Shown piece after piece: positions 1 to 64,000 of a DNA stretch of 64,000 nt; position 1 is the stretch's first letter; each line of letters starts with the position of its first letter. A program made the position numbers and the translations under genes. Below the pieces are notes generated by a model that was not told where the DNA came from, did no database searches, and worked only from the letters and a program-made list of their open reading frames with translations. The stretch is from Candidatus Collierbacteria bacterium UBA2277 (GTDB lineage: Bacteria; Patescibacteriota; Microgenomatia; UBA1400; MFAQ01), in the NCBI GenBank assembly GCA_002347045.1, contig DDWV01000002.1, positions 8,551-72,550 on the forward strand, in the 5' to 3' direction.

Positions 1-89
1 TACTCCCACAATCACCATCAACAAACAAACAACCCCCAGTATCAATTGTTTCCTATTAGCTCGTTTCTCCTTCACAATATCATTCTACT

Positions 90-368
90 CTAATCAAAAA
101 AAGCTTTCATAACAATATCAAAAGAAATCTGCCTATTATCTTGATCAACCAAAACAAAGGCATTTTCTTGAAAATTTATATCCATCTCCGCTACAATCCC
201 TTGCTCAAGCATTTTCTCATTGGCAATAGCCAAAGTTTCCAAATGATTATCAAAATCCATACAAACAACAGCTCCTCCCTCCTGTGTTTCATAAACAGTT
301 GCCCATTTTTCAAAACTATCCAAATCAGTTGGCAACAAATAATTTATCCTTTCTCTACATAATCTCAT
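90..368 (-). CDS. hypothetical protein (92 aa)
   Basis: ORF track only. It sits downstream of the tRNA-Ile and repeat region, and I recognise no motif. Confidence 0.3.
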   Translation of the reverse strand: MRLCRERINYLLPTDLDSFEKWATVYETQEGGAVVCMDFDNHLETLAIANEKMLEQGIVAEMDINFQENAFVLVDQDNRQISFDIVMKAFFD

Positions 369-469
369 AACTTCAATATAGCAAATATAAAAAAATCACA
401 AAGTATACTCAAACTCCATGAGCATTTCTAATGTAAAACGAATCACCAAACGCCAAACATCAAAACAAA

Positions 470-546
470 GATCCAAGCTTATACAAAAAACGCAGAACGA
501 CATTTCAATAATGCAATTATTGAAAAGAAATCGAGCAAGCTCTTAT
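470..546. repeat. modular inverted-repeat element, copy A (partial; degenerate left half)
   Basis: Shares ...atttcaataatgcaattattgaaaagaaatcgagcaagctcttat with copies B-E. It is followed immediately by a degenerate tRNA-Ile-like fragment (547-585). Confidence 0.5.
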
Positions 547-584
547 CTTGGGGAGCAACCTTGTCACCTCAGTCTTAATTCTGA

Positions 585-688
585 GCATCGTAATTAAGCG
601 AAGCGGATTACGAGCCTGAACAAACAGGAAGCGCAAGATTGATATTTCAATAACTCGGTTATTGAAAAGAAATCGAGCAAGCTGTTAT
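585..688. repeat. modular inverted-repeat element, copy B
   Basis: Hairpin1 cgtaattaagcgaagcggattacg, then aggaagcgca, then hairpin2 tcaataactcggttattga, then gaaatcgagcaagctgttat. The following bases cttatcaggactgc mimic the tRNA-Ile anticodon arm. Confidence 0.55.
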
Positions 689-734
689 CAGGACTGCTTC
701 GCCGATAGGCGAATAAGTATAATCACTCTGAAAG

Positions 735-808
735 TGGGCGATCTTGGGGTCGAACCAAGCACCTCAGTCTTATCAGGACTGCGCTCTAACCAGATGAGCT
801 AATCGCCC
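735..808 (-). tRNA. tRNA-Ile (anticodon GAT)
   Basis: Reverse complement GGGCGAT-TA-GCTC-ATCTGGTTA-GAGC-G-CAGTC-CTGATAA-GACTG-AGGTG-CTTGG-TTCGACC-CCAAG-ATCGCCC-A. All four arms are canonical and no CCA is encoded. Confidence 0.9.
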
Positions 809-821
809 AAACAACTCACAT

Positions 822-830
822 ATTTTACCC
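822..830 (-). promoter_or_regulatory. extended -10 element GGGTAAAAT about 13 nt upstream of the tRNA-Ile 5' end
   Basis: Minus strand reads tatagGGTAAAATatgtgagttgtt then GGGCG (tRNA). The same motif recurs at 3270, 5492, 24660 and 31933. Confidence 0.45.
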
Positions 831-851
831 TATACCCACGATTACAGCAAC

Positions 852-877
852 AAAAAAGCCGAGGGTCTCCCCTCGGC
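852..877 (-). terminator. intrinsic terminator-like hairpin (gccgaggg tctc ccctcggc) with a U-run on the minus strand
   Basis: 8-bp GC stem flanked by an A-run on plus (a T-run on minus). It lies 13 bp downstream of the 890..1108 ORF stop. Confidence 0.5.
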
Positions 878-889
878 AAAACAAAACTG

Positions 890-1108
890 TCAATCATTAA
901 AAACATCTATGAAGGATTTGACACTCTGATAAAAAAAGGAAAAACACGCATAAATAACGGCCCAACGGAGCAAAAGCTCCCTAAGACCAATAAATTCACT
1001 CATATTTGACTGAACAACAAAAAGCAACACTGCAAGAAAAACATAAAAAATGCCCAAAATAAAATCAGCCAGTCTCATTATTTCCTCCAATACAATATCT
1101 CGCCTCAA
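890..1108 (-). CDS. small hydrophobic protein (72 aa), uncertain
   Basis: ORF in the 16S / tRNA-Ile spacer. A terminator hairpin follows it. It has one predicted TM segment and no SD sequence is evident. Confidence 0.3.
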   Translation of the reverse strand: MRRDIVLEEIMRLADFILGIFYVFLAVLLFVVQSNMSEFIGLRELLLRWAVIYACFSFFYQSVKSFIDVFND

Positions 1109-1187
1109 TCAGTTCAAGACGAGTTAAAATTAAAGTACAATAGACCGATAATATAACATTTTTTACTCAAAAAGTCAACCTATATAC

Positions 1188-1287
1188 AAAAAACCCACAT
1201 CCCTGTGGGTTTTTAAAACCTGTTCAAAGCAAAGCAGCCAATACCAAATCAATATCATCTCAAAAGTGACAAAGAGTCTAGGTTAGA
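1188..1287. repeat. 100-bp direct repeat DR1; begins with terminator-like hairpin aaaaacccacatccctgtgggttttt
   Basis: About 98 percent identical to 1409..1507. The hairpin has 11-bp arms with U-runs on both sides. Confidence 0.8.
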
Positions 1288-1300
1288 GCTATACCCAGAC

Positions 1301-1399
1301 CATAATGACGAAGTGATTATGGGCGCCAGGTATAAGAGGAAGCACAGTCTGGATACCTCAATAATAATATTATTGAGGAGAAGACGAGCAAGCTCTTAT
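1301..1399. repeat. modular inverted-repeat element, copy C (flanked by DR1 and DR2)
   Basis: cataatgacgaagtgattatg hairpin, tataagaggaagcaca, hairpin2 tcaataataatattattga, ggagaagacgagcaagctcttat. Confidence 0.6.
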
Positions 1400-1408
1400 T
1401 TAAACACT

Positions 1409-1507
1409 AAAAACCCACATTCCTGTGGGTTTTTAAAACCTGTTCAAAGCAAAGCAGCCAATACCAAATCGATATCATCTCAAAAGTGACAAAGAGTCTA
1501 GGTTAGA
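1409..1507. repeat. 100-bp direct repeat DR2. Its hairpin at 1409-1434 is about 145 nt downstream of the 16S 3' end and may act as a terminator on the minus strand.
   Basis: Near-identical to DR1 with two substitutions. The stem-loop is followed by a U-run on the minus strand. Confidence 0.8.
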
Positions 1508-1579
1508 TATATTTAAACACTCTCCAACCAATAGTGTGGCGATTATTATCATCGGTCTCGTGAAGACCTTTACTCCTAG

Positions 1580-3078
<1,499 letters not shown>

Positions 3079-3269
3079 AAATTGAATTTTAAAACGTCAC
3101 TCTCTGCCACTTTTCAAATGACAAAAATTTAGTATCAAATATACTGCTACGTATATTTGGCTGCTTCACTTGTTAATGAACTTCGCTATTGTAACAACCT
3201 AAACTAAGTTTGGCAAGTACAAATCAGAACTTCCACAAAAGGAAATTTAAGAACTTCGCGAACATCAAT

Positions 3270-3278
3270 ATTTTACCA
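3270..3278 (-). promoter_or_regulatory. candidate 16S promoter: extended -10 TGGTAAAAT about 190 nt upstream of the 16S 5' end
   Basis: Minus strand reads ctaTGGTAAAATattgatg. The -35 is weak (TGTTAC). Confidence 0.4.
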
Positions 3279-3404
3279 TAGACATTAAATAAGTAACAGG
3301 CTTTCACTCAAACTACTCACTACACTGCAAATTTGCACTTATAGGCCGTTTCATGATAAAATCCACCTGTTCTTTCCCATACTAAACGAAACCGGAGGAA
3401 AAAT

Positions 3405-3803
3405 ATGTATTGTTATTTACTTGTTTTTTGCTATGTTAAAAACAAAAACACTTACTCTTCAAATTTGACAGTCAATCAAATAAAACCGTTTTCAGATACT
3501 AACGTCAGTCATTATGAACAAGTAGCTTCGTATTTAAATGAAGGCAAAAGCAGGATTATAAATATTATTCCCATTGCGCAGGAGACCCACCAAGAAACAC
3601 AAAATAACAAAAGGGTCTTGTACAATTTCATTTACAAAGCAACGTACAAAGCAGATAAACCATCACTTGAAATAAGATCTCGTATTCTTGATCATTACGT
3701 AACAGACTCTTCAGTCGACAAAGATTACAAAAGCCTTATTCTCTTTTTGTTAGAAGAAGATCCTGATTTAGAGTACGAAGTAATCTCTCACATCAAAATC
3801 TAG
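3405..3803 (+). CDS. hypothetical protein (132 aa)
   Basis: Strong SD (ccggaggaaaaatATG) and a rho-independent terminator right after the stop. I recognise no domain. Confidence 0.6.
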   Translation: MYCYLLVFCYVKNKNTYSSNLTVNQIKPFSDTNVSHYEQVASYLNEGKSRIINIIPIAQETHQETQNNKRVLYNFIYKATYKADKPSLEIRSRILDHYVTDSSVDKDYKSLILFLLEEDPDLEYEVISHIKI

Positions 3804-3827
3804 CAAGAAAAAAGGGGACAAAAACCC

Positions 3828-3856
3828 AAGGAGGCCACAAGCCTCCTTTTTTTTGC
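3828..3856 (+). terminator. rho-independent terminator (ggaggccacaagcctcc + T8)
   Basis: 7-bp GC-rich stem followed by tttttttt. Confidence 0.75.
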
Positions 3857-3888
3857 CAAAAAAATAGTCCCTGGGTAAACCCAGGGAC
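3857..3888 (-). terminator. rho-independent terminator on minus (gtccctgggtaaacccagggac + U-run)
   Basis: 9-bp stem preceded on plus by aaaaaaa. Forms a convergent terminator pair with 3828-3856. Confidence 0.7.
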
Positions 3889-3898
3889 AAATAATATA

Positions 3899-4159
3899 CT
3901 ACCCACCTTCGAGCTCAGCGTCTCGAAGGGCAATCTGACGCTTTAAGTAGCGCTGATAATCGACCGGACACATCCGATCAAATCCTTCAGTGCTCTTATG
4001 GTTGCATCCAGAACCCGACACCCCGTGGCAGGTACGCCCATCGGGTTGAGTCTTTTTAGTTCCACCACCACGGCGAAACTTTTCTGTAGCTTCAATCTTC
4101 TCTGTGCTAGGCAGAATAGAAAGAAACTCCAGTGCATACCAAGGAAGAACTACTTTCAA
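3899..4159 (-). CDS. small Cys/His-rich protein (86 aa), possible metal-binding
   Basis: TTG start preceded by aaaaGGAGGgtgtt. Motifs CHGVSGSGCNH and CPVDYQRY. Family not recognised. Confidence 0.4.
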   Translation of the reverse strand: MKVVLPWYALEFLSILPSTEKIEATEKFRRGGGTKKTQPDGRTCHGVSGSGCNHKSTEGFDRMCPVDYQRYLKRQIALRDAELEGG

Positions 4160-4246
4160 AACACCCTCCTTTTAATAATGGTAGAAAGAAGAACGATTAA
4201 TGTACATCCAAAAGTATATCAAATTAGCCCTATAATGTCAAGCTAT

Positions 4247-5374
4247 CTAAACTATCACCCCTCCCCCTAAACACTCTCCATCTTCTCCATAAAACACCGC
4301 ACTCTGCCCACTGGCTATCCCACGAACTGGCTTATCCAGAACCACTAATAAGCCCTCTTTTGTTTCTTCTCCTCTAGCACTTATCAGTTCTCCCCCATGT
4401 CGAATTCTCACTTTGATGTGTTTCAAATTCCATTTTGTTTTCGATATCATATTTATCTCACCCACTTCGAAGTTATCTTCTCTAGCCAAACTCTCCTCGG
4501 CCACAACTAATATATTTTTCTTTGCATCTTTACGAACAATATAAAACACAGGTGTTACCCCACTTTCAGAAAACTTTCTCTGAGCCTCTGGCAATATCTT
4601 CCAACCGCCTCTTTGCCCAATGGTATAAAACCAAACTCCATCATGTTTTCCAATCACATCTCCGTTTACATCCATCACTTTCCCAGGATTGTCCTTAAAC
4701 TTCCTAGCCAAAAACTCTCTTGCCTCTACATTCCCCACAAAACAAATTCCCTGTGAATCTTTTCGTTTAGCCACACTTAATTTTGCTTTTTCTGCTAGAG
4801 CCCTCACCTCTCCTTTATCCACTCCACCCAAAGGAAATAGTGTATGTTTCAACTCATTTTGAGTTAACTTCCACAAAAAATACGTCTGATCTTTATGCTT
4901 ATCCTCCGGGATGAACAACTTGGCCTGCCCCTCGTAGTCCGAAGGACGAAGTAGGGCATAATGTCCCGTCGCAATATAGTCAAATCCATTCTCCAAAGCC
5001 CAAGTTAAAAACAACCCAAACTTAATCTCCGAGTTGCACATCACATCTGGATTTGGCGTTCTTCCAGTCTCATAACTATCATAAAAATACTTGATTACTT
5101 TCTCGTTATAATCTTCCGAAAAATCCAAAACCTTAAAAGGAATTCCAAGTTCCAAAGCAGTTTTCAAAGCAAAAGCTCTATCCTCGTCTGCCCTACAGCC
5201 ATTTTTCTTTATCCACTCTTCTCTAGTGACCCCATCTTTCTCTATCTCACTTTTTGGAGGCCAACAATAAAGATGAACTCCAGTCACATCATATCCTTGT
5301 TCCGTCAAAAGCAAAGCCGCTACGGCCGAGTCTACTCCTCCAGAAATTCCAACAGCTACTTTTTTTCGACTCAC
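4247..5374 (-). CDS. mnmA: tRNA-specific 2-thiouridylase MnmA
   Basis: PP-loop VAVGISGGVDSAVAA, NPDVMCN motif, 375 aa. GTG start. Confidence 0.9.
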   Translation of the reverse strand: MSRKKVAVGISGGVDSAVAALLLTEQGYDVTGVHLYCWPPKSEIEKDGVTREEWIKKNGCRADEDRAFALKTALELGIPFKVLDFSEDYNEKVIKYFYDSYETGRTPNPDVMCNSEIKFGLFLTWALENGFDYIATGHYALLRPSDYEGQAKLFIPEDKHKDQTYFLWKLTQNELKHTLFPLGGVDKGEVRALAEKAKLSVAKRKDSQGICFVGNVEAREFLARKFKDNPGKVMDVNGDVIGKHDGVWFYTIGQRGGWKILPEAQRKFSESGVTPVFYIVRKDAKKNILVVAEESLAREDNFEVGEINMISKTKWNLKHIKVRIRHGGELISARGEETKEGLLVVLDKPVRGIASGQSAVFYGEDGECLGGGVIV

Positions 5375-5387
5375 AGACTATATTCTA

Positions 5388-5491
5388 GCATCGTAATCAA
5401 GGTACTCCGAATTACGAGCGAATATAAGAGGAAGCGCACAATGACATATCAATAATGAATATTATTGATAGGAAGCGGAGCAAGCTCTTAT
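5388..5491. repeat. modular inverted-repeat element, copy D, in the mnmA 5' leader
   Basis: cgtaatcaaggtactccgaattacg hairpin, tataagaggaagcgca, tcaataatgaatattattga hairpin, ggaagcggagcaagctcttat. It lies directly downstream of -10 box TGGTAAAAT (5492-5500, minus). Confidence 0.65.
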
Positions 5492-7047
5492 TTTACCAAT
5501 CCCAAATTACCCTCACACAGATAAAATCCAGGTCTTTCCACCAAGCACTCCTCAAACTTTTCCATTGCCTTATCCTTATCCCCCGTCCACAAATAATACA
5601 TTCCCCAGTTATTCAAAAGCTCTGGATATTTGGGATATATTTCATCCGCCTTTTCCATTACTACCTTTCCACCCTCCAAATCATTACTCATAAGCAGTAT
5701 TGCTGCCTTATTACTCTGTGCCATCACACTATTTTGCACATAACCCGCATCATGAACAAAAAGCCTCTCCTGAGACAACCAATCAATATTCCTTACCATT
5801 GTTCTACTCAACAAAACCAATATCAATAGTAGTCCGAAGTACTTGTCCAATTTGGAAAAGATTGCGCAAAGCCAAAAAGCCTGGTCTTTTCGTACTCGAG
5901 AAGTTTTTGGCTGCAAGTCAGGACGGCTTTTGCGCAGGCAAAAGAGCGTCCGGTTTTTCAAATGGATATGTACTGCAGGACAAGAAATTGATAAGGCCAT
6001 CATCACCATCCCCAAACTCGGCCAAAACCAAAGCCTTTCACCAAATATCGTCCCAATCGGAAAAAGGAAATTTCCCGTGATCAGCAAAGGACCCCAGAAA
6101 AAGGCCTGTCCTAAAATCCACAATTTATTTCCACGAAGTTTAGTAAACAAGCTCCCAAGAGACATTGCCATCAACAAGATCCCCAACAGCACTTTCCAGT
6201 CAAACCAACCTGAAACCAACTTCAATTGATTAAAGGAATAGTCATAACTTAAATTAATAGGAAACACCACCTTTCCTATTCCAAAAGGAACCAAAGCGAA
6301 AGCATTTTGAACCCTCACCTCACTCGACACAAATCTCAAATGATTTTCCACCATAGTCGCATTGTTACTCAGGCCATTACCTCCCAACACCATCATCCGT
6401 AAAACCAAAAAGGTAACCGTTACAAACGCATAAAACATTGCTACTCCTACCTTTAGATCTTTCTTTCCCTTCCCAGTCAAAATCAAATACAACAAGACGG
6501 GCAGTCCTACAATGGCCGTTTCTTTCGACAACAAAGCCAAAAAGAAAGCAAAAGCACTCAACTCCCATTTTTTCTTATACTGCAAAATTATTGCCAATAA
6601 CACAAAACCCAAAGACAACATCTCCGCTCTCCCCACAATATTGTTCACCACCTCTGTATGAATCGGTAACACCAAAAACAACAAAGCAAAAAGGAAAGCC
6701 TCGTTTTTTGGAGATTTTTCATAATCCTCAAAAATCTTTTTAAACACTTCATACACCAAGAAGCAAACTCCAGAATAAAACAACACATTCACCAAACGAA
6801 ATCCCCAAGAATCGGTTCCCAAAACTAAGGCGTTAAGATACAAACTAAAACTAGTCAAAGGGCGATACACACCCGTCTCAGGCCCCTCTAAGTAGTAGTA
6901 TGGTCTCGTCCAAGTAGCCACCAAAGGACTTATTTTCCCCATCTCAGGATCTCCAGAGACTATTTTTAAATCATCTTGAATAAAACCGCCAAAAACACTC
7001 ACCCCATAAAGAACCAATGAAACCACAAAAATTATCCAACCCTTCAT
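5488..7047 (-). CDS. polytopic membrane protein with C-terminal TPR repeats (PMT/TMTC/ArnT-like glycosyltransferase candidate)
   Basis: About 10 TM segments, FIQDD motif near the N-terminus, TPR-like C-terminus, 519 aa. Confidence 0.5.
   Translation of the reverse strand: MKGWIIFVVSLVLYGVSVFGGFIQDDLKIVSGDPEMGKISPLVATWTRPYYYLEGPETGVYRPLTSFSLYLNALVLGTDSWGFRLVNVLFYSGVCFLVYEVFKKIFEDYEKSPKNEAFLFALLFLVLPIHTEVVNNIVGRAEMLSLGFVLLAIILQYKKKWELSAFAFFLALLSKETAIVGLPVLLYLILTGKGKKDLKVGVAMFYAFVTVTFLVLRMMVLGGNGLSNNATMVENHLRFVSSEVRVQNAFALVPFGIGKVVFPINLSYDYSFNQLKLVSGWFDWKVLLGILLMAMSLGSLFTKLRGNKLWILGQAFFWGPLLITGNFLFPIGTIFGERLWFWPSLGMVMMALSISCPAVHIHLKNRTLFCLRKSRPDLQPKTSRVRKDQAFWLCAIFSKLDKYFGLLLILVLLSRTMVRNIDWLSQERLFVHDAGYVQNSVMAQSNKAAILLMSNDLEGGKVVMEKADEIYPKYPELLNNWGMYYLWTGDKDKAMEKFEECLVERPGFYLCEGNLGLVK
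5492..5500 (-). promoter_or_regulatory. extended -10 TGGTAAAAT upstream of element D / mnmA
   Basis: Minus strand reads gattGGTAAAATaagagc. Same motif as at 822, 3270, 24660 and 31933. Confidence 0.4.
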
Positions 7048-7260
7048 TACTCAATTGTAAATCAATCTACTTTCTTAGTTCCTTAATTATCTTCCCCACT
7101 CGAAACTTGCTCTGACCTTGCTTCTCATCACGCTTAGAATGCTCTGCATTCTCAAACTTATTTTTATCTATCTCGTCAGATGTTTCCTGATACTGATTAT
7201 GAAAGCTAGGCATATAAACAGTATTCTTCTGTTTCATGCATAAATTGTAACATAAATTAC

Positions 7261-7689
7261 TTACTCAAAAATTAACTTTGGATTCCTACTAACAAACAAT
7301 TTTTCAGCCGCCTCTTCTCCTTCTCTATGTATCCTATTCCTAACATCGATATTAGTCTCCTTTAAGATACCAAATTTTTCTTCGAGGAGCTCCTTATATT
7401 GACCCAAATACAGTTCAAAACCACCATCAGCTTTCAGTCGATCTTTTATAATACCGACAAACATCTCATTAATTATCACGGACGACCCTTCCGTTTTATC
7501 AAAAAGCATTTCTCTTGCTTCATTTGCTTTACGAATTACTTTATCTCTTTCCTCCTTTGACCTCTCACCTGACACATAAAACATAAGATCTACTCCGGCA
7601 AGATAATCGTAACCAAAAGCTTTTCTTTCTTCCTCTGATATTTCTTTATTTTTTTGTCCACTAAACTCAGTAAAAAAACTCATATACAC
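7261..7689 (-). CDS. small acidic hypothetical protein (142 aa) ending ...KLIFE
   Basis: Translationally coupled (3-bp gap) to the upstream ATP-grasp gene. Glu/Lys-rich with no recognised domain. Confidence 0.55.
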   Translation of the reverse strand: MYMSFFTEFSGQKNKEISEEERKAFGYDYLAGVDLMFYVSGERSKEERDKVIRKANEAREMLFDKTEGSSVIINEMFVGIIKDRLKADGGFELYLGQYKELLEEKFGILKETNIDVRNRIHREGEEAAEKLFVSRNPKLIFE

Positions 7690-7692
7690 ATA

Positions 7693-8613
7693 CTAACACA
7701 CGATTTCTCTAGCCACGTTTATTTCCGGATGAGCCTTTTCAAACCATTTAAACTGGGCCGTTCTATTTACCTCAATTATTCTCCACATCTTTCCATCTTC
7801 ATCCCAAGCCACGTCCAACCCAGCATACTCAGCTCTCAACACCTTAGTTGCGCTCAAAGATAAACTTGCCAACTCATTCATTTGTTCTTCAGAAAAACTT
7901 GGTTTTACTTTTGATATCTCCTCTTGAAACTCCAATGTTTGGTATTTATTTTTCTGTTTATGTTTCATCATTCCTAAAACTCTATCTTGAAACACCAACA
8001 CCCTGTACCATCTTCGCACCTTCAAGACAGGCTGAATCAATACATCTCCCTCACTATATATCTGAGACAGTTTTACCAATCTTTTCATAGACTCGGCTAG
8101 TTTTACATTTTTCCCATGTGAACCAAATCTCGCTTTTACCATCACAGGAACAAAATCGCCCCTCCTTTTTGCAACTAGCTTCAGATATCTTTTCCATCCT
8201 CTCTCACCGTTAAAAGAAATAAACGGAATCACCGGTAATCCGGCTTGAGCCAACAAAACCCCTTGTTCTAATTTACCCATCAAAGGAAACAGTTTAAAAC
8301 TCTCACCATTAATTACCTTTGGCTTATTCTCTTCTATTTTTTCCACATACTCCAAAATAATCGTCTTCACCCCCAACATAGACTTTTCACCTCTCTTTGA
8401 AGCTGCCCTTGGTACAATCAATCCATACTCTTCCACTTTTATTCCATTTCCTAAATCAATGATTGGTTTTCCCTTACTACTTACCCCAAGCCTAACATGC
8501 TCATAATTCACCCTATCCACTTGGAAACCCAACTTTTCCGCCTCCTCAGCTAGCCTTTTTGGCTCATACTCGCCTTTAAATCTGGTCAAAATTAATACTT
8601 TTTTCATATACAA
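7693..8613 (-). CDS. RimK-type ATP-grasp ligase (alpha-L-glutamate-ligase-like), paralog 1
   Basis: VMVKARFGSHGKNV and GLDVAWDEDGKMWRIIEVNRTAQF resemble RimK/LysX ATP-grasp motifs. 306 aa. Confidence 0.7.
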   Translation of the reverse strand: MYMKKVLILTRFKGEYEPKRLAEEAEKLGFQVDRVNYEHVRLGVSSKGKPIIDLGNGIKVEEYGLIVPRAASKRGEKSMLGVKTIILEYVEKIEENKPKVINGESFKLFPLMGKLEQGVLLAQAGLPVIPFISFNGERGWKRYLKLVAKRRGDFVPVMVKARFGSHGKNVKLAESMKRLVKLSQIYSEGDVLIQPVLKVRRWYRVLVFQDRVLGMMKHKQKNKYQTLEFQEEISKVKPSFSEEQMNELASLSLSATKVLRAEYAGLDVAWDEDGKMWRIIEVNRTAQFKWFEKAHPEINVAREIVC

Positions 8614-8652
8614 ATTTGAATATTTCTTGGTAAATTCCGAAGTACGTGTCCT

Positions 8653-9567
8653 TTATTTCCCAAACTTACTAATACAATACTCAAGAATTATCTTCGGGGC
8701 ATTTATCTTCGTTCTCTTCTCAAACACCTTAAACTGAGGCGCCTCATTCACTTCAATTATGTAAACTTCACCAGTTTTCTTATCAATAACCAAGTCCGTT
8801 CCTGCCACCTCCACCTCCAAAACTTTTGCAGCTGCTTCTGCAACAGCAGTTACCTCTTTTGGCACTTCCTTTAGTCCCACAGAATTCCCCTGGCTTTTAT
8901 TCAAAATTAATTTCTCTTCCTTTACCTGTCTCTTAAACCCCCCAATGCATTTGTACCCAACAGTCATCACTCGATAGTCACCATCATTTTCAATATACTC
9001 TTGCACCAAAAAACCTCTCAGCGGTAATGCCTTTTCACCATTTACTTTTGCTTTCTTTTTTCTCTCTTCCAAAACAATTTTCAGTTTTCCCAAGTCTGAA
9101 TACTCTCTTATCCAAAAAGTTCCCATTCCATGTCTTCCACCTTGAGATAACTTCACAATCAAAGGGAACTTAGCTTCTCTCAAAAAAATCTCGAGGTCTT
9201 TCCAAGTTTCTATATACTCTGACTTTGGATACCTTACACCAGCCTCCTTCAACTGCCAGCTCATCACACTTTTAAAACGACGTAAAGGCCCCTCGCTTAT
9301 CAAGTACTCGTCTACCACTGGAATACTATGTTTCTTTGCATACAACTGCAACAATTTACTCCATTCCAACTCAGACCCTACAGATCGAAAATACCAGCCA
9401 TCAAAGTCACACATATCAACCTCCCCAAACATAATTTTTCCATTTACCATCTTTAGCTGTCGGTACTTAATCAAAACCAGCTCAACACCCAATAACTCTG
9501 CTTCTTTCAAAAATCGTTCTTCACTTTCATCAAAAGTAATTCTATGCAAATAAGCTATTTTCATCAT
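8653..9567 (-). CDS. RimK-type ATP-grasp ligase, paralog 2
   Basis: IVKLSQGGRHGMGTFWI and AGTDLVIDKKTGEVYIIEVNEAPQFKVF. 304 aa. 4-bp overlap with the upstream gene. Confidence 0.7.
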   Translation of the reverse strand: MMKIAYLHRITFDESEERFLKEAELLGVELVLIKYRQLKMVNGKIMFGEVDMCDFDGWYFRSVGSELEWSKLLQLYAKKHSIPVVDEYLISEGPLRRFKSVMSWQLKEAGVRYPKSEYIETWKDLEIFLREAKFPLIVKLSQGGRHGMGTFWIREYSDLGKLKIVLEERKKKAKVNGEKALPLRGFLVQEYIENDGDYRVMTVGYKCIGGFKRQVKEEKLILNKSQGNSVGLKEVPKEVTAVAEAAAKVLEVEVAGTDLVIDKKTGEVYIIEVNEAPQFKVFEKRTKINAPKIILEYCISKFGK

Positions 9568-10868
9568 TTTCTTGTTTTTATTAATCCAGGGTCAACCACA
9601 AACTCTTTCAGGTCGCGCCTTCCAATCAAAAGTTGTCTTCGTAAACCTTTTCTGTCTGTTAAATTTACCCTTGTACTTATCATTTTACCCTTTAACTTAA
9701 AGTCTAGAGCAATCAAAGTTCTCTCTTCTGTACCCAAAGAGTTTTTCACCCGTCTTTTCCATAAAGCATTTTCAGGAGTCACTAATCCAAGTTCAATTGC
9801 CAGATTTTTATCAATCGAGGTGCTTCTTGCTCCAGTATCAATTTTTGCTTCAACCTCTATCAATTTTCTTTTCCCATTTCTTACCCTCACAGTTTCAAAA
9901 ATACCAACCATCGGTTTTTCTTCACCAGAAAATCTCACTCTGTTTGCAAATTTACTTGCAAACAAAGCTTTTCCGATCCTTACACCTTTTTCTGGTTCAT
10001 CTACCTCCAGGCCCTCAACTCTCTGTAGCCGGCGCCTAAGACCTATCATATTCGCCAACTGAATCGAAAGACCTGGCTGGTCATTAAGTTCCAAAACCAC
10101 AGGCCCATTTTCTTCATCAATAAGCATGTCCACTGACAAGTAAGGAAGATTAGATACTTTTTGAGTTTTTACTGCCATTAACAAAATTCTATTCCAGTAA
10201 GGAATTGCAATTCCATTTACTTTTTTGTTAGAGTCCGGAAAATACTTTATTTGACGATTCTTATACACCCCATGAGTTGTAATCCCCGTAGCCATATCAA
10301 TTCCAAGACCAATAGCTCCCTGATGAAGGTTCGCTTTCCCAGCACTCTCTTCAGTTGGAAGTCGAAGCATGGCCATCACCGGAATCTGGTTGAACACAAT
10401 TATTCTTACATCAGGCGCCCCGCCGACCGCTAATTTCTTAAACTTTGGATGAATTTTTATTCTTTCCTCAATCATCACCTTATCAGGCAAATTGTTATGG
10501 GAATACTTTCCTTCCACAATATCAACAGCATGCAAAATTAGGTCCTCTACTCCAACCTTCTTTCCTTCTACCGTCAAAAATTTTCCCTCTTCTTTTGCCT
10601 GTCGACGAATCAACATAATTCCCTGGCCACCAAAACCTTGCACCGGTTTTATCGCAAATCCTCCATACAACTGACCCCAGTCAAAACTTCTTATCTCTGC
10701 AGGGTCAGAAAGAACTCCCATAAGTCCAGGGTGAGGTACACCAGCCTTACGAAGCATTCGTTTTGTCAAAAGCTTATCATCAGCTCTTTTTCTCGCCGAC
10801 TTTTTATTTAACAATAAATAGTCTGCCGACCTCGAATTTATTCCAAGAATATCGCTTAATCTTGGCAT
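9564..10868 (-). CDS. fusion protein: N-terminal ATP-grasp (RimK-related alpha-L-glutamate-ligase-like) plus C-terminal retropepsin-like aspartyl-protease domain (PF05618 / RimB-like, DTGA motif)
   Basis: FAIKPVQGFGGQGIMLI and VVLELNDQPGLSIQ in the ATP-grasp part. The C-terminal 130 aa are LIEVEAKIDTGARSTSIDKNLAIELGL... 434 aa. Confidence 0.7.
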   Translation of the reverse strand: MPRLSDILGINSRSADYLLLNKKSARKRADDKLLTKRMLRKAGVPHPGLMGVLSDPAEIRSFDWGQLYGGFAIKPVQGFGGQGIMLIRRQAKEEGKFLTVEGKKVGVEDLILHAVDIVEGKYSHNNLPDKVMIEERIKIHPKFKKLAVGGAPDVRIIVFNQIPVMAMLRLPTEESAGKANLHQGAIGLGIDMATGITTHGVYKNRQIKYFPDSNKKVNGIAIPYWNRILLMAVKTQKVSNLPYLSVDMLIDEENGPVVLELNDQPGLSIQLANMIGLRRRLQRVEGLEVDEPEKGVRIGKALFASKFANRVRFSGEEKPMVGIFETVRVRNGKRKLIEVEAKIDTGARSTSIDKNLAIELGLVTPENALWKRRVKNSLGTEERTLIALDFKLKGKMISTRVNLTDRKGLRRQLLIGRRDLKEFVVDPGLIKTRK

Positions 10869-10870
10869 GG

Positions 10871-11746
10871 TTATTTGGAAAGTAATTTTCTAAAACGCCA
10901 CACTTCCAGCAAACGAAGCCCTTTATATCTTCCAATAAGAAAATCTAAAGCCAAAATCAAGATTACCGATGTACCAGGGTGAAGCAACACCTGAGACTGC
11001 ACCCAAGGAGCACTCATTAGCTTGTACGCTATCAAAGCCAGGGTAACCGTCTCTACAGTCATCCACATAGATGTTCCAACACTTCTTGTAATCTGTGCTT
11101 CAATAAAAGTTTCAGCCAAAAGCACAAACAACATGATAGGGAAAATTCCAACCGTTGTTAGTTGCTTCAGTCCCAAACCCGTTGAAATAAGAAGCAAAAA
11201 CAAAACAGCCATTGAAACCATCCAAATTAAAATTGCAAGCTTTGGCAAATAAGGAACTCTAATCTTTTTAATTAACATCCTCCCAAGCGTAGCAACACCT
11301 ACAATATAAAATAACAAAATCAAGCCAGCAACTCCTCCTGTAGACAAAAACGCTACAGACAACAATGCTGGAGTAATTATTCCAAATCCTTTTACACCGA
11401 TTACCTGACGAGAAAAAGCTACCAAAGCAGCTACTAAAGGAAACAAAAACAACAAAACCAATGTATTTGGAGACACACCGGCAGCAACAGATTTTCTTAT
11501 TGCAATTTTCAAGATATCTCTACCCCACCAACTTGAAAGTTCTTGTTCTTTTAAGAGACTAGTCAACCTATCTCCTTTTTCAGTTGGCACAGTAATGTCC
11601 ACTGGTTTAGTCTCAACCACCTCTATTTCCTCAACCTCGGCTGAAACTGTTGACACAGGAATATCTTCTTTTATTGGAGCTCCCCAAACCTTAAATGGAA
11701 CTAAGAAAAAGGAAAATATTGCCAGAAACATCAATGCTTTTTTCAT
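10871..11746 (-). CDS. 7-TM membrane protein (7TM_transglut-like partner of RimK-related ligases) with signal peptide and a short extracellular acidic N-domain
   Basis: Signal peptide, about 110-aa acidic ectodomain, seven hydrophobic helices. 291 aa. 2-bp gap to the downstream ATP-grasp fusion gene. Confidence 0.55.
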   Translation of the reverse strand: MKKALMFLAIFSFFLVPFKVWGAPIKEDIPVSTVSAEVEEIEVVETKPVDITVPTEKGDRLTSLLKEQELSSWWGRDILKIAIRKSVAAGVSPNTLVLLFLFPLVAALVAFSRQVIGVKGFGIITPALLSVAFLSTGGVAGLILLFYIVGVATLGRMLIKKIRVPYLPKLAILIWMVSMAVLFLLLISTGLGLKQLTTVGIFPIMLFVLLAETFIEAQITRSVGTSMWMTVETVTLALIAYKLMSAPWVQSQVLLHPGTSVILILALDFLIGRYKGLRLLEVWRFRKLLSK

Positions 11747-11822
11747 GTCCTGTATTATACCAAAATCAAACTAATTTAGCGACAAAATACACGCTCCTCG
11801 CACAATATTTTTCTTATGTCTT

Positions 11823-12557
11823 CTACTGCTTAGCCATTACTATGAACATTTCATCATGCATCTCCCAAAACTTTCCTTGTTCTCCTGCACAAAGGGCTGC
11901 TTCAGCCGCTTTTTGTGCATCAGCATGAAAAGCCAAAGGGAAACTCTTATACTCCATACTTATTTTTTCTCCATATTTTTTCAACAAAGCCTCAATCGTT
12001 GGAAAAGAACGATTACAATAAGGGCACTCAAAGTCTGTGTACTCTACAATCTTAATTGTTGCGTTCTCCCCGCCTTTTATGTATCCATTACCATAAGGCA
12101 CTTTTGCCACTCTAGTAGAAACATCCCCAGTTGAGTCCAGCTTTACCTTATCACCGGTTCCATTTTTTAACTCTGCGTCAATCACTTTTTCAAAATCAGA
12201 CTGAGGCAAAGATCCTACAATCATAATTCCATTTATAAAAAATGTCGGCGTTCCTGACACTCCCAAATCTTGCCCTTCTTTATTTTCTGAAGCCACTCTA
12301 TCTGCCATTGCTCCATCATCTAAACACTTATTGAACTCTTTCATATCAAGACCAAAATTCTCAGCCATTGCTTTTACGGCATTCAAAGAGATACCTGATT
12401 CAGCAACTGCTGGAGTTACGGCTGTCTCAATACCGGCAACCTCTTTTCCTCCATTCATTTCTTTTACTTGGGCCGAAAGCCTACCCACAAAAAAAGAGGC
12501 TACAAGCAACATAAGTACTAATACCGGCGTATAAACTGAATTATTGTCTTTAAGCAT
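11823..12557 (-). CDS. membrane-anchored DsbA-like thiol:disulfide oxidoreductase with circularly permuted motif order
   Basis: N-terminal TM anchor. GVSGTPTFFING (cis-Pro region, normally C-terminal) comes before DFECPYC and FHADAQKAAEAALCAGEQGKFWEMHDEMF (normally N-terminal and helical insert). Confidence 0.7.
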   Translation of the reverse strand: MLKDNNSVYTPVLVLMLLVASFFVGRLSAQVKEMNGGKEVAGIETAVTPAVAESGISLNAVKAMAENFGLDMKEFNKCLDDGAMADRVASENKEGQDLGVSGTPTFFINGIMIVGSLPQSDFEKVIDAELKNGTGDKVKLDSTGDVSTRVAKVPYGNGYIKGGENATIKIVEYTDFECPYCNRSFPTIEALLKKYGEKISMEYKSFPLAFHADAQKAAEAALCAGEQGKFWEMHDEMFIVMAKQ

Positions 12558-12586
12558 GAAGACATATTACCACAAACCAAGAAGCC

Positions 12587-14902
12587 TTAACTCACAACGT
12601 AATTAATAGTCTTTCCTTTTACAAAAATAGTCTTTCGAATAGTCCCTCCTGCTAAATATTTCTGAATTTTTTCTTGTGCTTCAGCTAGCCTCTTTACTTC
12701 TGCCTCATTGGCCTCAGGACTAGCTTCCAAAGTACCTCTCAACTTTCCGTTTATCTGTATTGAAAAGACAATCGTCTCACTCACTAAATACTTCTTGTCA
12801 ACTTCTGGCCAACTCTCCGAGTGAACACTAAATTCTTGTCCCAAAATACTCCACATTTCTTCAGCTACAAAGGGGGCAAACAGGGACAGAGTTTTTACCA
12901 ACATCATCAATTCTTCCTTACCAATTTCCATACCATCTTTTGTCAAAATATTTACTGCCTCCATCATTTTGGCAATCGAAGTATTAAATTTAAACAACTC
13001 AATCTCATCTCCAACTTTTTGCACCACTTTATTCACAACTCTTTTTACCTCTACACAACTATTACCCTCAAAGGTTGCGTTTTTTTCTATCAGGCCAAAA
13101 AACTTTTCAATAAATCTTTTTACTCCCACAAGAGATCTTTCATTCCAAGCCATCGTTGAGTCAAATGGCCCCATAAACATCATATATGTTCTCAGTACAT
13201 CTGTACCATAAATATCAGCCACATTGTCAGGAACAACCACGTTTCCAGCACTCTTACTCATTCTGTTTCCATCAGGTCCCAAAATCACCCCATGAGACAT
13301 TCGCTTGATATATGGCTCAGGACAGCTCTGAGGAACAACACCCAAATCAAACAAGAACTGATAAATAAATCGTGAATAAAGTAAATGTAAGGTATTGTGC
13401 TCATCTCCTCCCATATATACATCTACACTCATCCAATACTTCATTTTTTCCATGTCAGCCAAAGCACTCTCATTCTTTGGATCGCAATATCTAAGAAAGT
13501 ACCAGTCACTTCCTGCCCAGTTAGGCATAGTATCTGTCTCTCGATTAGCCTCTCTTCCACACTTCGGACACTTTGTTTCAACCCACTCTGAAATACTAGC
13601 CAAGGGAGACTCTCCCGTATCGGTTGGTTGGTATTTTTCTACCTCGGGTAATCTAATAGGAAGCTGATCCTCAGGTACCGGTACCCATCCACATTTATCA
13701 CACTTCACCATCGGGATAGGCTCGCCCCAGTAATGTTGTCGACTAAAAATCCAGTCTCGCAAATGATAATTAACAGCCTTTTCACCAACGCCTCTTTCAA
13801 CTATTTTTTCAATCAACTTTTCATCTGGCTCATACTCAGATTTTATTGGCAAATCGTATCTCACTGCAAACTCTTCGTCCCTCTCATCATGACTTGGCAC
13901 AGCCATAATTGCACCAGTTCCATACGAAATCAACACATAGTCAGCAATCCAAATTGGGATCTCCTCATTGTTTATCGGATTAATTGCAAAAAGTCCTGAA
14001 AACACACCCGTCTTCTCTTTCGAGAGCTCAGACCTCTCCATCTCACTCTTGTTCTTAGTATCCTCAACATATTTTTTTATTGCTTCAACCTTCATGAGAT
14101 CACCCACAATTTTGTGCTCAGGTGCAATCACCATAAAAGTAGCTCCTGTAAGAGTATCCGGCCTTGTAGTAAACACCTCAAGCTCATCCTCACTATCCTT
14201 TATGGCAAAACGAATTTTCGCCCCTACTCTTTTATCAATCCAGTTTATTTGAGCCGCTTTTACTTTATCGATAAAGTTCGTTTCCTTTAATCCGTCCAAA
14301 AGTCTTTCAGCATAGTCCGTTATCTTGACTACCCACTGTGAGATATTTCTTCTTTCAGTCAAAGCTCCACACCGCTCACAACTTCCGTCAACAACTTCTT
14401 CATTCGCCAAACCAATCTTGCAAGAAGGACACCAATTTATTGCCATCTCCTGTTTCTCAGCCAAATCCTTCTCAAAGAGTTTTGTAAAAATCCACTGCGT
14501 CCATTTGTAATAACTGGGATCAGTCGTATCTACTTCACGATCCCAATCAAAAGAAAATCCCAATCGTCTCATCTGAGATTTGTATTTTTCTGTATTTTCT
14601 TTAGTTACCACCTGAGGTTTCAAACCCATCTTTATAGCGTAGTTTTCCGTTGGCAAACCAAAAGCATCCCAACCCATGGGAAACATCACATTAAACCCCT
14701 GCATTCTCATAAAACGAGCATAAATATCTGCACCCGTCATTGAAAAAGCGTGCCCCACATGCAATCCCGAACCTGAAGGATAGGGGAACTCTTGAAGTAC
14801 ATATTTCTTTTTTCGTTTATCAAAATCCACGCCACGATATCCTACAAACCCATCATATTTCTCAACCCACTTTTCCTCAATTTTTCTAAAATCGTAAGAC
14901 AT
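12587..14902 (-). CDS. leuS: leucyl-tRNA synthetase
   Basis: HVGHAFSMTGADIYARFMRMQG (HIGH), KMSKS, CP1 editing domain. 771 aa. Confidence 0.92.
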   Translation of the reverse strand: MSYDFRKIEEKWVEKYDGFVGYRGVDFDKRKKKYVLQEFPYPSGSGLHVGHAFSMTGADIYARFMRMQGFNVMFPMGWDAFGLPTENYAIKMGLKPQVVTKENTEKYKSQMRRLGFSFDWDREVDTTDPSYYKWTQWIFTKLFEKDLAEKQEMAINWCPSCKIGLANEEVVDGSCERCGALTERRNISQWVVKITDYAERLLDGLKETNFIDKVKAAQINWIDKRVGAKIRFAIKDSEDELEVFTTRPDTLTGATFMVIAPEHKIVGDLMKVEAIKKYVEDTKNKSEMERSELSKEKTGVFSGLFAINPINNEEIPIWIADYVLISYGTGAIMAVPSHDERDEEFAVRYDLPIKSEYEPDEKLIEKIVERGVGEKAVNYHLRDWIFSRQHYWGEPIPMVKCDKCGWVPVPEDQLPIRLPEVEKYQPTDTGESPLASISEWVETKCPKCGREANRETDTMPNWAGSDWYFLRYCDPKNESALADMEKMKYWMSVDVYMGGDEHNTLHLLYSRFIYQFLFDLGVVPQSCPEPYIKRMSHGVILGPDGNRMSKSAGNVVVPDNVADIYGTDVLRTYMMFMGPFDSTMAWNERSLVGVKRFIEKFFGLIEKNATFEGNSCVEVKRVVNKVVQKVGDEIELFKFNTSIAKMMEAVNILTKDGMEIGKEELMMLVKTLSLFAPFVAEEMWSILGQEFSVHSESWPEVDKKYLVSETIVFSIQINGKLRGTLEASPEANEAEVKRLAEAQEKIQKYLAGGTIRKTIFVKGKTINYVVS

Positions 14903-14942
14903 GCCCTTATTCTAACATTCACTCTCAACCAAAGGAAAGGCA

Positions 14943-15896
14943 CTACCACTCACCAACTCGCACTACACTCTCTACCAACTCTATTCCCAAAGACTCCCGA
15001 GCTCTTCTTTTAATTTCTTCAATTAATTTAACAAAGTCCTTCGCCGTTCCCCCTCCCAAGTTTTCAATTGAGTTCTGATTTGTTTTTGAAACACGAATCT
15101 TCCCTACAGAAAACCCTTTAAGGTTAAGCACTTCCCCGATTACATATCCCACATCTCTCGAAGGATAATTAAATATTTGCCTTTCTTCTTCATTAATATC
15201 TTCAAAAACTTTAAAGACAGTTTTTTTCTGTTGATTATCCCTATCTTTTTCAGACTTCACTCTATTTTTCCTCACCTTTCCCTTCTCCAACACAAAAGTA
15301 GCGTCAGTTACCACGCAACCACCTAGCTCCTTTTTTGAACCTACAGACTTTACTGCCCCATGAGAGTCAATTATAGAAATCTTTTTCAAATCCTCACCAC
15401 CCAAACCTCCAACAACAACTCCACCCACAGTCCCTTTATACACTTCAAAACTATCAAATCCATTTATTCCCAAAGAATGAAGTTTTTCTATAGCAAAGCT
15501 CAACTGCACTCCGCTATCCACAGTTACCTCCATGTTTTTACTCTCTACTCGTCTCAAAAACTCTCCCACACTTCTTCTTTGCTGTCTTACCTGAATTCGC
15601 TCACTTTTGTTGTATATCACCAGACCACGAATTCCTTTATCGGAAACTATCACACCACTTCCTTCACCGATAACAGTCATAGGTACAGAAAAAGATCGAC
15701 AGAGTCGGACAGCCTTAACTAAGTCTCCTGAAGTCTCAGTTATGTAAAATAAATCAGCAGGTCCTCCGATTTGAATTGTTGTGTGCAAAGACATTGGCTC
15801 GTTTATTCTTAGCCTATCTGCCTCCAAACACTTTGCCAAACTTTCTATATTTCCCAAAGCACTACCAATATACAACATTTCACCAAACCACTCCAA
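14943..15896 (-). CDS. murB: UDP-N-acetylenolpyruvoylglucosamine reductase MurB
   Basis: HTTIQIGGPADLF FAD-binding N-terminus and a MurB C-terminal domain. Contains a Lys-rich insertion. 317 aa. Confidence 0.75.
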   Translation of the reverse strand: MEWFGEMLYIGSALGNIESLAKCLEADRLRINEPMSLHTTIQIGGPADLFYITETSGDLVKAVRLCRSFSVPMTVIGEGSGVIVSDKGIRGLVIYNKSERIQVRQQRRSVGEFLRRVESKNMEVTVDSGVQLSFAIEKLHSLGINGFDSFEVYKGTVGGVVVGGLGGEDLKKISIIDSHGAVKSVGSKKELGGCVVTDATFVLEKGKVRKNRVKSEKDRDNQQKKTVFKVFEDINEEERQIFNYPSRDVGYVIGEVLNLKGFSVGKIRVSKTNQNSIENLGGGTAKDFVKLIEEIKRRARESLGIELVESVVRVGEW

Positions 15897-15928
15897 TCAC
15901 AAAAAACTCAATGACTGTTCAAAGTAAT

Positions 15929-17773
15929 TTAGACTACCTCACAATCATCAAAACTCTCTTTTAGCATTTCTTCAATTACCCTTTTTTCAGACTCTCCTGC
16001 TATCAATAAAACTCTAATATAAAAAGTCTCGTCGTCCTCAACTTTTTCTACCTTGCTTCTTGCATCTCCGCCATTTTCACCAATTATCCTTGCCACTTTT
16101 TCAGATACACCAATCGAATTTTTTCCTCTTACTAGGACTGATGTGTACACTCCCTTCACAACTCCAGCATCGTCGAGTTTCTTTGCTACCAGCTCAAGTT
16201 CCAATCCATTTGCTAATTTATAGTACAAAGTCTCCACTCCATTCCAACATCCCAACTCAAATAACAGTTTATCAACCACATCATTTTTCAGATCTTCCAA
16301 GTTTAAAACTCCTCTTTCTCGCAACACTTTATCTATCAAAAGCACCTCTCCTTTTTCTACTTCCATATCGTGTATTAAAACTTTCATCTGTTGTTCTAAT
16401 ATCTCTCTAGTCTCCTCATTACACACCTTCAGCCACTTCTTATCGGGCATATTCCTATGCGGATCAGTAATAATTTCAACCAGCGCTGCATTTGGTATTA
16501 CGTCCCCCAGCTCCATCTCCTTGCCATTTACCAACATTTTTGTTGCCCTAAGACCCAAAAGTGGATTCAGCTTATATGCCAAGTCAATTCCTGTCGCCCC
16601 AGGTTTCATAATCACCAACTCCTCTTTAGGGGTAAAAATCATAATTCTTTGATACTTCTCAGGATTATTTTTTATTTCCTCAATATCAACTGTCAAAACG
16701 CCCCTCATGTTAAACTCCTCTTTTTCTTCCGTCGTAATCGCAATTTCAACCAAACCAGCACCAAATCTGTATTTTTCGTGTATTGCACTATATCCATTCA
16801 TCTCGGGTTTTACCAAAGTATCATCTCCACCTCCATTGGTACAAAGCTTATCTCCAAAATTCGCTCTCAACTCACCCATAGCGCGGTAACATTCCCCCAA
16901 ATCATTATTGTCACCAAGCACTACTCGAAAACTGATCACGTCCGTAATATCAGAAAACTCCTTTGGCAAAGAATCAGACCTCATCGCCGACATCCTTTGT
17001 TTTTCTGCCAACTCCCAGTATCCTCCAATTTGATGCCTAACTTCAGCTTTCACACCCGCCTCGTTCAAAGTAGACTGAATCTCTTCTTTGGTATTCCTAA
17101 TAAACTCTGGATCAAGTCTTGGGTCGCTATCAATTGCTTCTTTTACTCTCTGATATCTTTCAGGATCCATATAAAAAAATGAAATGTCTGCCAAAGAGTT
17201 TTTTATCTGCCACAACCCCAACGATTCTGCCAAAGGTACATACATTGTCAAAGTCTCTTTTGCCTTCGCCATCTTTTTTTCTTTTGAAAATCCTTTACCC
17301 AAAGGACCATCTTCCATTGTCTTCATGTTGTGCAACCTATCAGCAAACTTTATCATCGACACTCTGAGCTCTACTCTAGCTTTTCTTGCCAACTTCTTCA
17401 GTGTCTCAAAATCATTATCCTTGCCAGTTGGTGATTTAAATTTACTTACTCCATCAACCGAATGTGCCACCCTTGGACTAAACATATCTTCAATCAGCTC
17501 TAAATTTATAGCATCAGGATGATCTTCAACAGTGTCATGCAGAATCCCCGCTATTACCGTATCCTCATCACACCCCCACTCAATAAGCAACTCCGCAACC
17601 GCTATACAGTGATTTACATAAGGCTCACCTGTAGTTTTTCTAAAGTCATTTTTATGAATTTCTTCGGCCAGACCTAAGGCCAATCTTTCTTTCTGGGATA
17701 ACTTTGCACAAAACTCATTTTTCTCAATTTTAAAATCAGCTCCCCTTTTTATATCTACAGCAGTTTCAGTCAT
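15929..17773 (-). CDS. rel: bifunctional (p)ppGpp synthetase/hydrolase Rel/SpoT homolog
   Basis: HD motif HDTVEDH, RLHNM, synthetase domain, TGS domain. 614 aa. Confidence 0.85.
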   Translation of the reverse strand: MTETAVDIKRGADFKIEKNEFCAKLSQKERLALGLAEEIHKNDFRKTTGEPYVNHCIAVAELLIEWGCDEDTVIAGILHDTVEDHPDAINLELIEDMFSPRVAHSVDGVSKFKSPTGKDNDFETLKKLARKARVELRVSMIKFADRLHNMKTMEDGPLGKGFSKEKKMAKAKETLTMYVPLAESLGLWQIKNSLADISFFYMDPERYQRVKEAIDSDPRLDPEFIRNTKEEIQSTLNEAGVKAEVRHQIGGYWELAEKQRMSAMRSDSLPKEFSDITDVISFRVVLGDNNDLGECYRAMGELRANFGDKLCTNGGGDDTLVKPEMNGYSAIHEKYRFGAGLVEIAITTEEKEEFNMRGVLTVDIEEIKNNPEKYQRIMIFTPKEELVIMKPGATGIDLAYKLNPLLGLRATKMLVNGKEMELGDVIPNAALVEIITDPHRNMPDKKWLKVCNEETREILEQQMKVLIHDMEVEKGEVLLIDKVLRERGVLNLEDLKNDVVDKLLFELGCWNGVETLYYKLANGLELELVAKKLDDAGVVKGVYTSVLVRGKNSIGVSEKVARIIGENGGDARSKVEKVEDDETFYIRVLLIAGESEKRVIEEMLKESFDDCEVV

Positions 17774-17833
17774 CTTAAAGTGAAAGTATACTCCTATAAC
17801 ATAGTCTTGTCACCACCCATTTGAACTCAACCC

Positions 17834-19165
17834 TTGTATAATAAACCTCAAATGGAAAGAACATACATTAAAGACATCAAAAACAACCTTGGAAAACAGG
17901 TCTCTCTTTCCGGTTTTGCCCAAACAATTAGGAAACAAGGAGGCATAATCTTCTTAATTCTTCGTGACATCACCGGAACCACTCAAGCTGTGGCCATAAA
18001 ATCCAACACACAAACTTTCCAAACACTTCAAGAGCTTTCTCTGGAGTCAGTCGTCACACTAACTGGAGAAGCAAAAGAAAACTCCCAAGCACCAAATGGT
18101 TTAGAAATTTTTATTGAATCCATTGAAGTCCTTTCTCGAGCAGAGCCAGAGCTACCAATTCCCGTCGATGAAAAAGGCGAAGGAGAAACCAATCTCGACA
18201 CACGTCTTGATTGGCGTTATCTTGACCTTCGCAAAGAAAAAAACGCCCTTATCTTCAAGGTTTGGACCACACTTGAACAGGCATTTAGAAACTACTGTAC
18301 AGGAAACGACTTCATAGAAATTCACTCTCCGAAGACCGTAGTTACTTCAACAGAATCAGGTTCAGAACTATTCGAAATTAAATATTTCGAAAACAAGGCA
18401 TTTCTCGCTCAATCTCCTCAGCTATACAAACAAATGGCCATGGCTGCTGGATTTGAAAAAGTTTTTGAAATTGGACCTGTCTTTAGGGCCAACCCTTCTT
18501 TCACTTCTCGTCACGACACTGAGTTCACCATGTATGACATAGAAATGTCATTTATTGCCTCACACCACGACCTAATGGACGTAGAAGAATCCATAATGGT
18601 CGACATTTTCAAGGCCTTAAAAGACAAGCACAGTGAAGAAATAAAACAAACTTTTGGACAAGAAATTGAAGTCCCCAAACGTCCTTTCCCTCGAGTTACA
18701 TTCAAAGAAGTCAAAAAAATACTTGCTGATCAAAAGATATCCAGTGAAAAAGAAAACGATCTCTGTCCAGAAGAAGAAAGAGCTATTTGTGAGTATTTCA
18801 AAAACAAAGAAGGGCACGACTTTGTTTTTATCCATGAGTTTCCAACAGAGTCGAGAGCTTTTTATAGCATGAGAGATGAAAAAGACCCAACAATTACAAA
18901 GAGTTTCGATCTCTTGTACAAAGGTCTCGAAATTACTAGTGGTGCCCAAAGAGAACACCGCTACGAAATCCTAAAAAGCCAAATCGAAGAAAAAGGGTTC
19001 GAACTAAAACCATTTAAAAGCTATCTAGATTTCTTCAAATATGGCTGTCCTCCACATGGCGGCTTTGCTCCAGGACCCTCAAGACTTGTTATGAAAATTC
19101 TTGGCCTTGCCAATGTCAGAGAGGTCACATATATTTATCGAGGGGTCAAGAGACTAACACCCTAA
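17834..19165 (+). CDS. aspS: aspartyl-tRNA synthetase, archaeal/eukaryal-type class IIb (AsnRS not excluded). Probable true start is ATG at 17852.
   Basis: FRANPSFTSRHDTEFTMYDIEM motif 2 region and PPHGGFAPGPSRLVM motif 3. The track start is TTG inside a TGTATAAT box. Confidence 0.75.
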   Translation: MYNKPQMERTYIKDIKNNLGKQVSLSGFAQTIRKQGGIIFLILRDITGTTQAVAIKSNTQTFQTLQELSLESVVTLTGEAKENSQAPNGLEIFIESIEVLSRAEPELPIPVDEKGEGETNLDTRLDWRYLDLRKEKNALIFKVWTTLEQAFRNYCTGNDFIEIHSPKTVVTSTESGSELFEIKYFENKAFLAQSPQLYKQMAMAAGFEKVFEIGPVFRANPSFTSRHDTEFTMYDIEMSFIASHHDLMDVEESIMVDIFKALKDKHSEEIKQTFGQEIEVPKRPFPRVTFKEVKKILADQKISSEKENDLCPEEERAICEYFKNKEGHDFVFIHEFPTESRAFYSMRDEKDPTITKSFDLLYKGLEITSGAQREHRYEILKSQIEEKGFELKPFKSYLDFFKYGCPPHGGFAPGPSRLVMKILGLANVREVTYIYRGVKRLTP

Positions 19166-19174
19166 TCAAAAACT

Positions 19175-20548
19175 ATGGAAAAACAAGACAATCAAGTCAC
19201 TCTAGAAAAGATTATTTCTCTTGCCAAACGCCGAGGTTTCGTCTTTCCTGGATCCGAAATTTATGGAGGTCTCGCCAACACCTACGACTTTGGCCCGCTT
19301 GGTACCGAACTAAAAAGAAACCTCATTAATATCTGGTGGAAAAAATTCGTTACCGACAGATCCGACATGTTTGGTCTTGATACATCTGTTCTCATGAGTC
19401 CAAAAGTATGGGAAGCTTCAGGTCACACAGAGAACTTCACCAATGTCATGATTGACTGCCTTACATGCAACTACCGTACCAGAGCTGATCACCTAATAGA
19501 AGAAAAGGTCAAAGGAGCCGAGAATGTTGAAGGTAAACCTTTGAAAGAACTAGATAAAATAATCAAAGACAACGATATCAAATGTCCCAAGTGTGGCAAA
19601 AAAAACTGGACCAAAACTAGAACCTTCAACCAGCTTTTTGAAACTCAGATTGGTATCATCACCGAAGGAAAAAGTACCGCATATCTTCGTGGCGAACTCG
19701 CTCAAGGCATGTTCGTTGACTTCAAACAAGTCCTAGATTCTCTTCACCCCAAACTCCCCTTTGGTCTAGCTCAATCCGGCAAAGCTTTCAGAAACGAAAT
19801 CACCATGGGAAAGTTTACTTTCAGAACCTTAGAGTTTGATCTTGCTGAGTTCGAATACTTTGTCAAGCCAGAAGACTGGGAACAATATTTCGAGTACTGG
19901 AAAAAAGAAATGTTTACCTTTGCTATCTCTCTAGGAATACCAGAAACAAAACTTCGCTGGAGAGCTCACACCAAAGAAGAGCTCAGTCACTATAGTTCTC
20001 GTACCGAAGATCTCGAGTACGAATTCCCATGGGGCTTCAAAGAAATGTTTGGACTCGCTTATCGAACCGACTTCGACCTTAAAAACCACATCGAAAAATC
20101 TGGTGTCGATCTGCGTTACACAGATCCTTACACTCAGGAAAAATTTATTCCCCACGTCGTCGAGCCAACATTTGGCCTTTCACGGCTTCTCACTATTGTT
20201 CTGATGAATTCATATTTTGAAGACACAGAAAAAAAGAGGGTTGTTATGAAATTTCCCAAGGCCTTAGCCCCATACAAGGTTGCTGTATTCCCCCTTGTTG
20301 GAAACAAAGAGGAATTAAGCACCAAAGCCAAAGAAATTTTCGAAATGCTTAAAACCGAAATGAATGCCGTTCTAGATGAGCGTGGCAATATTGGTAAGCG
20401 TTACTTCACACAAGACGAGGTAGGTACGCCCTACTGTGTAACAGTAGACTACACCACCCTCGAAGACAACACGGTTACAGTAAGAGAAAGAGACACCGCA
20501 AAACAAACCCGAGTCGATATAAATAACCTTCTTCAGTTTTTCAAGTAA
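19175..20548 (+). CDS. glyQS: glycyl-tRNA synthetase (dimeric alpha2 type)
   Basis: EIYGGLANTYDFGPLG, class II motifs. 457 aa. Confidence 0.88.
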   Translation: MEKQDNQVTLEKIISLAKRRGFVFPGSEIYGGLANTYDFGPLGTELKRNLINIWWKKFVTDRSDMFGLDTSVLMSPKVWEASGHTENFTNVMIDCLTCNYRTRADHLIEEKVKGAENVEGKPLKELDKIIKDNDIKCPKCGKKNWTKTRTFNQLFETQIGIITEGKSTAYLRGELAQGMFVDFKQVLDSLHPKLPFGLAQSGKAFRNEITMGKFTFRTLEFDLAEFEYFVKPEDWEQYFEYWKKEMFTFAISLGIPETKLRWRAHTKEELSHYSSRTEDLEYEFPWGFKEMFGLAYRTDFDLKNHIEKSGVDLRYTDPYTQEKFIPHVVEPTFGLSRLLTIVLMNSYFEDTEKKRVVMKFPKALAPYKVAVFPLVGNKEELSTKAKEIFEMLKTEMNAVLDERGNIGKRYFTQDEVGTPYCVTVDYTTLEDNTVTVRERDTAKQTRVDINNLLQFFK

Positions 20549-20654
20549 ACCAATTATCTTCCGTCTTGGGAAAAACAACCCCTACTAAAACAGCGTTTTT
20601 TCTTAGTGAGAATATCTTATACTTCTATAATTTTTCACAAAGAGAAGTGTAAAG

Positions 20655-20729
20655 GGTGGATGACGGGAATCGAACCCGCTACCTCCTCCTCCACAGGGAG
20701 GCGCTCTAACCAGATGAGCTACACCCACC
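20655..20729 (-). tRNA. tRNA-His (anticodon GTG) with encoded G-1
   Basis: Reverse complement G-GTGGGTG-TA-GCTC-ATCTGGTTA-GAGC-G-CCTCC-CTGTGGA-GGAGG-AGGTA-GCGGG-TTCGATT-CCCGT-CATCCAC-C. The extra 5' G is typical of tRNA-His. It sits directly downstream of hisS. Confidence 0.88.
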
Positions 20730-20787
20730 AAAAAAGGTGAACTCCTACATTTTACAACACATTAACCTCAGGAACACATTCTCCCTA

Positions 20788-22104
20788 TTATATATTTTGT
20801 ATCTTTTTTATTACAGTTTTTATATCTAGTAGTTCTTGATCCCCTGTTTCCATATTTTTTAGAGCTATCTTCTTCAGCTTCTCTTCTTCCTCTCCAATAA
20901 TTGCTATATAGGGAACTCCAACTTTATTAGCATATGTTAATTTCTTTCTAAACTTATCATCCTCAGTAAACACCTCAACTGGGATACCAGCCATACGCAT
21001 TTCACTAGCTGTTTTCAATGAAAAGGCCGACACCTTATCCATCGGCACAATAAGAACTTTTGCCACAGCAGACGTATCTGCTTTAACAATCCCTACACTA
21101 ATTAGCTGTGAAAAAAGCCTGGTAAGTCCAATCGAAACACCCACACCAGGGAGTCTTTGATTCGTATAACTATCTGCTAAATTATCAAATCTTCCTCCCC
21201 CGCAGACACTACCTTTTATCCTATCATCAAGAAGTTTTGTTTCATAAACTGTACCAGTGTAATAAGACAGCCCTCGTGCAATTGAAAGGTCTATCTGCAA
21301 ATTCTTCTCTGGTACTCCAAAATCAAACGCCATCTTAACCACTTCTTTCAATTCATTCACACCAGTATCAAATAAATCGTTCTTTATATCAAAAGACTCC
21401 AATTTATCGATAATCTGTTTATTTGATCCAGTTATCTTTACAAACTCAATAATTTTTTCAACATCACCAGACTTTATCCCCAAATCCTCAATCAACATCA
21501 AACGTACTGTTTCTTGCCCCACCTTCTCAAGCTTATCAATTGCCCTCAAAATTTCGTCTATTTTATTCAATGAACCCAAAGAATCCACCAAACCGCTTAA
21601 AATTTTTCTATTGTTAATGCTAATTAAAAAATCTCCCAAATCAAGCTTCTCAAATACTCTATTGATTACAGCAGGAATCTCAGCATCATTCGCAAGGCTT
21701 AAACTTCCATTTCCAATTATGTCAATATCACATTGATAAAACTCACGAAAACGCCCCTTCTGAGGTCTTTCACCGCGATACACCTTTCCTATCTGATACC
21801 TTCTATAAGGAAAGGTAAGCTGGTTATAATACATCGCCACATACCTCGCCAAAGGTACTGTTAAGTCAAATCTCAACCCCAAATCATCTCCACCTTTAGA
21901 AAATCGATAAATTTCCTTCTTAGTATCTTCACCTATCTCAGAAAATAAAATGTCGGCATTTTCTACAATTGGAGTATCTTGTGGTACAAAACCATACTCT
22001 TCATAAGTGTCTCGAATGATTTTTAGATATTTGTTAAAAAGAATCTGCTCCCCAGGTAGAAGCTCCATAAACCCGGCCTGAATTCTTGGTGTTACTTTTG
22101 TCAT
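20788..22104 (-). CDS. hisS: histidyl-tRNA synthetase
   Basis: Class II motifs (YRGERPQKGRFREFYQ, GGGRFDNL). 438 aa. Confidence 0.9.
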   Translation of the reverse strand: MTKVTPRIQAGFMELLPGEQILFNKYLKIIRDTYEEYGFVPQDTPIVENADILFSEIGEDTKKEIYRFSKGGDDLGLRFDLTVPLARYVAMYYNQLTFPYRRYQIGKVYRGERPQKGRFREFYQCDIDIIGNGSLSLANDAEIPAVINRVFEKLDLGDFLISINNRKILSGLVDSLGSLNKIDEILRAIDKLEKVGQETVRLMLIEDLGIKSGDVEKIIEFVKITGSNKQIIDKLESFDIKNDLFDTGVNELKEVVKMAFDFGVPEKNLQIDLSIARGLSYYTGTVYETKLLDDRIKGSVCGGGRFDNLADSYTNQRLPGVGVSIGLTRLFSQLISVGIVKADTSAVAKVLIVPMDKVSAFSLKTASEMRMAGIPVEVFTEDDKFRKKLTYANKVGVPYIAIIGEEEEKLKKIALKNMETGDQELLDIKTVIKKIQNI

Positions 22105-22109
22105 TTTTA

Positions 22110-23312
22110 CTATTTTACAATTTTTATATATTTTCGTTTTCCCACACGCACTACTCCGTCACCCACAGCTATCTCTTCACTGTTTTTCTCTACCCTCACT
22201 TCATTCAAATAAACCCCTCCTTGTTCAACCAATCTTTTTGCTTCACCCTTACTTGATGCCATCCCATTATCTACAATCATTTTAATTATTTCCTCCGTAG
22301 TCACAAAACTCTTCTCCCATTTTACTTCAGGTGCATTTTCATCCACCTTCTTCTCCACCACAGTTTTTTGAAAAAACTCCTCCGCAGCTTCTACCTCATT
22401 TTTTCCACAAAGCTCACGAACTATTATTCTTCCTAACTCTCGCTTAATGTTCATTGGATTTTCACCACTTTCAAGCCTAATTTTGGCTTCATCTATTACA
22501 GAAACATCCACATTAGTACCCATTGTGTAGTAAGGAATTATCATATCATCACTTACAGACATAATTTTTCCAAATATCTCCTCAGGTGAGTCCTCAAGCC
22601 ATACAGCATTTCCCCAAGTTTTACTCATTTTCCTACCGTCGGTTCCTGGCAAAAATCCATTAGCTACAATACAGGAATCTTTTCCCTTAAGGTCATGAAT
22701 CAAAGTTCTTCCTGCTTGCATATTAAATGTCTGATCAGTTCCACCTAGTTGAATATCCGTGTCCAGTGCAAAACTATCATACCCCTGCATAATTGGATAA
22801 AGCACTTCTGGCAAACTTACACTTTTCCCCTCGGTAAGTCGTTTCTTAATTAACTCTCGACCGATAAAGTCGTTCAAAGAAAAGTGACTCGTCAGTTTCA
22901 ACACTCCAGCAAAATCGAGCTTACTAAGCCACTCGCTATTAAATCGAACTTCTATTTTAGAATAATCCAAAAACTTTTTTGCCTGCCTCTTGTACGTCTG
23001 AAAATTTTCTTCAACCTGTTCTCTTGTCAAAACAGGCCTCTCACTTTCTTTATCGGAAGTATCTCCGACTGTAGCGGTAAAGTCTCCTATCAAAAATGTT
23101 ACATGATGTCCCAACTCTGCCAATATTTGCAACTTTCTCAAAGGAAAAGCATGTCCAAGATGAATTCTTGTGGCCGTTGGGTCAATACCCATATATACAT
23201 TAAGCACCTTTCCAGAACTCAATAGTTTTTCAACTTCCTCCTTGCCCGGAATAATGTTTTCTACTCCACGAGTCAAAAAGCTTTCAATTAATTCGCCTTC
23301 TTTTGTTGTCAT
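22110..23312 (-). CDS. tyrS: tyrosyl-tRNA synthetase
   Basis: HLGHAFPLRKLQ (HIGH), KMSKT, C-terminal S4 domain. 400 aa. Confidence 0.9.
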   Translation of the reverse strand: MTTKEGELIESFLTRGVENIIPGKEEVEKLLSSGKVLNVYMGIDPTATRIHLGHAFPLRKLQILAELGHHVTFLIGDFTATVGDTSDKESERPVLTREQVEENFQTYKRQAKKFLDYSKIEVRFNSEWLSKLDFAGVLKLTSHFSLNDFIGRELIKKRLTEGKSVSLPEVLYPIMQGYDSFALDTDIQLGGTDQTFNMQAGRTLIHDLKGKDSCIVANGFLPGTDGRKMSKTWGNAVWLEDSPEEIFGKIMSVSDDMIIPYYTMGTNVDVSVIDEAKIRLESGENPMNIKRELGRIIVRELCGKNEVEAAEEFFQKTVVEKKVDENAPEVKWEKSFVTTEEIIKMIVDNGMASSKGEAKRLVEQGGVYLNEVRVEKNSEEIAVGDGVVRVGKRKYIKIVK

Positions 23313-23336
23313 TTATCTTATTGTAATCATTAATAA

Positions 23337-24425
23337 TTATATTGTTAAGCCCAAGTATTCACACATTCCTTGAAAAAATGTCATTACTGAACTCAAACTT
23401 ATCCATTCTCCGTCAGAGTGAATCTCGCCGCCTATTGGTTTATGCATAATCACCGGTACCTTCAAATCGGCAAAGTGTCTCGCGTCAGACGCTCCATAAG
23501 TGGGTCGGACCATGATCTCTCTCCCAAACGCCTTATTCATCGTCTCGATATACTTCACTACTCTTGGCTCAGACACTTCGGTAAACGTCGGCATCCCTGT
23601 GCTCATCAATGAAATATTCCATTCTCCATCAATTTCATTGGTCAACACTTCTACCTTATTTTTAATATTTTCAATCGAATCACTTTCCGAATAACGAAAA
23701 TCCAATTTCACCTCTGCCTCGGCGCATACTTGGTTAGTTGAGATTCCGCCGTTAATTACTCCAATATTCATTGTAGTATTCCAACCTTCGACCAAGTTAT
23801 ATTGTTCGTAATCATCCAGCAATTTTTGTACTAATTTAACGATATTAGCTAATGCGTTTTTTCCCTGCCATGGCCTAGAAGCGTGGGCTGGTTTACCCTT
23901 AGCCACTACCCGGATCTGACAAACTCCTTTTGCCTTATCCACAAAGTTAAGGTCTTCACCGCCATCGGGAACGATTAGCAATTTGGGCGAAAAGTTTAAT
24001 ACCTCTCTCAAATATTTCGCTCCCTCCAACCCACCGGTTTCTTCATCAGTGGTAATAATCAAACAAAGGTCTAGGTTTTTAGCTACAGCCTCATTGATCA
24101 GCTCCACACCCAAAGGAATTGAGAACTTCATATCACAAGTACCTCTTCCAAAAAGTTTATCCCCAACAATTTTTAATTTAAATTGTTTATCCGTACCGGC
24201 CACCACATCCATATGCACCATGTAGCAAATTTCGGGTGACATTCCCTTATTAACAGAAGCAACCATCACTTCAGCTTTCCCATTCTTGTATCTCTCTATG
24301 TTTATCTTTTTATCGAGCCATGTCTCTACCAGGTCAAGTGCTTTTTTATTTGCCTCCACTTCTCCGGACAAAGTCCGTATTTCTACCAATTGTTTTAATT
24401 GTTCTACAAATTTTTTTTTATTCAT
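23337..24425 (-). CDS. M20 family metallopeptidase (DapE/ArgE-like)
   Basis: HMDVV, GRGTCDMKF and other metal-ligand motifs. 362 aa. Confidence 0.7.
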   Translation of the reverse strand: MNKKKFVEQLKQLVEIRTLSGEVEANKKALDLVETWLDKKINIERYKNGKAEVMVASVNKGMSPEICYMVHMDVVAGTDKQFKLKIVGDKLFGRGTCDMKFSIPLGVELINEAVAKNLDLCLIITTDEETGGLEGAKYLREVLNFSPKLLIVPDGGEDLNFVDKAKGVCQIRVVAKGKPAHASRPWQGKNALANIVKLVQKLLDDYEQYNLVEGWNTTMNIGVINGGISTNQVCAEAEVKLDFRYSESDSIENIKNKVEVLTNEIDGEWNISLMSTGMPTFTEVSEPRVVKYIETMNKAFGREIMVRPTYGASDARHFADLKVPVIMHKPIGGEIHSDGEWISLSSVMTFFQGMCEYLGLTI

Positions 24426-24468
24426 AGTATTTAGTATATTTTTTGTTATTTTTTTAATTTAACTAACG

Positions 24469-24551
24469 TGCCGAGGACAAGATTCGAACTTGTGTAGGCT
24501 TGCGCCCCGGGTTTTACAGACCCGAGTATTTGTCCACTCTACCACCTCGGC
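24469..24551 (-). tRNA. tRNA-Tyr (anticodon GTA), type II with long variable arm
   Basis: Reverse complement GCCGAGG...CGGGT-CTGTAAA-ACCCG-GGGCGCAAGCCTACA-CAAGT-TCGAATC-TTGTC-CTCGGC-A. Confidence 0.88.
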
Positions 24552-24556
24552 AGATA

Positions 24557-24586
24557 CAAAAAAACCTCTCCGGACGGAGAGGTTTT
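24557..24586 (-). terminator. terminator hairpin cctctcc-ggac-ggagagg with U8 on minus. A downstream 11-nt repeat (24599-24609) can form a competing antiterminator-like helix.
   Basis: 7-bp GC-rich stem. plus a557-564 gives a U8 run on the minus strand. It lies between thrS and tRNA-Tyr. Confidence 0.65.
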
Positions 24587-24659
24587 ATATCCAAAAAAGC
24601 TCTCCGTCCTAAAAGAAGAAATAGTGATAACCGAAAGCTTTATTAATCATATCTAACAT

Positions 24660-24690
24660 ATTTTACCATACAAAAATCCGCACCCGTCAA
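24660..24690 (-). promoter_or_regulatory. candidate promoter: -35 TTGACG (24685-24690), 19-bp spacer, extended -10 TGGTAAAAT (24660-24668)
   Basis: Minus strand reads TTGACGggtgcggatttttgtaTGGTAAAATatg. Confidence 0.5.
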
Positions 24691-24694
24691 AAAT

Positions 24695-26461
24695 CTATAA
24701 TGATTTATCCTTCACTTCCTTATTAATCTTAGACACAAAATCGGCAATCGTCATTACCCCCAAATCCTTTTGCCCTCGTTGGCGAACTGACACTTTTTTT
24801 GCTTCCGCCTCTTTCTCTCCAATAATCAGCATGTATGGAACTTTACAAACCTCCGCTTTATGAATCTTTTTTCCCAAAGAATCAGCGTCTTCGTTAAGTT
24901 CAACTCTAATACCTTTTTCAACCAGTTTTTCCATCACTGTCTCTGAATAATTATTCGTCTTCTCGGAAATTGGTAAAATTTCTACTTGCACGGGAGACAA
25001 CCAAAGTGGCAAATTACCAGCAGTGTGTTCTAATAGCAAACCCATAAAACGTTCCGGGGACCCCAAAATTGCCCTATGGATCATCACCGGTGTTTTTGCA
25101 GTGCCATCGCTATCAGTATACTCAAGCCCAAAACGTACCGGCATTATCATATCAAGCTGGATTGTAGAAATCTGCCATTCGCGACCCAAAGCGTCTACTG
25201 CAATAAAGTCCAATTTTGGTCCATAAATTGCCGCCTCTCCTTCCACTTTTTTATACTCCAATTTATTTTTAATCAATATTTCTTCCAAAAGTTTTTGTGA
25301 ACTTTCCCATACGTCAGGTGATCCCAAATACTTCTCTTTGTTCGTAGGATCCCACAAAGAAAGCCTAGTCCAGTACTTCATACCAAAAGGCTTCAGGGCT
25401 TTATCTATTATCTTTATGACATTCTCAAACTCCCCCTCAATTTGATCTTCCCTGCAAAAACTATGTCCATCATCCTGGCTAAAAGCTCTCAAACGAATCA
25501 ACCCAGACAACTCGCCTGGTTTTTCATCTCGATAAAGATTAGCAAAGTCAGACATACGAATAGGCAAGTCTTTATAACTTCTCTGTTTGCTGGCAAAAAT
25601 CTGCGTATGCATAGGGCAGTTCATTGGTTTCACAAAATACTCTTCTTTTGTGTAGTTACTAGCCACTCGCAACATAGAATCTTGATACTTTTCATAGTGA
25701 CCGGAAGTTTTAAAAAGATCTGCTTTTGTTATTTGTGGAGTCCACACTTCTTCGTAGCCAATACTTTTTTGCAATTCATTGGCCCACTCTTGCAACTGCC
25801 TTCTAACAAAGGCCCCTTTTTTGGTATACAAAGGCATCCCAGAACCCACCAAGTCTGAAAAAACGAACAAGTCCATTTCCTTCCCGATTTTACGGTGGTC
25901 TCTTTTTTTTGCCTCATCCAACTGCCATAGGTATTTGTCCAACTCTTCCTGTGTTTCAAAAGCTGTTCCATAAATTCTTGTCAACATCTTATTTTTTTCG
26001 TCTCCGTGCCAGTAAGCCCCAGCAATCGACAAAAGTTTAAAAGCTTTCAGCTCACCCGTCCTAGCCACATGAGGGCCAGAGCAAAGATCTACAAAAGACC
26101 CCACTCTATTTGGTTCACCAGTCCAATACACCGATATCTTTTCATTTTCCTCTTCAGCCTTTTCAATCCACTCCTGCTTGTAAGGATTATCTCTAAATAT
26201 TTTCTCTGCCAGCTCTGCCGTAACAATCATTTTTTCAAAAGGCAAGTTTTCACTAACGATCTTTTTCATCTCCTTTTCAATTTTTGGAAAATCTGACTCA
26301 GTTACCCTGAACCCGTTTGTTGTATCAAAATCAAAATAGAAGCCATTTTCTATCGAGGGCCCCATGGCTTTTATTATCTGACCAGGCCAAAGCCTCTCCA
26401 TTGCCTGAGTTAGTATATGTTCTGCACTATGTCTAAGTGCATGTAGTTTATTTTCTTCCAT
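24695..26461 (-). CDS. thrS: threonyl-tRNA synthetase (lacks N-terminal TGS domain)
   Basis: tRNA_SAD HxxxH region, class II core HRAILGSPERFMGLLLEH. 588 aa. Confidence 0.9.
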   Translation of the reverse strand: MEENKLHALRHSAEHILTQAMERLWPGQIIKAMGPSIENGFYFDFDTTNGFRVTESDFPKIEKEMKKIVSENLPFEKMIVTAELAEKIFRDNPYKQEWIEKAEEENEKISVYWTGEPNRVGSFVDLCSGPHVARTGELKAFKLLSIAGAYWHGDEKNKMLTRIYGTAFETQEELDKYLWQLDEAKKRDHRKIGKEMDLFVFSDLVGSGMPLYTKKGAFVRRQLQEWANELQKSIGYEEVWTPQITKADLFKTSGHYEKYQDSMLRVASNYTKEEYFVKPMNCPMHTQIFASKQRSYKDLPIRMSDFANLYRDEKPGELSGLIRLRAFSQDDGHSFCREDQIEGEFENVIKIIDKALKPFGMKYWTRLSLWDPTNKEKYLGSPDVWESSQKLLEEILIKNKLEYKKVEGEAAIYGPKLDFIAVDALGREWQISTIQLDMIMPVRFGLEYTDSDGTAKTPVMIHRAILGSPERFMGLLLEHTAGNLPLWLSPVQVEILPISEKTNNYSETVMEKLVEKGIRVELNEDADSLGKKIHKAEVCKVPYMLIIGEKEAEAKKVSVRQRGQKDLGVMTIADFVSKINKEVKDKSL

Positions 26462-26640
26462 GTTGGTTTGGGCCGTCAGTCTTTGTTCTTTATGCGACGC
26501 TACGCAGACTTGAATTGCTTGGTTCCACGAAGTGGAAATTCAAGTCGAGTATCGAGATAATTGTCGTTCGCAGGAAACGACAAATTATCGGTCGCCAATT
26601 AAGAATGAAGACAGAAGGCGATAAATAATATGTTAAAAAC

Positions 26641-26678
26641 AAAAAAACCACCCTTCTTGCAAGAACCCTTTCGGGTGG
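26641..26678 (-). terminator. rho-independent terminator (ccaccc...gggtgg enclosing palindrome ttcttgcaagaa) with U7 on minus
   Basis: Hairpin followed on the minus strand by ttttttt. Downstream of the 26814..27848 gene. Confidence 0.65.
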
Positions 26679-26813
26679 TTCCATCTTGCTTGCTAGGTAG
26701 CCTCTTAGTTCAAAGCGTTAGTGCTTTAGACTTGTTTTTCCCCGGTTGGTAGTCGGATCAACAAAACAATTCACTTGTAATCATGAGTATATCACTCTCC
26801 AAACAAAAAAATA

Positions 26814-27848
26814 CTATTTCAAAGTTTCACTGAACTCTTTGAAAGATGGTGACTTCATGTCTCGTTCCGATCTGATTATCTTGTCCATAGGTACATATTT
26901 TTCCCAAGAAATTGCCAACTTCTCATCAAAAGGATTCACTGCAAATGTCGCCGTGTCAGGCCTCCACAAATCATCCACGACATATGCATAATCTAGTTTT
27001 TCAGACAAAACCATAAAAGAATTCGCTATACCAGGTTCCACGAATATTGCTCCACCATTTATTTGTTGACCATCAGGAGTTTTTCCAAATCCTAAATAAA
27101 TTGTTTCCATCTTTCCATATGTTCTCGACTTTGACCTACAATCCAAAAGTACACACACCGCCAATCCCGAAATAACAGTTACTAGTTTTGCCCATGGCTC
27201 CACATGTAATCCACGCAGTGTTCCATAAATTGAATAGGAATGATTTACTTGTTTCCCCACAAAGTCATAACCAGTAAGTAGCTCTATCTCTGGAAAACGA
27301 ACAACCTCTCGAAAGCTTCCTCTATCATCCCCCCTAGTCTGTGACAAAATATGAAACAAACCCCTTATTTTTGTTTCTTCAACTTTGGCCGTTAATTTTG
27401 ACCGCACAGCTTCTTTCTCCGTCACGATTTCATCAGCTAATTTTTTCAAAAACTCACTTCCACCCCTATCATAACCTCTTTGCTCCATCTCGATTCCCAC
27501 TTGCCTAATTTCTTCTATAATCCACTCTGGCAAGAATCCCAAATCCAAAATATCATCCTTTTCGCCTTTCTTTCCTCTCACAAATCTCTCAAAATACAAC
27601 TTTTCCTCTCCATCTATACTCATTGCCATCAAATTCCAGTACTGCTGCGATCTTCTTTCCTCAATCTTCAAACTCCATGGTAATTTTTGAGAATAACTTC
27701 CACCCTTATTCGTCATTTTTTCTACCGAAATAATCACCAATCTGTCATTTCCATATCTCAAATCGCAAAACTCCCTTCGAAACCAGTACCTCTTTGACTC
27801 AGACATCTCTGCCACTTCATAAACTGCGTCGTTAATATTTTTTTTCAT
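26814..27848 (-). CDS. two-domain protein: unknown N-terminal domain plus C-terminal RmlC-like cupin (dTDP-sugar 3,5-epimerase-like)
   Basis: C-terminal half has RmlC-like motifs GDDRGSFREV, NHSYSIYGTLRGLHVE and GGAIFVEPGIANSF. 344 aa. Confidence 0.55.
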   Translation of the reverse strand: MKKNINDAVYEVAEMSESKRYWFRREFCDLRYGNDRLVIISVEKMTNKGGSYSQKLPWSLKIEERRSQQYWNLMAMSIDGEEKLYFERFVRGKKGEKDDILDLGFLPEWIIEEIRQVGIEMEQRGYDRGGSEFLKKLADEIVTEKEAVRSKLTAKVEETKIRGLFHILSQTRGDDRGSFREVVRFPEIELLTGYDFVGKQVNHSYSIYGTLRGLHVEPWAKLVTVISGLAVCVLLDCRSKSRTYGKMETIYLGFGKTPDGQQINGGAIFVEPGIANSFMVLSEKLDYAYVVDDLWRPDTATFAVNPFDEKLAISWEKYVPMDKIIRSERDMKSPSFKEFSETLK

Positions 27849-27851
27849 TTT

Positions 27852-28424
27852 TTATAAGGATGCAATAAAATCTTTTAAATTCAAAATCTCTGTTTCTTCA
27901 TTTTTATCCAACTCACTAGTACCCTCTGGCCAGCTTACACCAAGTGCTGGATCAAACAAATCAAGTGTTTTCAAAGAATCAAATCTGTTAAAAGGTCTGT
28001 CTCCAACGGCAATATACATACTATCATCATCTATTGGCACAAAGGAATCAATCACACCATCAGGTACCAAAATTGAGTTCCCCCAGGCACGTTCATCTTC
28101 TCCCACAAGCAACTGAACCACCTTACCCTGACTACTTCCAGGTCTCATGTCAACCAGTACATGGAAAGTCATACCCTTAACCGTAACAATTTTTGACCTT
28201 CCTTCGAGATGACCACCCCTTATAACTCCTTTTTCAGACCAAATTGAATACATTGTTCTTGGCTCAAATCGATAACCCAAATAATAAGATATCTCGTTAA
28301 AATCAACATTCTCCATCAACCAACCATTTGCCTTTTCCTGATATTTTTTGGAACGGATAGAAATTAACCCAGGAATTTCCAGTTGTTTATAAGATCGAGA
28401 ACTCTGAGATTCATTTAGCTCCAT
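27852..28424 (-). CDS. RmlC-like cupin sugar-nucleotide epimerase/isomerase
   Basis: IRGGHLE and other RmlC/FdtA-like cupin motifs. 190 aa. Confidence 0.55.
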   Translation of the reverse strand: MELNESQSSRSYKQLEIPGLISIRSKKYQEKANGWLMENVDFNEISYYLGYRFEPRTMYSIWSEKGVIRGGHLEGRSKIVTVKGMTFHVLVDMRPGSSQGKVVQLLVGEDERAWGNSILVPDGVIDSFVPIDDDSMYIAVGDRPFNRFDSLKTLDLFDPALGVSWPEGTSELDKNEETEILNLKDFIASL

Positions 28425-28433
28425 TTTTATATT

Positions 28434-29912
28434 TTATACCTTATTTTTTATTCTCATTGGTGGAAACAGAGTCCCCTCACGTGCAGAAACATCTTCCATA
28501 AACCAGAAAAGTCGCTCCGACATCCCAAATCCAGAGGTCGGTGCCATCCCATACTCCAGCATCTCCACAAAGTCCGTATCCATCATTTGAGCTTCATCAT
28601 CTCCTTTTTCTCTTGCTTTTTGCTGTTCTTCAAAACGATCTCTCTGATCAACTGGATCATTCAACTCTGAGTACCCATTACCTAGCTCAGATCCAGCAAT
28701 TATTATGTGGAACCTTTCAGTCAACTCTGGATCTTCAGGCTTACTCTTAGCTAAAGGCGACATAAATTTAGGTTCATTCAGAAGAAATGCTGGCCCAGCG
28801 ATTGTCTTACGTACTATCTTCCAACAATTATCTATCAGCCTAGCCCTACTTATCTCTCCAGTTAACTTCACTCCAGCATTTTTAATCGCTTCCAGCATTT
28901 CTTTGTCGGTCGATTTAACAATATCAACTCCAATTTTTTCTTTTATTACTTTTAGATAATCAATTTCCTCCCATTCATCATTCAAATCATACTCCATTCC
29001 GCGACTCACAAATTTTGTTTTTCCATACACTTTTTTTGCAACATGGCGATATAACTCACGAGTCAACTGCATATTATCTCGATAGTCAGCAAAAGCCCAG
29101 TACCACTCTAAGGAGTAATACTCTGGAAGATGTTCATCATCCATTCCTTCGTTTCGGAAATTTGGTGCCAATGTATATATCTTCTCAAAACCAGCTCCTA
29201 TTAGCCTCTTTTGATAAAGCTCTGTCGAAATACGAAGATAAAAATCTTGATCAATTGAGTTCATGTGTGTCACAAAAGGTCTAGCATCAGCTCCTCCGGT
29301 TACAGACTCCAAAACTGGAGTCTCAACTTCCATAAAACCTTTATCAGCCATAAAAGATCTACACTCTGCCCAAAATTTTGCTTTTCTTTCAAACCTCTTA
29401 ATTTTTTCTTGATCCATCAATAAATCCAAATACCTCTTTCGAAAGGCATCATCTGGATCTACAATTCCCGCCCATTTTTCAGGTAATGGTAGTCTCGACT
29501 TTGTTAGTAATTTTATTTCTTTGACCTGAATCGAGACCTCACCTGTTCTTGTTTTTACCACCTCTCCCGTAGCTTGAATAATGTCACCAATATCCAGAAA
29601 ATCCAACTCATCAAAGCCAAGAGTTTGCTTTGTCTTATCAAACTTCGACATCATGTCAGAACGAATAAAAAGTTGAATTCTCCCGCTTTGGTCTTGAATT
29701 TGACCAAAAATCAGCTTACCGTGTTCTCGCCAGGCCATAACTCTCCCTGCTAATGTCAAAGTCTTACCTTCATATTTCTCAAAGTTTTCTACAACTTCAT
29801 TATTTGTTGTTTCTTTGATTGACCTTGCAGGATATAAATCAATACCCTTTTTTTTCAAGGAATCCACCTTCTTTTCTCGCTCTTTAAGTATTTCGTCTAG
29901 TCTGCTTGCCAT
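28434..29912 (-). CDS. lysS: lysyl-tRNA synthetase, class II
   Basis: N-terminal OB fold, FRNEGMDDEHLPEYYSLEWY. 492 aa. Confidence 0.9.
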   Translation of the reverse strand: MASRLDEILKEREKKVDSLKKKGIDLYPARSIKETTNNEVVENFEKYEGKTLTLAGRVMAWREHGKLIFGQIQDQSGRIQLFIRSDMMSKFDKTKQTLGFDELDFLDIGDIIQATGEVVKTRTGEVSIQVKEIKLLTKSRLPLPEKWAGIVDPDDAFRKRYLDLLMDQEKIKRFERKAKFWAECRSFMADKGFMEVETPVLESVTGGADARPFVTHMNSIDQDFYLRISTELYQKRLIGAGFEKIYTLAPNFRNEGMDDEHLPEYYSLEWYWAFADYRDNMQLTRELYRHVAKKVYGKTKFVSRGMEYDLNDEWEEIDYLKVIKEKIGVDIVKSTDKEMLEAIKNAGVKLTGEISRARLIDNCWKIVRKTIAGPAFLLNEPKFMSPLAKSKPEDPELTERFHIIIAGSELGNGYSELNDPVDQRDRFEEQQKAREKGDDEAQMMDTDFVEMLEYGMAPTSGFGMSERLFWFMEDVSAREGTLFPPMRIKNKV

Positions 29913-29929
29913 GTGTCTATTATATCTGA

Positions 29930-31672
29930 CTACATCTTCTCCACTGTCTCAATTCCCAAAAGCCATAGTCCATTTGATAGTATCTGAGAAACAGCCTTAG
30001 TCAAAGCCAATCTAAACACTTCCTTGTCCGTTCCAACTATCTTACAGTTAGCATAAAAAAGATTAAATCTTGATGAAAGCTCGATCAGATAAGAACAAAT
30101 CAAATTAGGTGACAAATTTTTTCCTGACACCTCTACTATTTCAGGAAAACGATACATCCATCTAGTAAGATTCTTTTCTTCGCTCGATACCTTTGTATCT
30201 GTCTTAACTAAAAACTCATATTTCCCAGACTTCTCTATTACACTCATAGCTCTCGCATAGGCATACTGCAAATACGGACCACTGTCCCCCTCAAAAGAAA
30301 GGGATGTCTCAAAGTCAAACAAAATATCCTTTCCGGGACTTTGTTTTAACATTGAGTATTTTATCGCCCCAACAGCCACCTTAGTTACTACCCTTTCAAC
30401 GTCTTTAATATCTTTACCTCTTCCTGTTTCAGCCATCTTTTTATCAATCTCTTCACTCACACTTTCCATCAAACTCTCTCCCGTAACAACCTGACCCGTC
30501 CTTGAAGACATTTTGCCATTTTTTAGCCTCAACATCCCATGACCCACATGAACCGTTTTTATAGCCAAATCTGGATAAATCAAGCTAGCCGCCTTCAAAA
30601 GCACTTTAAAATACTCGTTTATTTCATTTGCCGTCACAACGACAGATAAATCATAAGCAAATCTTTCAAACTTAGTATTCATCAGAGCAAGATCTTTTGC
30701 TTCGTATGTAGGCAGTCCCAACTTATTTCTGAAAACTCTTGTGTGAAGACCGTATCTTTCTCCCTCAAAAACCACAGCGCCCTTACTCTTCACAAACACT
30801 CCTTTTTTCAAAAACTCGTTCACCAAGTCGAGACTCAAATCACTCATCTCACTTTCATAAAAGCTCTCATCAAACTTCGTTCCAAGTTTTAGATATATTT
30901 TATCAAAGTACTCCATACTCCACTCTCTACCGAGATCGTAAACTATGTTTACCTTTTCATCCTCTCTTTTATAAATAATCTTATTCAGCAAATCAATTTC
31001 TTCCTTCACTTTCTCCATCTCCTCATATTCTTTTGCTCCACGAACATAAGCTTCTCCCATAAATCCTACTCGACTTTCGAGATCCATTTTCTCAAGTTGA
31101 TCAATATCAATATTCTTCTCAGCAAACAGCTCTCTTAATCCATAGATACACTTTGCCACATGCAAACCCACATCCCCCTGATAATTTGCCCTTCGAATAT
31201 CAGCACCCTGAAACTCCATCAATCTCGACAGAGACTCACCAATAGCATTACTCATTAGGTGACCTATGTGAAATAATTTAAAAGGATTTGGATCCGTATA
31301 CTCCACCATTACTTTCTTATCCGCCAAAGCTTTATTACTGCCAAAATATTCCTTTTCAGCCAAGACTCTTTTGACTTCACTAAGAAGAAACTCATCTTTC
31401 AAATAAAAATTTACAAATCCAGGACCAGCAGGCTCAATATCTTTTACATACTCAGCCAAAGTTTTGTTCGCTTGTAGCTTACCAATAAGATCAACAGCCA
31501 GCTCCCTTGGATTCCTTTTTAGCTCACTAGCCAATACTAAGGCAATATTTGTAGAATAGTCACCCAATTTTTCATCTTGAGGATGTTCCACAGCAAACTC
31601 TTTTCCCAATGATAGTTCGGCTACTGCATCATTTATTTTTTCTTTAATATTCATTGTATTGTTTATAATCAA
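29930..31672 (-). CDS. argS: arginyl-tRNA synthetase. Probable true start is ATG at 31654 (MNIKEKINDAV).
   Basis: HIGH-like PNPFKLFHIGHLMS, KMSSRTG, DALR anticodon-binding domain. 580 aa. The track start is TTG. Confidence 0.9.
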   Translation of the reverse strand: MIINNTMNIKEKINDAVAELSLGKEFAVEHPQDEKLGDYSTNIALVLASELKRNPRELAVDLIGKLQANKTLAEYVKDIEPAGPGFVNFYLKDEFLLSEVKRVLAEKEYFGSNKALADKKVMVEYTDPNPFKLFHIGHLMSNAIGESLSRLMEFQGADIRRANYQGDVGLHVAKCIYGLRELFAEKNIDIDQLEKMDLESRVGFMGEAYVRGAKEYEEMEKVKEEIDLLNKIIYKREDEKVNIVYDLGREWSMEYFDKIYLKLGTKFDESFYESEMSDLSLDLVNEFLKKGVFVKSKGAVVFEGERYGLHTRVFRNKLGLPTYEAKDLALMNTKFERFAYDLSVVVTANEINEYFKVLLKAASLIYPDLAIKTVHVGHGMLRLKNGKMSSRTGQVVTGESLMESVSEEIDKKMAETGRGKDIKDVERVVTKVAVGAIKYSMLKQSPGKDILFDFETSLSFEGDSGPYLQYAYARAMSVIEKSGKYEFLVKTDTKVSSEEKNLTRWMYRFPEIVEVSGKNLSPNLICSYLIELSSRFNLFYANCKIVGTDKEVFRLALTKAVSQILSNGLWLLGIETVEKM

Positions 31673-31673
31673 G

Positions 31674-31768
31674 CATAATAACGAAGTTATAAGTGATTAT
31701 AAGAGGAAGCGCAGTCTGGATATTTCAAGAATAATATATTCTTGAAAAGAAGACGAGCAAGCTCTTAT
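31674..31768. repeat. modular inverted-repeat element, copy E, in the argS 5' leader
   Basis: cataataacgaagttataagtgattata, tataagaggaagcgcagtctggata, ttcaagaataatatattcttgaa hairpin, aagaagacgagcaagctcttat. Confidence 0.65.
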
Positions 31769-31774
31769 ATAAAT

Positions 31775-31930
31775 AAAACCCCTCACCAAAATCAAGATAG
31801 TTAATCTTAACTTAAGTCAGGGGTTCTTGAGAGAACGGTACCACCCTTCTATACTCTTTGTGCTTTGACGGGCTACCCCGGTGAACTTCTTCACTAGCTC
31901 CGAAGGTCGCGACCCTTCATCAACACCTTT
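31775..31930 (-). promoter_or_regulatory. candidate T-box riboswitch leader for the argS-lysS operon
   Basis: Minus strand carries AGAAGGGTGGTACCGTTCTC (31829-31848), matching the T-box core AGGGUGGNACCG. The leader begins GGUGUUGAUGAAGGG (GA/K-turn-like Stem I start). It is GC-rich relative to its surroundings. Confidence 0.45.
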
Positions 31931-31932
31931 AT

Positions 31933-31941
31933 TATTTTACC
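31933..31941 (-). promoter_or_regulatory. extended -10 GGGTAAAAT just upstream of the candidate T-box leader
   Basis: Minus strand reads aagtaGGGTAAAATaataaaGGTGTTGATGA. Confidence 0.4.
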
Positions 31942-31958
31942 CTACTTAGTGAAAAAAA

Positions 31959-32948
31959 CTAATAACTACTCGTTCTTCCAGTTAGATATTTCTCCACATC
32001 CAATGCAGCCTGACACCCCATACCCGCTGCCGTCACTGCTTGTCGATATCGATAATCCACCACATCTCCACAACCAAAAACACCTTCCACAGATGTCATC
32101 GTGGGATACCCCTCAAGCCAAACATCTTTTTCACTTACACGCCATTTAGTGTCAGACATCAAACTAGTCATTGTTGTAGTTAAATATCCCTTTTTGTCCA
32201 ACTCCAACAAACCTTCAAACAGCTTTGTAGTTGGTACATGTCCAATAGCTACAAACAAACCATCCGCTGAAAGCTCCTCAACCTTACCAGTTTTTATATT
32301 TTTTACTTTAATTGTTTGAAGTACTGCCTCTCCACTCACACCAACAATCTCACTATCCCATATCACTTTTATTTTTGAGTTAGCCAGCACCCTTTCTTGC
32401 ATGATTTTGCTTGCTCGAAATTCATCCCTTCTATGTATTATTGCCACCTCGCTAGCAAACTTTGATAACGCAATCGCATCTTCAATAGCCGCATCTCCTC
32501 CACCAACCACATAAGTCTTTTTATTTTTGTAAAAAGCCGCATCACACACAGCACAAGTACTAACTCCACGCCCAATATATTCCTCCTCTCCCACCCCAAT
32601 CATCTTAGACGAAGCTCCTGTAGATATCACTACAGCCTTTGCTCGATACTCTTCTTTTCCAACCCATACTTTTTTAGTCGTAGAAGACAACTCCACTTTT
32701 GTAACCTCAGAATACACCACTTCGGATCCAAATCTTTTTGCTTGTTTCTCCATCTCCATCATCAAATCAGGTCCCATTATTCCCTTAGAAAAGCCAGGAT
32801 AGTTCTCAACCTCAGTAGTATTCATCAACTGACCACCAGGATGATTTCCAGACAGCACCAACACAGACAAGGTTGCTCTAGAAAGATAGATCGCCGCCGT
32901 ATAACCACTTGGTCCACCACCCACAACGATCACATCCCACATTTTCAT
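31959..32948 (-). CDS. trxB: thioredoxin-disulfide reductase
   Basis: VVGGGPSGYTAAIY, redox-active CAVCD. 329 aa. Confidence 0.9.
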   Translation of the reverse strand: MKMWDVIVVGGGPSGYTAAIYLSRATLSVLVLSGNHPGGQLMNTTEVENYPGFSKGIMGPDLMMEMEKQAKRFGSEVVYSEVTKVELSSTTKKVWVGKEEYRAKAVVISTGASSKMIGVGEEEYIGRGVSTCAVCDAAFYKNKKTYVVGGGDAAIEDAIALSKFASEVAIIHRRDEFRASKIMQERVLANSKIKVIWDSEIVGVSGEAVLQTIKVKNIKTGKVEELSADGLFVAIGHVPTTKLFEGLLELDKKGYLTTTMTSLMSDTKWRVSEKDVWLEGYPTMTSVEGVFGCGDVVDYRYRQAVTAAGMGCQAALDVEKYLTGRTSSY

Positions 32949-32949
32949 A

Positions 32950-33273
32950 TTACTTTAAAACTTTCTTAATCATCTCTTCATACACCTCTTTACCTCCAAA
33001 ACCTACCTGACGAGCCACTTCTTTTCCCTCATTAAACATTACTACCGTTGGAATACTCATCACTCCATATTTTCCTGCCACTCCAGAGTTTGCATCAACA
33101 TCAACCTTTCCTACAATTATCTTTCCATCAAAAGTCTTTGCCATTTCTTCGATAACGGGAGCAACCATTCTACAAGGACCACACCAATCAGCGAAAAAAT
33201 CAACCAAAACTGGTTTGTCTGCTTTTAAAACTACCTCTTCAAAATTACCATCTGTAAATTGTGCTATTTCCAT
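32950..33273 (-). CDS. trxA: thioredoxin
   Basis: WCGPC active site. 107 aa. Confidence 0.9.
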   Translation of the reverse strand: MEIAQFTDGNFEEVVLKADKPVLVDFFADWCGPCRMVAPVIEEMAKTFDGKIIVGKVDVDANSGVAGKYGVMSIPTVVMFNEGKEVARQVGFGGKEVYEEMIKKVLK

Positions 33274-33303
33274 ATTTTTATATATTTATAATTTGATTAA
33301 TAA

Positions 33304-33531
33304 TCAAAGGAATCTCTTCAGTAATTTAGTATATTCTTCTTTTGAACAACTACCAACTGCTTCGGCCAGCAAGGTTTTTGCTACACTCTTTAGCGAACTC
33401 ATAGAAGCCACAACCTGAGTCACAATAGCTTCACAGTCTTTATCGTCTCCGACCATACGCTCAATACCACCTACTTGTCCTTGAATTCTCTTCAACATTA
33501 CCTGCATTTTTTTCTTTTCTTCTATAGTCAT
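33304..33531 (-). CDS. CsoR/RcnR/CstR-family metal- or thiol-sensing transcriptional repressor with only two Cys
   Basis: RIQGQVGGIERMV...C33...C62 spacing as in CstR. No His ligand. 75 aa. Confidence 0.6.
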   Translation of the reverse strand: MTIEEKKKMQVMLKRIQGQVGGIERMVGDDKDCEAIVTQVVASMSSLKSVAKTLLAEAVGSCSKEEYTKLLKRFL

Positions 33532-33614
33532 GATTGCTCAAGAAATTTATAATTGTAACCTTTCACCATATACCCCCCATGGTATAGCAATAATACCATT
33601 TAGTCAATCTCCCT

Positions 33615-34190
33615 CTATAAATTTATTGCCAATAAAACAAAGACCAGGCTCATTATTATTACAAACCAACGCTTTTCTTCCGGTTCTAAAGTTCTTTTTA
33701 TCTGCCAAAACCATAAATCAAACTTTTCCTTATCTTTCACATAGTCATAAATCATGTCAAATATAAGGTGTATTCCTATTCCCAACACTAAACCTCTTGC
33801 AAAAGAATTTACCACACTAGACATAGCAAAAAAGGCCAAGGTAGTCCAGACTACCAAAAACAAAAAACTTCTAGCTACCAACTCTTTTTGATCATATTCC
33901 TCTAACAACAAAAGATTTAGTTCTTTCACAAAATTTCCTTTTCTAAATATTTCACCAAATCTTACACGTAAAGAATCATCAGCGTTCACCACCAAGCTAT
34001 ACACAACCCTATCTCCAAACACAAACAAGAAACCTATCACAGCACCAAGTAACCACCACAATAAGGAAACATTGAAAACGAAACTTCCTTTTATTAAATT
34101 AAGTAACAACAACACACCCAATACCCCAAATAACACCACCTGATGAAACCATAATTTTCCCTTAGTCATCCAAATATCATTGTACAGCAA
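33615..34190 (-). CDS. hypothetical membrane protein (191 aa)
   Basis: About 5 hydrophobic helices. Abuts the MFS gene. Confidence 0.45.
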   Translation of the reverse strand: MLYNDIWMTKGKLWFHQVVLFGVLGVLLLLNLIKGSFVFNVSLLWWLLGAVIGFLFVFGDRVVYSLVVNADDSLRVRFGEIFRKGNFVKELNLLLLEEYDQKELVARSFLFLVVWTTLAFFAMSSVVNSFARGLVLGIGIHLIFDMIYDYVKDKEKFDLWFWQIKRTLEPEEKRWFVIIMSLVFVLLAINL

Positions 34191-35450
34191 CTAAATATTT
34201 GTTTCCCATTCAGCTATCTCTGACTGAGGCAGTCTCAACTTCTTTGGTGTTGTAAAAAGTAATAGTACACTTACCATCACCACAAGCATTCCCACTAAAG
34301 AAAATGTCATCTTTTCACCAACAAAGCTTGCAACTAAGCCAGCAATTACTGGACCAAGAATATGCGCAAGACTAACCGTTGAACTGGACAAGCCAATCAT
34401 ATGCTTTCTTTCCTTCCCCATACGAACCAAAATATCTGAATAAACAGCGTCAGTCATCGGCCAAGCTACTGCCAAACATACTCCAACTAGCAATGAAAGA
34501 ATAAGCATTATTTCGACACTTCTACTAATACCTAGAAGAATCAAAAAGACACCCGCCAACAAAGCAAACAACTCCGCAATTTTTTTCTTTCCTTTATAAA
34601 CACCCAGTTTTACCAATATAATACCCAAAAATACTGGCGGTAACATATACAAAGGCAAAAACAAACCCCCTGCAAAATGACTTTTCGCCAGATTATCAGA
34701 AAGAACAGTTCCTGTTGTCCAATAAGTTGCATCAACTATTCCAATCGTTAAACTTACCAACAAAATTTGCCACACATGACTAAAAAGTGTTTTCCACCTT
34801 TTTAATTCTTCGACAATATTGATTGTTTCAATTGTTTGGTTATCTATCTCAACAGATTTTTCTTTTTTCCCTGTCAATGCCCAAATTATGTATCCTACAC
34901 ACACCAACGAAGCCGCTGTGACCACCACCTCCATGTTACCTCTGCTAATTGCCAGCCAACTTCCAATAATTGGTCCCGCAAAATACGCCAAACTTTTAAA
35001 AACACCAAGTATTGCCCAAACTCCAGATCTTGAGGCTACGGGAATAAAGTCAGACACGTACTGAGCAGATCCGAATCGCAACAGCTCATAATAAACTCCC
35101 CAAATCGCCATACCCACAAGAAACAATATCAACCAAGGCCATGAAGTTGTCCAAAGAAGTATCCCCGCAAAAATCAAGTTAGCTCCTATCGCCATTAAAA
35201 TAAGCCGTCTTGTTTTGGCACCCTTCAAAAGTTGAGGGGAAAGAATATCAGTCACAAATCCCACCATTGAAGAAAATGACATCACTAAACCCATCAGGAG
35301 TGACCCTCCCAAAACCGTCTGCATGTAAGCAGGAACCCAATCGCTTAATATAGCATCCCCCAAATAAACAAAAAATAATATCAAAGACATCGTTAAAACT
35401 CTCGTCCACATCGTATCCTTATACAAACCTAAATAAGATCTTTTTATCAT
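34191..35450 (-). CDS. MFS-type transporter
   Basis: 12 predicted TM helices. 419 aa. Confidence 0.6.
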   Translation of the reverse strand: MIKRSYLGLYKDTMWTRVLTMSLILFFVYLGDAILSDWVPAYMQTVLGGSLLMGLVMSFSSMVGFVTDILSPQLLKGAKTRRLILMAIGANLIFAGILLWTTSWPWLILFLVGMAIWGVYYELLRFGSAQYVSDFIPVASRSGVWAILGVFKSLAYFAGPIIGSWLAISRGNMEVVVTAASLVCVGYIIWALTGKKEKSVEIDNQTIETINIVEELKRWKTLFSHVWQILLVSLTIGIVDATYWTTGTVLSDNLAKSHFAGGLFLPLYMLPPVFLGIILVKLGVYKGKKKIAELFALLAGVFLILLGISRSVEIMLILSLLVGVCLAVAWPMTDAVYSDILVRMGKERKHMIGLSSSTVSLAHILGPVIAGLVASFVGEKMTFSLVGMLVVMVSVLLLFTTPKKLRLPQSEIAEWETNI

Positions 35451-35463
35451 CCCCTCAATCTTA

Positions 35464-35787
35464 TCAAACCTCTTGTTTATGCTCTTCTCTAAGCTGTTTC
35501 AATTTCCACATGAAGAGCCTCCCTTTATTTTTCGGATTATGAGCACCCAAAACAAACAGTCTTGCCTGCTCAACCAAAGATCGAGGTGTATTCTTGGCCA
35601 ATCTCATGTATATAGCTGTATGCGCTGTATCACCCAGCTCAACTGCAAGCCGATAGGCATAATCCTGAAACTCACGACTAATTCGCTTTTGTTTAGTCTC
35701 ATCCAAATCATACCTATCTAAAATACTCTCAATTGGTTTAAATCCTTTTTTATCCATCTTTTTATATATAATATCTTCTAGTGCCAA
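35464..35787 (-). CDS. hypothetical protein (107 aa; may start at internal Met at 35757)
   Basis: ORF track only. Its 5' end overlaps the divergent ABC gene by 7 bp. Confidence 0.35.
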   Translation of the reverse strand: MALEDIIYKKMDKKGFKPIESILDRYDLDETKQKRISREFQDYAYRLAVELGDTAHTAIYMRLAKNTPRSLVEQARLFVLGAHNPKNKGRLFMWKLKQLREEHKQEV

Positions 35788-37595
35788 AAATCACAAAATA
35801 CTTCGTCAACATCAAAGAGTTTATCAGAACATACTCTTCTACAGTAAAAATTGCTTGGAGAACCAACAAATCCCTACTTGTAAAGGTCACCCTAGCCAAC
35901 GCATCCCGAGGAGCGTTGGTATATCCTTCCCTTCTAGTTTCCAAACTTCTTATAGACTCTGTAATGATAGCGATTACAACAAACAACGTCCAATCTGGTA
36001 TGAGGGGTATGGTCACTGCCACGATTTTTGGTTTTTTGATCGAAAAAACACTATTAATTCTCGAGGAAATTGACCACGTATATAGCAGTCAGCTATCTAG
36101 TCTTCTTTCAGAAAAAATTCAAATTTCTATCTCAAGAAAAATTAATCTACTTCCTGTAATCACCGCCGAGTCTCCAGAAACAAGAAACGTCCTCCAAAAA
36201 GTACTCGACAATGCCGGAAGATCTGTCTGGTCATTAATCACTCCAATTTCCACCTTTCCAGAGCTAATTCTTACCATCATATCGACCGCCATACCAATTA
36301 TCACTTTCCAACCGCTTATTATTATCCCCTGCATAATTCTTGCCATCCCAAATATCATCATTGGAGTAGGTTCATCCAAAGCAAAACATGCCCTCTCAAC
36401 CGAAGTCTCTCCAAAATGGAGAGTTTGGGGTGCTCTTGAAGATTTTGCAATTAAAGGGAAATATCTTTATGAAAACAAAATTCTTGCTCATGTTGAGATT
36501 CTCCTCACCCGACGTTTAAAAATGGCTCAATCAATTTTCAAACGTCGACAAAAACTCAACGCAGACTTTGCCAAAAAAAGGCAGATTGCTTCCTTGCCGC
36601 TTTCCATTTTCGAGTCAGCTTCAAGACTTTATTTTTACTATCTCGCTATTACTCAAATTCTTACGCTTGGTACTGCCCAAATTATTAGCAACTCAATCGG
36701 TAGATTTATTCAAAGCATAAGTCGTTTATTAAGACAAGCCAACGATGTATTTCAAAATTATCTATTCATTACCGACTACGAAACATTTATGGCCTTACCC
36801 GAAGAAGACCAAATAACAGGACATCATTTCCCAGAAGTAATAACTCAAGGAATAGAATTTCAACATGTTTGGTTTAAATATCCTCAATCCTCCGACTGGA
36901 TACTAAAGGATGTCTCTTTCAAAATCGAATCAGCTGAAAACATTGCCATCGTCGGCCAAAATGGAGCCGGAAAAACAACTCTCATCAAACTTATTTGTCG
37001 TTTTTACAAACCTCAGAAAGGAAGCATTCTCGTTAATGGTCAAAACATCGATGAATACAACCTAAAAGAGTATCGTTTCCAAATCTCAGCTCTATTCCAA
37101 GACTTTGCTCAGTACCCTTTCTCTGTCGAAGACAATATCCTTTTTGGAGACATCTCTAAAAAGAAAAGTCTCAAAAACATTAAGAGGGTAGCAAAACTTA
37201 CCAGTATTGACAAATTCGTTAATTCTTTGCCCCTAAAATACAAAAATCCTCTTGACAAAGAGTATGACAATGGAGTTGAACCGTCAAAAGGTCTCTGGCA
37301 ACGAGTTGCTCTAGCTAGAATTCTTTACCGACCTTCTGAAATTCTTATTCTTGACGAACCAACTTCAAATGTTGATCCCGAATCAGAAGAAGAAATCTTC
37401 ACAAAAGTTCTTGAGATTGCCAAGGAGAAAATTATATTTCTCGTTTCTCACCGTTTTTCGACTGTCAGAAAAGCTGACGAAATTCTCGTCCTCGAAAACG
37501 GATCAGTAATCGAATACGGCAAACACAAAGATCTCATGCAAAAAAACGGCCGTTACAAGGAGCTATTTGATATCCAAGCCCAAAGCTACCTCTAA
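35781..37595 (+). CDS. ABC transporter, fused permease/ATPase (type I exporter) with degenerate signature motif
   Basis: 6-TM N-domain, Walker A GQNGAGKTTL, Walker B ILILDEPTS, H-loop VSHR. The C-loop reads PSKGLWQRVALAR instead of LSGGQ. Confidence 0.8.
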   Translation: MPKITKYFVNIKEFIRTYSSTVKIAWRTNKSLLVKVTLANASRGALVYPSLLVSKLLIDSVMIAITTNNVQSGMRGMVTATIFGFLIEKTLLILEEIDHVYSSQLSSLLSEKIQISISRKINLLPVITAESPETRNVLQKVLDNAGRSVWSLITPISTFPELILTIISTAIPIITFQPLIIIPCIILAIPNIIIGVGSSKAKHALSTEVSPKWRVWGALEDFAIKGKYLYENKILAHVEILLTRRLKMAQSIFKRRQKLNADFAKKRQIASLPLSIFESASRLYFYYLAITQILTLGTAQIISNSIGRFIQSISRLLRQANDVFQNYLFITDYETFMALPEEDQITGHHFPEVITQGIEFQHVWFKYPQSSDWILKDVSFKIESAENIAIVGQNGAGKTTLIKLICRFYKPQKGSILVNGQNIDEYNLKEYRFQISALFQDFAQYPFSVEDNILFGDISKKKSLKNIKRVAKLTSIDKFVNSLPLKYKNPLDKEYDNGVEPSKGLWQRVALARILYRPSEILILDEPTSNVDPESEEEIFTKVLEIAKEKIIFLVSHRFSTVRKADEILVLENGSVIEYGKHKDLMQKNGRYKELFDIQAQSYL

Positions 37596-38093
37596 CTCCT
37601 TCAAAATATCTACAAAAACCACCTTAAGATCTTTTACTTCCTCCTTGCTAACTTTCGACAAAACATAATCAGCTCCAGTGCCATAATTTACACTAGGTTG
37701 ACGATTGTCTACTCCAACTCTAACACGCCAAAAATCATCTGTTCCCAAACTCTGCTCAATTGATTTTATTCCATTATGAACTTTTGGTCCCACCCCTTTT
37801 TGAATCTTATACTCACCAAAAGCGATATCCAAGTCATCATGAATTACAACAACATCATTTGAGGAAAGTTTATAAAAATCCAAAATTTTTCTTACTGCTC
37901 TCCCCGACTCATTCATAAATGTCTGGGGTTTTACTATTATTAAGCCATCTTTCTTTACCATCAAAGCCTCTTTTTTACTATCCAAAGAGAACTCTTCTCT
38001 TCGCAGTATTTGATCCAAAAACATAAAGCCCACATTATGTCTAGTTTTCTCATACTCTTCACCTGGATTTCCTAAACCTACAATTATTTTCAT
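37563..38093 (-). CDS. pth: peptidyl-tRNA hydrolase
   Basis: MKIIVGLGNPGEEYEKTRHNVGF. 176 aa. Confidence 0.88.
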   Translation of the reverse strand: MKIIVGLGNPGEEYEKTRHNVGFMFLDQILRREEFSLDSKKEALMVKKDGLIIVKPQTFMNESGRAVRKILDFYKLSSNDVVVIHDDLDIAFGEYKIQKGVGPKVHNGIKSIEQSLGTDDFWRVRVGVDNRQPSVNYGTGADYVLSKVSKEEVKDLKVVFVDILKELEVALGLDIK

Positions 38094-38317
38094 CGTAATA
38101 AAATTTTAACAAATATTATTCTCACACCCACATATTACAGTAACACAGATTTGATAATCTCCTAACTCTTTTAACTCTCTTTTCTTAGAGGTCATTATTT
38201 TCCCATCAATCAACAAAAGGCAGCCTAATTTTCTTAGACAATATCTTTACAGGTATCTAAACACCACCATTACAGAATTAACTCAGCACATATCTAGATA
38301 ATGTATATAATCAGCTT

Positions 38318-39184
38318 ATGGTAAAGCAAAGCTCACCTTTTTTTTCGATCATCATCCCTGCACTAAATGAAGAGAAATCCCTACCTCTTCTTTTAAAAGA
38401 TCTCTCAAATCAGACACTACAAGACTTTGAGGTTATTTTGGTCGATGGCCAATCCAAAGACAAAACAGTCGAAAAGGCCAAAAAATTCCAAAAGCTACTT
38501 CCTTCTCTCACTATTCTCTCTAGTAAGATAAAAAATGTATCTGTTCAAAGAAACATGGGGGCTGAAGAAGCAAAAGGAATTTGTCTTCTATTTAACGATG
38601 CCGACAACAGGCTACCAAAACACTTTCTTGAAGGTGTCAAGTACCAACAAGGTGTAAGGCCAACAGACATGTTTACCACCTGGTGTTTACCAGACTCCAA
38701 CAAGCGCTCAGACAAAGCCATCGCTACTTATCTCAACCTTTTGACAGAAACAGGCTTTCTCCTTGGTACCCCTGGAGCCCTTGGAGCCATGATAGGTTGT
38801 CTCCGCAAACATTTTGGCAAGATTGGTGGCTTCAATCCGGAGGTTGGATTTGCAGAAGACACAGATTTCATCAGACAAGGATACCGAAAGGGTTACTCCT
38901 ACTCCATTATTCACGAACCACGCTATGTCTACTCACTCAGACGTTTCCGAAAAGTGGGGACATTAAAACTACTTCAAAAATACGCTGTTCTAAACCTAAA
39001 ATACATTACCAACCAAAAAGTCGACCAAAAAAAAGAGTACCCCATGGGTGGAGAGTACTTAAAAGCCAACAAAACTCAACCAGAATTTTTTGAAAAACTT
39101 CAGTCTATCTTTATCAAAAAAGGACCAAAAAAGAAAATAGCAGACAGGATTAGAGCGCTCTTAAGTCTCGAGGAAAGTAACTGA
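38318..39184 (+). CDS. glycosyltransferase family 2
   Basis: FFSIIIPALNEE ... DGQSKD. 288 aa. Confidence 0.75.
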   Translation: MVKQSSPFFSIIIPALNEEKSLPLLLKDLSNQTLQDFEVILVDGQSKDKTVEKAKKFQKLLPSLTILSSKIKNVSVQRNMGAEEAKGICLLFNDADNRLPKHFLEGVKYQQGVRPTDMFTTWCLPDSNKRSDKAIATYLNLLTETGFLLGTPGALGAMIGCLRKHFGKIGGFNPEVGFAEDTDFIRQGYRKGYSYSIIHEPRYVYSLRRFRKVGTLKLLQKYAVLNLKYITNQKVDQKKEYPMGGEYLKANKTQPEFFEKLQSIFIKKGPKKKIADRIRALLSLEESN

Positions 39185-39196
39185 GTAAACCATTAG

Positions 39197-40126
39197 TTAA
39201 GCAAACAGAAACTGTAGTCCGATAAACATCAGATAGACTCCAATCATCACAACGCCCTCCCAGCGCTCCAATTTTCTCTTTGATTTTGTAAACAGCCAAA
39301 ACAATCCTAATATTACTACCAAAAACACCCCTGAGATACCTCTTTGTATCGACTCGTATAGAATCATTGGTTGAAATATAGCAACTATCCCCAAAACCAA
39401 AGTCGAGTTCATCACAACACTCCCCAATAAACTTGGTAGCAGCAAAGTAACTCGTCTCTTCTTTTGAAACGCTAACAAAAGCTCAGGCAAAGTAGTACCA
39501 AAAGCAACCAGAATTAATCCCATCCAAAACCAGCTAACTCCCCAGAAAGCCGCTACTCGAATTGTTAATTGAACCAAAAGCCAGGCACTCGAGGCCATAA
39601 TCAAAAGACCCAAAAGTAAAATAGCGCCCCAGAGCCACTGCTCCCCCTTAACCAACCTTTGCTTTTTCTGGTTCATAATCACCTTCTCGTCAGACACAAA
39701 CACCGCATATACAAAATAAACAACCAAAAGCAAAAGGCCCTCATTTGCAGAAATAACTCCATCAGTAAGCATAAAGAAAGGTAGTAAAACTAAACCTACC
39801 ACTATCCATAGATCTCGAGCTAAGTACTCTCCGACTACCGGAATTGACCTATTTACAAAAGCAGCCCCCCCAACAACCAAGCTCAAGTTAGCCATATTAG
39901 CACCAATCACCACTCCCAACGCCATCTGAGATTTTCCGTCCAGTGCTGCCGCAAGTCCAACAAACAGTTCAGGTAAAGCTAAAGAAATTCCAAGCAGCAA
40001 TGAAGACAGGGTTTGTTTTTTTACAGGTAAACGAAAGGCCAACTTTTCTACCACATCCACAATCACACCAGAAGCAAAAACCATAACCAGTAACAAACTA
40101 AATCCAGCAATTATGTTCCAAACCAT
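39197..40126 (-). CDS. Ca2+/cation antiporter (CaCA, YrbG-like)
   Basis: Two alpha-repeats GISLALPEL and GTTLPEL. 309 aa. Confidence 0.7.
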   Translation of the reverse strand: MVWNIIAGFSLLLVMVFASGVIVDVVEKLAFRLPVKKQTLSSLLLGISLALPELFVGLAAALDGKSQMALGVVIGANMANLSLVVGGAAFVNRSIPVVGEYLARDLWIVVGLVLLPFFMLTDGVISANEGLLLLVVYFVYAVFVSDEKVIMNQKKQRLVKGEQWLWGAILLLGLLIMASSAWLLVQLTIRVAAFWGVSWFWMGLILVAFGTTLPELLLAFQKKRRVTLLLPSLLGSVVMNSTLVLGIVAIFQPMILYESIQRGISGVFLVVILGLFWLFTKSKRKLERWEGVVMIGVYLMFIGLQFLFA

Positions 40127-40234
40127 AATTCATTTTAACATCCAAAAAACATATGTTACACTTTCAAACTCAATCCAATTATCTCGTTTCAGGATATACA
40201 ATAAATAGTCTACCAATTATATATAATTCATAAT

Positions 40235-40879
40235 ATGCACGAAATTCTTCAAATGATTCTCGATATGGTCAAAACCCATGGGTCCTTAGCAATGTTTATA
40301 GGAGGTATAGTCGAACAGATTATTGTTCCCATACCCTCACCAATTATTACCATGTCTGGAGGAGCTTTTTTAATTAATAATGGCACACCCCTACTTCAAG
40401 CTCTTTGGGGAATTATTGCAGAAGTTTCTCTTCCTTACTCGATCGGCGCGATTATTGGCACCAGTCTTATCTTTTTCATCGCCTATTTTGGAGGACAACC
40501 ACTTATCGACAAATTTGGTAAATACATCGGTATTAAATGGTCACTGATAGAAAAAATTAAAATTGATTTCCAAAAAACAATTAGAGATGAACTCTTTATC
40601 CTTATCTCCGTCTCTATCCCTGTCGTTCCCGTTTCATTAATCTCTGCTTTTTGTGGCGGTTTCCGTATCACCCCAGCCAAATTTTACCCCATTATGTTTG
40701 TTGCTTTAATAATTAGATCAATCATTTTAGGAATTATTGGCTGGCAAATGGGAGAAGCTTTCACCGGACTAGCAAATGGTCTAGGAAAAATTGAAAGCAT
40801 ACTTACTATCGTTGGAGCTTTCTTAATTCTAGGTTTTCTCTTCATCAAAAGAGAAAAGTGGCTCAAAAAAAATAGTTAG
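40235..40879 (+). CDS. DedA/TVP38-family membrane protein
   Basis: VPIPSP motif and DedA-like topology. 214 aa. Confidence 0.65.
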   Translation: MHEILQMILDMVKTHGSLAMFIGGIVEQIIVPIPSPIITMSGGAFLINNGTPLLQALWGIIAEVSLPYSIGAIIGTSLIFFIAYFGGQPLIDKFGKYIGIKWSLIEKIKIDFQKTIRDELFILISVSIPVVPVSLISAFCGGFRITPAKFYPIMFVALIIRSIILGIIGWQMGEAFTGLANGLGKIESILTIVGAFLILGFLFIKREKWLKKNS

Positions 40880-40882
40880 TTT

Positions 40883-42610
40883 TTAGGGATTTGAAATTCT
40901 TGCAATTTCTTTTACTTCTCTCCAGGTTGTTGATTGGTCCGCTGCTTTGTCTTGTCTAAATCTTACTAACCTAGGAAAACGCAAGGCCACACCAGCCGCA
41001 TGGATAGTACTCTTAGTAATTTCATCAGCCGCCACTTCCACCACAAACTTAGGCTCAACCCACACGTCTGCAATCAAAGACCCTTCAACCAAGTAATTAT
41101 CTGGTTTCTCCGATAGTTCTATAGTATCCAAACTTTTCCTCAAACTTCGAAACTCGTCATCGGTTAAACCTGTTCCAATCTTAGCCAGAGACACCCATAA
41201 ATCACTCTTTTTTATTCCTACTAAAAATGCCCCTATTCCAAAACCAGCCCTCTTTCCTCTCCCGTAGTAATACCCCAAAACAACCAAGTCTAAAGTATCA
41301 GACAACTTACCACTTACTCCTTCAATCTCCTTAATCTTTACCCAGTTCCAACCCTGTCTTCCAGGAAGATAACCGCCGTCCCATACCTTCATCACTGCAC
41401 CTTCAAAACCTTCATCAAGATATTTCTGATGAAGACTCATAACCTCCTTGGCGCTATCCACTCTTTCATACTCATCAACAACTCCTACTTCGTTTGAAGA
41501 CACCGTCTCAGCTAACACCTTTCTTCGTTTAGAATATGGCATATCCAACAAACTAACATTGTCTTTACATAAAATATCAAACAAGAAAAAACGAATCGGA
41601 ACTGCCTCAGCCGTGTTCGCGATATTGTGTTTTCTTTTTCTGGTCATCGTCACTTGAAAAGGCAATACCTTACCCGTCTCTTTATCATATCCAGCCGCTT
41701 CACAGTCCAAAATCACCTGATCCGCTTTTATCCATTTCCCCATATCAAAAAGCTCAGGAAACATCCAACTATTTTCTTCTAAATTCCTCGTGAAAGTTTT
41801 TACTTCATTCGTTTGGCGATTAAAATGAATCTGTACTCGTGTTCCATCAAACTTTCTTTCTACAGCCAAGTTTTTCATCTTTTTAACAATCTCATCGTAT
41901 TCGTTCAAACGCTGGCACAAAGCTGGCACAACTGGAACGCCAACCTGCACTCTTATCTCGCTCAATCCCGCAAACCCTTTTTCTTTTACAACCTTCGCTA
42001 TATGTCCGGGGTCAGGATATATCTGAAAAACTGAGTCCAATCTTTTTCTCAAAGACTTGTCTCCATTCTCCATTTGAGACAAAGCATCAAAAATTGTTTT
42101 CGAAGAAAAACCCAGTCGCAGTCTTCCCACAACCATCCTCGCAATATATTTTCTTTCCAGAACACTCACTTCCAAAAATACTTTTGAAAGTTCATTTACT
42201 TTTCTATCTTGGCTACCCTGACCGCTATCTTTAGCAATCGTCAACAAAGACTCATATATCTCTGTCAAGCTATGTCCTACCCATTTTTCATTCATAAACA
42301 GAGTTTTTTCCAACAGCAGCCCCAAATCTCCTTTTTGTTTATAGTCTGTTGTAATCTCCTCTATCGACTTATCGGTAGCCATCGCAATGGCCCTTATAAC
42401 CATTTTTACAGCCATTCCAAACTCTATATTCGCAAAGTCTGGTCCTAACTGTCCCAGCACCAAATAAATCCCTCTATCTGTCTCCGAAACATCCATTTCC
42501 TGAATCAAATCAGACAACACATCTGTAATCTCTAATCTCGAAGAAATTTTTTCTAGTTTTTCTAAATACTCGGCGAATTTCTTGAACTGCATACTCACAT
42601 TGTAACCCAC
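40883..42610 (-). CDS. lig: ATP-dependent DNA ligase
   Basis: KFDGTRVQIH adenylation motif, OB domain. 575 aa. Confidence 0.85.
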   Translation of the reverse strand: MGYNVSMQFKKFAEYLEKLEKISSRLEITDVLSDLIQEMDVSETDRGIYLVLGQLGPDFANIEFGMAVKMVIRAIAMATDKSIEEITTDYKQKGDLGLLLEKTLFMNEKWVGHSLTEIYESLLTIAKDSGQGSQDRKVNELSKVFLEVSVLERKYIARMVVGRLRLGFSSKTIFDALSQMENGDKSLRKRLDSVFQIYPDPGHIAKVVKEKGFAGLSEIRVQVGVPVVPALCQRLNEYDEIVKKMKNLAVERKFDGTRVQIHFNRQTNEVKTFTRNLEENSWMFPELFDMGKWIKADQVILDCEAAGYDKETGKVLPFQVTMTRKRKHNIANTAEAVPIRFFLFDILCKDNVSLLDMPYSKRRKVLAETVSSNEVGVVDEYERVDSAKEVMSLHQKYLDEGFEGAVMKVWDGGYLPGRQGWNWVKIKEIEGVSGKLSDTLDLVVLGYYYGRGKRAGFGIGAFLVGIKKSDLWVSLAKIGTGLTDDEFRSLRKSLDTIELSEKPDNYLVEGSLIADVWVEPKFVVEVAADEITKSTIHAAGVALRFPRLVRFRQDKAADQSTTWREVKEIARISNP

Positions 42611-42624
42611 GCCAACCTAGATGA

Positions 42625-43725
42625 TTATCTAAACTTTTTCGACTTCCCCATCACATAAACAGCTCCTTTTGTTTTACCCTTCTTTTTCAAAAGCTTTTTC
42701 GACATTAAATCTTTAAGATCGCGCAATATTGTGTCATCAGATACCATCGGAAGCACCAAACGTATCTCTTTTATAGTCATCTCATTCTGGATAGTCATCT
42801 CTTCCATAATTTGAATCTGCCTTTCAGTCAACGAAATTGTCCTCCCCATCTCAGACTTAAACAACGGTCTATCTCCAATCAAATTCATAATTTTTACTTT
42901 AGTTTTATTTGCAGAATCAGCCATAGACTTCGTCAAAAACTCAAACCAACCAGTCATATCTCCGTTTTCGGAACTCACCATTACAAGATCAATCAAACGT
43001 TGTTTATTTTTCAAGATATCTTCTTCATAGGCCCAAAGTTCATTCATACCCAAACCTTCACACGAGGCGGCCAAACCAAAGAAAAACAAACCAGACATTA
43101 AATTGTTTTTAACAAACGGTCTTATCCTAATTATTTCAAACAACATTGCCCCAGCTTTTATCAAAGGATGCATATCACCTCTTTTAACTCCCCTAAACCA
43201 GATAAACAGGTCCTCCATCTGATAAGACAACTCCACAGAAGGAGTAACTTTTACTTCTTTCATTTCATTAGTCAATCCGCTTCGATACTCACCCAACTCT
43301 GTCGAACTTACAACTCTTTCTCCCAAGAGTGAATTCAAAGAGACCAAATCTTTTTCAGAGAAACCTTCCTGCTTAAACTTACTCGAAAGATATGCTGTCT
43401 GATTTATTAGCTTATTTGCATTTAACCAGTTCATTGCTTCCTGCATATCTATCTCTTTTGCCACAATACCAGTTCTCAAAGCCACTTCGGTTGGCTTGTC
43501 ATCTCTACCGGGGTCATCCAATACAATCTTTACAATATCCGCATTACTTAGTTGATTATCATAAAAAGACATCACCGACCAGGCTCTACGAGCCAGACAC
43601 TCCTGCTTCAAACGAGCCTCCCAATCCGGCTCAAGACTTGCCAGTTCCAGTATCTGAGCCAACCTCACAATCTCTATTAGATTTCCAAGAATTTTGTTGG
43701 TCAATATGAATCGCGGGGTAAACAC
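42625..43725 (-). CDS. Fic-family-like protein with degenerate active-site motif and C-terminal wHTH-like region
   Basis: HPLIKAGAMLFEIIRIRPFVKNNLMSG replaces the HPFxDGNGRxxR consensus. 366 aa. Confidence 0.5.
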   Translation of the reverse strand: MFTPRFILTNKILGNLIEIVRLAQILELASLEPDWEARLKQECLARRAWSVMSFYDNQLSNADIVKIVLDDPGRDDKPTEVALRTGIVAKEIDMQEAMNWLNANKLINQTAYLSSKFKQEGFSEKDLVSLNSLLGERVVSSTELGEYRSGLTNEMKEVKVTPSVELSYQMEDLFIWFRGVKRGDMHPLIKAGAMLFEIIRIRPFVKNNLMSGLFFFGLAASCEGLGMNELWAYEEDILKNKQRLIDLVMVSSENGDMTGWFEFLTKSMADSANKTKVKIMNLIGDRPLFKSEMGRTISLTERQIQIMEEMTIQNEMTIKEIRLVLPMVSDDTILRDLKDLMSKKLLKKKGKTKGAVYVMGKSKKFR

Positions 43726-43754
43726 GCTTTTATTTTCGCATCATTTGCGGAAAA

Positions 43755-44627
43755 TCACAACCCTGTTGTTGTCACTACTCGTCCATATGTGGTCGGAACC
43801 ATGTCCACAAGATCATCTGAGTTAAACATAAAACTATTTGTTTTAGTCAACTCTTCAGCAGCCTTCTTTACTAAAAAAGTAGCCGCACACGCTGCAAACA
43901 AGGGATCATCTTTTGCTAAAAATCCCAGGGTCAAACCAGCAATTACATCTCCAACCCCACCCTTCACCAAACCATCACTTCCCCCCTCTACTGTCCAAAG
44001 CTCGACACCATTACTTGCAATTGCCACTGCATCCTTAGTCAAAATAACCAATCCATGTTTCTTTGATAAATCAAAGACCTGTTCACATCTCTCATCAAAA
44101 TCATCTCTCAACTTCTCCCCAAAAAGCATCTCAAACTCTTTCTTGTTTGGAGTGACAACAGAACCCCGAGGGATATCCTTCACCGACACTACCTGAAGAG
44201 TACCTCCATCTACCACCCATTTTTTGTCTGGAAATTTTTTAAACAAATTTAGGCTTAAATTTCTAGTTACTTCACCCTCAGAGTCACAAACAAATTTTTG
44301 CTCTTTAATATGGCTTCTCATCAATCCAGGTCCAATTAATATAGCGTCAGACTTAGCAATATAACTGTCAACTTGTTCTCTTTCTACCCACACAAAACTC
44401 GACAAGCTAGACTTAATTTTCTCTGCAATACCTTTGTCCTCACTTGGACTAGAAAAATAAGTCATGCTAACCAAACGAGAAGCAGCCTTCAAAGAAAGAA
44501 TCGGGGCACCATGAAACAGACTACTTCCCCCAATTATCACCACCTGACCGGCCAAATACTTATCCCCAGAACTTACCAAGGACCTACTTTTTGCAAACTC
44601 ACTTATCAAAAACTTCTTCATTTCCAT
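43755..44627 (-). CDS. nnrD: ADP-dependent NAD(P)H-hydrate dehydratase (YjeF C-terminal family)
   Basis: GQVVIIGGS...GAP and GGVGDVIAG motifs. 290 aa. Confidence 0.75.
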   Translation of the reverse strand: MEMKKFLISEFAKSRSLVSSGDKYLAGQVVIIGGSSLFHGAPILSLKAASRLVSMTYFSSPSEDKGIAEKIKSSLSSFVWVEREQVDSYIAKSDAILIGPGLMRSHIKEQKFVCDSEGEVTRNLSLNLFKKFPDKKWVVDGGTLQVVSVKDIPRGSVVTPNKKEFEMLFGEKLRDDFDERCEQVFDLSKKHGLVILTKDAVAIASNGVELWTVEGGSDGLVKGGVGDVIAGLTLGFLAKDDPLFAACAATFLVKKAAEELTKTNSFMFNSDDLVDMVPTTYGRVVTTTGL

Positions 44628-44663
44628 GTCACTAGTATATAAGCAACATGATAAACTTTCCTT

Positions 44664-44927
44664 ATGAAATCATCCAAAGAAAAAAGGAACAAACTTTCTC
44701 AAGAAATTGCCATCCAAACTCTCACCTTAGTCTCCTCTTCTCTCGGACTCGTTGCCGCTTTAGCTTGGAACGAAGCCATCAAAGAATACATCAATGTCTA
44801 CATCAAGCCATTTCTACCCAAAGGCTCAGGAGCCCTTTCTCTTTTAATTTATGCAGTTTTAATTACCGTCATCACCGTTATTGTCGCTATGCAAATGGCA
44901 AAAATTAAAAAAAGGCTAGGCTCTTAA
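44664..44927 (+). CDS. small membrane protein (87 aa)
   Basis: Two hydrophobic helices. Lies between convergent and divergent minus-strand genes. Confidence 0.4.
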   Translation: MKSSKEKRNKLSQEIAIQTLTLVSSSLGLVAALAWNEAIKEYINVYIKPFLPKGSGALSLLIYAVLITVITVIVAMQMAKIKKRLGS

Positions 44928-45973
44928 CTAAGTTCAATTATCTTCGCTTCTAAAAACATCTCCAAATCTTCTAAATTTGCAGTCGTCACAATTACTTGTC
45001 TCCCAGTCATTACCCTTAGGACCTCTTGTCTATGTCCTTCATCAAGCTCAGAAAAAATATCGTCAAGCAACAAGGTTGCTTTTTTACTTCCCTTTTCCTC
45101 TAAATAATAAATCTCTCCCATTTTCAGCGCTAATACGGCCATTCTCTGCTCTCCTCTAGAACCATAAGTGGACAAAACTCTTGTGCCTTCTTTTACTATC
45201 AAATCGTCTTTATGCGGACCCACTAAAGTATAACCAACAGCGACCTCTGCATCAGCATACTGACTTAGTCTACTCTCACTTATTGCACTCATATCATAAA
45301 CAACTTTCAAACTTCGAAAAAGTTCACTTTTCTCAAACAGCTCATTTATATAGTCCACCAACTCTCGCCGTTTATCCTGAATCACCTGACCATGCTTAAT
45401 CAAAAGCCCATCCCAATAAGCTAATGAGTATCTGCTTGCTTTTCCTTCACGTATTGCAGTCAAAACTTTATTTCTTCTTCTCAAGGCTTGTTCATAAGTC
45501 GACAAACTGTGCTCATACAAACTATCAACTTGAATCATCAATCTGTCCAAAAACTTACGCCTCACATCAGGAGATCCACTAATCAAATCAACATCTTCAG
45601 GTCGAAAAAGAACCAAAGGAAACAAACCTAAAATATCCTTTCTATGTTTTGAGACACCATCAATCAAAAATTTCCTTTTGTTTACAGTTTTCCCCATTAC
45701 CACCCCCCCATTAACAATTATTTCCAAAGACAATTTATCTTTTTTCGACACCTCTATTTCTCCAGACACTCTTCCTAGTTCTTCACCAAAACGGACCATT
45801 TCTTCAGTTCTTTTTGCCCTAAAACTCTCACCCACTCCCAACAAATACACCGCCTCAAGAATATTAGTTTTCCCTTTTGCATTTTCACCAGCAATCACCG
45901 TGATACCATCAGAAAAACTGACAGTTTTGTTATCATAATTCCGAAAATCAACAAGGGTTATCTCTCGTACCAT
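44924..45973 (-). CDS. recF: DNA replication and repair protein RecF
   Basis: Walker A GENAKGKTNILEAV, SMC-like signature. 349 aa. Confidence 0.85.
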   Translation of the reverse strand: MVREITLVDFRNYDNKTVSFSDGITVIAGENAKGKTNILEAVYLLGVGESFRAKRTEEMVRFGEELGRVSGEIEVSKKDKLSLEIIVNGGVVMGKTVNKRKFLIDGVSKHRKDILGLFPLVLFRPEDVDLISGSPDVRRKFLDRLMIQVDSLYEHSLSTYEQALRRRNKVLTAIREGKASRYSLAYWDGLLIKHGQVIQDKRRELVDYINELFEKSELFRSLKVVYDMSAISESRLSQYADAEVAVGYTLVGPHKDDLIVKEGTRVLSTYGSRGEQRMAVLALKMGEIYYLEEKGSKKATLLLDDIFSELDEGHRQEVLRVMTGRQVIVTTANLEDLEMFLEAKIIELS

Positions 45974-45992
45974 AGTTATCCTATTCTACAGC

Positions 45993-46538
45993 TCAAACCT
46001 TATCTTGATGAAACAAACCTAAAAACCAATCAATCGGACTAAACTCCAATTTATGCACCACATACTCCTGAACAGTCTTAACTAAAATAATTACTAAAAA
46101 AGCAATTAACATCGAACTTACTTTTGTATAGGCATCAGGGAAAATCAACAACAACCAAAACAAAGGTTCAATGTAATTTGGAAAATACATAAGCAAAGTC
46201 TCATTTTTTGAAACAGAAAAAAATATCATTCCAACCAACCTCAACAACAAAAAGAAAGCAATCAAAATTTTTACTACTAGCAAATACGGACCACTCAACA
46301 CATACACCGCTATCAAAATATACCAATAAAAATCCAAATACTTATCTTGAAGTTCATACACCTTCCTCGAAACTCCAAAATAATTCACCAAAGGTTGATA
46401 ATCAATACAGTCAGTTATTAGTGCGATTACTGCCCCCAGATAAGGGTTCACAAAAACCCACAAAGGCAACACCACTCTTATGACCACGTTAACCGCAATG
46501 GCTATTTTTTGAGTACCAGATAACTCGTCATTCTTCAT
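45993..46538 (-). CDS. hypothetical membrane protein (181 aa)
   Basis: About 5 TM helices. ORF track only. Confidence 0.4.
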   Translation of the reverse strand: MKNDELSGTQKIAIAVNVVIRVVLPLWVFVNPYLGAVIALITDCIDYQPLVNYFGVSRKVYELQDKYLDFYWYILIAVYVLSGPYLLVVKILIAFFLLLRLVGMIFFSVSKNETLLMYFPNYIEPLFWLLLIFPDAYTKVSSMLIAFLVIILVKTVQEYVVHKLEFSPIDWFLGLFHQDKV

Positions 46539-47152
46539 TTGTCTTTTTCAATTACAAATAAGGTTTGTCTTCCATACATTCCATAAAATGCCACACTTGA
46601 CCACTCCTTTTTATGGATTACTTTCCAACCTTTATTTTTAAAAATCTCTTGCCAGCCACTCGTTGAACGATACTCATGTGGATAAAACTCAAAATTACCC
46701 ACACTGTCTCTTGCAGATATCATCATTTTTTCAAAAACACTTCTATAAGTATCTTCGATAATAATTACCCTTTTACTCACTCTCATCGTCTCCTCCAATA
46801 CCTTCAACTGCTTAGGGCAGTGATGCAACACACATATCAACAAACCCACGTCATACTTCTCGTCTTTACTTGGAATATTTTCGCCGTCATAAATGATAGG
46901 TTTCAATTCAGGATATAAAGAAGTTTCTGTTACATCAATTCCTTTTACATCAAAATCTTTTATTGAAATGATATGAGCCATCGAACCAGATCCAAGTCCC
47001 ACATCAAGAATCTTTTTTCCGTTTAAATATTTTTCGAACAACTTCAATCGAGACTTCGCGGTCTTTTCTAAAATTCGCCTACCAAGAACACTTCCAATAC
47101 TCCCCACAAAACTATCCCTCCTAATTATATCTGTAATCTGTTTAACTGGCAT
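46535..47152 (-). CDS. class I SAM-dependent methyltransferase
   Basis: Motif I KILDVGLGSGSMA. 205 aa. Confidence 0.65.
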   Translation of the reverse strand: MPVKQITDIIRRDSFVGSIGSVLGRRILEKTAKSRLKLFEKYLNGKKILDVGLGSGSMAHIISIKDFDVKGIDVTETSLYPELKPIIYDGENIPSKDEKYDVGLLICVLHHCPKQLKVLEETMRVSKRVIIIEDTYRSVFEKMMISARDSVGNFEFYPHEYRSTSGWQEIFKNKGWKVIHKKEWSSVAFYGMYGRQTLFVIEKDK

Positions 47153-47201
47153 GTCCTTAAATTATATATGCGTTCACCAGCTTCTACTAGGACCAAACAA
47201 C

Positions 47202-48053
47202 TCATTTCTGACACCTCGGACAATAAAAACTTCCCCGACCCCCAATCCGCATCTTACGAATCTTTCCACCACACACACTGCATTCTTGTCCATCTTTTTT
47301 ATAAACCAAAAAATGATCTTGGTATGTCCCTCCCAAACCCTTGCTATCTACATAGTTCGCTGCACTTGCACCACCATATTTTATCCCCTCACCAATTACA
47401 AACCGCACAGCACTCCACAACCTTTTCAGTTCTCCCTTCGTTAAACTGCTCGCTCTCCGATCAGGCATCACTTTAGCCAAATAAAGTGCATCGTTTGCAT
47501 AAATATTACCAACTCCACCAATTTTGTCCTGATCCATCAAAACCAACTTCACACTCTTTTTAGATTTTTCGAAAACACCTTCCAAATACTCACAAGAAAA
47601 CTCTTTATCAACTACATCAGGAACTGCTTTTCTAAGCTCTTTTTCATATTTTTCCTTTTCAACAATTTTCATCCACCCAAACCGTCTCATATCATTAAAA
47701 AACAGCTTACTACCATCCATAAACTCAATTATTACCCTAGTATGCTTACTTGGTAATTTTCCCACCCAATCTGCCGTCGGATGTCCACCAACCACTCTGT
47801 CTTCCCCATTGTCAAACACTAACTGACCGGTCATTTTCAAATGAACAATTACTACTCTTTCTTTACCCAAGAAATAGATCTCAATTATCTTTGATTTTCT
47901 AAACACCCTCTCAACTTCCCAACCCACCAAATCCTGAGCATTCCCTTCAATACTTTTTTTCGTGAAGACCTCAACTCTTCTTATCACTCTTCCAACTAAA
48001 ACACTATTTAGTTGTCTTCTAATTGTTTCTACTTCAGGTAACTCTGGCATCAA
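47202..48053 (-). CDS. mutM: formamidopyrimidine-DNA glycosylase
   Basis: N-terminal MPELPEVE, C-terminal zinc finger CSVCGG...CPRCQK. 283 aa. Confidence 0.88.
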   Translation of the reverse strand: MMPELPEVETIRRQLNSVLVGRVIRRVEVFTKKSIEGNAQDLVGWEVERVFRKSKIIEIYFLGKERVVIVHLKMTGQLVFDNGEDRVVGGHPTADWVGKLPSKHTRVIIEFMDGSKLFFNDMRRFGWMKIVEKEKYEKELRKAVPDVVDKEFSCEYLEGVFEKSKKSVKLVLMDQDKIGGVGNIYANDALYLAKVMPDRRASSLTKGELKRLWSAVRFVIGEGIKYGGASAANYVDSKGLGGTYQDHFLVYKKDGQECSVCGGKIRKMRIGGRGSFYCPRCQK

Positions 48054-48064
48054 TAAAAATTGTT

Positions 48065-49201
48065 TTATTTTTCAATTATTTTATCAAGTACTCGGGTCAC
48101 ATTTTTTACAAACTCATCCCTAGAAAATCTTTTTGCATTTTCTACAATTTTTTTTCTATCCCATTTTATTTTATTAAAACGTCTCATTGCCTTTTCAATA
48201 GTCTTCTCATCGGTTCCTTTAATCAAAATTCCTGTCTCACCATCAATCACAGACTCTCGAAAGCCACCCCCATCATACGCAATTACTGGTGTCCCAGCTG
48301 CCATTGCCTCGACCACAGTTATTCCAAAATCTTCTTCTTTAGCCAAAGCTATAAACCCTCTTGCTTTAGCATATATTTTTCTCAAACTTTCATCATCCAC
48401 CCTCCCTAGAAGTTCCACCCCTTTTATTCTTTTCAAACTCTTTTCAATCCGAGAAAATCCAACCGCTTCACCCACAATTTTAAGAGAAAAACCTTGTCTT
48501 TGTGCCGCTTTTGCAGCCTCCTCCAAACCCTTAGCACCCACAATTCTTGACACAATTAAAAAATAGTCCTCTTTTTCTGTTTCTTTGCTTACTTTTATCA
48601 ACTCATCTACCTGTACAGGTGGATATACAACCACAGACTCTCTTCTGTAGTACTTCATTACTCTCGACTGAACGTTTTTCGAGTTAACCATCCAAATATC
48701 TACCATCTGAGAAGACCAAGAGTCAAAAATTCTTAAAAAATGATTTACTACAACAGCATATACTCGCACTATCCAATACTTCATCAGATTTATACTTGTT
48801 TCATAGCCATACAAAAACCTCGGAGGTGTATGACAATAGGCCACAACACTAGTTTTTGGACCAACTTTAAATCCCCTTGCAAAGTAAGAGGAACAAGAAG
48901 TGATTACCAGATCATACGAAGACAAATCAATAGAGCCCCAAATTAGTGGAGCCAAAAATCTCAATGGACTGTGAAAATTTGCTTGTTTTATCAACCAACC
49001 CCACTTACTTTCAATTATTTTTCTATCTTCAAACTCAAGATCACAGCTCGAACCCCTTACCCTAAAAGCAGTGTATATTGGAGCCGTGGGGTACATATCT
49101 GCCAATACACGCAGTACTCTCTCAGCACCCCCAAACTCTTTTATATAATCGTGTACTAGTGCAATTTTCATAAAAAGATCTCTTCCGTTTCTTTTTCCCA
49201 A
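48065..49201 (-). CDS. glycosyltransferase family 4
   Basis: EDFGITVVEAMAAGTPVIA. 378 aa. Confidence 0.75.
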   Translation of the reverse strand: MGKRNGRDLFMKIALVHDYIKEFGGAERVLRVLADMYPTAPIYTAFRVRGSSCDLEFEDRKIIESKWGWLIKQANFHSPLRFLAPLIWGSIDLSSYDLVITSCSSYFARGFKVGPKTSVVAYCHTPPRFLYGYETSINLMKYWIVRVYAVVVNHFLRIFDSWSSQMVDIWMVNSKNVQSRVMKYYRRESVVVYPPVQVDELIKVSKETEKEDYFLIVSRIVGAKGLEEAAKAAQRQGFSLKIVGEAVGFSRIEKSLKRIKGVELLGRVDDESLRKIYAKARGFIALAKEEDFGITVVEAMAAGTPVIAYDGGGFRESVIDGETGILIKGTDEKTIEKAMRRFNKIKWDRKKIVENAKRFSRDEFVKNVTRVLDKIIEK

Positions 49202-50085
49202 GAATCACGAGGCATTCGTGGAACAAGGCTTCGAAAACCCAACTCTTCAAAAAGCAACAAAGCCTTGGACTTATCATAATTTGTCAACAGACAATCTTCC
49301 CAATCAATCTTTAGAGGAGCTTCGTTGTTTATCTCTGCCAACTCATAGCTTTGCATTGCCATCTCTTTATCTGCAATCAATAACTCTCTTACTCTTTTGC
49401 TAATCTTGTCACTCTCAATGTTCTCATACACTCCCTTCAAACATCCAAACTCTTGTACTAGCTTTGTAGCTGTTACTTTTCCCACACCTTTCACACCAGG
49501 AATATTATCAGAAGAATCTCCCATCAAGCTCTTCAAATCCACTATCTGTTTCGGTTTAAAACCATAAGTTTCCACTACTTTTTCTTCATCAAACACAGTT
49601 GCTTGTGAAGCTTTATTTTGCAAAGGTAAATAGACTACAATTTGCTTCCCTTTAATCAATTGAAGTGCATCTCTATCTGCCGTAGCTATTACCACCTGAG
49701 TATCAGACTCACTCTCTTCATCAGTCGCCAATCTTGCCAAGGTACCTATCAGATCATCTCCTTCGTATCCCTCAATCCCAAACTGAGGTATGTTCAAAAC
49801 TTCTACAACTTGCTTTGTTCTTTCAATCTGTGATACCAGCTCATCATCCATAGGACTACGATTAGCCTTGTATTTATCGTACTTCACTTTTCGAAAAGTA
49901 GGTCCTTTCAAATCCCAAGTAACTGCAGCATGAGTAGGGCCAAGCTTGCTTAGGATAGTAAGTAACATCGAAGTAAAACCATAAACAGCATTTATCAATT
50001 CACCCTTGGGCGTCGAAAGAGGAGGAAAACCATGATATGCCCTATGCAGCAATGAATTTCCGTCAATCAATATCAATTTCCTCAT
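49168..50085 (-). CDS. stand-alone 5'-3' exonuclease (Pol I N-terminal / FEN-like domain)
   Basis: [20 protein letters not shown]3TH region GDSSDNIPGVKGVG. 305 aa. Confidence 0.8.
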   Translation of the reverse strand: MRKLILIDGNSLLHRAYHGFPPLSTPKGELINAVYGFTSMLLTILSKLGPTHAAVTWDLKGPTFRKVKYDKYKANRSPMDDELVSQIERTKQVVEVLNIPQFGIEGYEGDDLIGTLARLATDEESESDTQVVIATADRDALQLIKGKQIVVYLPLQNKASQATVFDEEKVVETYGFKPKQIVDLKSLMGDSSDNIPGVKGVGKVTATKLVQEFGCLKGVYENIESDKISKRVRELLIADKEMAMQSYELAEINNEAPLKIDWEDCLLTNYDKSKALLLFEELGFRSLVPRMPRDSWEKETEEIFL

Positions 50086-51947
50086 TTTTTTATCTCAAAA
50101 AATACCTTTGGTAGACCAACCAATTTCTCAAACGCTTCTTGCTCCAAAGTCTCAACTTTCATCAGCCTAACAACAATACTGTCTAATACTTTTCTATTGT
50201 CTTTTAGTATTTTTACTGCCGTCAGATATCCTTCATCAACCAGTTTTTTAATTTCTTTATCAACTTTTGCTTGAGTAGCCTCAGACAACCTAATCGAGTC
50301 TCCATAAGAAAAGCCCCAACTATTCATCTCAGATCGAAGCCCCATAGACACAGGACCCAAATCACTCATTCCGAAATCAACTACCATTCTCCTAGCCAGC
50401 ATTGTCGCTCTTTCTATGTCCGATGAGGCTCCTGCTGTCAGTTCATTAAAAACAAGCTTCTCTGCAGCTCGCCCACCCAAAGACATCGCAATCTCATCTT
50501 TTAGCTCAGATCTGGTCTGTTGATACTTATCTGTCTTTGGTCTACTCATGGTAAAACCTAGAGCCATTCCTCTTGAGACAATACTCAAACGATGAATCGG
50601 ATCAGTACCTGGTAACAGGTGTCCCACAAGAGCGTGGCCAGCTTCATGATAAGCTGTCATTTTCTTTTCTAAAACCGACTGGAGTCTCTTTTTCTCGGGC
50701 CCCATCTTTACTTTCATGGCCGCCTCTTCAATGTCTTCCATCAAAATTTCTTTTCGATCATCTCTAGCCGCTAAAATTGCAGCTTCATTTAACATATTTT
50801 CCAAGTCTGCTCCTGAAAAACCTACAGTTCTTTCAGCCACTTTATCCCAATTCATTTTTTTTCCAAAAGGCTTGCCTCCTCGATGAATCTCAACAATTGC
50901 CTTCCTACCGGCAATATCCGGCAGATCCAAATTCACTCGTCTATCAAAGCGCCCTGGTCGAATTAAGGCTGGGTCAAGCACATCAGGTCTATTTGTTGCC
51001 GCAATAACAATTACATTGTCTGTTTGCGTAAATCCATCCATCTCAACTAATATCTGGTTAAGTGTTTGCTCTCTCTCATCATGTCCTCCCATACCACCAC
51101 CCACACCTCTAGTTCTACCAATAGCGTCAACCTCATCAATGAAAATAATAGCCGGTGAGGCTTTCTTTGCTGTATCAAACAGGTCACGCACACGACTTGC
51201 GCCTACTCCAACCAACATCTCCATAAACTCACTCCCAGCCATAGAGAAAAAGGGCACTCCTGCTTCACCAGCAACAGCTCTAGCCATCAAAGTTTTTCCT
51301 ACGCCCGATGGTCCAGTCAAAAGAACTCCCTTTGGTGTTCTTGCACCCAAGTCACAATATTTTTTTGGGTTCTTCAGAAAATCTACTACCTCTTCAAGCT
51401 CTTTTTTAGCCTCATCCACACCGGCTACATCTTTAAACTTCACGTTTTGCTTACCCTTTGAAAACAACTTAGCTTTACTTTTACCCATACCAAACATATC
51501 TCCTCCTCCGCCTTGTTTGCGCATCAAAAAAAACATTAACACTCCAAACCCCAAGATTGGCAAAACCAAAGACAACACACCCCACACAGCCTTACTAAAG
51601 TCCTGAGATGACACTGAAACCTTTATTTTGCCTTCATCTATTCCTGCCTTCTGTAACTGATCCATAAAACTAGAACCTTCCTCTTTTCTTGAGGTACCAA
51701 TCACCTGTTTGCCTTCTTCGTCTTTTGGATAAACCAAAATCAAGTCATCTCCTTTTATCTCAACCGACTCTACTTTTCCTTCTTTTATCTCAGATATTGC
51801 AGAAGACAAAGGCATCTCTATAACCGCTCCCGTTGTACTTAGTAAATATCTAGCGATATATGGAACAAACAAAAACAATATCAAAAACCACACCAAAATT
51901 CTTCTCAAATTAAAATTCATTTTAAACTCTACTTTTTTTGTTTGCAT
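50082..51947 (-). CDS. ftsH: ATP-dependent zinc metalloprotease FtsH
   Basis: N-terminal TM, AAA Walker [14 protein letters not shown] zinc motif. 621 aa. Confidence 0.92.
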
Positions 51948-51962
51948 ATATATTTTATCTCC

Positions 51963-52298
51963 CTATCTTATCATCGTTCCAAGCACGACACTCTCATCCA
52001 AAAATATCAATTTAGGTCCATCCTTATCATCAATCATAATTGTCATCCCCTGACTAATCTCATCTCCCATTTTTTTAGGCTCCATATTTATAATCACAGG
52101 CATAATCTTTCCAATCATGTCTTCTGCTGAGTACCACTTTCTTATTCCACTAAAAAGAACTCTTTTACCCAGCTCTTTCCCAAAGTCCATCTCATATCGA
52201 ATTAGTTTTTCACTCCACTCAGGAGCCGAAGCAGCGACAACTTTACCTGCTCGGATATCGAGTTTGTCAAACTCAGAATAGGTAATTAAGTCTTTCAT
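51963..52298 (-). CDS. tRNA-binding protein (Trbp111/CsaA/EMAP-like OB domain)
   Basis: 111 aa. Homology to the C-terminal tRNA-binding domain of MetRS. Confidence 0.65.
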   Translation of the reverse strand: MKDLITYSEFDKLDIRAGKVVAASAPEWSEKLIRYEMDFGKELGKRVLFSGIRKWYSAEDMIGKIMPVIINMEPKKMGDEISQGMTIMIDDKDGPKLIFLDESVVLGTMIR

Positions 52299-52299
52299 A

Positions 52300-53298
52300 T
52301 TAGAATTTATAATTAATTTTCATTGCCGTCTTTACTGAACTTAGCGTTTCTTCAGTCACAGCCACCCCTTTTATAACACCATCTTTCAAAATCTCATTTA
52401 CTTTGTCCGGATTACTTTCTAAAGCTAATCTTCGAACTCTCATAGGTTCAAGAAAGTCATTGATTGCAATTATCAATTTTTGCTTTACCTCAACATCCCC
52501 TACAGCTCCCTCACGATATCTAACTTTCAAATCCTCGACCTCTTTTCTATTTTTATTAAAAGCATCATGATAAATAAACACCGGATTACCCTCAACCGTT
52601 CCTGGGTCTGTTGGCTTAAGCCTGTTTGGATCTGTGTACATACTCATCACTTTCTTTTTTACCTCATCTGCACTATCTGACAAATATATACAGTTTCCCA
52701 AACTTTTACTCATTTTTGCTTTTCCATCCAACCCAACCAACCTTGGATAATCTCCAATTAAAGCCTCAGGCTCAACCAAAGTCTCACCATACAAAGAATT
52801 AAATTTACGCACTATCTCTCTTGTTTGTTCAATCATTGGAAGCTGATCATCCCCCACAGGAACCAAATCAGCAGCAAAGGCAGCTATATCTGCCGCCTGG
52901 GACACTGGATACATCGCGAAACCTGAAGGAACAGACTCTCCAAAACCTTTTAGCTCTATCTCAGTCTTAACAGTCGGATTTCTCAAAACTCTATTCAAAC
53001 TAACCAAATTCATAAAGAAAACAGTCAGTTCAGCTATGGCGGGTATCCTTGACTGCACCACAATGGTACTTTTCTCTGGGTCAATCCCCGCGGCAACGTA
53101 ATCGAGAACCAAATCTCTAACTGAATCAGCAACCACCTGAGGATTAGCAAAATTATCCGTCAAAGCCTGAACGTCCGCAATCAAAACATACTGTTCATAC
53201 TCATCCTGAAGCCGAACCCTATTGGACAAAGAACCCACATAATGTCCCAAATGCAATCGGCCGCTAGGCCTGTCACCAGTTAAAATTCTTTTCTTCAT
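52300..53298 (-). CDS. trpS: tryptophanyl-tRNA synthetase
   Basis: GDRPSGRLHLGHY (HIGH region), KMSKS. 332 aa. Confidence 0.88.
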   Translation of the reverse strand: MKKRILTGDRPSGRLHLGHYVGSLSNRVRLQDEYEQYVLIADVQALTDNFANPQVVADSVRDLVLDYVAAGIDPEKSTIVVQSRIPAIAELTVFFMNLVSLNRVLRNPTVKTEIELKGFGESVPSGFAMYPVSQAADIAAFAADLVPVGDDQLPMIEQTREIVRKFNSLYGETLVEPEALIGDYPRLVGLDGKAKMSKSLGNCIYLSDSADEVKKKVMSMYTDPNRLKPTDPGTVEGNPVFIYHDAFNKNRKEVEDLKVRYREGAVGDVEVKQKLIIAINDFLEPMRVRRLALESNPDKVNEILKDGVIKGVAVTEETLSSVKTAMKINYKF

Positions 53299-53332
53299 TT
53301 TTCAATTTTATCCTAATTTGCTCACCAAAAAG

Positions 53333-53406
53333 TAGCAAGGGTGGGTATCGAACCCACTACCTGCGGTTTATGAATCCGCCGCTCTAACCATTTGAGCTAC
53401 CTTGCC
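53333..53406 (-). tRNA. tRNA with CAT anticodon (elongator Met or Ile2-lysidine type; not initiator-like)
   Basis: Reverse complement GGCAAGG-TA-GCTC-AAATGGTTA-GAGC-G-GCGGA-TTCATAA-ACCGC-AGGTA-GTGGG-TTCGATA-CCCAC-CCTTGCT-A. The anticodon stem lacks the three consecutive G-C pairs of initiator tRNA. Confidence 0.8.
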
Positions 53407-53417
53407 AAACATCAATA

Positions 53418-53426
53418 TTATATCAA
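53418..53426 (-). promoter_or_regulatory. extended -10 TGATATAAT about 10 nt upstream of the tRNA(CAT) 5' end
   Basis: Minus strand reads tgtcTTGATATAATattgatgttt then GGCAAGG. Confidence 0.4.
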
Positions 53427-53499
53427 GACAACTATACGTAAGCTACAAAAATATTTTTATATAACCTAAAAAACATAAAAAATTGATAGTTAGCCTCAA

Positions 53500-53600
53500 T
53501 TGTGCTAAACTACGGTTGTTCGTATACTTGCGGGTGGAAGGTGAGTATCTTGCGAGGCTCATAATCTCGCTTAACTAGGGAGCGTGACCCTAGACCCGCA
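53500..53600. other. GC-rich structured element of unknown function (three nested hairpins closed by a 7-bp long-range helix)
   Basis: ttgcggg...cccgcaa encloses gcgagGCTCATAATctcgc and ctagggAGCGTGAccctag. It lies between the ftsB-like stop and the tRNA promoter. Confidence 0.35.
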
Positions 53601-53605
53601 ACCAA

Positions 53606-53983
53606 TTATTTCAAAAGTAACCACCACTGCTTCCAGTTTGGAATACTGCTTTCTGTATTTTCTTCTCCATTTTCCATAGTAACCCCTTCTTTAGGCAAAA
53701 CAGCCACTACTTCTCCAATTTTTTGCATATTAAGCTGTTCCCTAATTAACCTTTCCTTGTATTCATCGGTCATTACTAAGCTCAATTTCTCTTTTAGCTC
53801 TGAGTTCTTCATTTCTTCTGCCTCCAACCTCTTTTTTGAGTCTTCAATTCTCAAATAACCTTTTTTCACCTTCGACAAATCTCGAATCATAGAAAAAATC
53901 AGTATCCAGGCAATAATCAAAATTATTCCTTTAATCCAACCCTTTTCATCCGCTTTATTGTTATATCTATTTCCTGCTTGCAT
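53606..53983 (-). CDS. septum formation initiator family protein (FtsB/DivIC-like)
   Basis: N-terminal TM then coiled coil. 125 aa. Confidence 0.55.
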   Translation of the reverse strand: MQAGNRYNNKADEKGWIKGIILIIAWILIFSMIRDLSKVKKGYLRIEDSKKRLEAEEMKNSELKEKLSLVMTDEYKERLIREQLNMQKIGEVVAVLPKEGVTMENGEENTESSIPNWKQWWLLLK

Positions 53984-54037
53984 TTTATAAACCTAGAGTG
54001 TTATAATAAGTGACATAAATAATATTGAACCAAAAAT

Positions 54038-54913
54038 ATGGAACAAATAGATCAAAATATCTTACAAGCTATTACTGCTTTCAAAAGTCATTTGGCTTCT
54101 CAAGGCAGAGCTTCTGCTACCATTTTAGCCTACTCCAAAGACATTGAGCAGTTAGCAAACTTTGTTGCAAAATCAAACAAAACTAATCTCGATCAAGTTA
54201 CCAAAGCTGATATTGATGCTTTTAAAGAGAGTTTATCCTCAGCAAACTACACCACCAAATCAATTTCTCGCAAGATAAACTCTATCAAATCATTCTTTGG
54301 ATACGTTCAATCCAAAGGGGCCATCACCGAAAATCCGGCAACTGAAGTCACACACCCTAAATATGACATCAAACCTCCTCGTATTCTAAACAAAATTGAG
54401 TATCGCGCACTTCGTGACGCTTGTCGTGAAGACCTTCGTATGGCTGCAATTGTTGAACTCTTACTTCAAACAGGCATGAGAATTTCAGAACTTGCCAACC
54501 TAAAAATATCTGATATCGATTCAAACAATAATCAAATTACTATCAAGGCTTACGAATCTCACCCAGAACGAGTCATTCCTTTAAACCAGCCAGTGAAAGA
54601 GTCTTTAGCTCGCTACATGGACATCAGACCAAAAAGTGGCAACACCTATGTATTCATCACAAAGACAGGTAATCCTTTTCTCATCAGAAATATCCGTTCA
54701 AATCTTGACCGCTATTTCCACATTGCTGGAATCGAAAATGCCAAGGTAAATGATCTGCGTCACACATTTATAGCCCAGCAACTCACTTCAGGCAGTCCTC
54801 TTGTTTACATCAGTAAGCTCGTCGGCCACAAAAGACTATCTACTACAGAAAAATATCTTGAGTTCATCTCTGAAAAACCAGCTAAGGACAAGCCAAAGCT
54901 CATCGATCTTTAA
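54038..54913 (+). CDS. tyrosine recombinase XerC/XerD family
   Basis: SAM-like N-domain, catalytic R...HxxR...Y (LRHTFIAQQL ... GHKRLSTTEKYL). 291 aa. Confidence 0.85.
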   Translation: MEQIDQNILQAITAFKSHLASQGRASATILAYSKDIEQLANFVAKSNKTNLDQVTKADIDAFKESLSSANYTTKSISRKINSIKSFFGYVQSKGAITENPATEVTHPKYDIKPPRILNKIEYRALRDACREDLRMAAIVELLLQTGMRISELANLKISDIDSNNNQITIKAYESHPERVIPLNQPVKESLARYMDIRPKSGNTYVFITKTGNPFLIRNIRSNLDRYFHIAGIENAKVNDLRHTFIAQQLTSGSPLVYISKLVGHKRLSTTEKYLEFISEKPAKDKPKLIDL

Positions 54914-54932
54914 TCGTCACATAAAATTAATT

Positions 54933-54965
54933 AAAAAAACTAGCCTTTTTTGGCTAGTTTTTTTA
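54933..54965. terminator. bidirectional terminator (aaaaaaactagcc tttttt ggctagttttttt)
   Basis: 6-bp stem flanked by A-runs and T-runs on both sides. Serves the convergent genes. Confidence 0.65.
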
Positions 54966-55302
54966 ATGTCTCCAAGGTAGTCTGCGACAAAAAACCTAAA
55001 ACCTCTCCCATCTTGTCAACCGAACCTACGGCCATTGCCAACCAGCCAGAAGTTGATTTCCTTGTGTCCTCAATTACTACAAACGCATTTTTGACACCGG
55101 TAATCTCCATTTGTTCACCCGTAGCCTCATCTTCAACAAAAATTGTTACCGGATTACCACTTTTGCCTAAATTAATATTTCCAGAAATAACCATCTCGGA
55201 TGACCATGCCCCTCCATTAACTACATCTCCCAACTCCTCATTAGGAAGAGCCAGCCTCAAAAACTTGTCATTCTTCAACTTCACTTTTGTCTTTCTCTTC
55301 AT
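54940..55302 (-). CDS. hypothetical protein (120 aa)
   Basis: ORF track only. It starts 6 nt after tRNA-Ile(TAT). Confidence 0.35.
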   Translation of the reverse strand: MKRKTKVKLKNDKFLRLALPNEELGDVVNGGAWSSEMVISGNINLGKSGNPVTIFVEDEATGEQMEITGVKNAFVVIEDTRKSTSGWLAMAVGSVDKMGEVLGFLSQTTLETLKKLAKKG

Positions 55303-55307
55303 ACTTG

Positions 55308-55381
55308 TGGGCCGACTAGGATTCGAACCTAGGACATCGAAGGTATAAGCTTCGCGCTCTAACCAGCTGAGCTATCGGCCC
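55308..55381 (-). tRNA. tRNA-Ile with anticodon TAT (UAU)
   Basis: Reverse complement GGGCCGA-TA-GCTC-AGCTGGTTA-GAGC-G-CGAAG-CTTATAC-CTTCG-ATGTC-CTAGG-TTCGAAT-CCTAG-TCGGCCC-A. Perfect cloverleaf, U33, A37. Confidence 0.85.
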
Positions 55382-55409
55382 AATTTCCAATATTCTACCA
55401 TTTTTTAAC

Positions 55410-57731
55410 CTAAAGTTTACTTCTTTTCTCAATTTCTTCATCCACCTCGGCAACATCTCTTCCATACTTTAATCTAGACAATTCTTTAATCATTCTAGCC
55501 ACCTCAGGGCTTCCTTGAGCCCTCTCAGCCTTAAGATCTCGACTAACATCCATCGAAAAGGGAGGGACTGGAGAAGAATTAATTATAGTTTTTGTATAAA
55601 CCATCTGTGCCGGCACATTGGTCAAGTCAGTTTCGTTAAACATTGGGTCAAACTCTTTAGACAAGATAGCGGCATCTTGCATACCGACACGATAAGACAT
55701 CAATGTACCAACATTTCCAAAAATAGCGTCACGCACCTGTTCGTCTAGTTGACTCACAAACTGATTTGCCAAAATCAAAGAAACCGCATATTTACGAACT
55801 TCAGAAAGCATCTGAGCAAAGTCTGGTGTTGCAAAATTTTGAAACTCGTCAACATAAAGATTAAATGGTCTCCTTTGATCTGCTGGAATATCTTGCCTAG
55901 ACAAAGCAGCAGCCAAAATTTTTGGGATCAAAATCAAACCCAAAAAACTTGCGTCCTCTTCTCCCAAGAGACCCTTGGCTAACTTAAGGAAAACTATCTT
56001 GCCCGTATCCATTGCATCACGGAAATTCAACGAACTTTTTGATTGACCAATGATATTTCGTATCATTTTGTTTGTTACGAATCGTCCAAACTTAGAAGAA
56101 ATATAGTCCAGCGTCTCACTCTTATGAAAATCTGAAGTTTGAGCAATCTGATCCGTCCAGTATCGCCTTACAATAGGATCCTTTACCAGAGGTAGAATTT
56201 CCTGAACATATTTCTGGTCAGTCAACACTCTATTAACCTCAATAAAGGTAGAGCCCGGAACAACAGCGACAGTCAACATAGCATTGCGAACAGCGTGTTC
56301 AAATCTAGCACCCACCATTCCAGTTCGATGTGGATCAAAAAGCTTGTACATCAAATTTATGATTGACGAAGCCACTTGATACATCTCATCATAACTACTA
56401 ACCTCCAAAAGATTAAAACCAATCGGCCTTTCCTTATCAGATGGATCGAAAAAGATAACATCTTCAGCTCTCTCAGGAGGAACAAGCTCCATTAATTGTT
56501 CAATTCCTTCACCATGAGGCTCCAAGAAACAAAGGCCTTTCCCTGCTCTCATGTCCTGAATAATCATCGATTTTAATAACTCAGTCTTTCCGGTTCCGGT
56601 TCTTCCAATTATGTACATATGGCGCATTCTGTCTTGCTCGCTCATATAAATATTTCTTTCCTGACCGCGATACACAGATCTACCCAACCACAGGCCGGAA
56701 GGAGGAAAGCCACCGGTTGCCGGAGCAGACTTAGCTGTCAGCCAAAAAATATGCGGTGTGTCCACCAATTTATTTGGAAGATGCCAAATAGAAGCCAGTT
56801 CATCACTTGACAACACAGAGTTGTTTCCCCACAAGTTTTGATATCGATAAATAAAGTCCGTCATAAACATCTGTTTAAGTCGAATCTTTTTCCCAGAAAA
56901 ACTATTCTGGTTCCCCGCAAACTGAGAAAAAGTACTTTTTAAGTTCGAAAGATTCGCTTTTGCCTGCCCTTCACTTGAGGCCACACTTATCATTCTCACG
57001 CTAGTTAAAAATCCAACTTTGCTACATTTGCTCGTGATGGCTTCCATCTCTTGAGGATTCATCTTGTACTTTGCTTTTTCAGGACTAGATTCATCTTTTT
57101 TTAGTTTTGACACATATCCTTCCCCAGACTTACTCCAGTCAGACTCAGCAGGAGACACTATTATCTGAACTACAGCAGCCTCATTATCAGAAAACTTTGC
57201 CATAGAAGCTGTAATTGCAGAAAGCGAATCTACCGGTAAATCTTTATATGTTTTTATTGGCATAAAACTTGGATTTTTCAAAGAAAGCTCTGCAAAGGCT
57301 ATCGACGCATCCTTGTAAAAAACGTTATATTCATCAACCTGCTTTACCTGAACTCCGGAATATGTCCCTGCAATCATCTTTTCAATTAGCTCAACATTAT
57401 CTTTATGGCAAGAAACATAAAATCGAATATCTTCTTTTTTACCAACTATCTCCAAAGATATGTGCTGTTGTGACTTAAACTTCTGCCAAAAACCTCCTTT
57501 CTTTATTGAAAACAATGACGAAAACATCTGCTCAACTGCATCCACTTTCACTTCATTATCTCTTGGTACAGCAACCTCCATCAAAACAAAATTCATACTC
57601 ACCTCTTCTCTATTTTTATTTCTAAGCCAGATCACGAAAGCCATCCAACAGACAATCAGTAAGCCAATTACTACAACCAACCCGACAATCAATACTACGA
57701 AATACTGAATTATTTCACTAGAATTAATCAT
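55410..57731 (-). CDS. TraD/TrwB/VirD4-like (type IV coupling protein family) membrane ATPase with large N-terminal extra domain
   Basis: Two N-terminal TM segments, Walker A IIGRTGTGKTELLKSM, CFLEPHGE, Walker B LYVDEFQNF. 773 aa. Confidence 0.6.
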   Translation of the reverse strand: MINSSEIIQYFVVLIVGLVVVIGLLIVCWMAFVIWLRNKNREEVSMNFVLMEVAVPRDNEVKVDAVEQMFSSLFSIKKGGFWQKFKSQQHISLEIVGKKEDIRFYVSCHKDNVELIEKMIAGTYSGVQVKQVDEYNVFYKDASIAFAELSLKNPSFMPIKTYKDLPVDSLSAITASMAKFSDNEAAVVQIIVSPAESDWSKSGEGYVSKLKKDESSPEKAKYKMNPQEMEAITSKCSKVGFLTSVRMISVASSEGQAKANLSNLKSTFSQFAGNQNSFSGKKIRLKQMFMTDFIYRYQNLWGNNSVLSSDELASIWHLPNKLVDTPHIFWLTAKSAPATGGFPPSGLWLGRSVYRGQERNIYMSEQDRMRHMYIIGRTGTGKTELLKSMIIQDMRAGKGLCFLEPHGEGIEQLMELVPPERAEDVIFFDPSDKERPIGFNLLEVSSYDEMYQVASSIINLMYKLFDPHRTGMVGARFEHAVRNAMLTVAVVPGSTFIEVNRVLTDQKYVQEILPLVKDPIVRRYWTDQIAQTSDFHKSETLDYISSKFGRFVTNKMIRNIIGQSKSSLNFRDAMDTGKIVFLKLAKGLLGEEDASFLGLILIPKILAAALSRQDIPADQRRPFNLYVDEFQNFATPDFAQMLSEVRKYAVSLILANQFVSQLDEQVRDAIFGNVGTLMSYRVGMQDAAILSKEFDPMFNETDLTNVPAQMVYTKTIINSSPVPPFSMDVSRDLKAERAQGSPEVARMIKELSRLKYGRDVAEVDEEIEKRSKL

Positions 57732-58096
57732 TGTGCATTTTCAGGAGGAAGATAAAAAACTCTTCCTGGATACTTTTTAATCATCATTACACACCACTCA
57801 GAAAGCCATCTCACGCTATCCTTTACTGTATGACGCAAACCCTCAGACACGTCTTCTTGACCCATAGGTAACACAATTTTATTTTGCCCTTGTACGGCAA
57901 ACTGAGCCGAAACAATCTTTCCCATGTCATCACTTGGCTGTTTTTGATTTGAAACATTCTGCTGTGAAGGCACACTTACTTTCTGTTGTGTCTCAGCCTG
58001 TTTCTCCACCTTCTCAACATAACCAACAGCCTCAACACCTGAAGGTGCTTGTTCTGTAATAACTGGACGTTCAATTTCCTTACCTGGTGCAGGCAT
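57728..58096 (-). CDS. hypothetical protein (122 aa)
   Basis: 4-bp overlap with the T4CP-like gene. Gln/Ser-rich. Confidence 0.4.
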   Translation of the reverse strand: MPAPGKEIERPVITEQAPSGVEAVGYVEKVEKQAETQQKVSVPSQQNVSNQKQPSDDMGKIVSAQFAVQGQNKIVLPMGQEDVSEGLRHTVKDSVRWLSEWCVMMIKKYPGRVFYLPPENAQ

Positions 58097-58110
58097 ACTT
58101 TAACTATACC

Positions 58111-58701
58111 TTAAAAATCTAACCCAGAAACTGCCAAAATTCCTTTGTCGTATGGATGTTTTATCTTTTTCATATAAGTAACAAGATCAGCATATTCATC
58201 CAGTTCTTTAATGTGTTTATGACCAGTCAACACCATATGAGTACTTCCTCTGCTCTTAATCAAACTCAATATGTCACCAACCGCAAGTAGTCCATCACTT
58301 ACCGCCCTAATCACCTCGTCAAGAACCAACAAATCTACTCCCATACCCCCACCCTCCTCATTTTTCATCAAAACCTCTTTTGCAAGCAAAAGGGCCTTCT
58401 CAGCCGATTTCTTATGCCCCTCTAGGGTATCTATATCATGAAGTATATTTCCATTAACTATGCTCACCTTTTTCGTATTTCCCAAAAAGAAGCCATCACC
58501 CATCCAATACATTTCCAAATCTTTTTTAAACTTTTTCGACATCCCCATCTCCGATAATTTCCACAACGAATTTTTGTACCACGAAATCCATACAACTTTT
58601 TTTCTTAACATCAGCATCCGACAAACTACACCAAGAGCCGCACTGGTCTTTCCCTTACCGTTACCCTCAAAAATATATACCAGTCCAGGTTTTTTAGTCA
58701 T
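58111..58701 (-). CDS. cobO: cob(I)alamin adenosyltransferase CobA/CobO/BtuR family
   Basis: P-loop GNGKGKTSAALG, VLDE. 196 aa. Confidence 0.75.
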   Translation of the reverse strand: MTKKPGLVYIFEGNGKGKTSAALGVVCRMLMLRKKVVWISWYKNSLWKLSEMGMSKKFKKDLEMYWMGDGFFLGNTKKVSIVNGNILHDIDTLEGHKKSAEKALLLAKEVLMKNEEGGGMGVDLLVLDEVIRAVSDGLLAVGDILSLIKSRGSTHMVLTGHKHIKELDEYADLVTYMKKIKHPYDKGILAVSGLDF

Positions 58702-58977
58702 ACATATAAAATATATCTCAAAAATAATAAAATATATATAAAACTATAGTGTTTTGCCACTGTCTACTCCAACTAATAATCTGCCTCAAAAAAATGCAGC
58801 ATAGACACTAAAAAAGGACGGATACTAAGGGATAATATACACACAACCAAGCATTAGCAATGTCAACAAAAGACTGATAGTAAACAAGATTACCTACTAA
58901 CCATTAAACACTACTACAAAGTCCTTGTCAAATAATTATATATACAATCAGACTATATCATATATGGTCTATTTACA

Positions 58978-61401
58978 TCAGCACTTACTAGCACCACAGT
59001 TGTAGCATTTTTGACAACCCTCTTCAAGTGCCAAGGTAGCTTGACCGCACTCAGGACAAAGGTCCCCTCTTTTTATCGACAAAGGCAGTTCCTGTTGAGT
59101 GGCCAGCAGCTCTGGTTCGCTTTCATCATCAGAAGCACCGTTTTGCTCACCATTATTAAGATAATCTCTCAGTACTTTTGCCACACCATCAGCCAAACTT
59201 CGTACCCGATTAGTGCCAAAACCGACACTGTCGGCCCCCCCAATCCCCGACAACTGCTTCACAACAGCTTCTGCTACAGCTTTAGCCGGAAACAAAGAAG
59301 GAACCCTTAAAGACAAAGAGATTAGTCTACCAATAGCTTCAGCGTCCGCCATTACATGAGTACCGGCTTTCCCTACATTGATGAATACCTCAAAAGGATT
59401 ACCATTCTCATCCGCATTTATAGCAACAAAAGCAGTCCCAACAGGAGTCTCCACTTTATATGTATTACCCTGAAGCTTACTTGGTCGAACCCTCATCGAA
59501 ATAATTTCTTTTTCCTCTGGCACCTCTTTCACCTCATCTTTTGTTCCCACATTCAATACTTGCCAATCTTTACACCCATCTCGATAAATAGTTATTCCCA
59601 TGCACCCCAACTCATAGGCCATTAAATATGCCCTAGCAACATCATCAACCAAAGCATCATTGGGTAAATTTATAGTCTTACTCACGGCATTATCAAGATT
59701 CTTTTGCCAAGCAGCCTGCATCTTCACATGCCAGTCTGCAGTCACATCATGAGCTGTTACAAAAACCTTCTGCCATTTTTCTGGAACTTCATCAACACCA
59801 TGTACGCTCCCGCTCTTCGCTACCTGAGAAGCTAACTTTTCACTCCAAAAACCCTCTCTTTCAGCCACCTCTTTAAAGGCTGGATCAGTAAAGTACATCT
59901 CTCTATCCAAAGACTCATCCTTCACCATATGCTTATACGCCAAAGCAAACACCGGTTCACAACCTCCACTTGTATTAGCCAAAATACCAATTGTTCCCGT
60001 CGGTGCAATTGTAGTTATCGCTGAGTTACGAATTGGACCCCTGTTCTTGTATATGCTTTTACTCCAAAGCGGGAATGATCCTCTTACCAAGGCGAGCTCC
60101 TCACTTGCTTCTCTTGCAGCCTCACTTATCGTCTTCATTATCTTTTCAGCTAAACTCAATGCCTTATCTGAGTTATAAGGAATGCCTAATAAATAAAGCA
60201 TATCCGCCCATCCCCCAACTCCTAAACCTATCCTTCTAATTGACCTTACTGTGTCCCAGATTTGCTTAAGAGGAAAAGGGTTCACCTCAACCACGTCATC
60301 CAAAAACCTCACTGCTTCCTTAGCAACGGCTTTCAGTTGATTCCAGTCAACCTCTTGCTTTCCATTCTTTTCTACAACAAAATAATTTAAAAATATACTT
60401 CCAAGATTGCATGCGTCAAAAGGATACAAAGGTTGCTCACCGCAAGGATTAGTACTTTCTACCGGCCCAAGAGAAGGGACTGGGTTTGCGGCACTATTAT
60501 TCACCTGATCAATAAAAATCATCCCAGGATCACCTGATTTCCACGCACAATCACAGATCATATTAAAAATCTTTCGTGCATCTTCCTGAGACACAACTTT
60601 TCCCGTATGTGGCTCAATCAAGTCATACTTTGTCCCCTCAGCAACAGCCTTCATAAATTTATCAGTAGCTGCGACAGAAATATTAAAATTTGTTAGTCCT
60701 CCATCTAGCTTACAAGTGATAAACTCAGCAACATCAGGGTGGTCTACCTGTAGTATCCCCATGTTTGCACCTCTTCTTGTTCCCCCTTGTTTAATCTGTT
60801 GAGTTGCTTCATTGAACACTTTCATAAAACTAATAGGTCCACTAGCAACACCCCTGCTTCTCTTAACCATCGCACCTCTCTGACGAAGCCTGTTAAACGA
60901 AAACCCTGTTCCTCCCCCAGATTGGTGAATTATCGCTTGGAACTTAATCGCATCAAAAATTCCCTCAAGAGAGTCTGGCACAGGCAACACAAAACAAGCA
61001 GAATACTGCAATCCATTATTTTTTCCAGCATTCATCAAAGTTGGTGAGTTTGGCAAAAATTTTTTACTATTCATTAATCGGTAAAAACTCTTTGCTGTTT
61101 CCAAGACATCAGCCTTATCGGACCCCCAACGTGACTCTGCACTCGCAATAGCAAAGGATACTCTCCAAACAAGCTCATCAGGTGTCTCGGTCACTACGCC
61201 CTCACTGTCTTTATCTAAATATCTTTCTTCTAAAACTTTTTTAGCCTGATCAGACCACTCACCAGACTTAAGATCCGCAGGCATTTTTGGCTGCTTTCCT
61301 ACTTTTGAAGAGATCTCTTTTATTACCTCTTCATAAGTCTCACTGATAATTTCTTCGTCTTTTTTCTTCATATTCTGATAAATTGTGGATGATACTGACA
61401 T
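58978..61401 (-). CDS. nrdJ: class II (adenosylcobalamin-dependent) ribonucleotide reductase
   Basis: RNR class II core, C-terminal Cys-rich tail CPECGQ...CQKCYNCG. 807 aa. Confidence 0.88.
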   Translation of the reverse strand: MSVSSTIYQNMKKKDEEIISETYEEVIKEISSKVGKQPKMPADLKSGEWSDQAKKVLEERYLDKDSEGVVTETPDELVWRVSFAIASAESRWGSDKADVLETAKSFYRLMNSKKFLPNSPTLMNAGKNNGLQYSACFVLPVPDSLEGIFDAIKFQAIIHQSGGGTGFSFNRLRQRGAMVKRSRGVASGPISFMKVFNEATQQIKQGGTRRGANMGILQVDHPDVAEFITCKLDGGLTNFNISVAATDKFMKAVAEGTKYDLIEPHTGKVVSQEDARKIFNMICDCAWKSGDPGMIFIDQVNNSAANPVPSLGPVESTNPCGEQPLYPFDACNLGSIFLNYFVVEKNGKQEVDWNQLKAVAKEAVRFLDDVVEVNPFPLKQIWDTVRSIRRIGLGVGGWADMLYLLGIPYNSDKALSLAEKIMKTISEAAREASEELALVRGSFPLWSKSIYKNRGPIRNSAITTIAPTGTIGILANTSGGCEPVFALAYKHMVKDESLDREMYFTDPAFKEVAEREGFWSEKLASQVAKSGSVHGVDEVPEKWQKVFVTAHDVTADWHVKMQAAWQKNLDNAVSKTINLPNDALVDDVARAYLMAYELGCMGITIYRDGCKDWQVLNVGTKDEVKEVPEEKEIISMRVRPSKLQGNTYKVETPVGTAFVAINADENGNPFEVFINVGKAGTHVMADAEAIGRLISLSLRVPSLFPAKAVAEAVVKQLSGIGGADSVGFGTNRVRSLADGVAKVLRDYLNNGEQNGASDDESEPELLATQQELPLSIKRGDLCPECGQATLALEEGCQKCYNCGASKC

Positions 61402-61405
61402 ACTG

Positions 61406-61879
61406 TTAATGATTAATAATTAGCCTCTTTGAACCTGCAACAAAATCTTGAAACTCTCGAGCATCTGCAAAATCTAGGTAAACGCTGGCAAATCTCATAT
61501 ACGCCAAATCATCTAATCTCAAGAGTCTAGATAAAACCATTTTTCCTATATCGCTGGACTTAATTTCTACTGTTTTTCTATTCAGCAACTTTGTTTCAAT
61601 CTCATCAACCAAATTTTCAATGTCAGTGTTATCTACTTTTCGCTTATAACAGGCCTTTTTTATTCCTTTAAGTAATTTCTCTCTGTTATACAGTTCTACT
61701 CTCCCGCTCTTCTTAATAACCTTCAAGTCAATATTTACCACTCTTTCATGAGTAGTAAATCGTTTTCCACATTTCTTACACTCTCGTCGTCGACGAATAC
61801 CTGCCTCACCAGGCAATCCTCGACTTTCAAGAACAGATGTGTCTTCGTTGTTACAATAAGGACAATTCATATTACACAA
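61406..61879 (-). CDS. nrdR: transcriptional repressor NrdR. Probable true start is ATG at 61870 (MNCPYCN).
   Basis: Zinc ribbon CPYC...CKKC plus ATP-cone. The track start is TTG. Confidence 0.88.
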   Translation of the reverse strand: MCNMNCPYCNNEDTSVLESRGLPGEAGIRRRRECKKCGKRFTTHERVVNIDLKVIKKSGRVELYNREKLLKGIKKACYKRKVDNTDIENLVDEIETKLLNRKTVEIKSSDIGKMVLSRLLRLDDLAYMRFASVYLDFADAREFQDFVAGSKRLIINH

Positions 61880-61889
61880 TATTTAGTGT
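61874..61889. promoter_or_regulatory. candidate NrdR box ACACAATATTTAGTGT overlapping the -10 region, 4 nt upstream of the nrdR ATG
   Basis: 16-bp imperfect palindrome matching the acaCwAtATaTwGtgt NrdR-box consensus. Only one copy found. Confidence 0.45.
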
Positions 61890-61985
61890 TGCTTATCATC
61901 ATGAAACACTACCCGTAGCAAATCAACTATCACTTACAACATCACAAAACATCACCGAACCTAATCTCCGCAGAATCTTCTTCAT

Positions 61986-62600
61986 TTATGTCAGAGCCGC
62001 TACATTCATTATCACCCGAGCTATAATTGACCCAATCACGTTTCCTGTTCGAACTCGGATCCAAGCATTAATTCCACCACTCGCAAACGACACCATCATT
62101 ACTCCAAAAATCTCTTTTCCTCCTACTCGATACACAAACAGTAACACTGGCAATCGAATAATTGACACCATCAAACCCACAATAACCAGATTAAACCAGC
62201 TTCCTTTTTTGTGTCTCTCCAGAAAACCTGCAACAAACCCGCTAAAAACCAGCTCTTCTGTTATCGCTGTTGCCAAAGCTATTCCCACTAAATCTACACT
62301 AAAATAAAAGCCGCTCAAACTTTTATATTTCAAAATCAAAAAATACAAAATTCCTACTCCAAAGCCGGTCACTAGAGATTCTTTCCATTTCTTGCCAAAC
62401 ATCACAACTCTTTTTTCCAATGATATATTCCACCAAAATAGAGGAATTAACCACAAAACAGGTTTAAACCACAACTCTTCAATTACTACAGGAAGTTGAA
62501 CAAAATAACGAAACAATCCCCAAGATATAAACAAGTACAAATAGTAGTACCAAAGACGTTTCACAACTCCATCGTACCACAGCAGGTATAATGTATTCAC
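61986..62600 (-). CDS. CPBP-family (CAAX-protease-like) intramembrane metalloprotease
   Basis: EELVFSGF...FLERH motif, multi-pass membrane protein. 204 aa. Confidence 0.6.
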   Translation of the reverse strand: MNTLYLLWYDGVVKRLWYYYLYLFISWGLFRYFVQLPVVIEELWFKPVLWLIPLFWWNISLEKRVVMFGKKWKESLVTGFGVGILYFLILKYKSLSGFYFSVDLVGIALATAITEELVFSGFVAGFLERHKKGSWFNLVIVGLMVSIIRLPVLLFVYRVGGKEIFGVMMVSFASGGINAWIRVRTGNVIGSIIARVIMNVAALT

Positions 62601-62601
62601 T

Positions 62602-64000
62602 ATGGCGCTTACTCGAAAACAATTATTTCGATCGATCGAAAAAAGCTATAAAAAATGTATAAAAACTCGGAAATCTCGAGTCATCTCAATATTATCAATC
62701 GTCGTAGTCCTTTCTCTCTTTAGTCTAGTAATTCTCTTCAAAGACGTTCCCAACCCATCAAAACTCACTAAGACTCCGGCCCCAATAAGTACCCAAATAT
62801 TAGACCGCAACGGCAAACTTTTGTATGAGGTCTACACCGAGTACAAAAGAACTCCTGTCTCCTTCGAAAACATTCCAGACTACGTAAAAAATGGAACTAT
62901 TGCCATCGAAGACAAAAACTTTTATTTTCATCACGGCGTCGACATCACAGGGATTATCCGTGCCGCCTTCAACACCCTTACAAAAGGAAAGCGTCTCGCA
63001 GGAGGCTCGACCATCACCCAACAGCTAGTAAAAAACTCCCTTCTCTCGGACACAAACCGCACCTTATCTCGCAAAATAAAGGAAGCAGCTTTGGCCTTAG
63101 TCACGGAGATTATTTACTCAAAAGACCAAATTCTCGAACTCTATCTTAACTACACTCCTTATGGAGGTACAACTTACGGAATCGAGTCAGCTGCAAAAAC
63201 CTATTTTGGCAAAAGCGCCAAAGATCTCAGTCTTGCCGAATCCGCCCTTCTAGCTGGTCTTCCACAGTCACCAACTACCTACTCCCCTTTTGGTGCACGC
63301 CCAGAGCTAGCAACCAAACGTCAACATGAAGTGCTTCGTCGCATGGTTGAAGACAAATATATCTCTCAAGAAGAAGCAGACAATGCAAAAGAAGAAAAGC
63401 TCGCTTTCGCAAAGAAAAACATAGTTCTAAACGCACCACACTTCTCACTTCTGGTACGTGATGCATTAGTCCAAAAATATGGAGAGGACAAAGTAAATCT
63501 TGGAGGACTTAGAGTAACAACCACACTCGATCTTGATTTACAACAATACTTTGAGGCTTCTCTCTCAGCCGAGATGAGGAAAATAGCAAAGCTAAAAATT
63601 AGTAACGGTGCCGCCGTTGTTACCAAACCAAACACAGGAGAAATTATTTCACTTATTGGTTCAAAAGACTACTTTAACGACGATATTGATGGACAGGTCA
63701 ACATCACCACAGCTTTTCGTCAACCAGGATCATCCATTAAGCCAATCAACTATGCCGTCGGATTACTTAAAGGTTGGCCAACAAGCACTACTTATCTTGA
63801 CGTTCCAACTTGTTTCAATGTATCAGGCCAAAAACAATACTGTCCCAAAAACTACGACAACACCTTCCGTGGCCCAGTTTCCATGCGACAGTCTCTCGCA
63901 AGTTCTCTAAATATCTCTGCCGTAAAACAACTAGCCCTCAACGGTATTGATTCTTTTATCGCCACTGCTTCGGCCATGGGAATATCTACCTGGAAAAATC
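62602..64000 (+). CDS. penicillin-binding protein 1A-like (GT51 transglycosylase domain), 3' end truncated by the window
   Basis: Hand translation gives MALTRKQLF...TM...EDKNFYFHHGVDITGIIRA...GGSTITQQLVKN. The frame stays open to the window end. It is absent from the ORF track because there is no stop within the window. Confidence 0.8.
   Translation, partial: MALTRKQLFRSIEKSYKKCIKTRKSRVISILSIVVVLSLFSLVILFKDVPNPSKLTKTPAPISTQILDRNGKLLYEVYTEYKRTPVSFENIPDYVKNGTIAIEDKNFYFHHGVDITGIIRAAFNTLTKGKRLAGGSTITQQLVKNSLLSDTNRTLSRKIKEAALALVTEIIYSKDQILELYLNYTPYGGTTYGIESAAKTYFGKSAKDLSLAESALLAGLPQSPTTYSPFGARPELATKRQHEVLRRMVEDKYISQEEADNAKEEKLAFAKKNIVLNAPHFSLLVRDALVQKYGEDKVNLGGLRVTTTLDLDLQQYFEASLSAEMRKIAKLKISNGAAVVTKPNTGEIISLIGSKDYFNDDIDGQVNITTAFRQPGSSIKPINYAVGLLKGWPTSTTYLDVPTCFNVSGQKQYCPKNYDNTFRGPVSMRQSLASSLNISAVKQLALNGIDSFIATASAMGISTWKN

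What the first reader, a model, noticed from the sequence alone, without database searches (positions are those of the whole stretch)
55308..55381. tRNA-Ile with UAU anticodon
A perfectly folded tRNA has anticodon loop CUUAUAC (anticodon UAU), which would read AUA directly. Most bacteria instead use tRNA-Ile2 (CAU modified to lysidine by TilS). UAU isoacceptors are rare, known for example in Mycoplasma mobile and some lactobacilli. A separate CAT-anticodon tRNA (53333-53406) lacks initiator features and could be elongator Met or a lysidine-type Ile2.
Basis: partly seen in the sequence, partly recalled or inferred. Interest (0 to 1): 0.55.

Follow-up and report, generated by a model that had tools for sequence, protein, structure and literature searches.

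The report
Conserved AUA-reading isoleucine tRNA (UAU)
The window, from an uncultured Collierbacteria-type bacterium of the Candidate Phyla Radiation, carries a real isoleucine tRNA that reads the AUA codon directly with a UAU anticodon, and the same gene sits at the same place in many related lineages, so this is a trait of the whole group and not a one-off.

Summary
Confirmed. ARAGORN and Rfam (71.5 bits) both call a tRNA at 55308-55381 on the minus strand, with anticodon loop CUUAUAC (UAU).

The window matches the MAG GCA_002412665.1. Its closest named relatives are Candidatus Collierbacteria (Microgenomates, CPR).

- **Distribution.** The gene lies 28 nt after a conserved DUF8128/TrwB-like ATPase gene. 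A tRNA-Ile(UAU) follows that gene in 48 of 80 related species, including Collier-, Levy-, Woese-, Curtiss-, Gottesman-, Davies- and Dojkabacteria. It also occurs in 30 of 80 metagenome contigs recovered with the neighbouring FtsH.
- **Selection.** In an alignment of 49 of the 78 distinct copies, 99.7% of cloverleaf cells pair and 19 of 21 pairs show compensatory changes. C32-U33-U34-A35-U36-A37 and A73 are invariant.
- **Codon meaning.** AUA makes up 30% of Ile codons in the window and aligns with AUU/AUC in homologues, so AUA means Ile.
- **The CAT tRNA (53333-53406).** It is an elongator tRNA-Met (C3-G70, A4-U69, A5-U68), not a lysidine-type Ile2.
- **TilS.** No TilS, and no Ile2-like tRNA among 114 CAU tRNAs, was found in 2.2 Mb of related DNA. 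Whole genomes could not be read, so loss of TilS is likely but unproven.

This is a new member of a known rare kind. The clade-wide conservation was not mentioned in any paper of the library searched.

The parts
55308..55381 (-). tRNA-Ile gene with anticodon UAU (anticodon loop CUUAUAC). It is the proposed direct decoder of AUA.
   Evidence: ARAGORN. Rfam tRNA 71.5 bits. Sequence read. In an alignment of 49 homologues, 99.7% of cells pair and 19 of 21 pairs show compensatory changes.
55410..57731 (-). Gene for a 773-aa DUF8128 + TrwB/VirD4-like P-loop ATPase. It is the conserved upstream neighbour, and the tRNA starts 28 nt after its stop codon.
   Evidence: NCBIfam gives weak TraD/VirD4 hits. 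Pfam gives DUF8128 and TrwB_AAD_bind. There are homologues in 80 CPR species, and a tRNA-Ile(tat) follows in 48 of them, within 150 nt in 24.
54940..55302 (-). Small ORF (120 aa, no family match) directly downstream of the tRNA on the same strand.
   Evidence: ORF list. No NCBIfam hit. Present in the protein collection as 'hypothetical protein'.
54930..54967 (-). Terminator-like hairpin (16-bp stem followed by a T run) closing the ATPase - tRNA - small ORF stretch.
   Evidence: Consensus scan. This is a pattern match only. No promoter-like site was found in the 28-nt gap before the tRNA.
54038..54913 (+). Xer-type tyrosine recombinase gene lying between the two tRNAs. It is treated as context, not as a sign of an inserted mobile element.
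   Evidence: NCBIfam XerA/XerC/XerD hits at E about 1e-48, all below the curated cut-offs. Homologues in 38 matches across the related loci. No repeat of the tRNA 3' end elsewhere in the window.
53333..53406 (-). Elongator tRNA-Met (anticodon CAU). It is neither an initiator nor a lysidine-type Ile2.
   Evidence: ARAGORN and Rfam. It has G1.U72, C3-G70, A4-U69, A5-U68 and loop UUCAUAA. It was judged against the discriminators of Silva et al. 2006. It falls in the same class as 79 non-initiator CAU tRNAs of related loci.
735..808 (-). tRNA-Ile(GAU), the decoder of AUU/AUC, next to the 16S rRNA gene. It is 75% identical to the UAU tRNA and has the same D arm.
   Evidence: ARAGORN and Rfam. Pairwise identity.

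Best explanation
This is a functional gene for a minor isoleucine tRNA whose unedited anticodon UAU pairs by Watson-Crick geometry (U34 with A) with the isoleucine codon AUA. It belongs to a Collierbacteria-type member of the Microgenomates (Candidate Phyla Radiation). It is probably transcribed with, or read through from, the ATPase gene just upstream and then cut out by the usual tRNA processing enzymes. CCA is added after transcription because it is not encoded. The same gene is kept at the same position in many Microgenomates and Dojkabacteria lineages, so it is an old, selected part of the decoding set of that clade. That set consists of GAU for AUU/AUC, UAU for AUA, and two CAU tRNAs (initiator and elongator) for AUG. 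My inference, not shown, is that it is the main and probably the only AUA decoder. It would thus take the place of the usual bacterial pair of tRNA-Ile2(CAU) and the lysidine synthetase TilS, as in Mycoplasma mobile. How the cell prevents U34 from also reading AUG, and how its IleRS recognises U34, are not known.
For: Shown:
- Two independent detectors find the tRNA and the cloverleaf is perfect.
- 48 of 80 related species carry a tRNA-Ile(tat) after the same ATPase gene, 33 of them within 600 nt. A further 30 copies lie in 80 FtsH-anchored metagenome loci.
- In the 49-sequence alignment every helix shows compensatory changes (306 cells changed on both sides, against 85 +/- 7 in shuffles), while C32 U33 U34 A35 U36 A37 and A73 never vary.
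- AUA is used at 20.9 per 1000 codons and makes up 30% of Ile codons in 45 window genes.
- Window AUA codons align to AUU/AUC in homologues 36.7% of the time, to Val 19% and to Leu 17%. This is the same profile as window AUU/AUC codons and unlike AUG.
- The body is Ile-like: G3-C70 in 44 of 49, C4-G69 in 40 of 49, U12-A23 in 45 of 49.

Supporting the 'only decoder' inference:
- None of 114 CAU tRNAs in 2.2 Mb of related DNA is Ile2-like.
- No TilS was found by Pfam in the window.
- No TilS was found by tblastn in 160 loci.
- A PP-loop motif scan found only MnmA-type ORFs.
- Nothing was found within 10 kb beyond either window end.
Against: - The whole genome was not available. tilS and a tRNA-Ile2(CAU) could lie elsewhere, as in Lactobacillus casei, which has both systems.
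- The IleRS of the lineage was not found, so nothing is known about its type or about the residue at the wobble-recognition site.
- A plain U34 is expected to wobble with G. No feature that would prevent AUG misreading was identified.
- There are no expression, charging or modification data.
- The Met/Ile2 discriminators come from 234 genomes that included no CPR bacteria.
- 14 loci with at least 3 kb of sequence downstream of the ATPase gene lack the tRNA there, including Roizman-, Shapiro-, WWE3- and Doudnabacteria. The trait, or at least the synteny, is therefore not universal in the CPR.
Confidence: 0.8

Rival explanations
1. Redundant decoder. The lineage also keeps TilS and a tRNA-Ile2(CAU) elsewhere in the genome, and the UAU tRNA merely adds capacity for a frequently used AUA codon. 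This is the situation proposed for Lactobacillus casei, Cyanothece and Ferrimonas.
For: Bacteria with both systems exist (PMC3575796). TilS was reported in 98% of 1093 surveyed bacteria and described as evolutionarily stable (PMC6063277). Only about 84 kb of this genome was inspected, namely the window plus about 10 kb on each side.
Against: There is no TilS and no Ile2-like CAU tRNA in 2.2 Mb from about 160 related contigs. Small CPR genomes rarely keep redundant systems (general knowledge). The anticodon is invariant in all 78 distinct copies across deep lineages, which indicates strong selection and fits an essential, non-redundant role.
Confidence: 0.25
2. The gene is cargo of a mobile element or phage, or a decaying pseudogene. 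This was suggested by the tyrosine recombinase and the VirD4-like ATPase that flank it.
For: A Xer/integrase-family gene lies 400 nt away and a TraD/VirD4-like ATPase gene lies directly upstream.
Against: The ATPase, the recombinase and the tRNA are syntenic across many candidate phyla. There is no duplicated tRNA 3' end (att-like repeat) in the window. No IMG/VR viral contig carries the sequence. The GC content and GC skew profiles are uniform across the region. Covariation shows purifying selection on the fold.
Confidence: 0.02
3. Changed code or changed identity. The UAU tRNA is charged with Met or another amino acid, so that AUA is not Ile in this lineage, as in many mitochondria.
For: None was found. 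It was considered only because a UAU anticodon could in principle read both AUA and AUG.
Against: AUA positions behave like AUU/AUC positions and unlike AUG positions in alignments with homologues. The acceptor stem and discriminator are Ile-type and differ from the local tRNA-Met class, which has C3-G70 and A4-U69.
Confidence: 0.02

Closest known systems
Mycoplasma mobile tRNA-Ile2(UAU), the TilS-independent AUA decoding system (Taniguchi et al. 2013, PMC3575796)
   Same: Both are bacterial tRNA-Ile genes with a genomic TAT anticodon in an AT-rich, small genome that uses AUA heavily. Both tRNA bodies resemble tRNA-Ile(GAU). No tilS was seen in the DNA inspected here.
   Different: In M. mobile the absence of tilS, an unmodified U34, the Arg865 adaptation of IleRS and discrimination by the ribosome were all shown experimentally. 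None of these could be tested here. M. mobile is one species within a TilS-positive group, whereas here the gene is conserved across many candidate phyla.
tRNA-Ile(UAU) of Bifidobacterium and Neorickettsia, which lack tilS and have a eukaryote/archaeal-type IleRS
   Same: Both are bacterial UAU isoacceptors that replace tRNA-Ile2(CAU).
   Different: Those lineages are linked to a type-2 IleRS. The IleRS type of the Microgenomates was not determined here.
Lactobacillus casei, Cyanothece and Ferrimonas, which have tRNA-Ile(TAT) together with tilS
   Same: A UAU isoacceptor is present in a bacterium.
   Different: Those genomes demonstrably keep TilS and so have redundant decoding. Here TilS was not found, but it was not excluded either.
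Canonical bacterial tRNA-Ile2(CAU) with lysidine (LAU) made by TilS
   Same: It does the same job, decoding AUA as Ile, and has an Ile-type acceptor stem.
   Different: The canonical tRNA has C34 in the gene and depends on an essential modification for both codon reading and IleRS recognition. Here the gene has T34 and no editing of the wobble base is needed to pair with A.
Archaeal tRNA-Ile3(UAU) of Nanoarchaeum equitans and Korarchaeum cryptofilum, and eukaryotic cytoplasmic tRNA-Ile(UAU)
   Same: These have a UAU anticodon in place of a modified-C34 tRNA. They also occur in ultra-small, host-dependent cells.
   Different: They belong to different domains. Eukaryotes modify U34 and U36 to pseudouridine (textbook knowledge). 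Nothing is known about modification here.

Membership tests
tRNA (Rfam RF00005) | Cloverleaf with conserved tertiary nucleotides, scoring above the family's gathering threshold | tested here: met
   71.5 bits against a gathering score of 29. ARAGORN also calls it. 99.7% of cells pair, with compensatory changes in 19 of 21 pairs across 49 homologues.
Isoleucine-accepting tRNA | Anticodon A35 U36 with A37, discriminator A73, and an Ile-type acceptor and D stem (G3/A3-C70/U70, C4-G69, U12-A23) | tested here: met
   A35, U36, A37 and A73 are invariant. G3-C70 occurs in 44 of 49, C4-G69 in 40 of 49 and U12-A23 in 45 of 49. The 3-70 and 4-69 criteria are from Silva et al. 2006. U12-A23 and A73 as IleRS determinants are from my memory of E. 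coli work. A38 and C29-G41 are not kept in the window copy.
Isoleucine-accepting tRNA | The codon it reads is translated as Ile | tested here: met
   Window AUA codons align to AUU/AUC, Val and Leu in homologues in the same way as AUU/AUC codons do, and unlike AUG codons. This is indirect, comparative evidence.
Isoleucine-accepting tRNA | Aminoacylation by IleRS | not testable with these tools
   This needs biochemistry. The IleRS gene of the lineage was not found in the window or in 2.2 Mb of related loci.
TilS-independent AUA decoding (M. mobile type) | tRNA-Ile gene with a TAT anticodon | tested here: met
   All 78 distinct homologues also have TAT.
TilS-independent AUA decoding (M. mobile type) | No tilS gene in the genome | tested here: inconclusive
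   None was found in the window (Pfam/NCBIfam). None was found within 10 kb beyond either end. None was found in 160 related loci by tblastn with E. coli TilS or by PP-loop motif scan. Whole genomes could not be read; one search shows that walking along contigs is blocked.
TilS-independent AUA decoding (M. mobile type) | No tRNA-Ile2(CAU) gene in the genome | tested here: inconclusive
   All 114 CAU tRNAs near the locus in related genomes are initiators or C3-G70/U3-A70 elongator types. The rest of each genome was not seen.
TilS-independent AUA decoding (M. mobile type) | IleRS adapted to U34, either by Arg/Lys replacing the Trp that stacks on the wobble base or by being a type-2 IleRS | not tested
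   The IleRS sequence of this lineage could not be retrieved with the tools.
TilS-independent AUA decoding (M. mobile type) | U34 unmodified, with the ribosome rejecting AUG | not testable with these tools
   This needs mass spectrometry of the tRNA and ribosome binding assays.
   The tRNA has C3-G70, A4-U69 and A5-U68, judged against the criteria of Silva et al. 2006. It is therefore filed as elongator tRNA-Met.
Bacterial initiator tRNA-fMet, for the CAT tRNA at 53333-53406 | A mismatch at positions 1 and 72, A11-U24, and R29G30G31/Y39C40Y41 | tested here: not met
   It has a G1.U72 pair, C11-G24 and anticodon stem GCGGA/ACCGC. The initiators of related genomes form a separate class, CGCGGGG...CCCCGCAA.

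The most novel reading that the evidence does not exclude
The whole Microgenomates/Dojkabacteria radiation, comprising thousands of species, has no lysidine system. It decodes AUA solely with a genomically encoded UAU anticodon held at a fixed chromosomal position. That would make it by far the largest bacterial clade outside the 'TilS is universal and stable' rule. It would also be a natural test set for how U34 is kept from reading AUG, and for whether UAU decoding is ancestral, as proposed for LUCA by Taniguchi et al., or was regained.
Probability: 0.55. Interest if true: 0.65.

Novelty: new member of a known kind. Interest (0 to 1): 0.5.

Why it matters
Textbooks and recent reviews state that prokaryotes have lost the UAU anticodon and that nearly all bacteria need the essential enzyme TilS to read AUA. 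The known bacterial exceptions number fewer than 20 species.

Here the UAU tRNA is a conserved, position-fixed gene across at least seven named candidate phyla of the Microgenomates, plus Dojkabacteria. If whole-genome checks confirm that TilS and tRNA-Ile2(CAU) are absent, three things follow:
- A large part of bacterial diversity decodes AUA without lysidine.
- TilS-based 'universal essential gene' lists and completeness marker sets need a caveat for CPR genomes.
- tRNA annotation pipelines should not report Ile2(CAU) as missing in these genomes.

The result also offers many natural sequence variants for studying how IleRS and the ribosome cope with an A/G-ambiguous U34.

Tried and rejected
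1. **TilS in the window.** All 52 substantial ORFs were scanned with Pfam or NCBIfam. The only PP-loop enzyme is MnmA.
2. **TilS and IleRS in related DNA.** tblastn with E. coli TilS and IleRS against 80 genome loci and 80 metagenome loci found no TilS and no IleRS; only the window's LeuRS cross-matched. An SGGxDS motif scan of 2.2 Mb found only MnmA-type ORFs.
4. **A database-wide TilS search with the search for homologous proteins.** This was not run. Protein names in that collection carry no organism, and any available TilS query (E. coli, Geobacillus, Aquifex) would rank hundreds of thousands of non-CPR TilS first. A negative result would therefore mean nothing.
5. **Mobile-element origin.** There is no att-like repeat and no viral contig with the sequence, and the synteny is conserved. 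Rejected.
6. **Literature.** No paper in the library combines tilS or lysidine with CPR or Patescibacteria. The supplement of the complete Microgenomates genome paper has no tilS or IleRS entry.
7. **Origin of the UAU gene.** I first thought the G3-C70/C4-G69 acceptor marked descent from Ile2(CAU). The window's tRNA-Ile(GAU) has the same pairs, so the origin (from GAU or from CAU) is left open.

Full report
**Observation.** ARAGORN finds five tRNA genes in the window, all on the minus strand. Among them are tRNA-Ile(tat) at 55307-55381 and tRNA-Met(cat) at 53332-53406. Rfam's tRNA model matches 55308-55381 at 71.5 bits, the best of the five, against a gathering score of 29. Read on the minus strand, the RNA folds into a textbook cloverleaf:
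- acceptor GGGCCGA/UCGGCCC
- D arm GCUC-AGCUGGUUA-GAGC
- anticodon arm CGAAG-CUUAUAC-CUUCG
- variable loop AUGUC
- T arm CUAGG-UUCGAAU-CCUAG
- discriminator A73, with CCA not encoded

Free-energy folding alone recovers the acceptor and T stems but not the D arm and only part of the anticodon arm, with z = -2.5. Such partial recovery is not unusual for a tRNA.

**Organism.** The window has 39% G+C and a very strong, uniform GC skew of -0.2 to -0.45. Nearly all genes are on the minus strand. The 773-aa protein encoded just upstream of the tRNA occurs with identical sequence on NCBI contig DHVM01000007.1 of the MAG GCA_002412665.1 and on a 188.7-kb JGI metagenome contig. Its closest named relatives among one-genome-per-species contigs are Candidatus Collierbacteria, at 78% identity. 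Next come Levy-, Woese-, Curtiss-, Gottesman-, Davies-, Roizman-, Shapiro- and Dojkabacteria, WWE3, Doudna- and Berkelbacteria. Collierbacteria belong to the Microgenomates group of the Patescibacteria/CPR.

**The gene is a clade-wide, position-fixed feature.**
- The tRNA begins 28 nt after the stop codon of the ATPase gene (55410-57731). That protein has a DUF8128 domain and a TrwB/VirD4-like P-loop ATPase domain.
- In the 80 loci recovered with that protein, ARAGORN finds a tRNA-Ile(tat) in 48.
- The tRNA lies within 150 nt of the end of the ATPase match in 24 loci and within 600 nt in 33. It is on the same strand in 40.
- Five of the loci without it end less than 300 nt after the gene. Fourteen have at least 3 kb downstream and still lack it, including Roizman-, Shapiro-, WWE3- and Doudnabacteria.
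- A second, independent set of 80 metagenome loci was recovered with the neighbouring FtsH (56-87% identity, 1.13 Mb). It holds 30 more tRNA-Ile(tat) genes, 29 of them new sequences.

**Selection on the fold and the anticodon.** I aligned 49 distinct copies (alignment A1) and imposed the cloverleaf.
- 99.7% of 1029 cells form standard pairs, against 69% in column shuffles and 36-44% when partners are slid.
- 19 of 21 pairs show changes on both sides.
- 306 cells are compensatory, against 85 +/- 7 in shuffles.
- The stems vary freely, yet C32, U33, U34, A35, U36, A37 and A73 are invariant. Position 38 is A in 30, C in 18 and U in 1.

This is the signature of a working tRNA whose anticodon is under strict selection. 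It is not the pattern of a decaying or recently transferred gene.

**Identity and codon meaning.** The acceptor stem has G3-C70 in 44 of 49 copies, with A3-U70 in four, and C4-G69 in 40 of 49. The D stem has U12-A23 in 45 of 49. Silva et al. (2006) found that G3/A3 or C70/U70 never occur in bacterial tRNA-Met or tRNA-fMet and mark tRNA-Ile. The window's tRNA-Ile(GAU) at 735-808 has the same acceptor pairs and D arm and is 75% identical to the UAU tRNA. The CAU tRNA is only 65% identical to it.

In 45 confidently identified window genes (17,113 codons), AUA occurs 358 times. That is 20.9 per 1000 codons and 30% of Ile codons, more than twice the count for AUC. I aligned six window proteins to their homologues in the loci. 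Positions with AUA in the window carry AUU/AUC in 36.7% of homologue cells, Val in 19%, Leu in 17%, AUA in 10.5% and Met in 7.5%. Window AUU/AUC positions give almost the same profile: 43-46% Ile, 19% Val, 7-13% Leu. AUG positions are clearly different: 26% Met, 21% Leu, 12% Ile. So AUA means Ile here and is a common codon that needs an efficient decoder.

**The CAT tRNA.** The tRNA at 53333-53406 has G1.U72, G2-C71, C3-G70, A4-U69, A5-U68, anticodon loop UUCAUAA and A73.
- It lacks the initiator marks, namely a 1-72 mismatch, A11-U24 and the G/C-rich 29-31/39-41 stack.
- It also lacks the Ile2 marks, namely G3/A3 or C70/U70 with C4-G69 and C5-G68.
- Across both locus sets there are 114 CAU tRNAs, and they fall into two classes.
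- One class holds 41 initiators: 35 were recognised directly, and 6 more were mis-registered by my script but have the CGCGGGG...CCCCGCAA sequence.
- The other class holds the non-initiators. All of them have C3-G70 (68 by script, plus one corrected by eye) or U3-A70 (4).
- None is Ile2-like.

The window's CAT tRNA is therefore an elongator tRNA-Met. In many loci the UAU tRNA, the initiator and the elongator Met tRNA lie within a few kb of each other. An Ile2(CAU) never joins this cluster.

**Is the usual system (TilS plus tRNA-Ile2) absent?** This is the decisive question and I could answer it only in part.
- No window ORF matches TilS. The only PP-loop enzyme is MnmA, at 4247-5374.
- tblastn with E. 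coli TilS (taken from NC_000913) finds nothing in the first 80 loci plus the window, nor in the 80 FtsH loci.
- A motif scan for SGGxDS in all ORFs of at least 150 aa over 2.2 Mb finds only MnmA-type proteins and two chance hits.
- The 10 kb beyond each window end adds nothing.
- The FtsH neighbourhood is where tilS sits in many Firmicutes and Actinobacteria (my recollection, not tested). In 80 relatives it holds TrpRS, a small tRNA-binding protein and tRNAs instead.
- Whole genomes could not be read.
- Names in the big protein collection carry no organism, so a TilS homology search could not have been interpreted. I did not run it.
- IleRS was likewise not found. The test of Taniguchi et al., Arg/Lys in place of Trp at the wobble-stacking position or a type-2 enzyme, remains open.

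**Other readings.**
- A mobile-element origin was suggested by the Xer-type recombinase (54038-54913) and the VirD4-like ATPase. It is rejected. Both genes are conserved neighbours across candidate phyla. No repeat of the tRNA 3' end exists in the window. No IMG/VR contig carries the sequence. Base composition is uniform.
- A change of codon meaning is rejected by the codon alignment.
- Redundancy with TilS remains the one serious rival.

**Likely transcription.** No sigma-70-like site lies in the 28-nt gap before the tRNA. A strong hairpin with a T run follows the small ORF downstream, at 54967-54930. These are pattern matches only. They suggest the tRNA is made from the ATPase transcript or from read-through.

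**Comparison with what is known.** tRNA-Ile(UAU) in bacteria is documented in 17-19 species, mainly Mycoplasma, Bifidobacterium and Neorickettsia. In M. mobile the absence of tilS, an unmodified U34, IleRS Arg865 and ribosomal rejection of AUG were shown. A few species keep both systems. TilS was found in 98% of 1093 bacteria and called evolutionarily stable. A 2021 review states that UAU is lost in prokaryotes, and a 2026 preprint speaks of 'rare cases'. No paper in the searchable library mentions tilS or lysidine together with CPR, Patescibacteria or Candidate Phyla Radiation. The object is therefore a new member of a known, rare kind. What appears to be undescribed is its conservation and fixed position across a large uncultured radiation.

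**Verdict.** The tRNA is real, isoleucine-type, under strong selection and old in its lineage. Confidence is about 0.8 that it is the working AUA decoder, and about 0.55 that it is the only one and that the clade lacks lysidine altogether. Interest is moderate (0.5). A specialist would not be astonished by one more UAU tRNA in a reduced genome. A lysidine-free radiation of this size would be a real correction to the accepted picture, and it can be tested in an afternoon with whole genomes.

Noticed in passing
window 1-64000: There is a very strong, uniform strand asymmetry. GC skew is -0.19 to -0.45 in every 4-kb bin, and almost all genes are on the minus strand. A similar disparity was reported for a complete Microgenomates genome (PMC7143001).
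   Followed up: partly
window 735-3079; L165 12296-21128: The 16S rRNA gene (1580-3079, minus strand) is followed by tRNA-Ile(GAU), but no 23S rRNA gene lies within the next 6.5 kb on the longer ENA contig. Protein genes, including a Dus dihydrouridine synthase, follow instead. The rRNA genes therefore appear unlinked.
   Followed up: yes
L010 10511-10580, L011 10515-10585, L024 10963-11033, L025 10072-10142 and about 30 others: The initiator tRNAs of many Microgenomates are only 70-71 nt long. They have U1 or C1 opposite A72, a 6-nt D loop and a D stem GUGU/GCAC, which gives U11-A24. A11-U24 was reported as 100% conserved in bacterial initiators (Silva 2006). Dojkabacteria-type loci (L065-L072) have the normal GAGC/GCUC stem.
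   Followed up: partly
window 53333-53406 and related loci: The elongator tRNA-Met has a G1.U72 wobble pair at the top of the acceptor stem, as do 33 of the 79 non-initiator CAU tRNAs. In the window copy there is also an A31/A39 mismatch at the bottom of the anticodon stem, with loop UUCAUAA.
   Followed up: partly
window 12587-31672 and 52300-53298: There is an unusual concentration of aminoacyl-tRNA synthetase genes: LeuRS, two class II Asp/Asn/Lys-type enzymes, a Pro/Gly-type class II enzyme, HisRS, TyrRS, ThrRS, ArgRS and TrpRS. Peptidyl-tRNA hydrolase (37563-38093) and MnmA (4247-5374) lie in the same window.
   Followed up: no
window 51963-52298: A free-standing 111-aa tRNA-binding-domain protein (PF01588) is encoded between TrpRS and FtsH.
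   Followed up: no
window 7693-11746: This is a cluster of three RimK-like ATP-grasp genes, one of them fused to a zinc-protease-like domain, next to a 7TM_transglut membrane protein gene.
   Followed up: no
window 40883-42610: An ATP-dependent DNA ligase of the archaeal/eukaryotic three-domain type (DNA_ligase_A_N/M/C) is present. A stand-alone 5'-3' exonuclease (49168-50085) matches only the N-terminal part of DNA polymerase I.
   Followed up: no
L004-L021 and others: Many 'TPA_asm' MAG records carry titles such as 'uncultured Gammaproteobacteria' or 'Pseudomonadales bacterium'. One is titled Bathyarchaeia, one Limisphaerales and one Methylomirabilota. All of them nevertheless carry this CPR-specific ATPase gene, and often the tRNA-Ile(UAU) as well. 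Their titles look like placeholder or wrong taxonomy.
   Followed up: no
window 55410-58096: The DUF8128/TrwB-like ATPase resembles type IV coupling proteins (TraD/VirD4) only weakly, yet it is a single-copy conserved gene across the CPR. Its reading frame overlaps by 4 nt that of an unannotated 122-aa ORF upstream (57728-58096). It may belong to the Patescibacteria type IV secretion-like system described in a 2025 preprint (10.1101/2025.01.22.634366), which I did not read.
   Followed up: no
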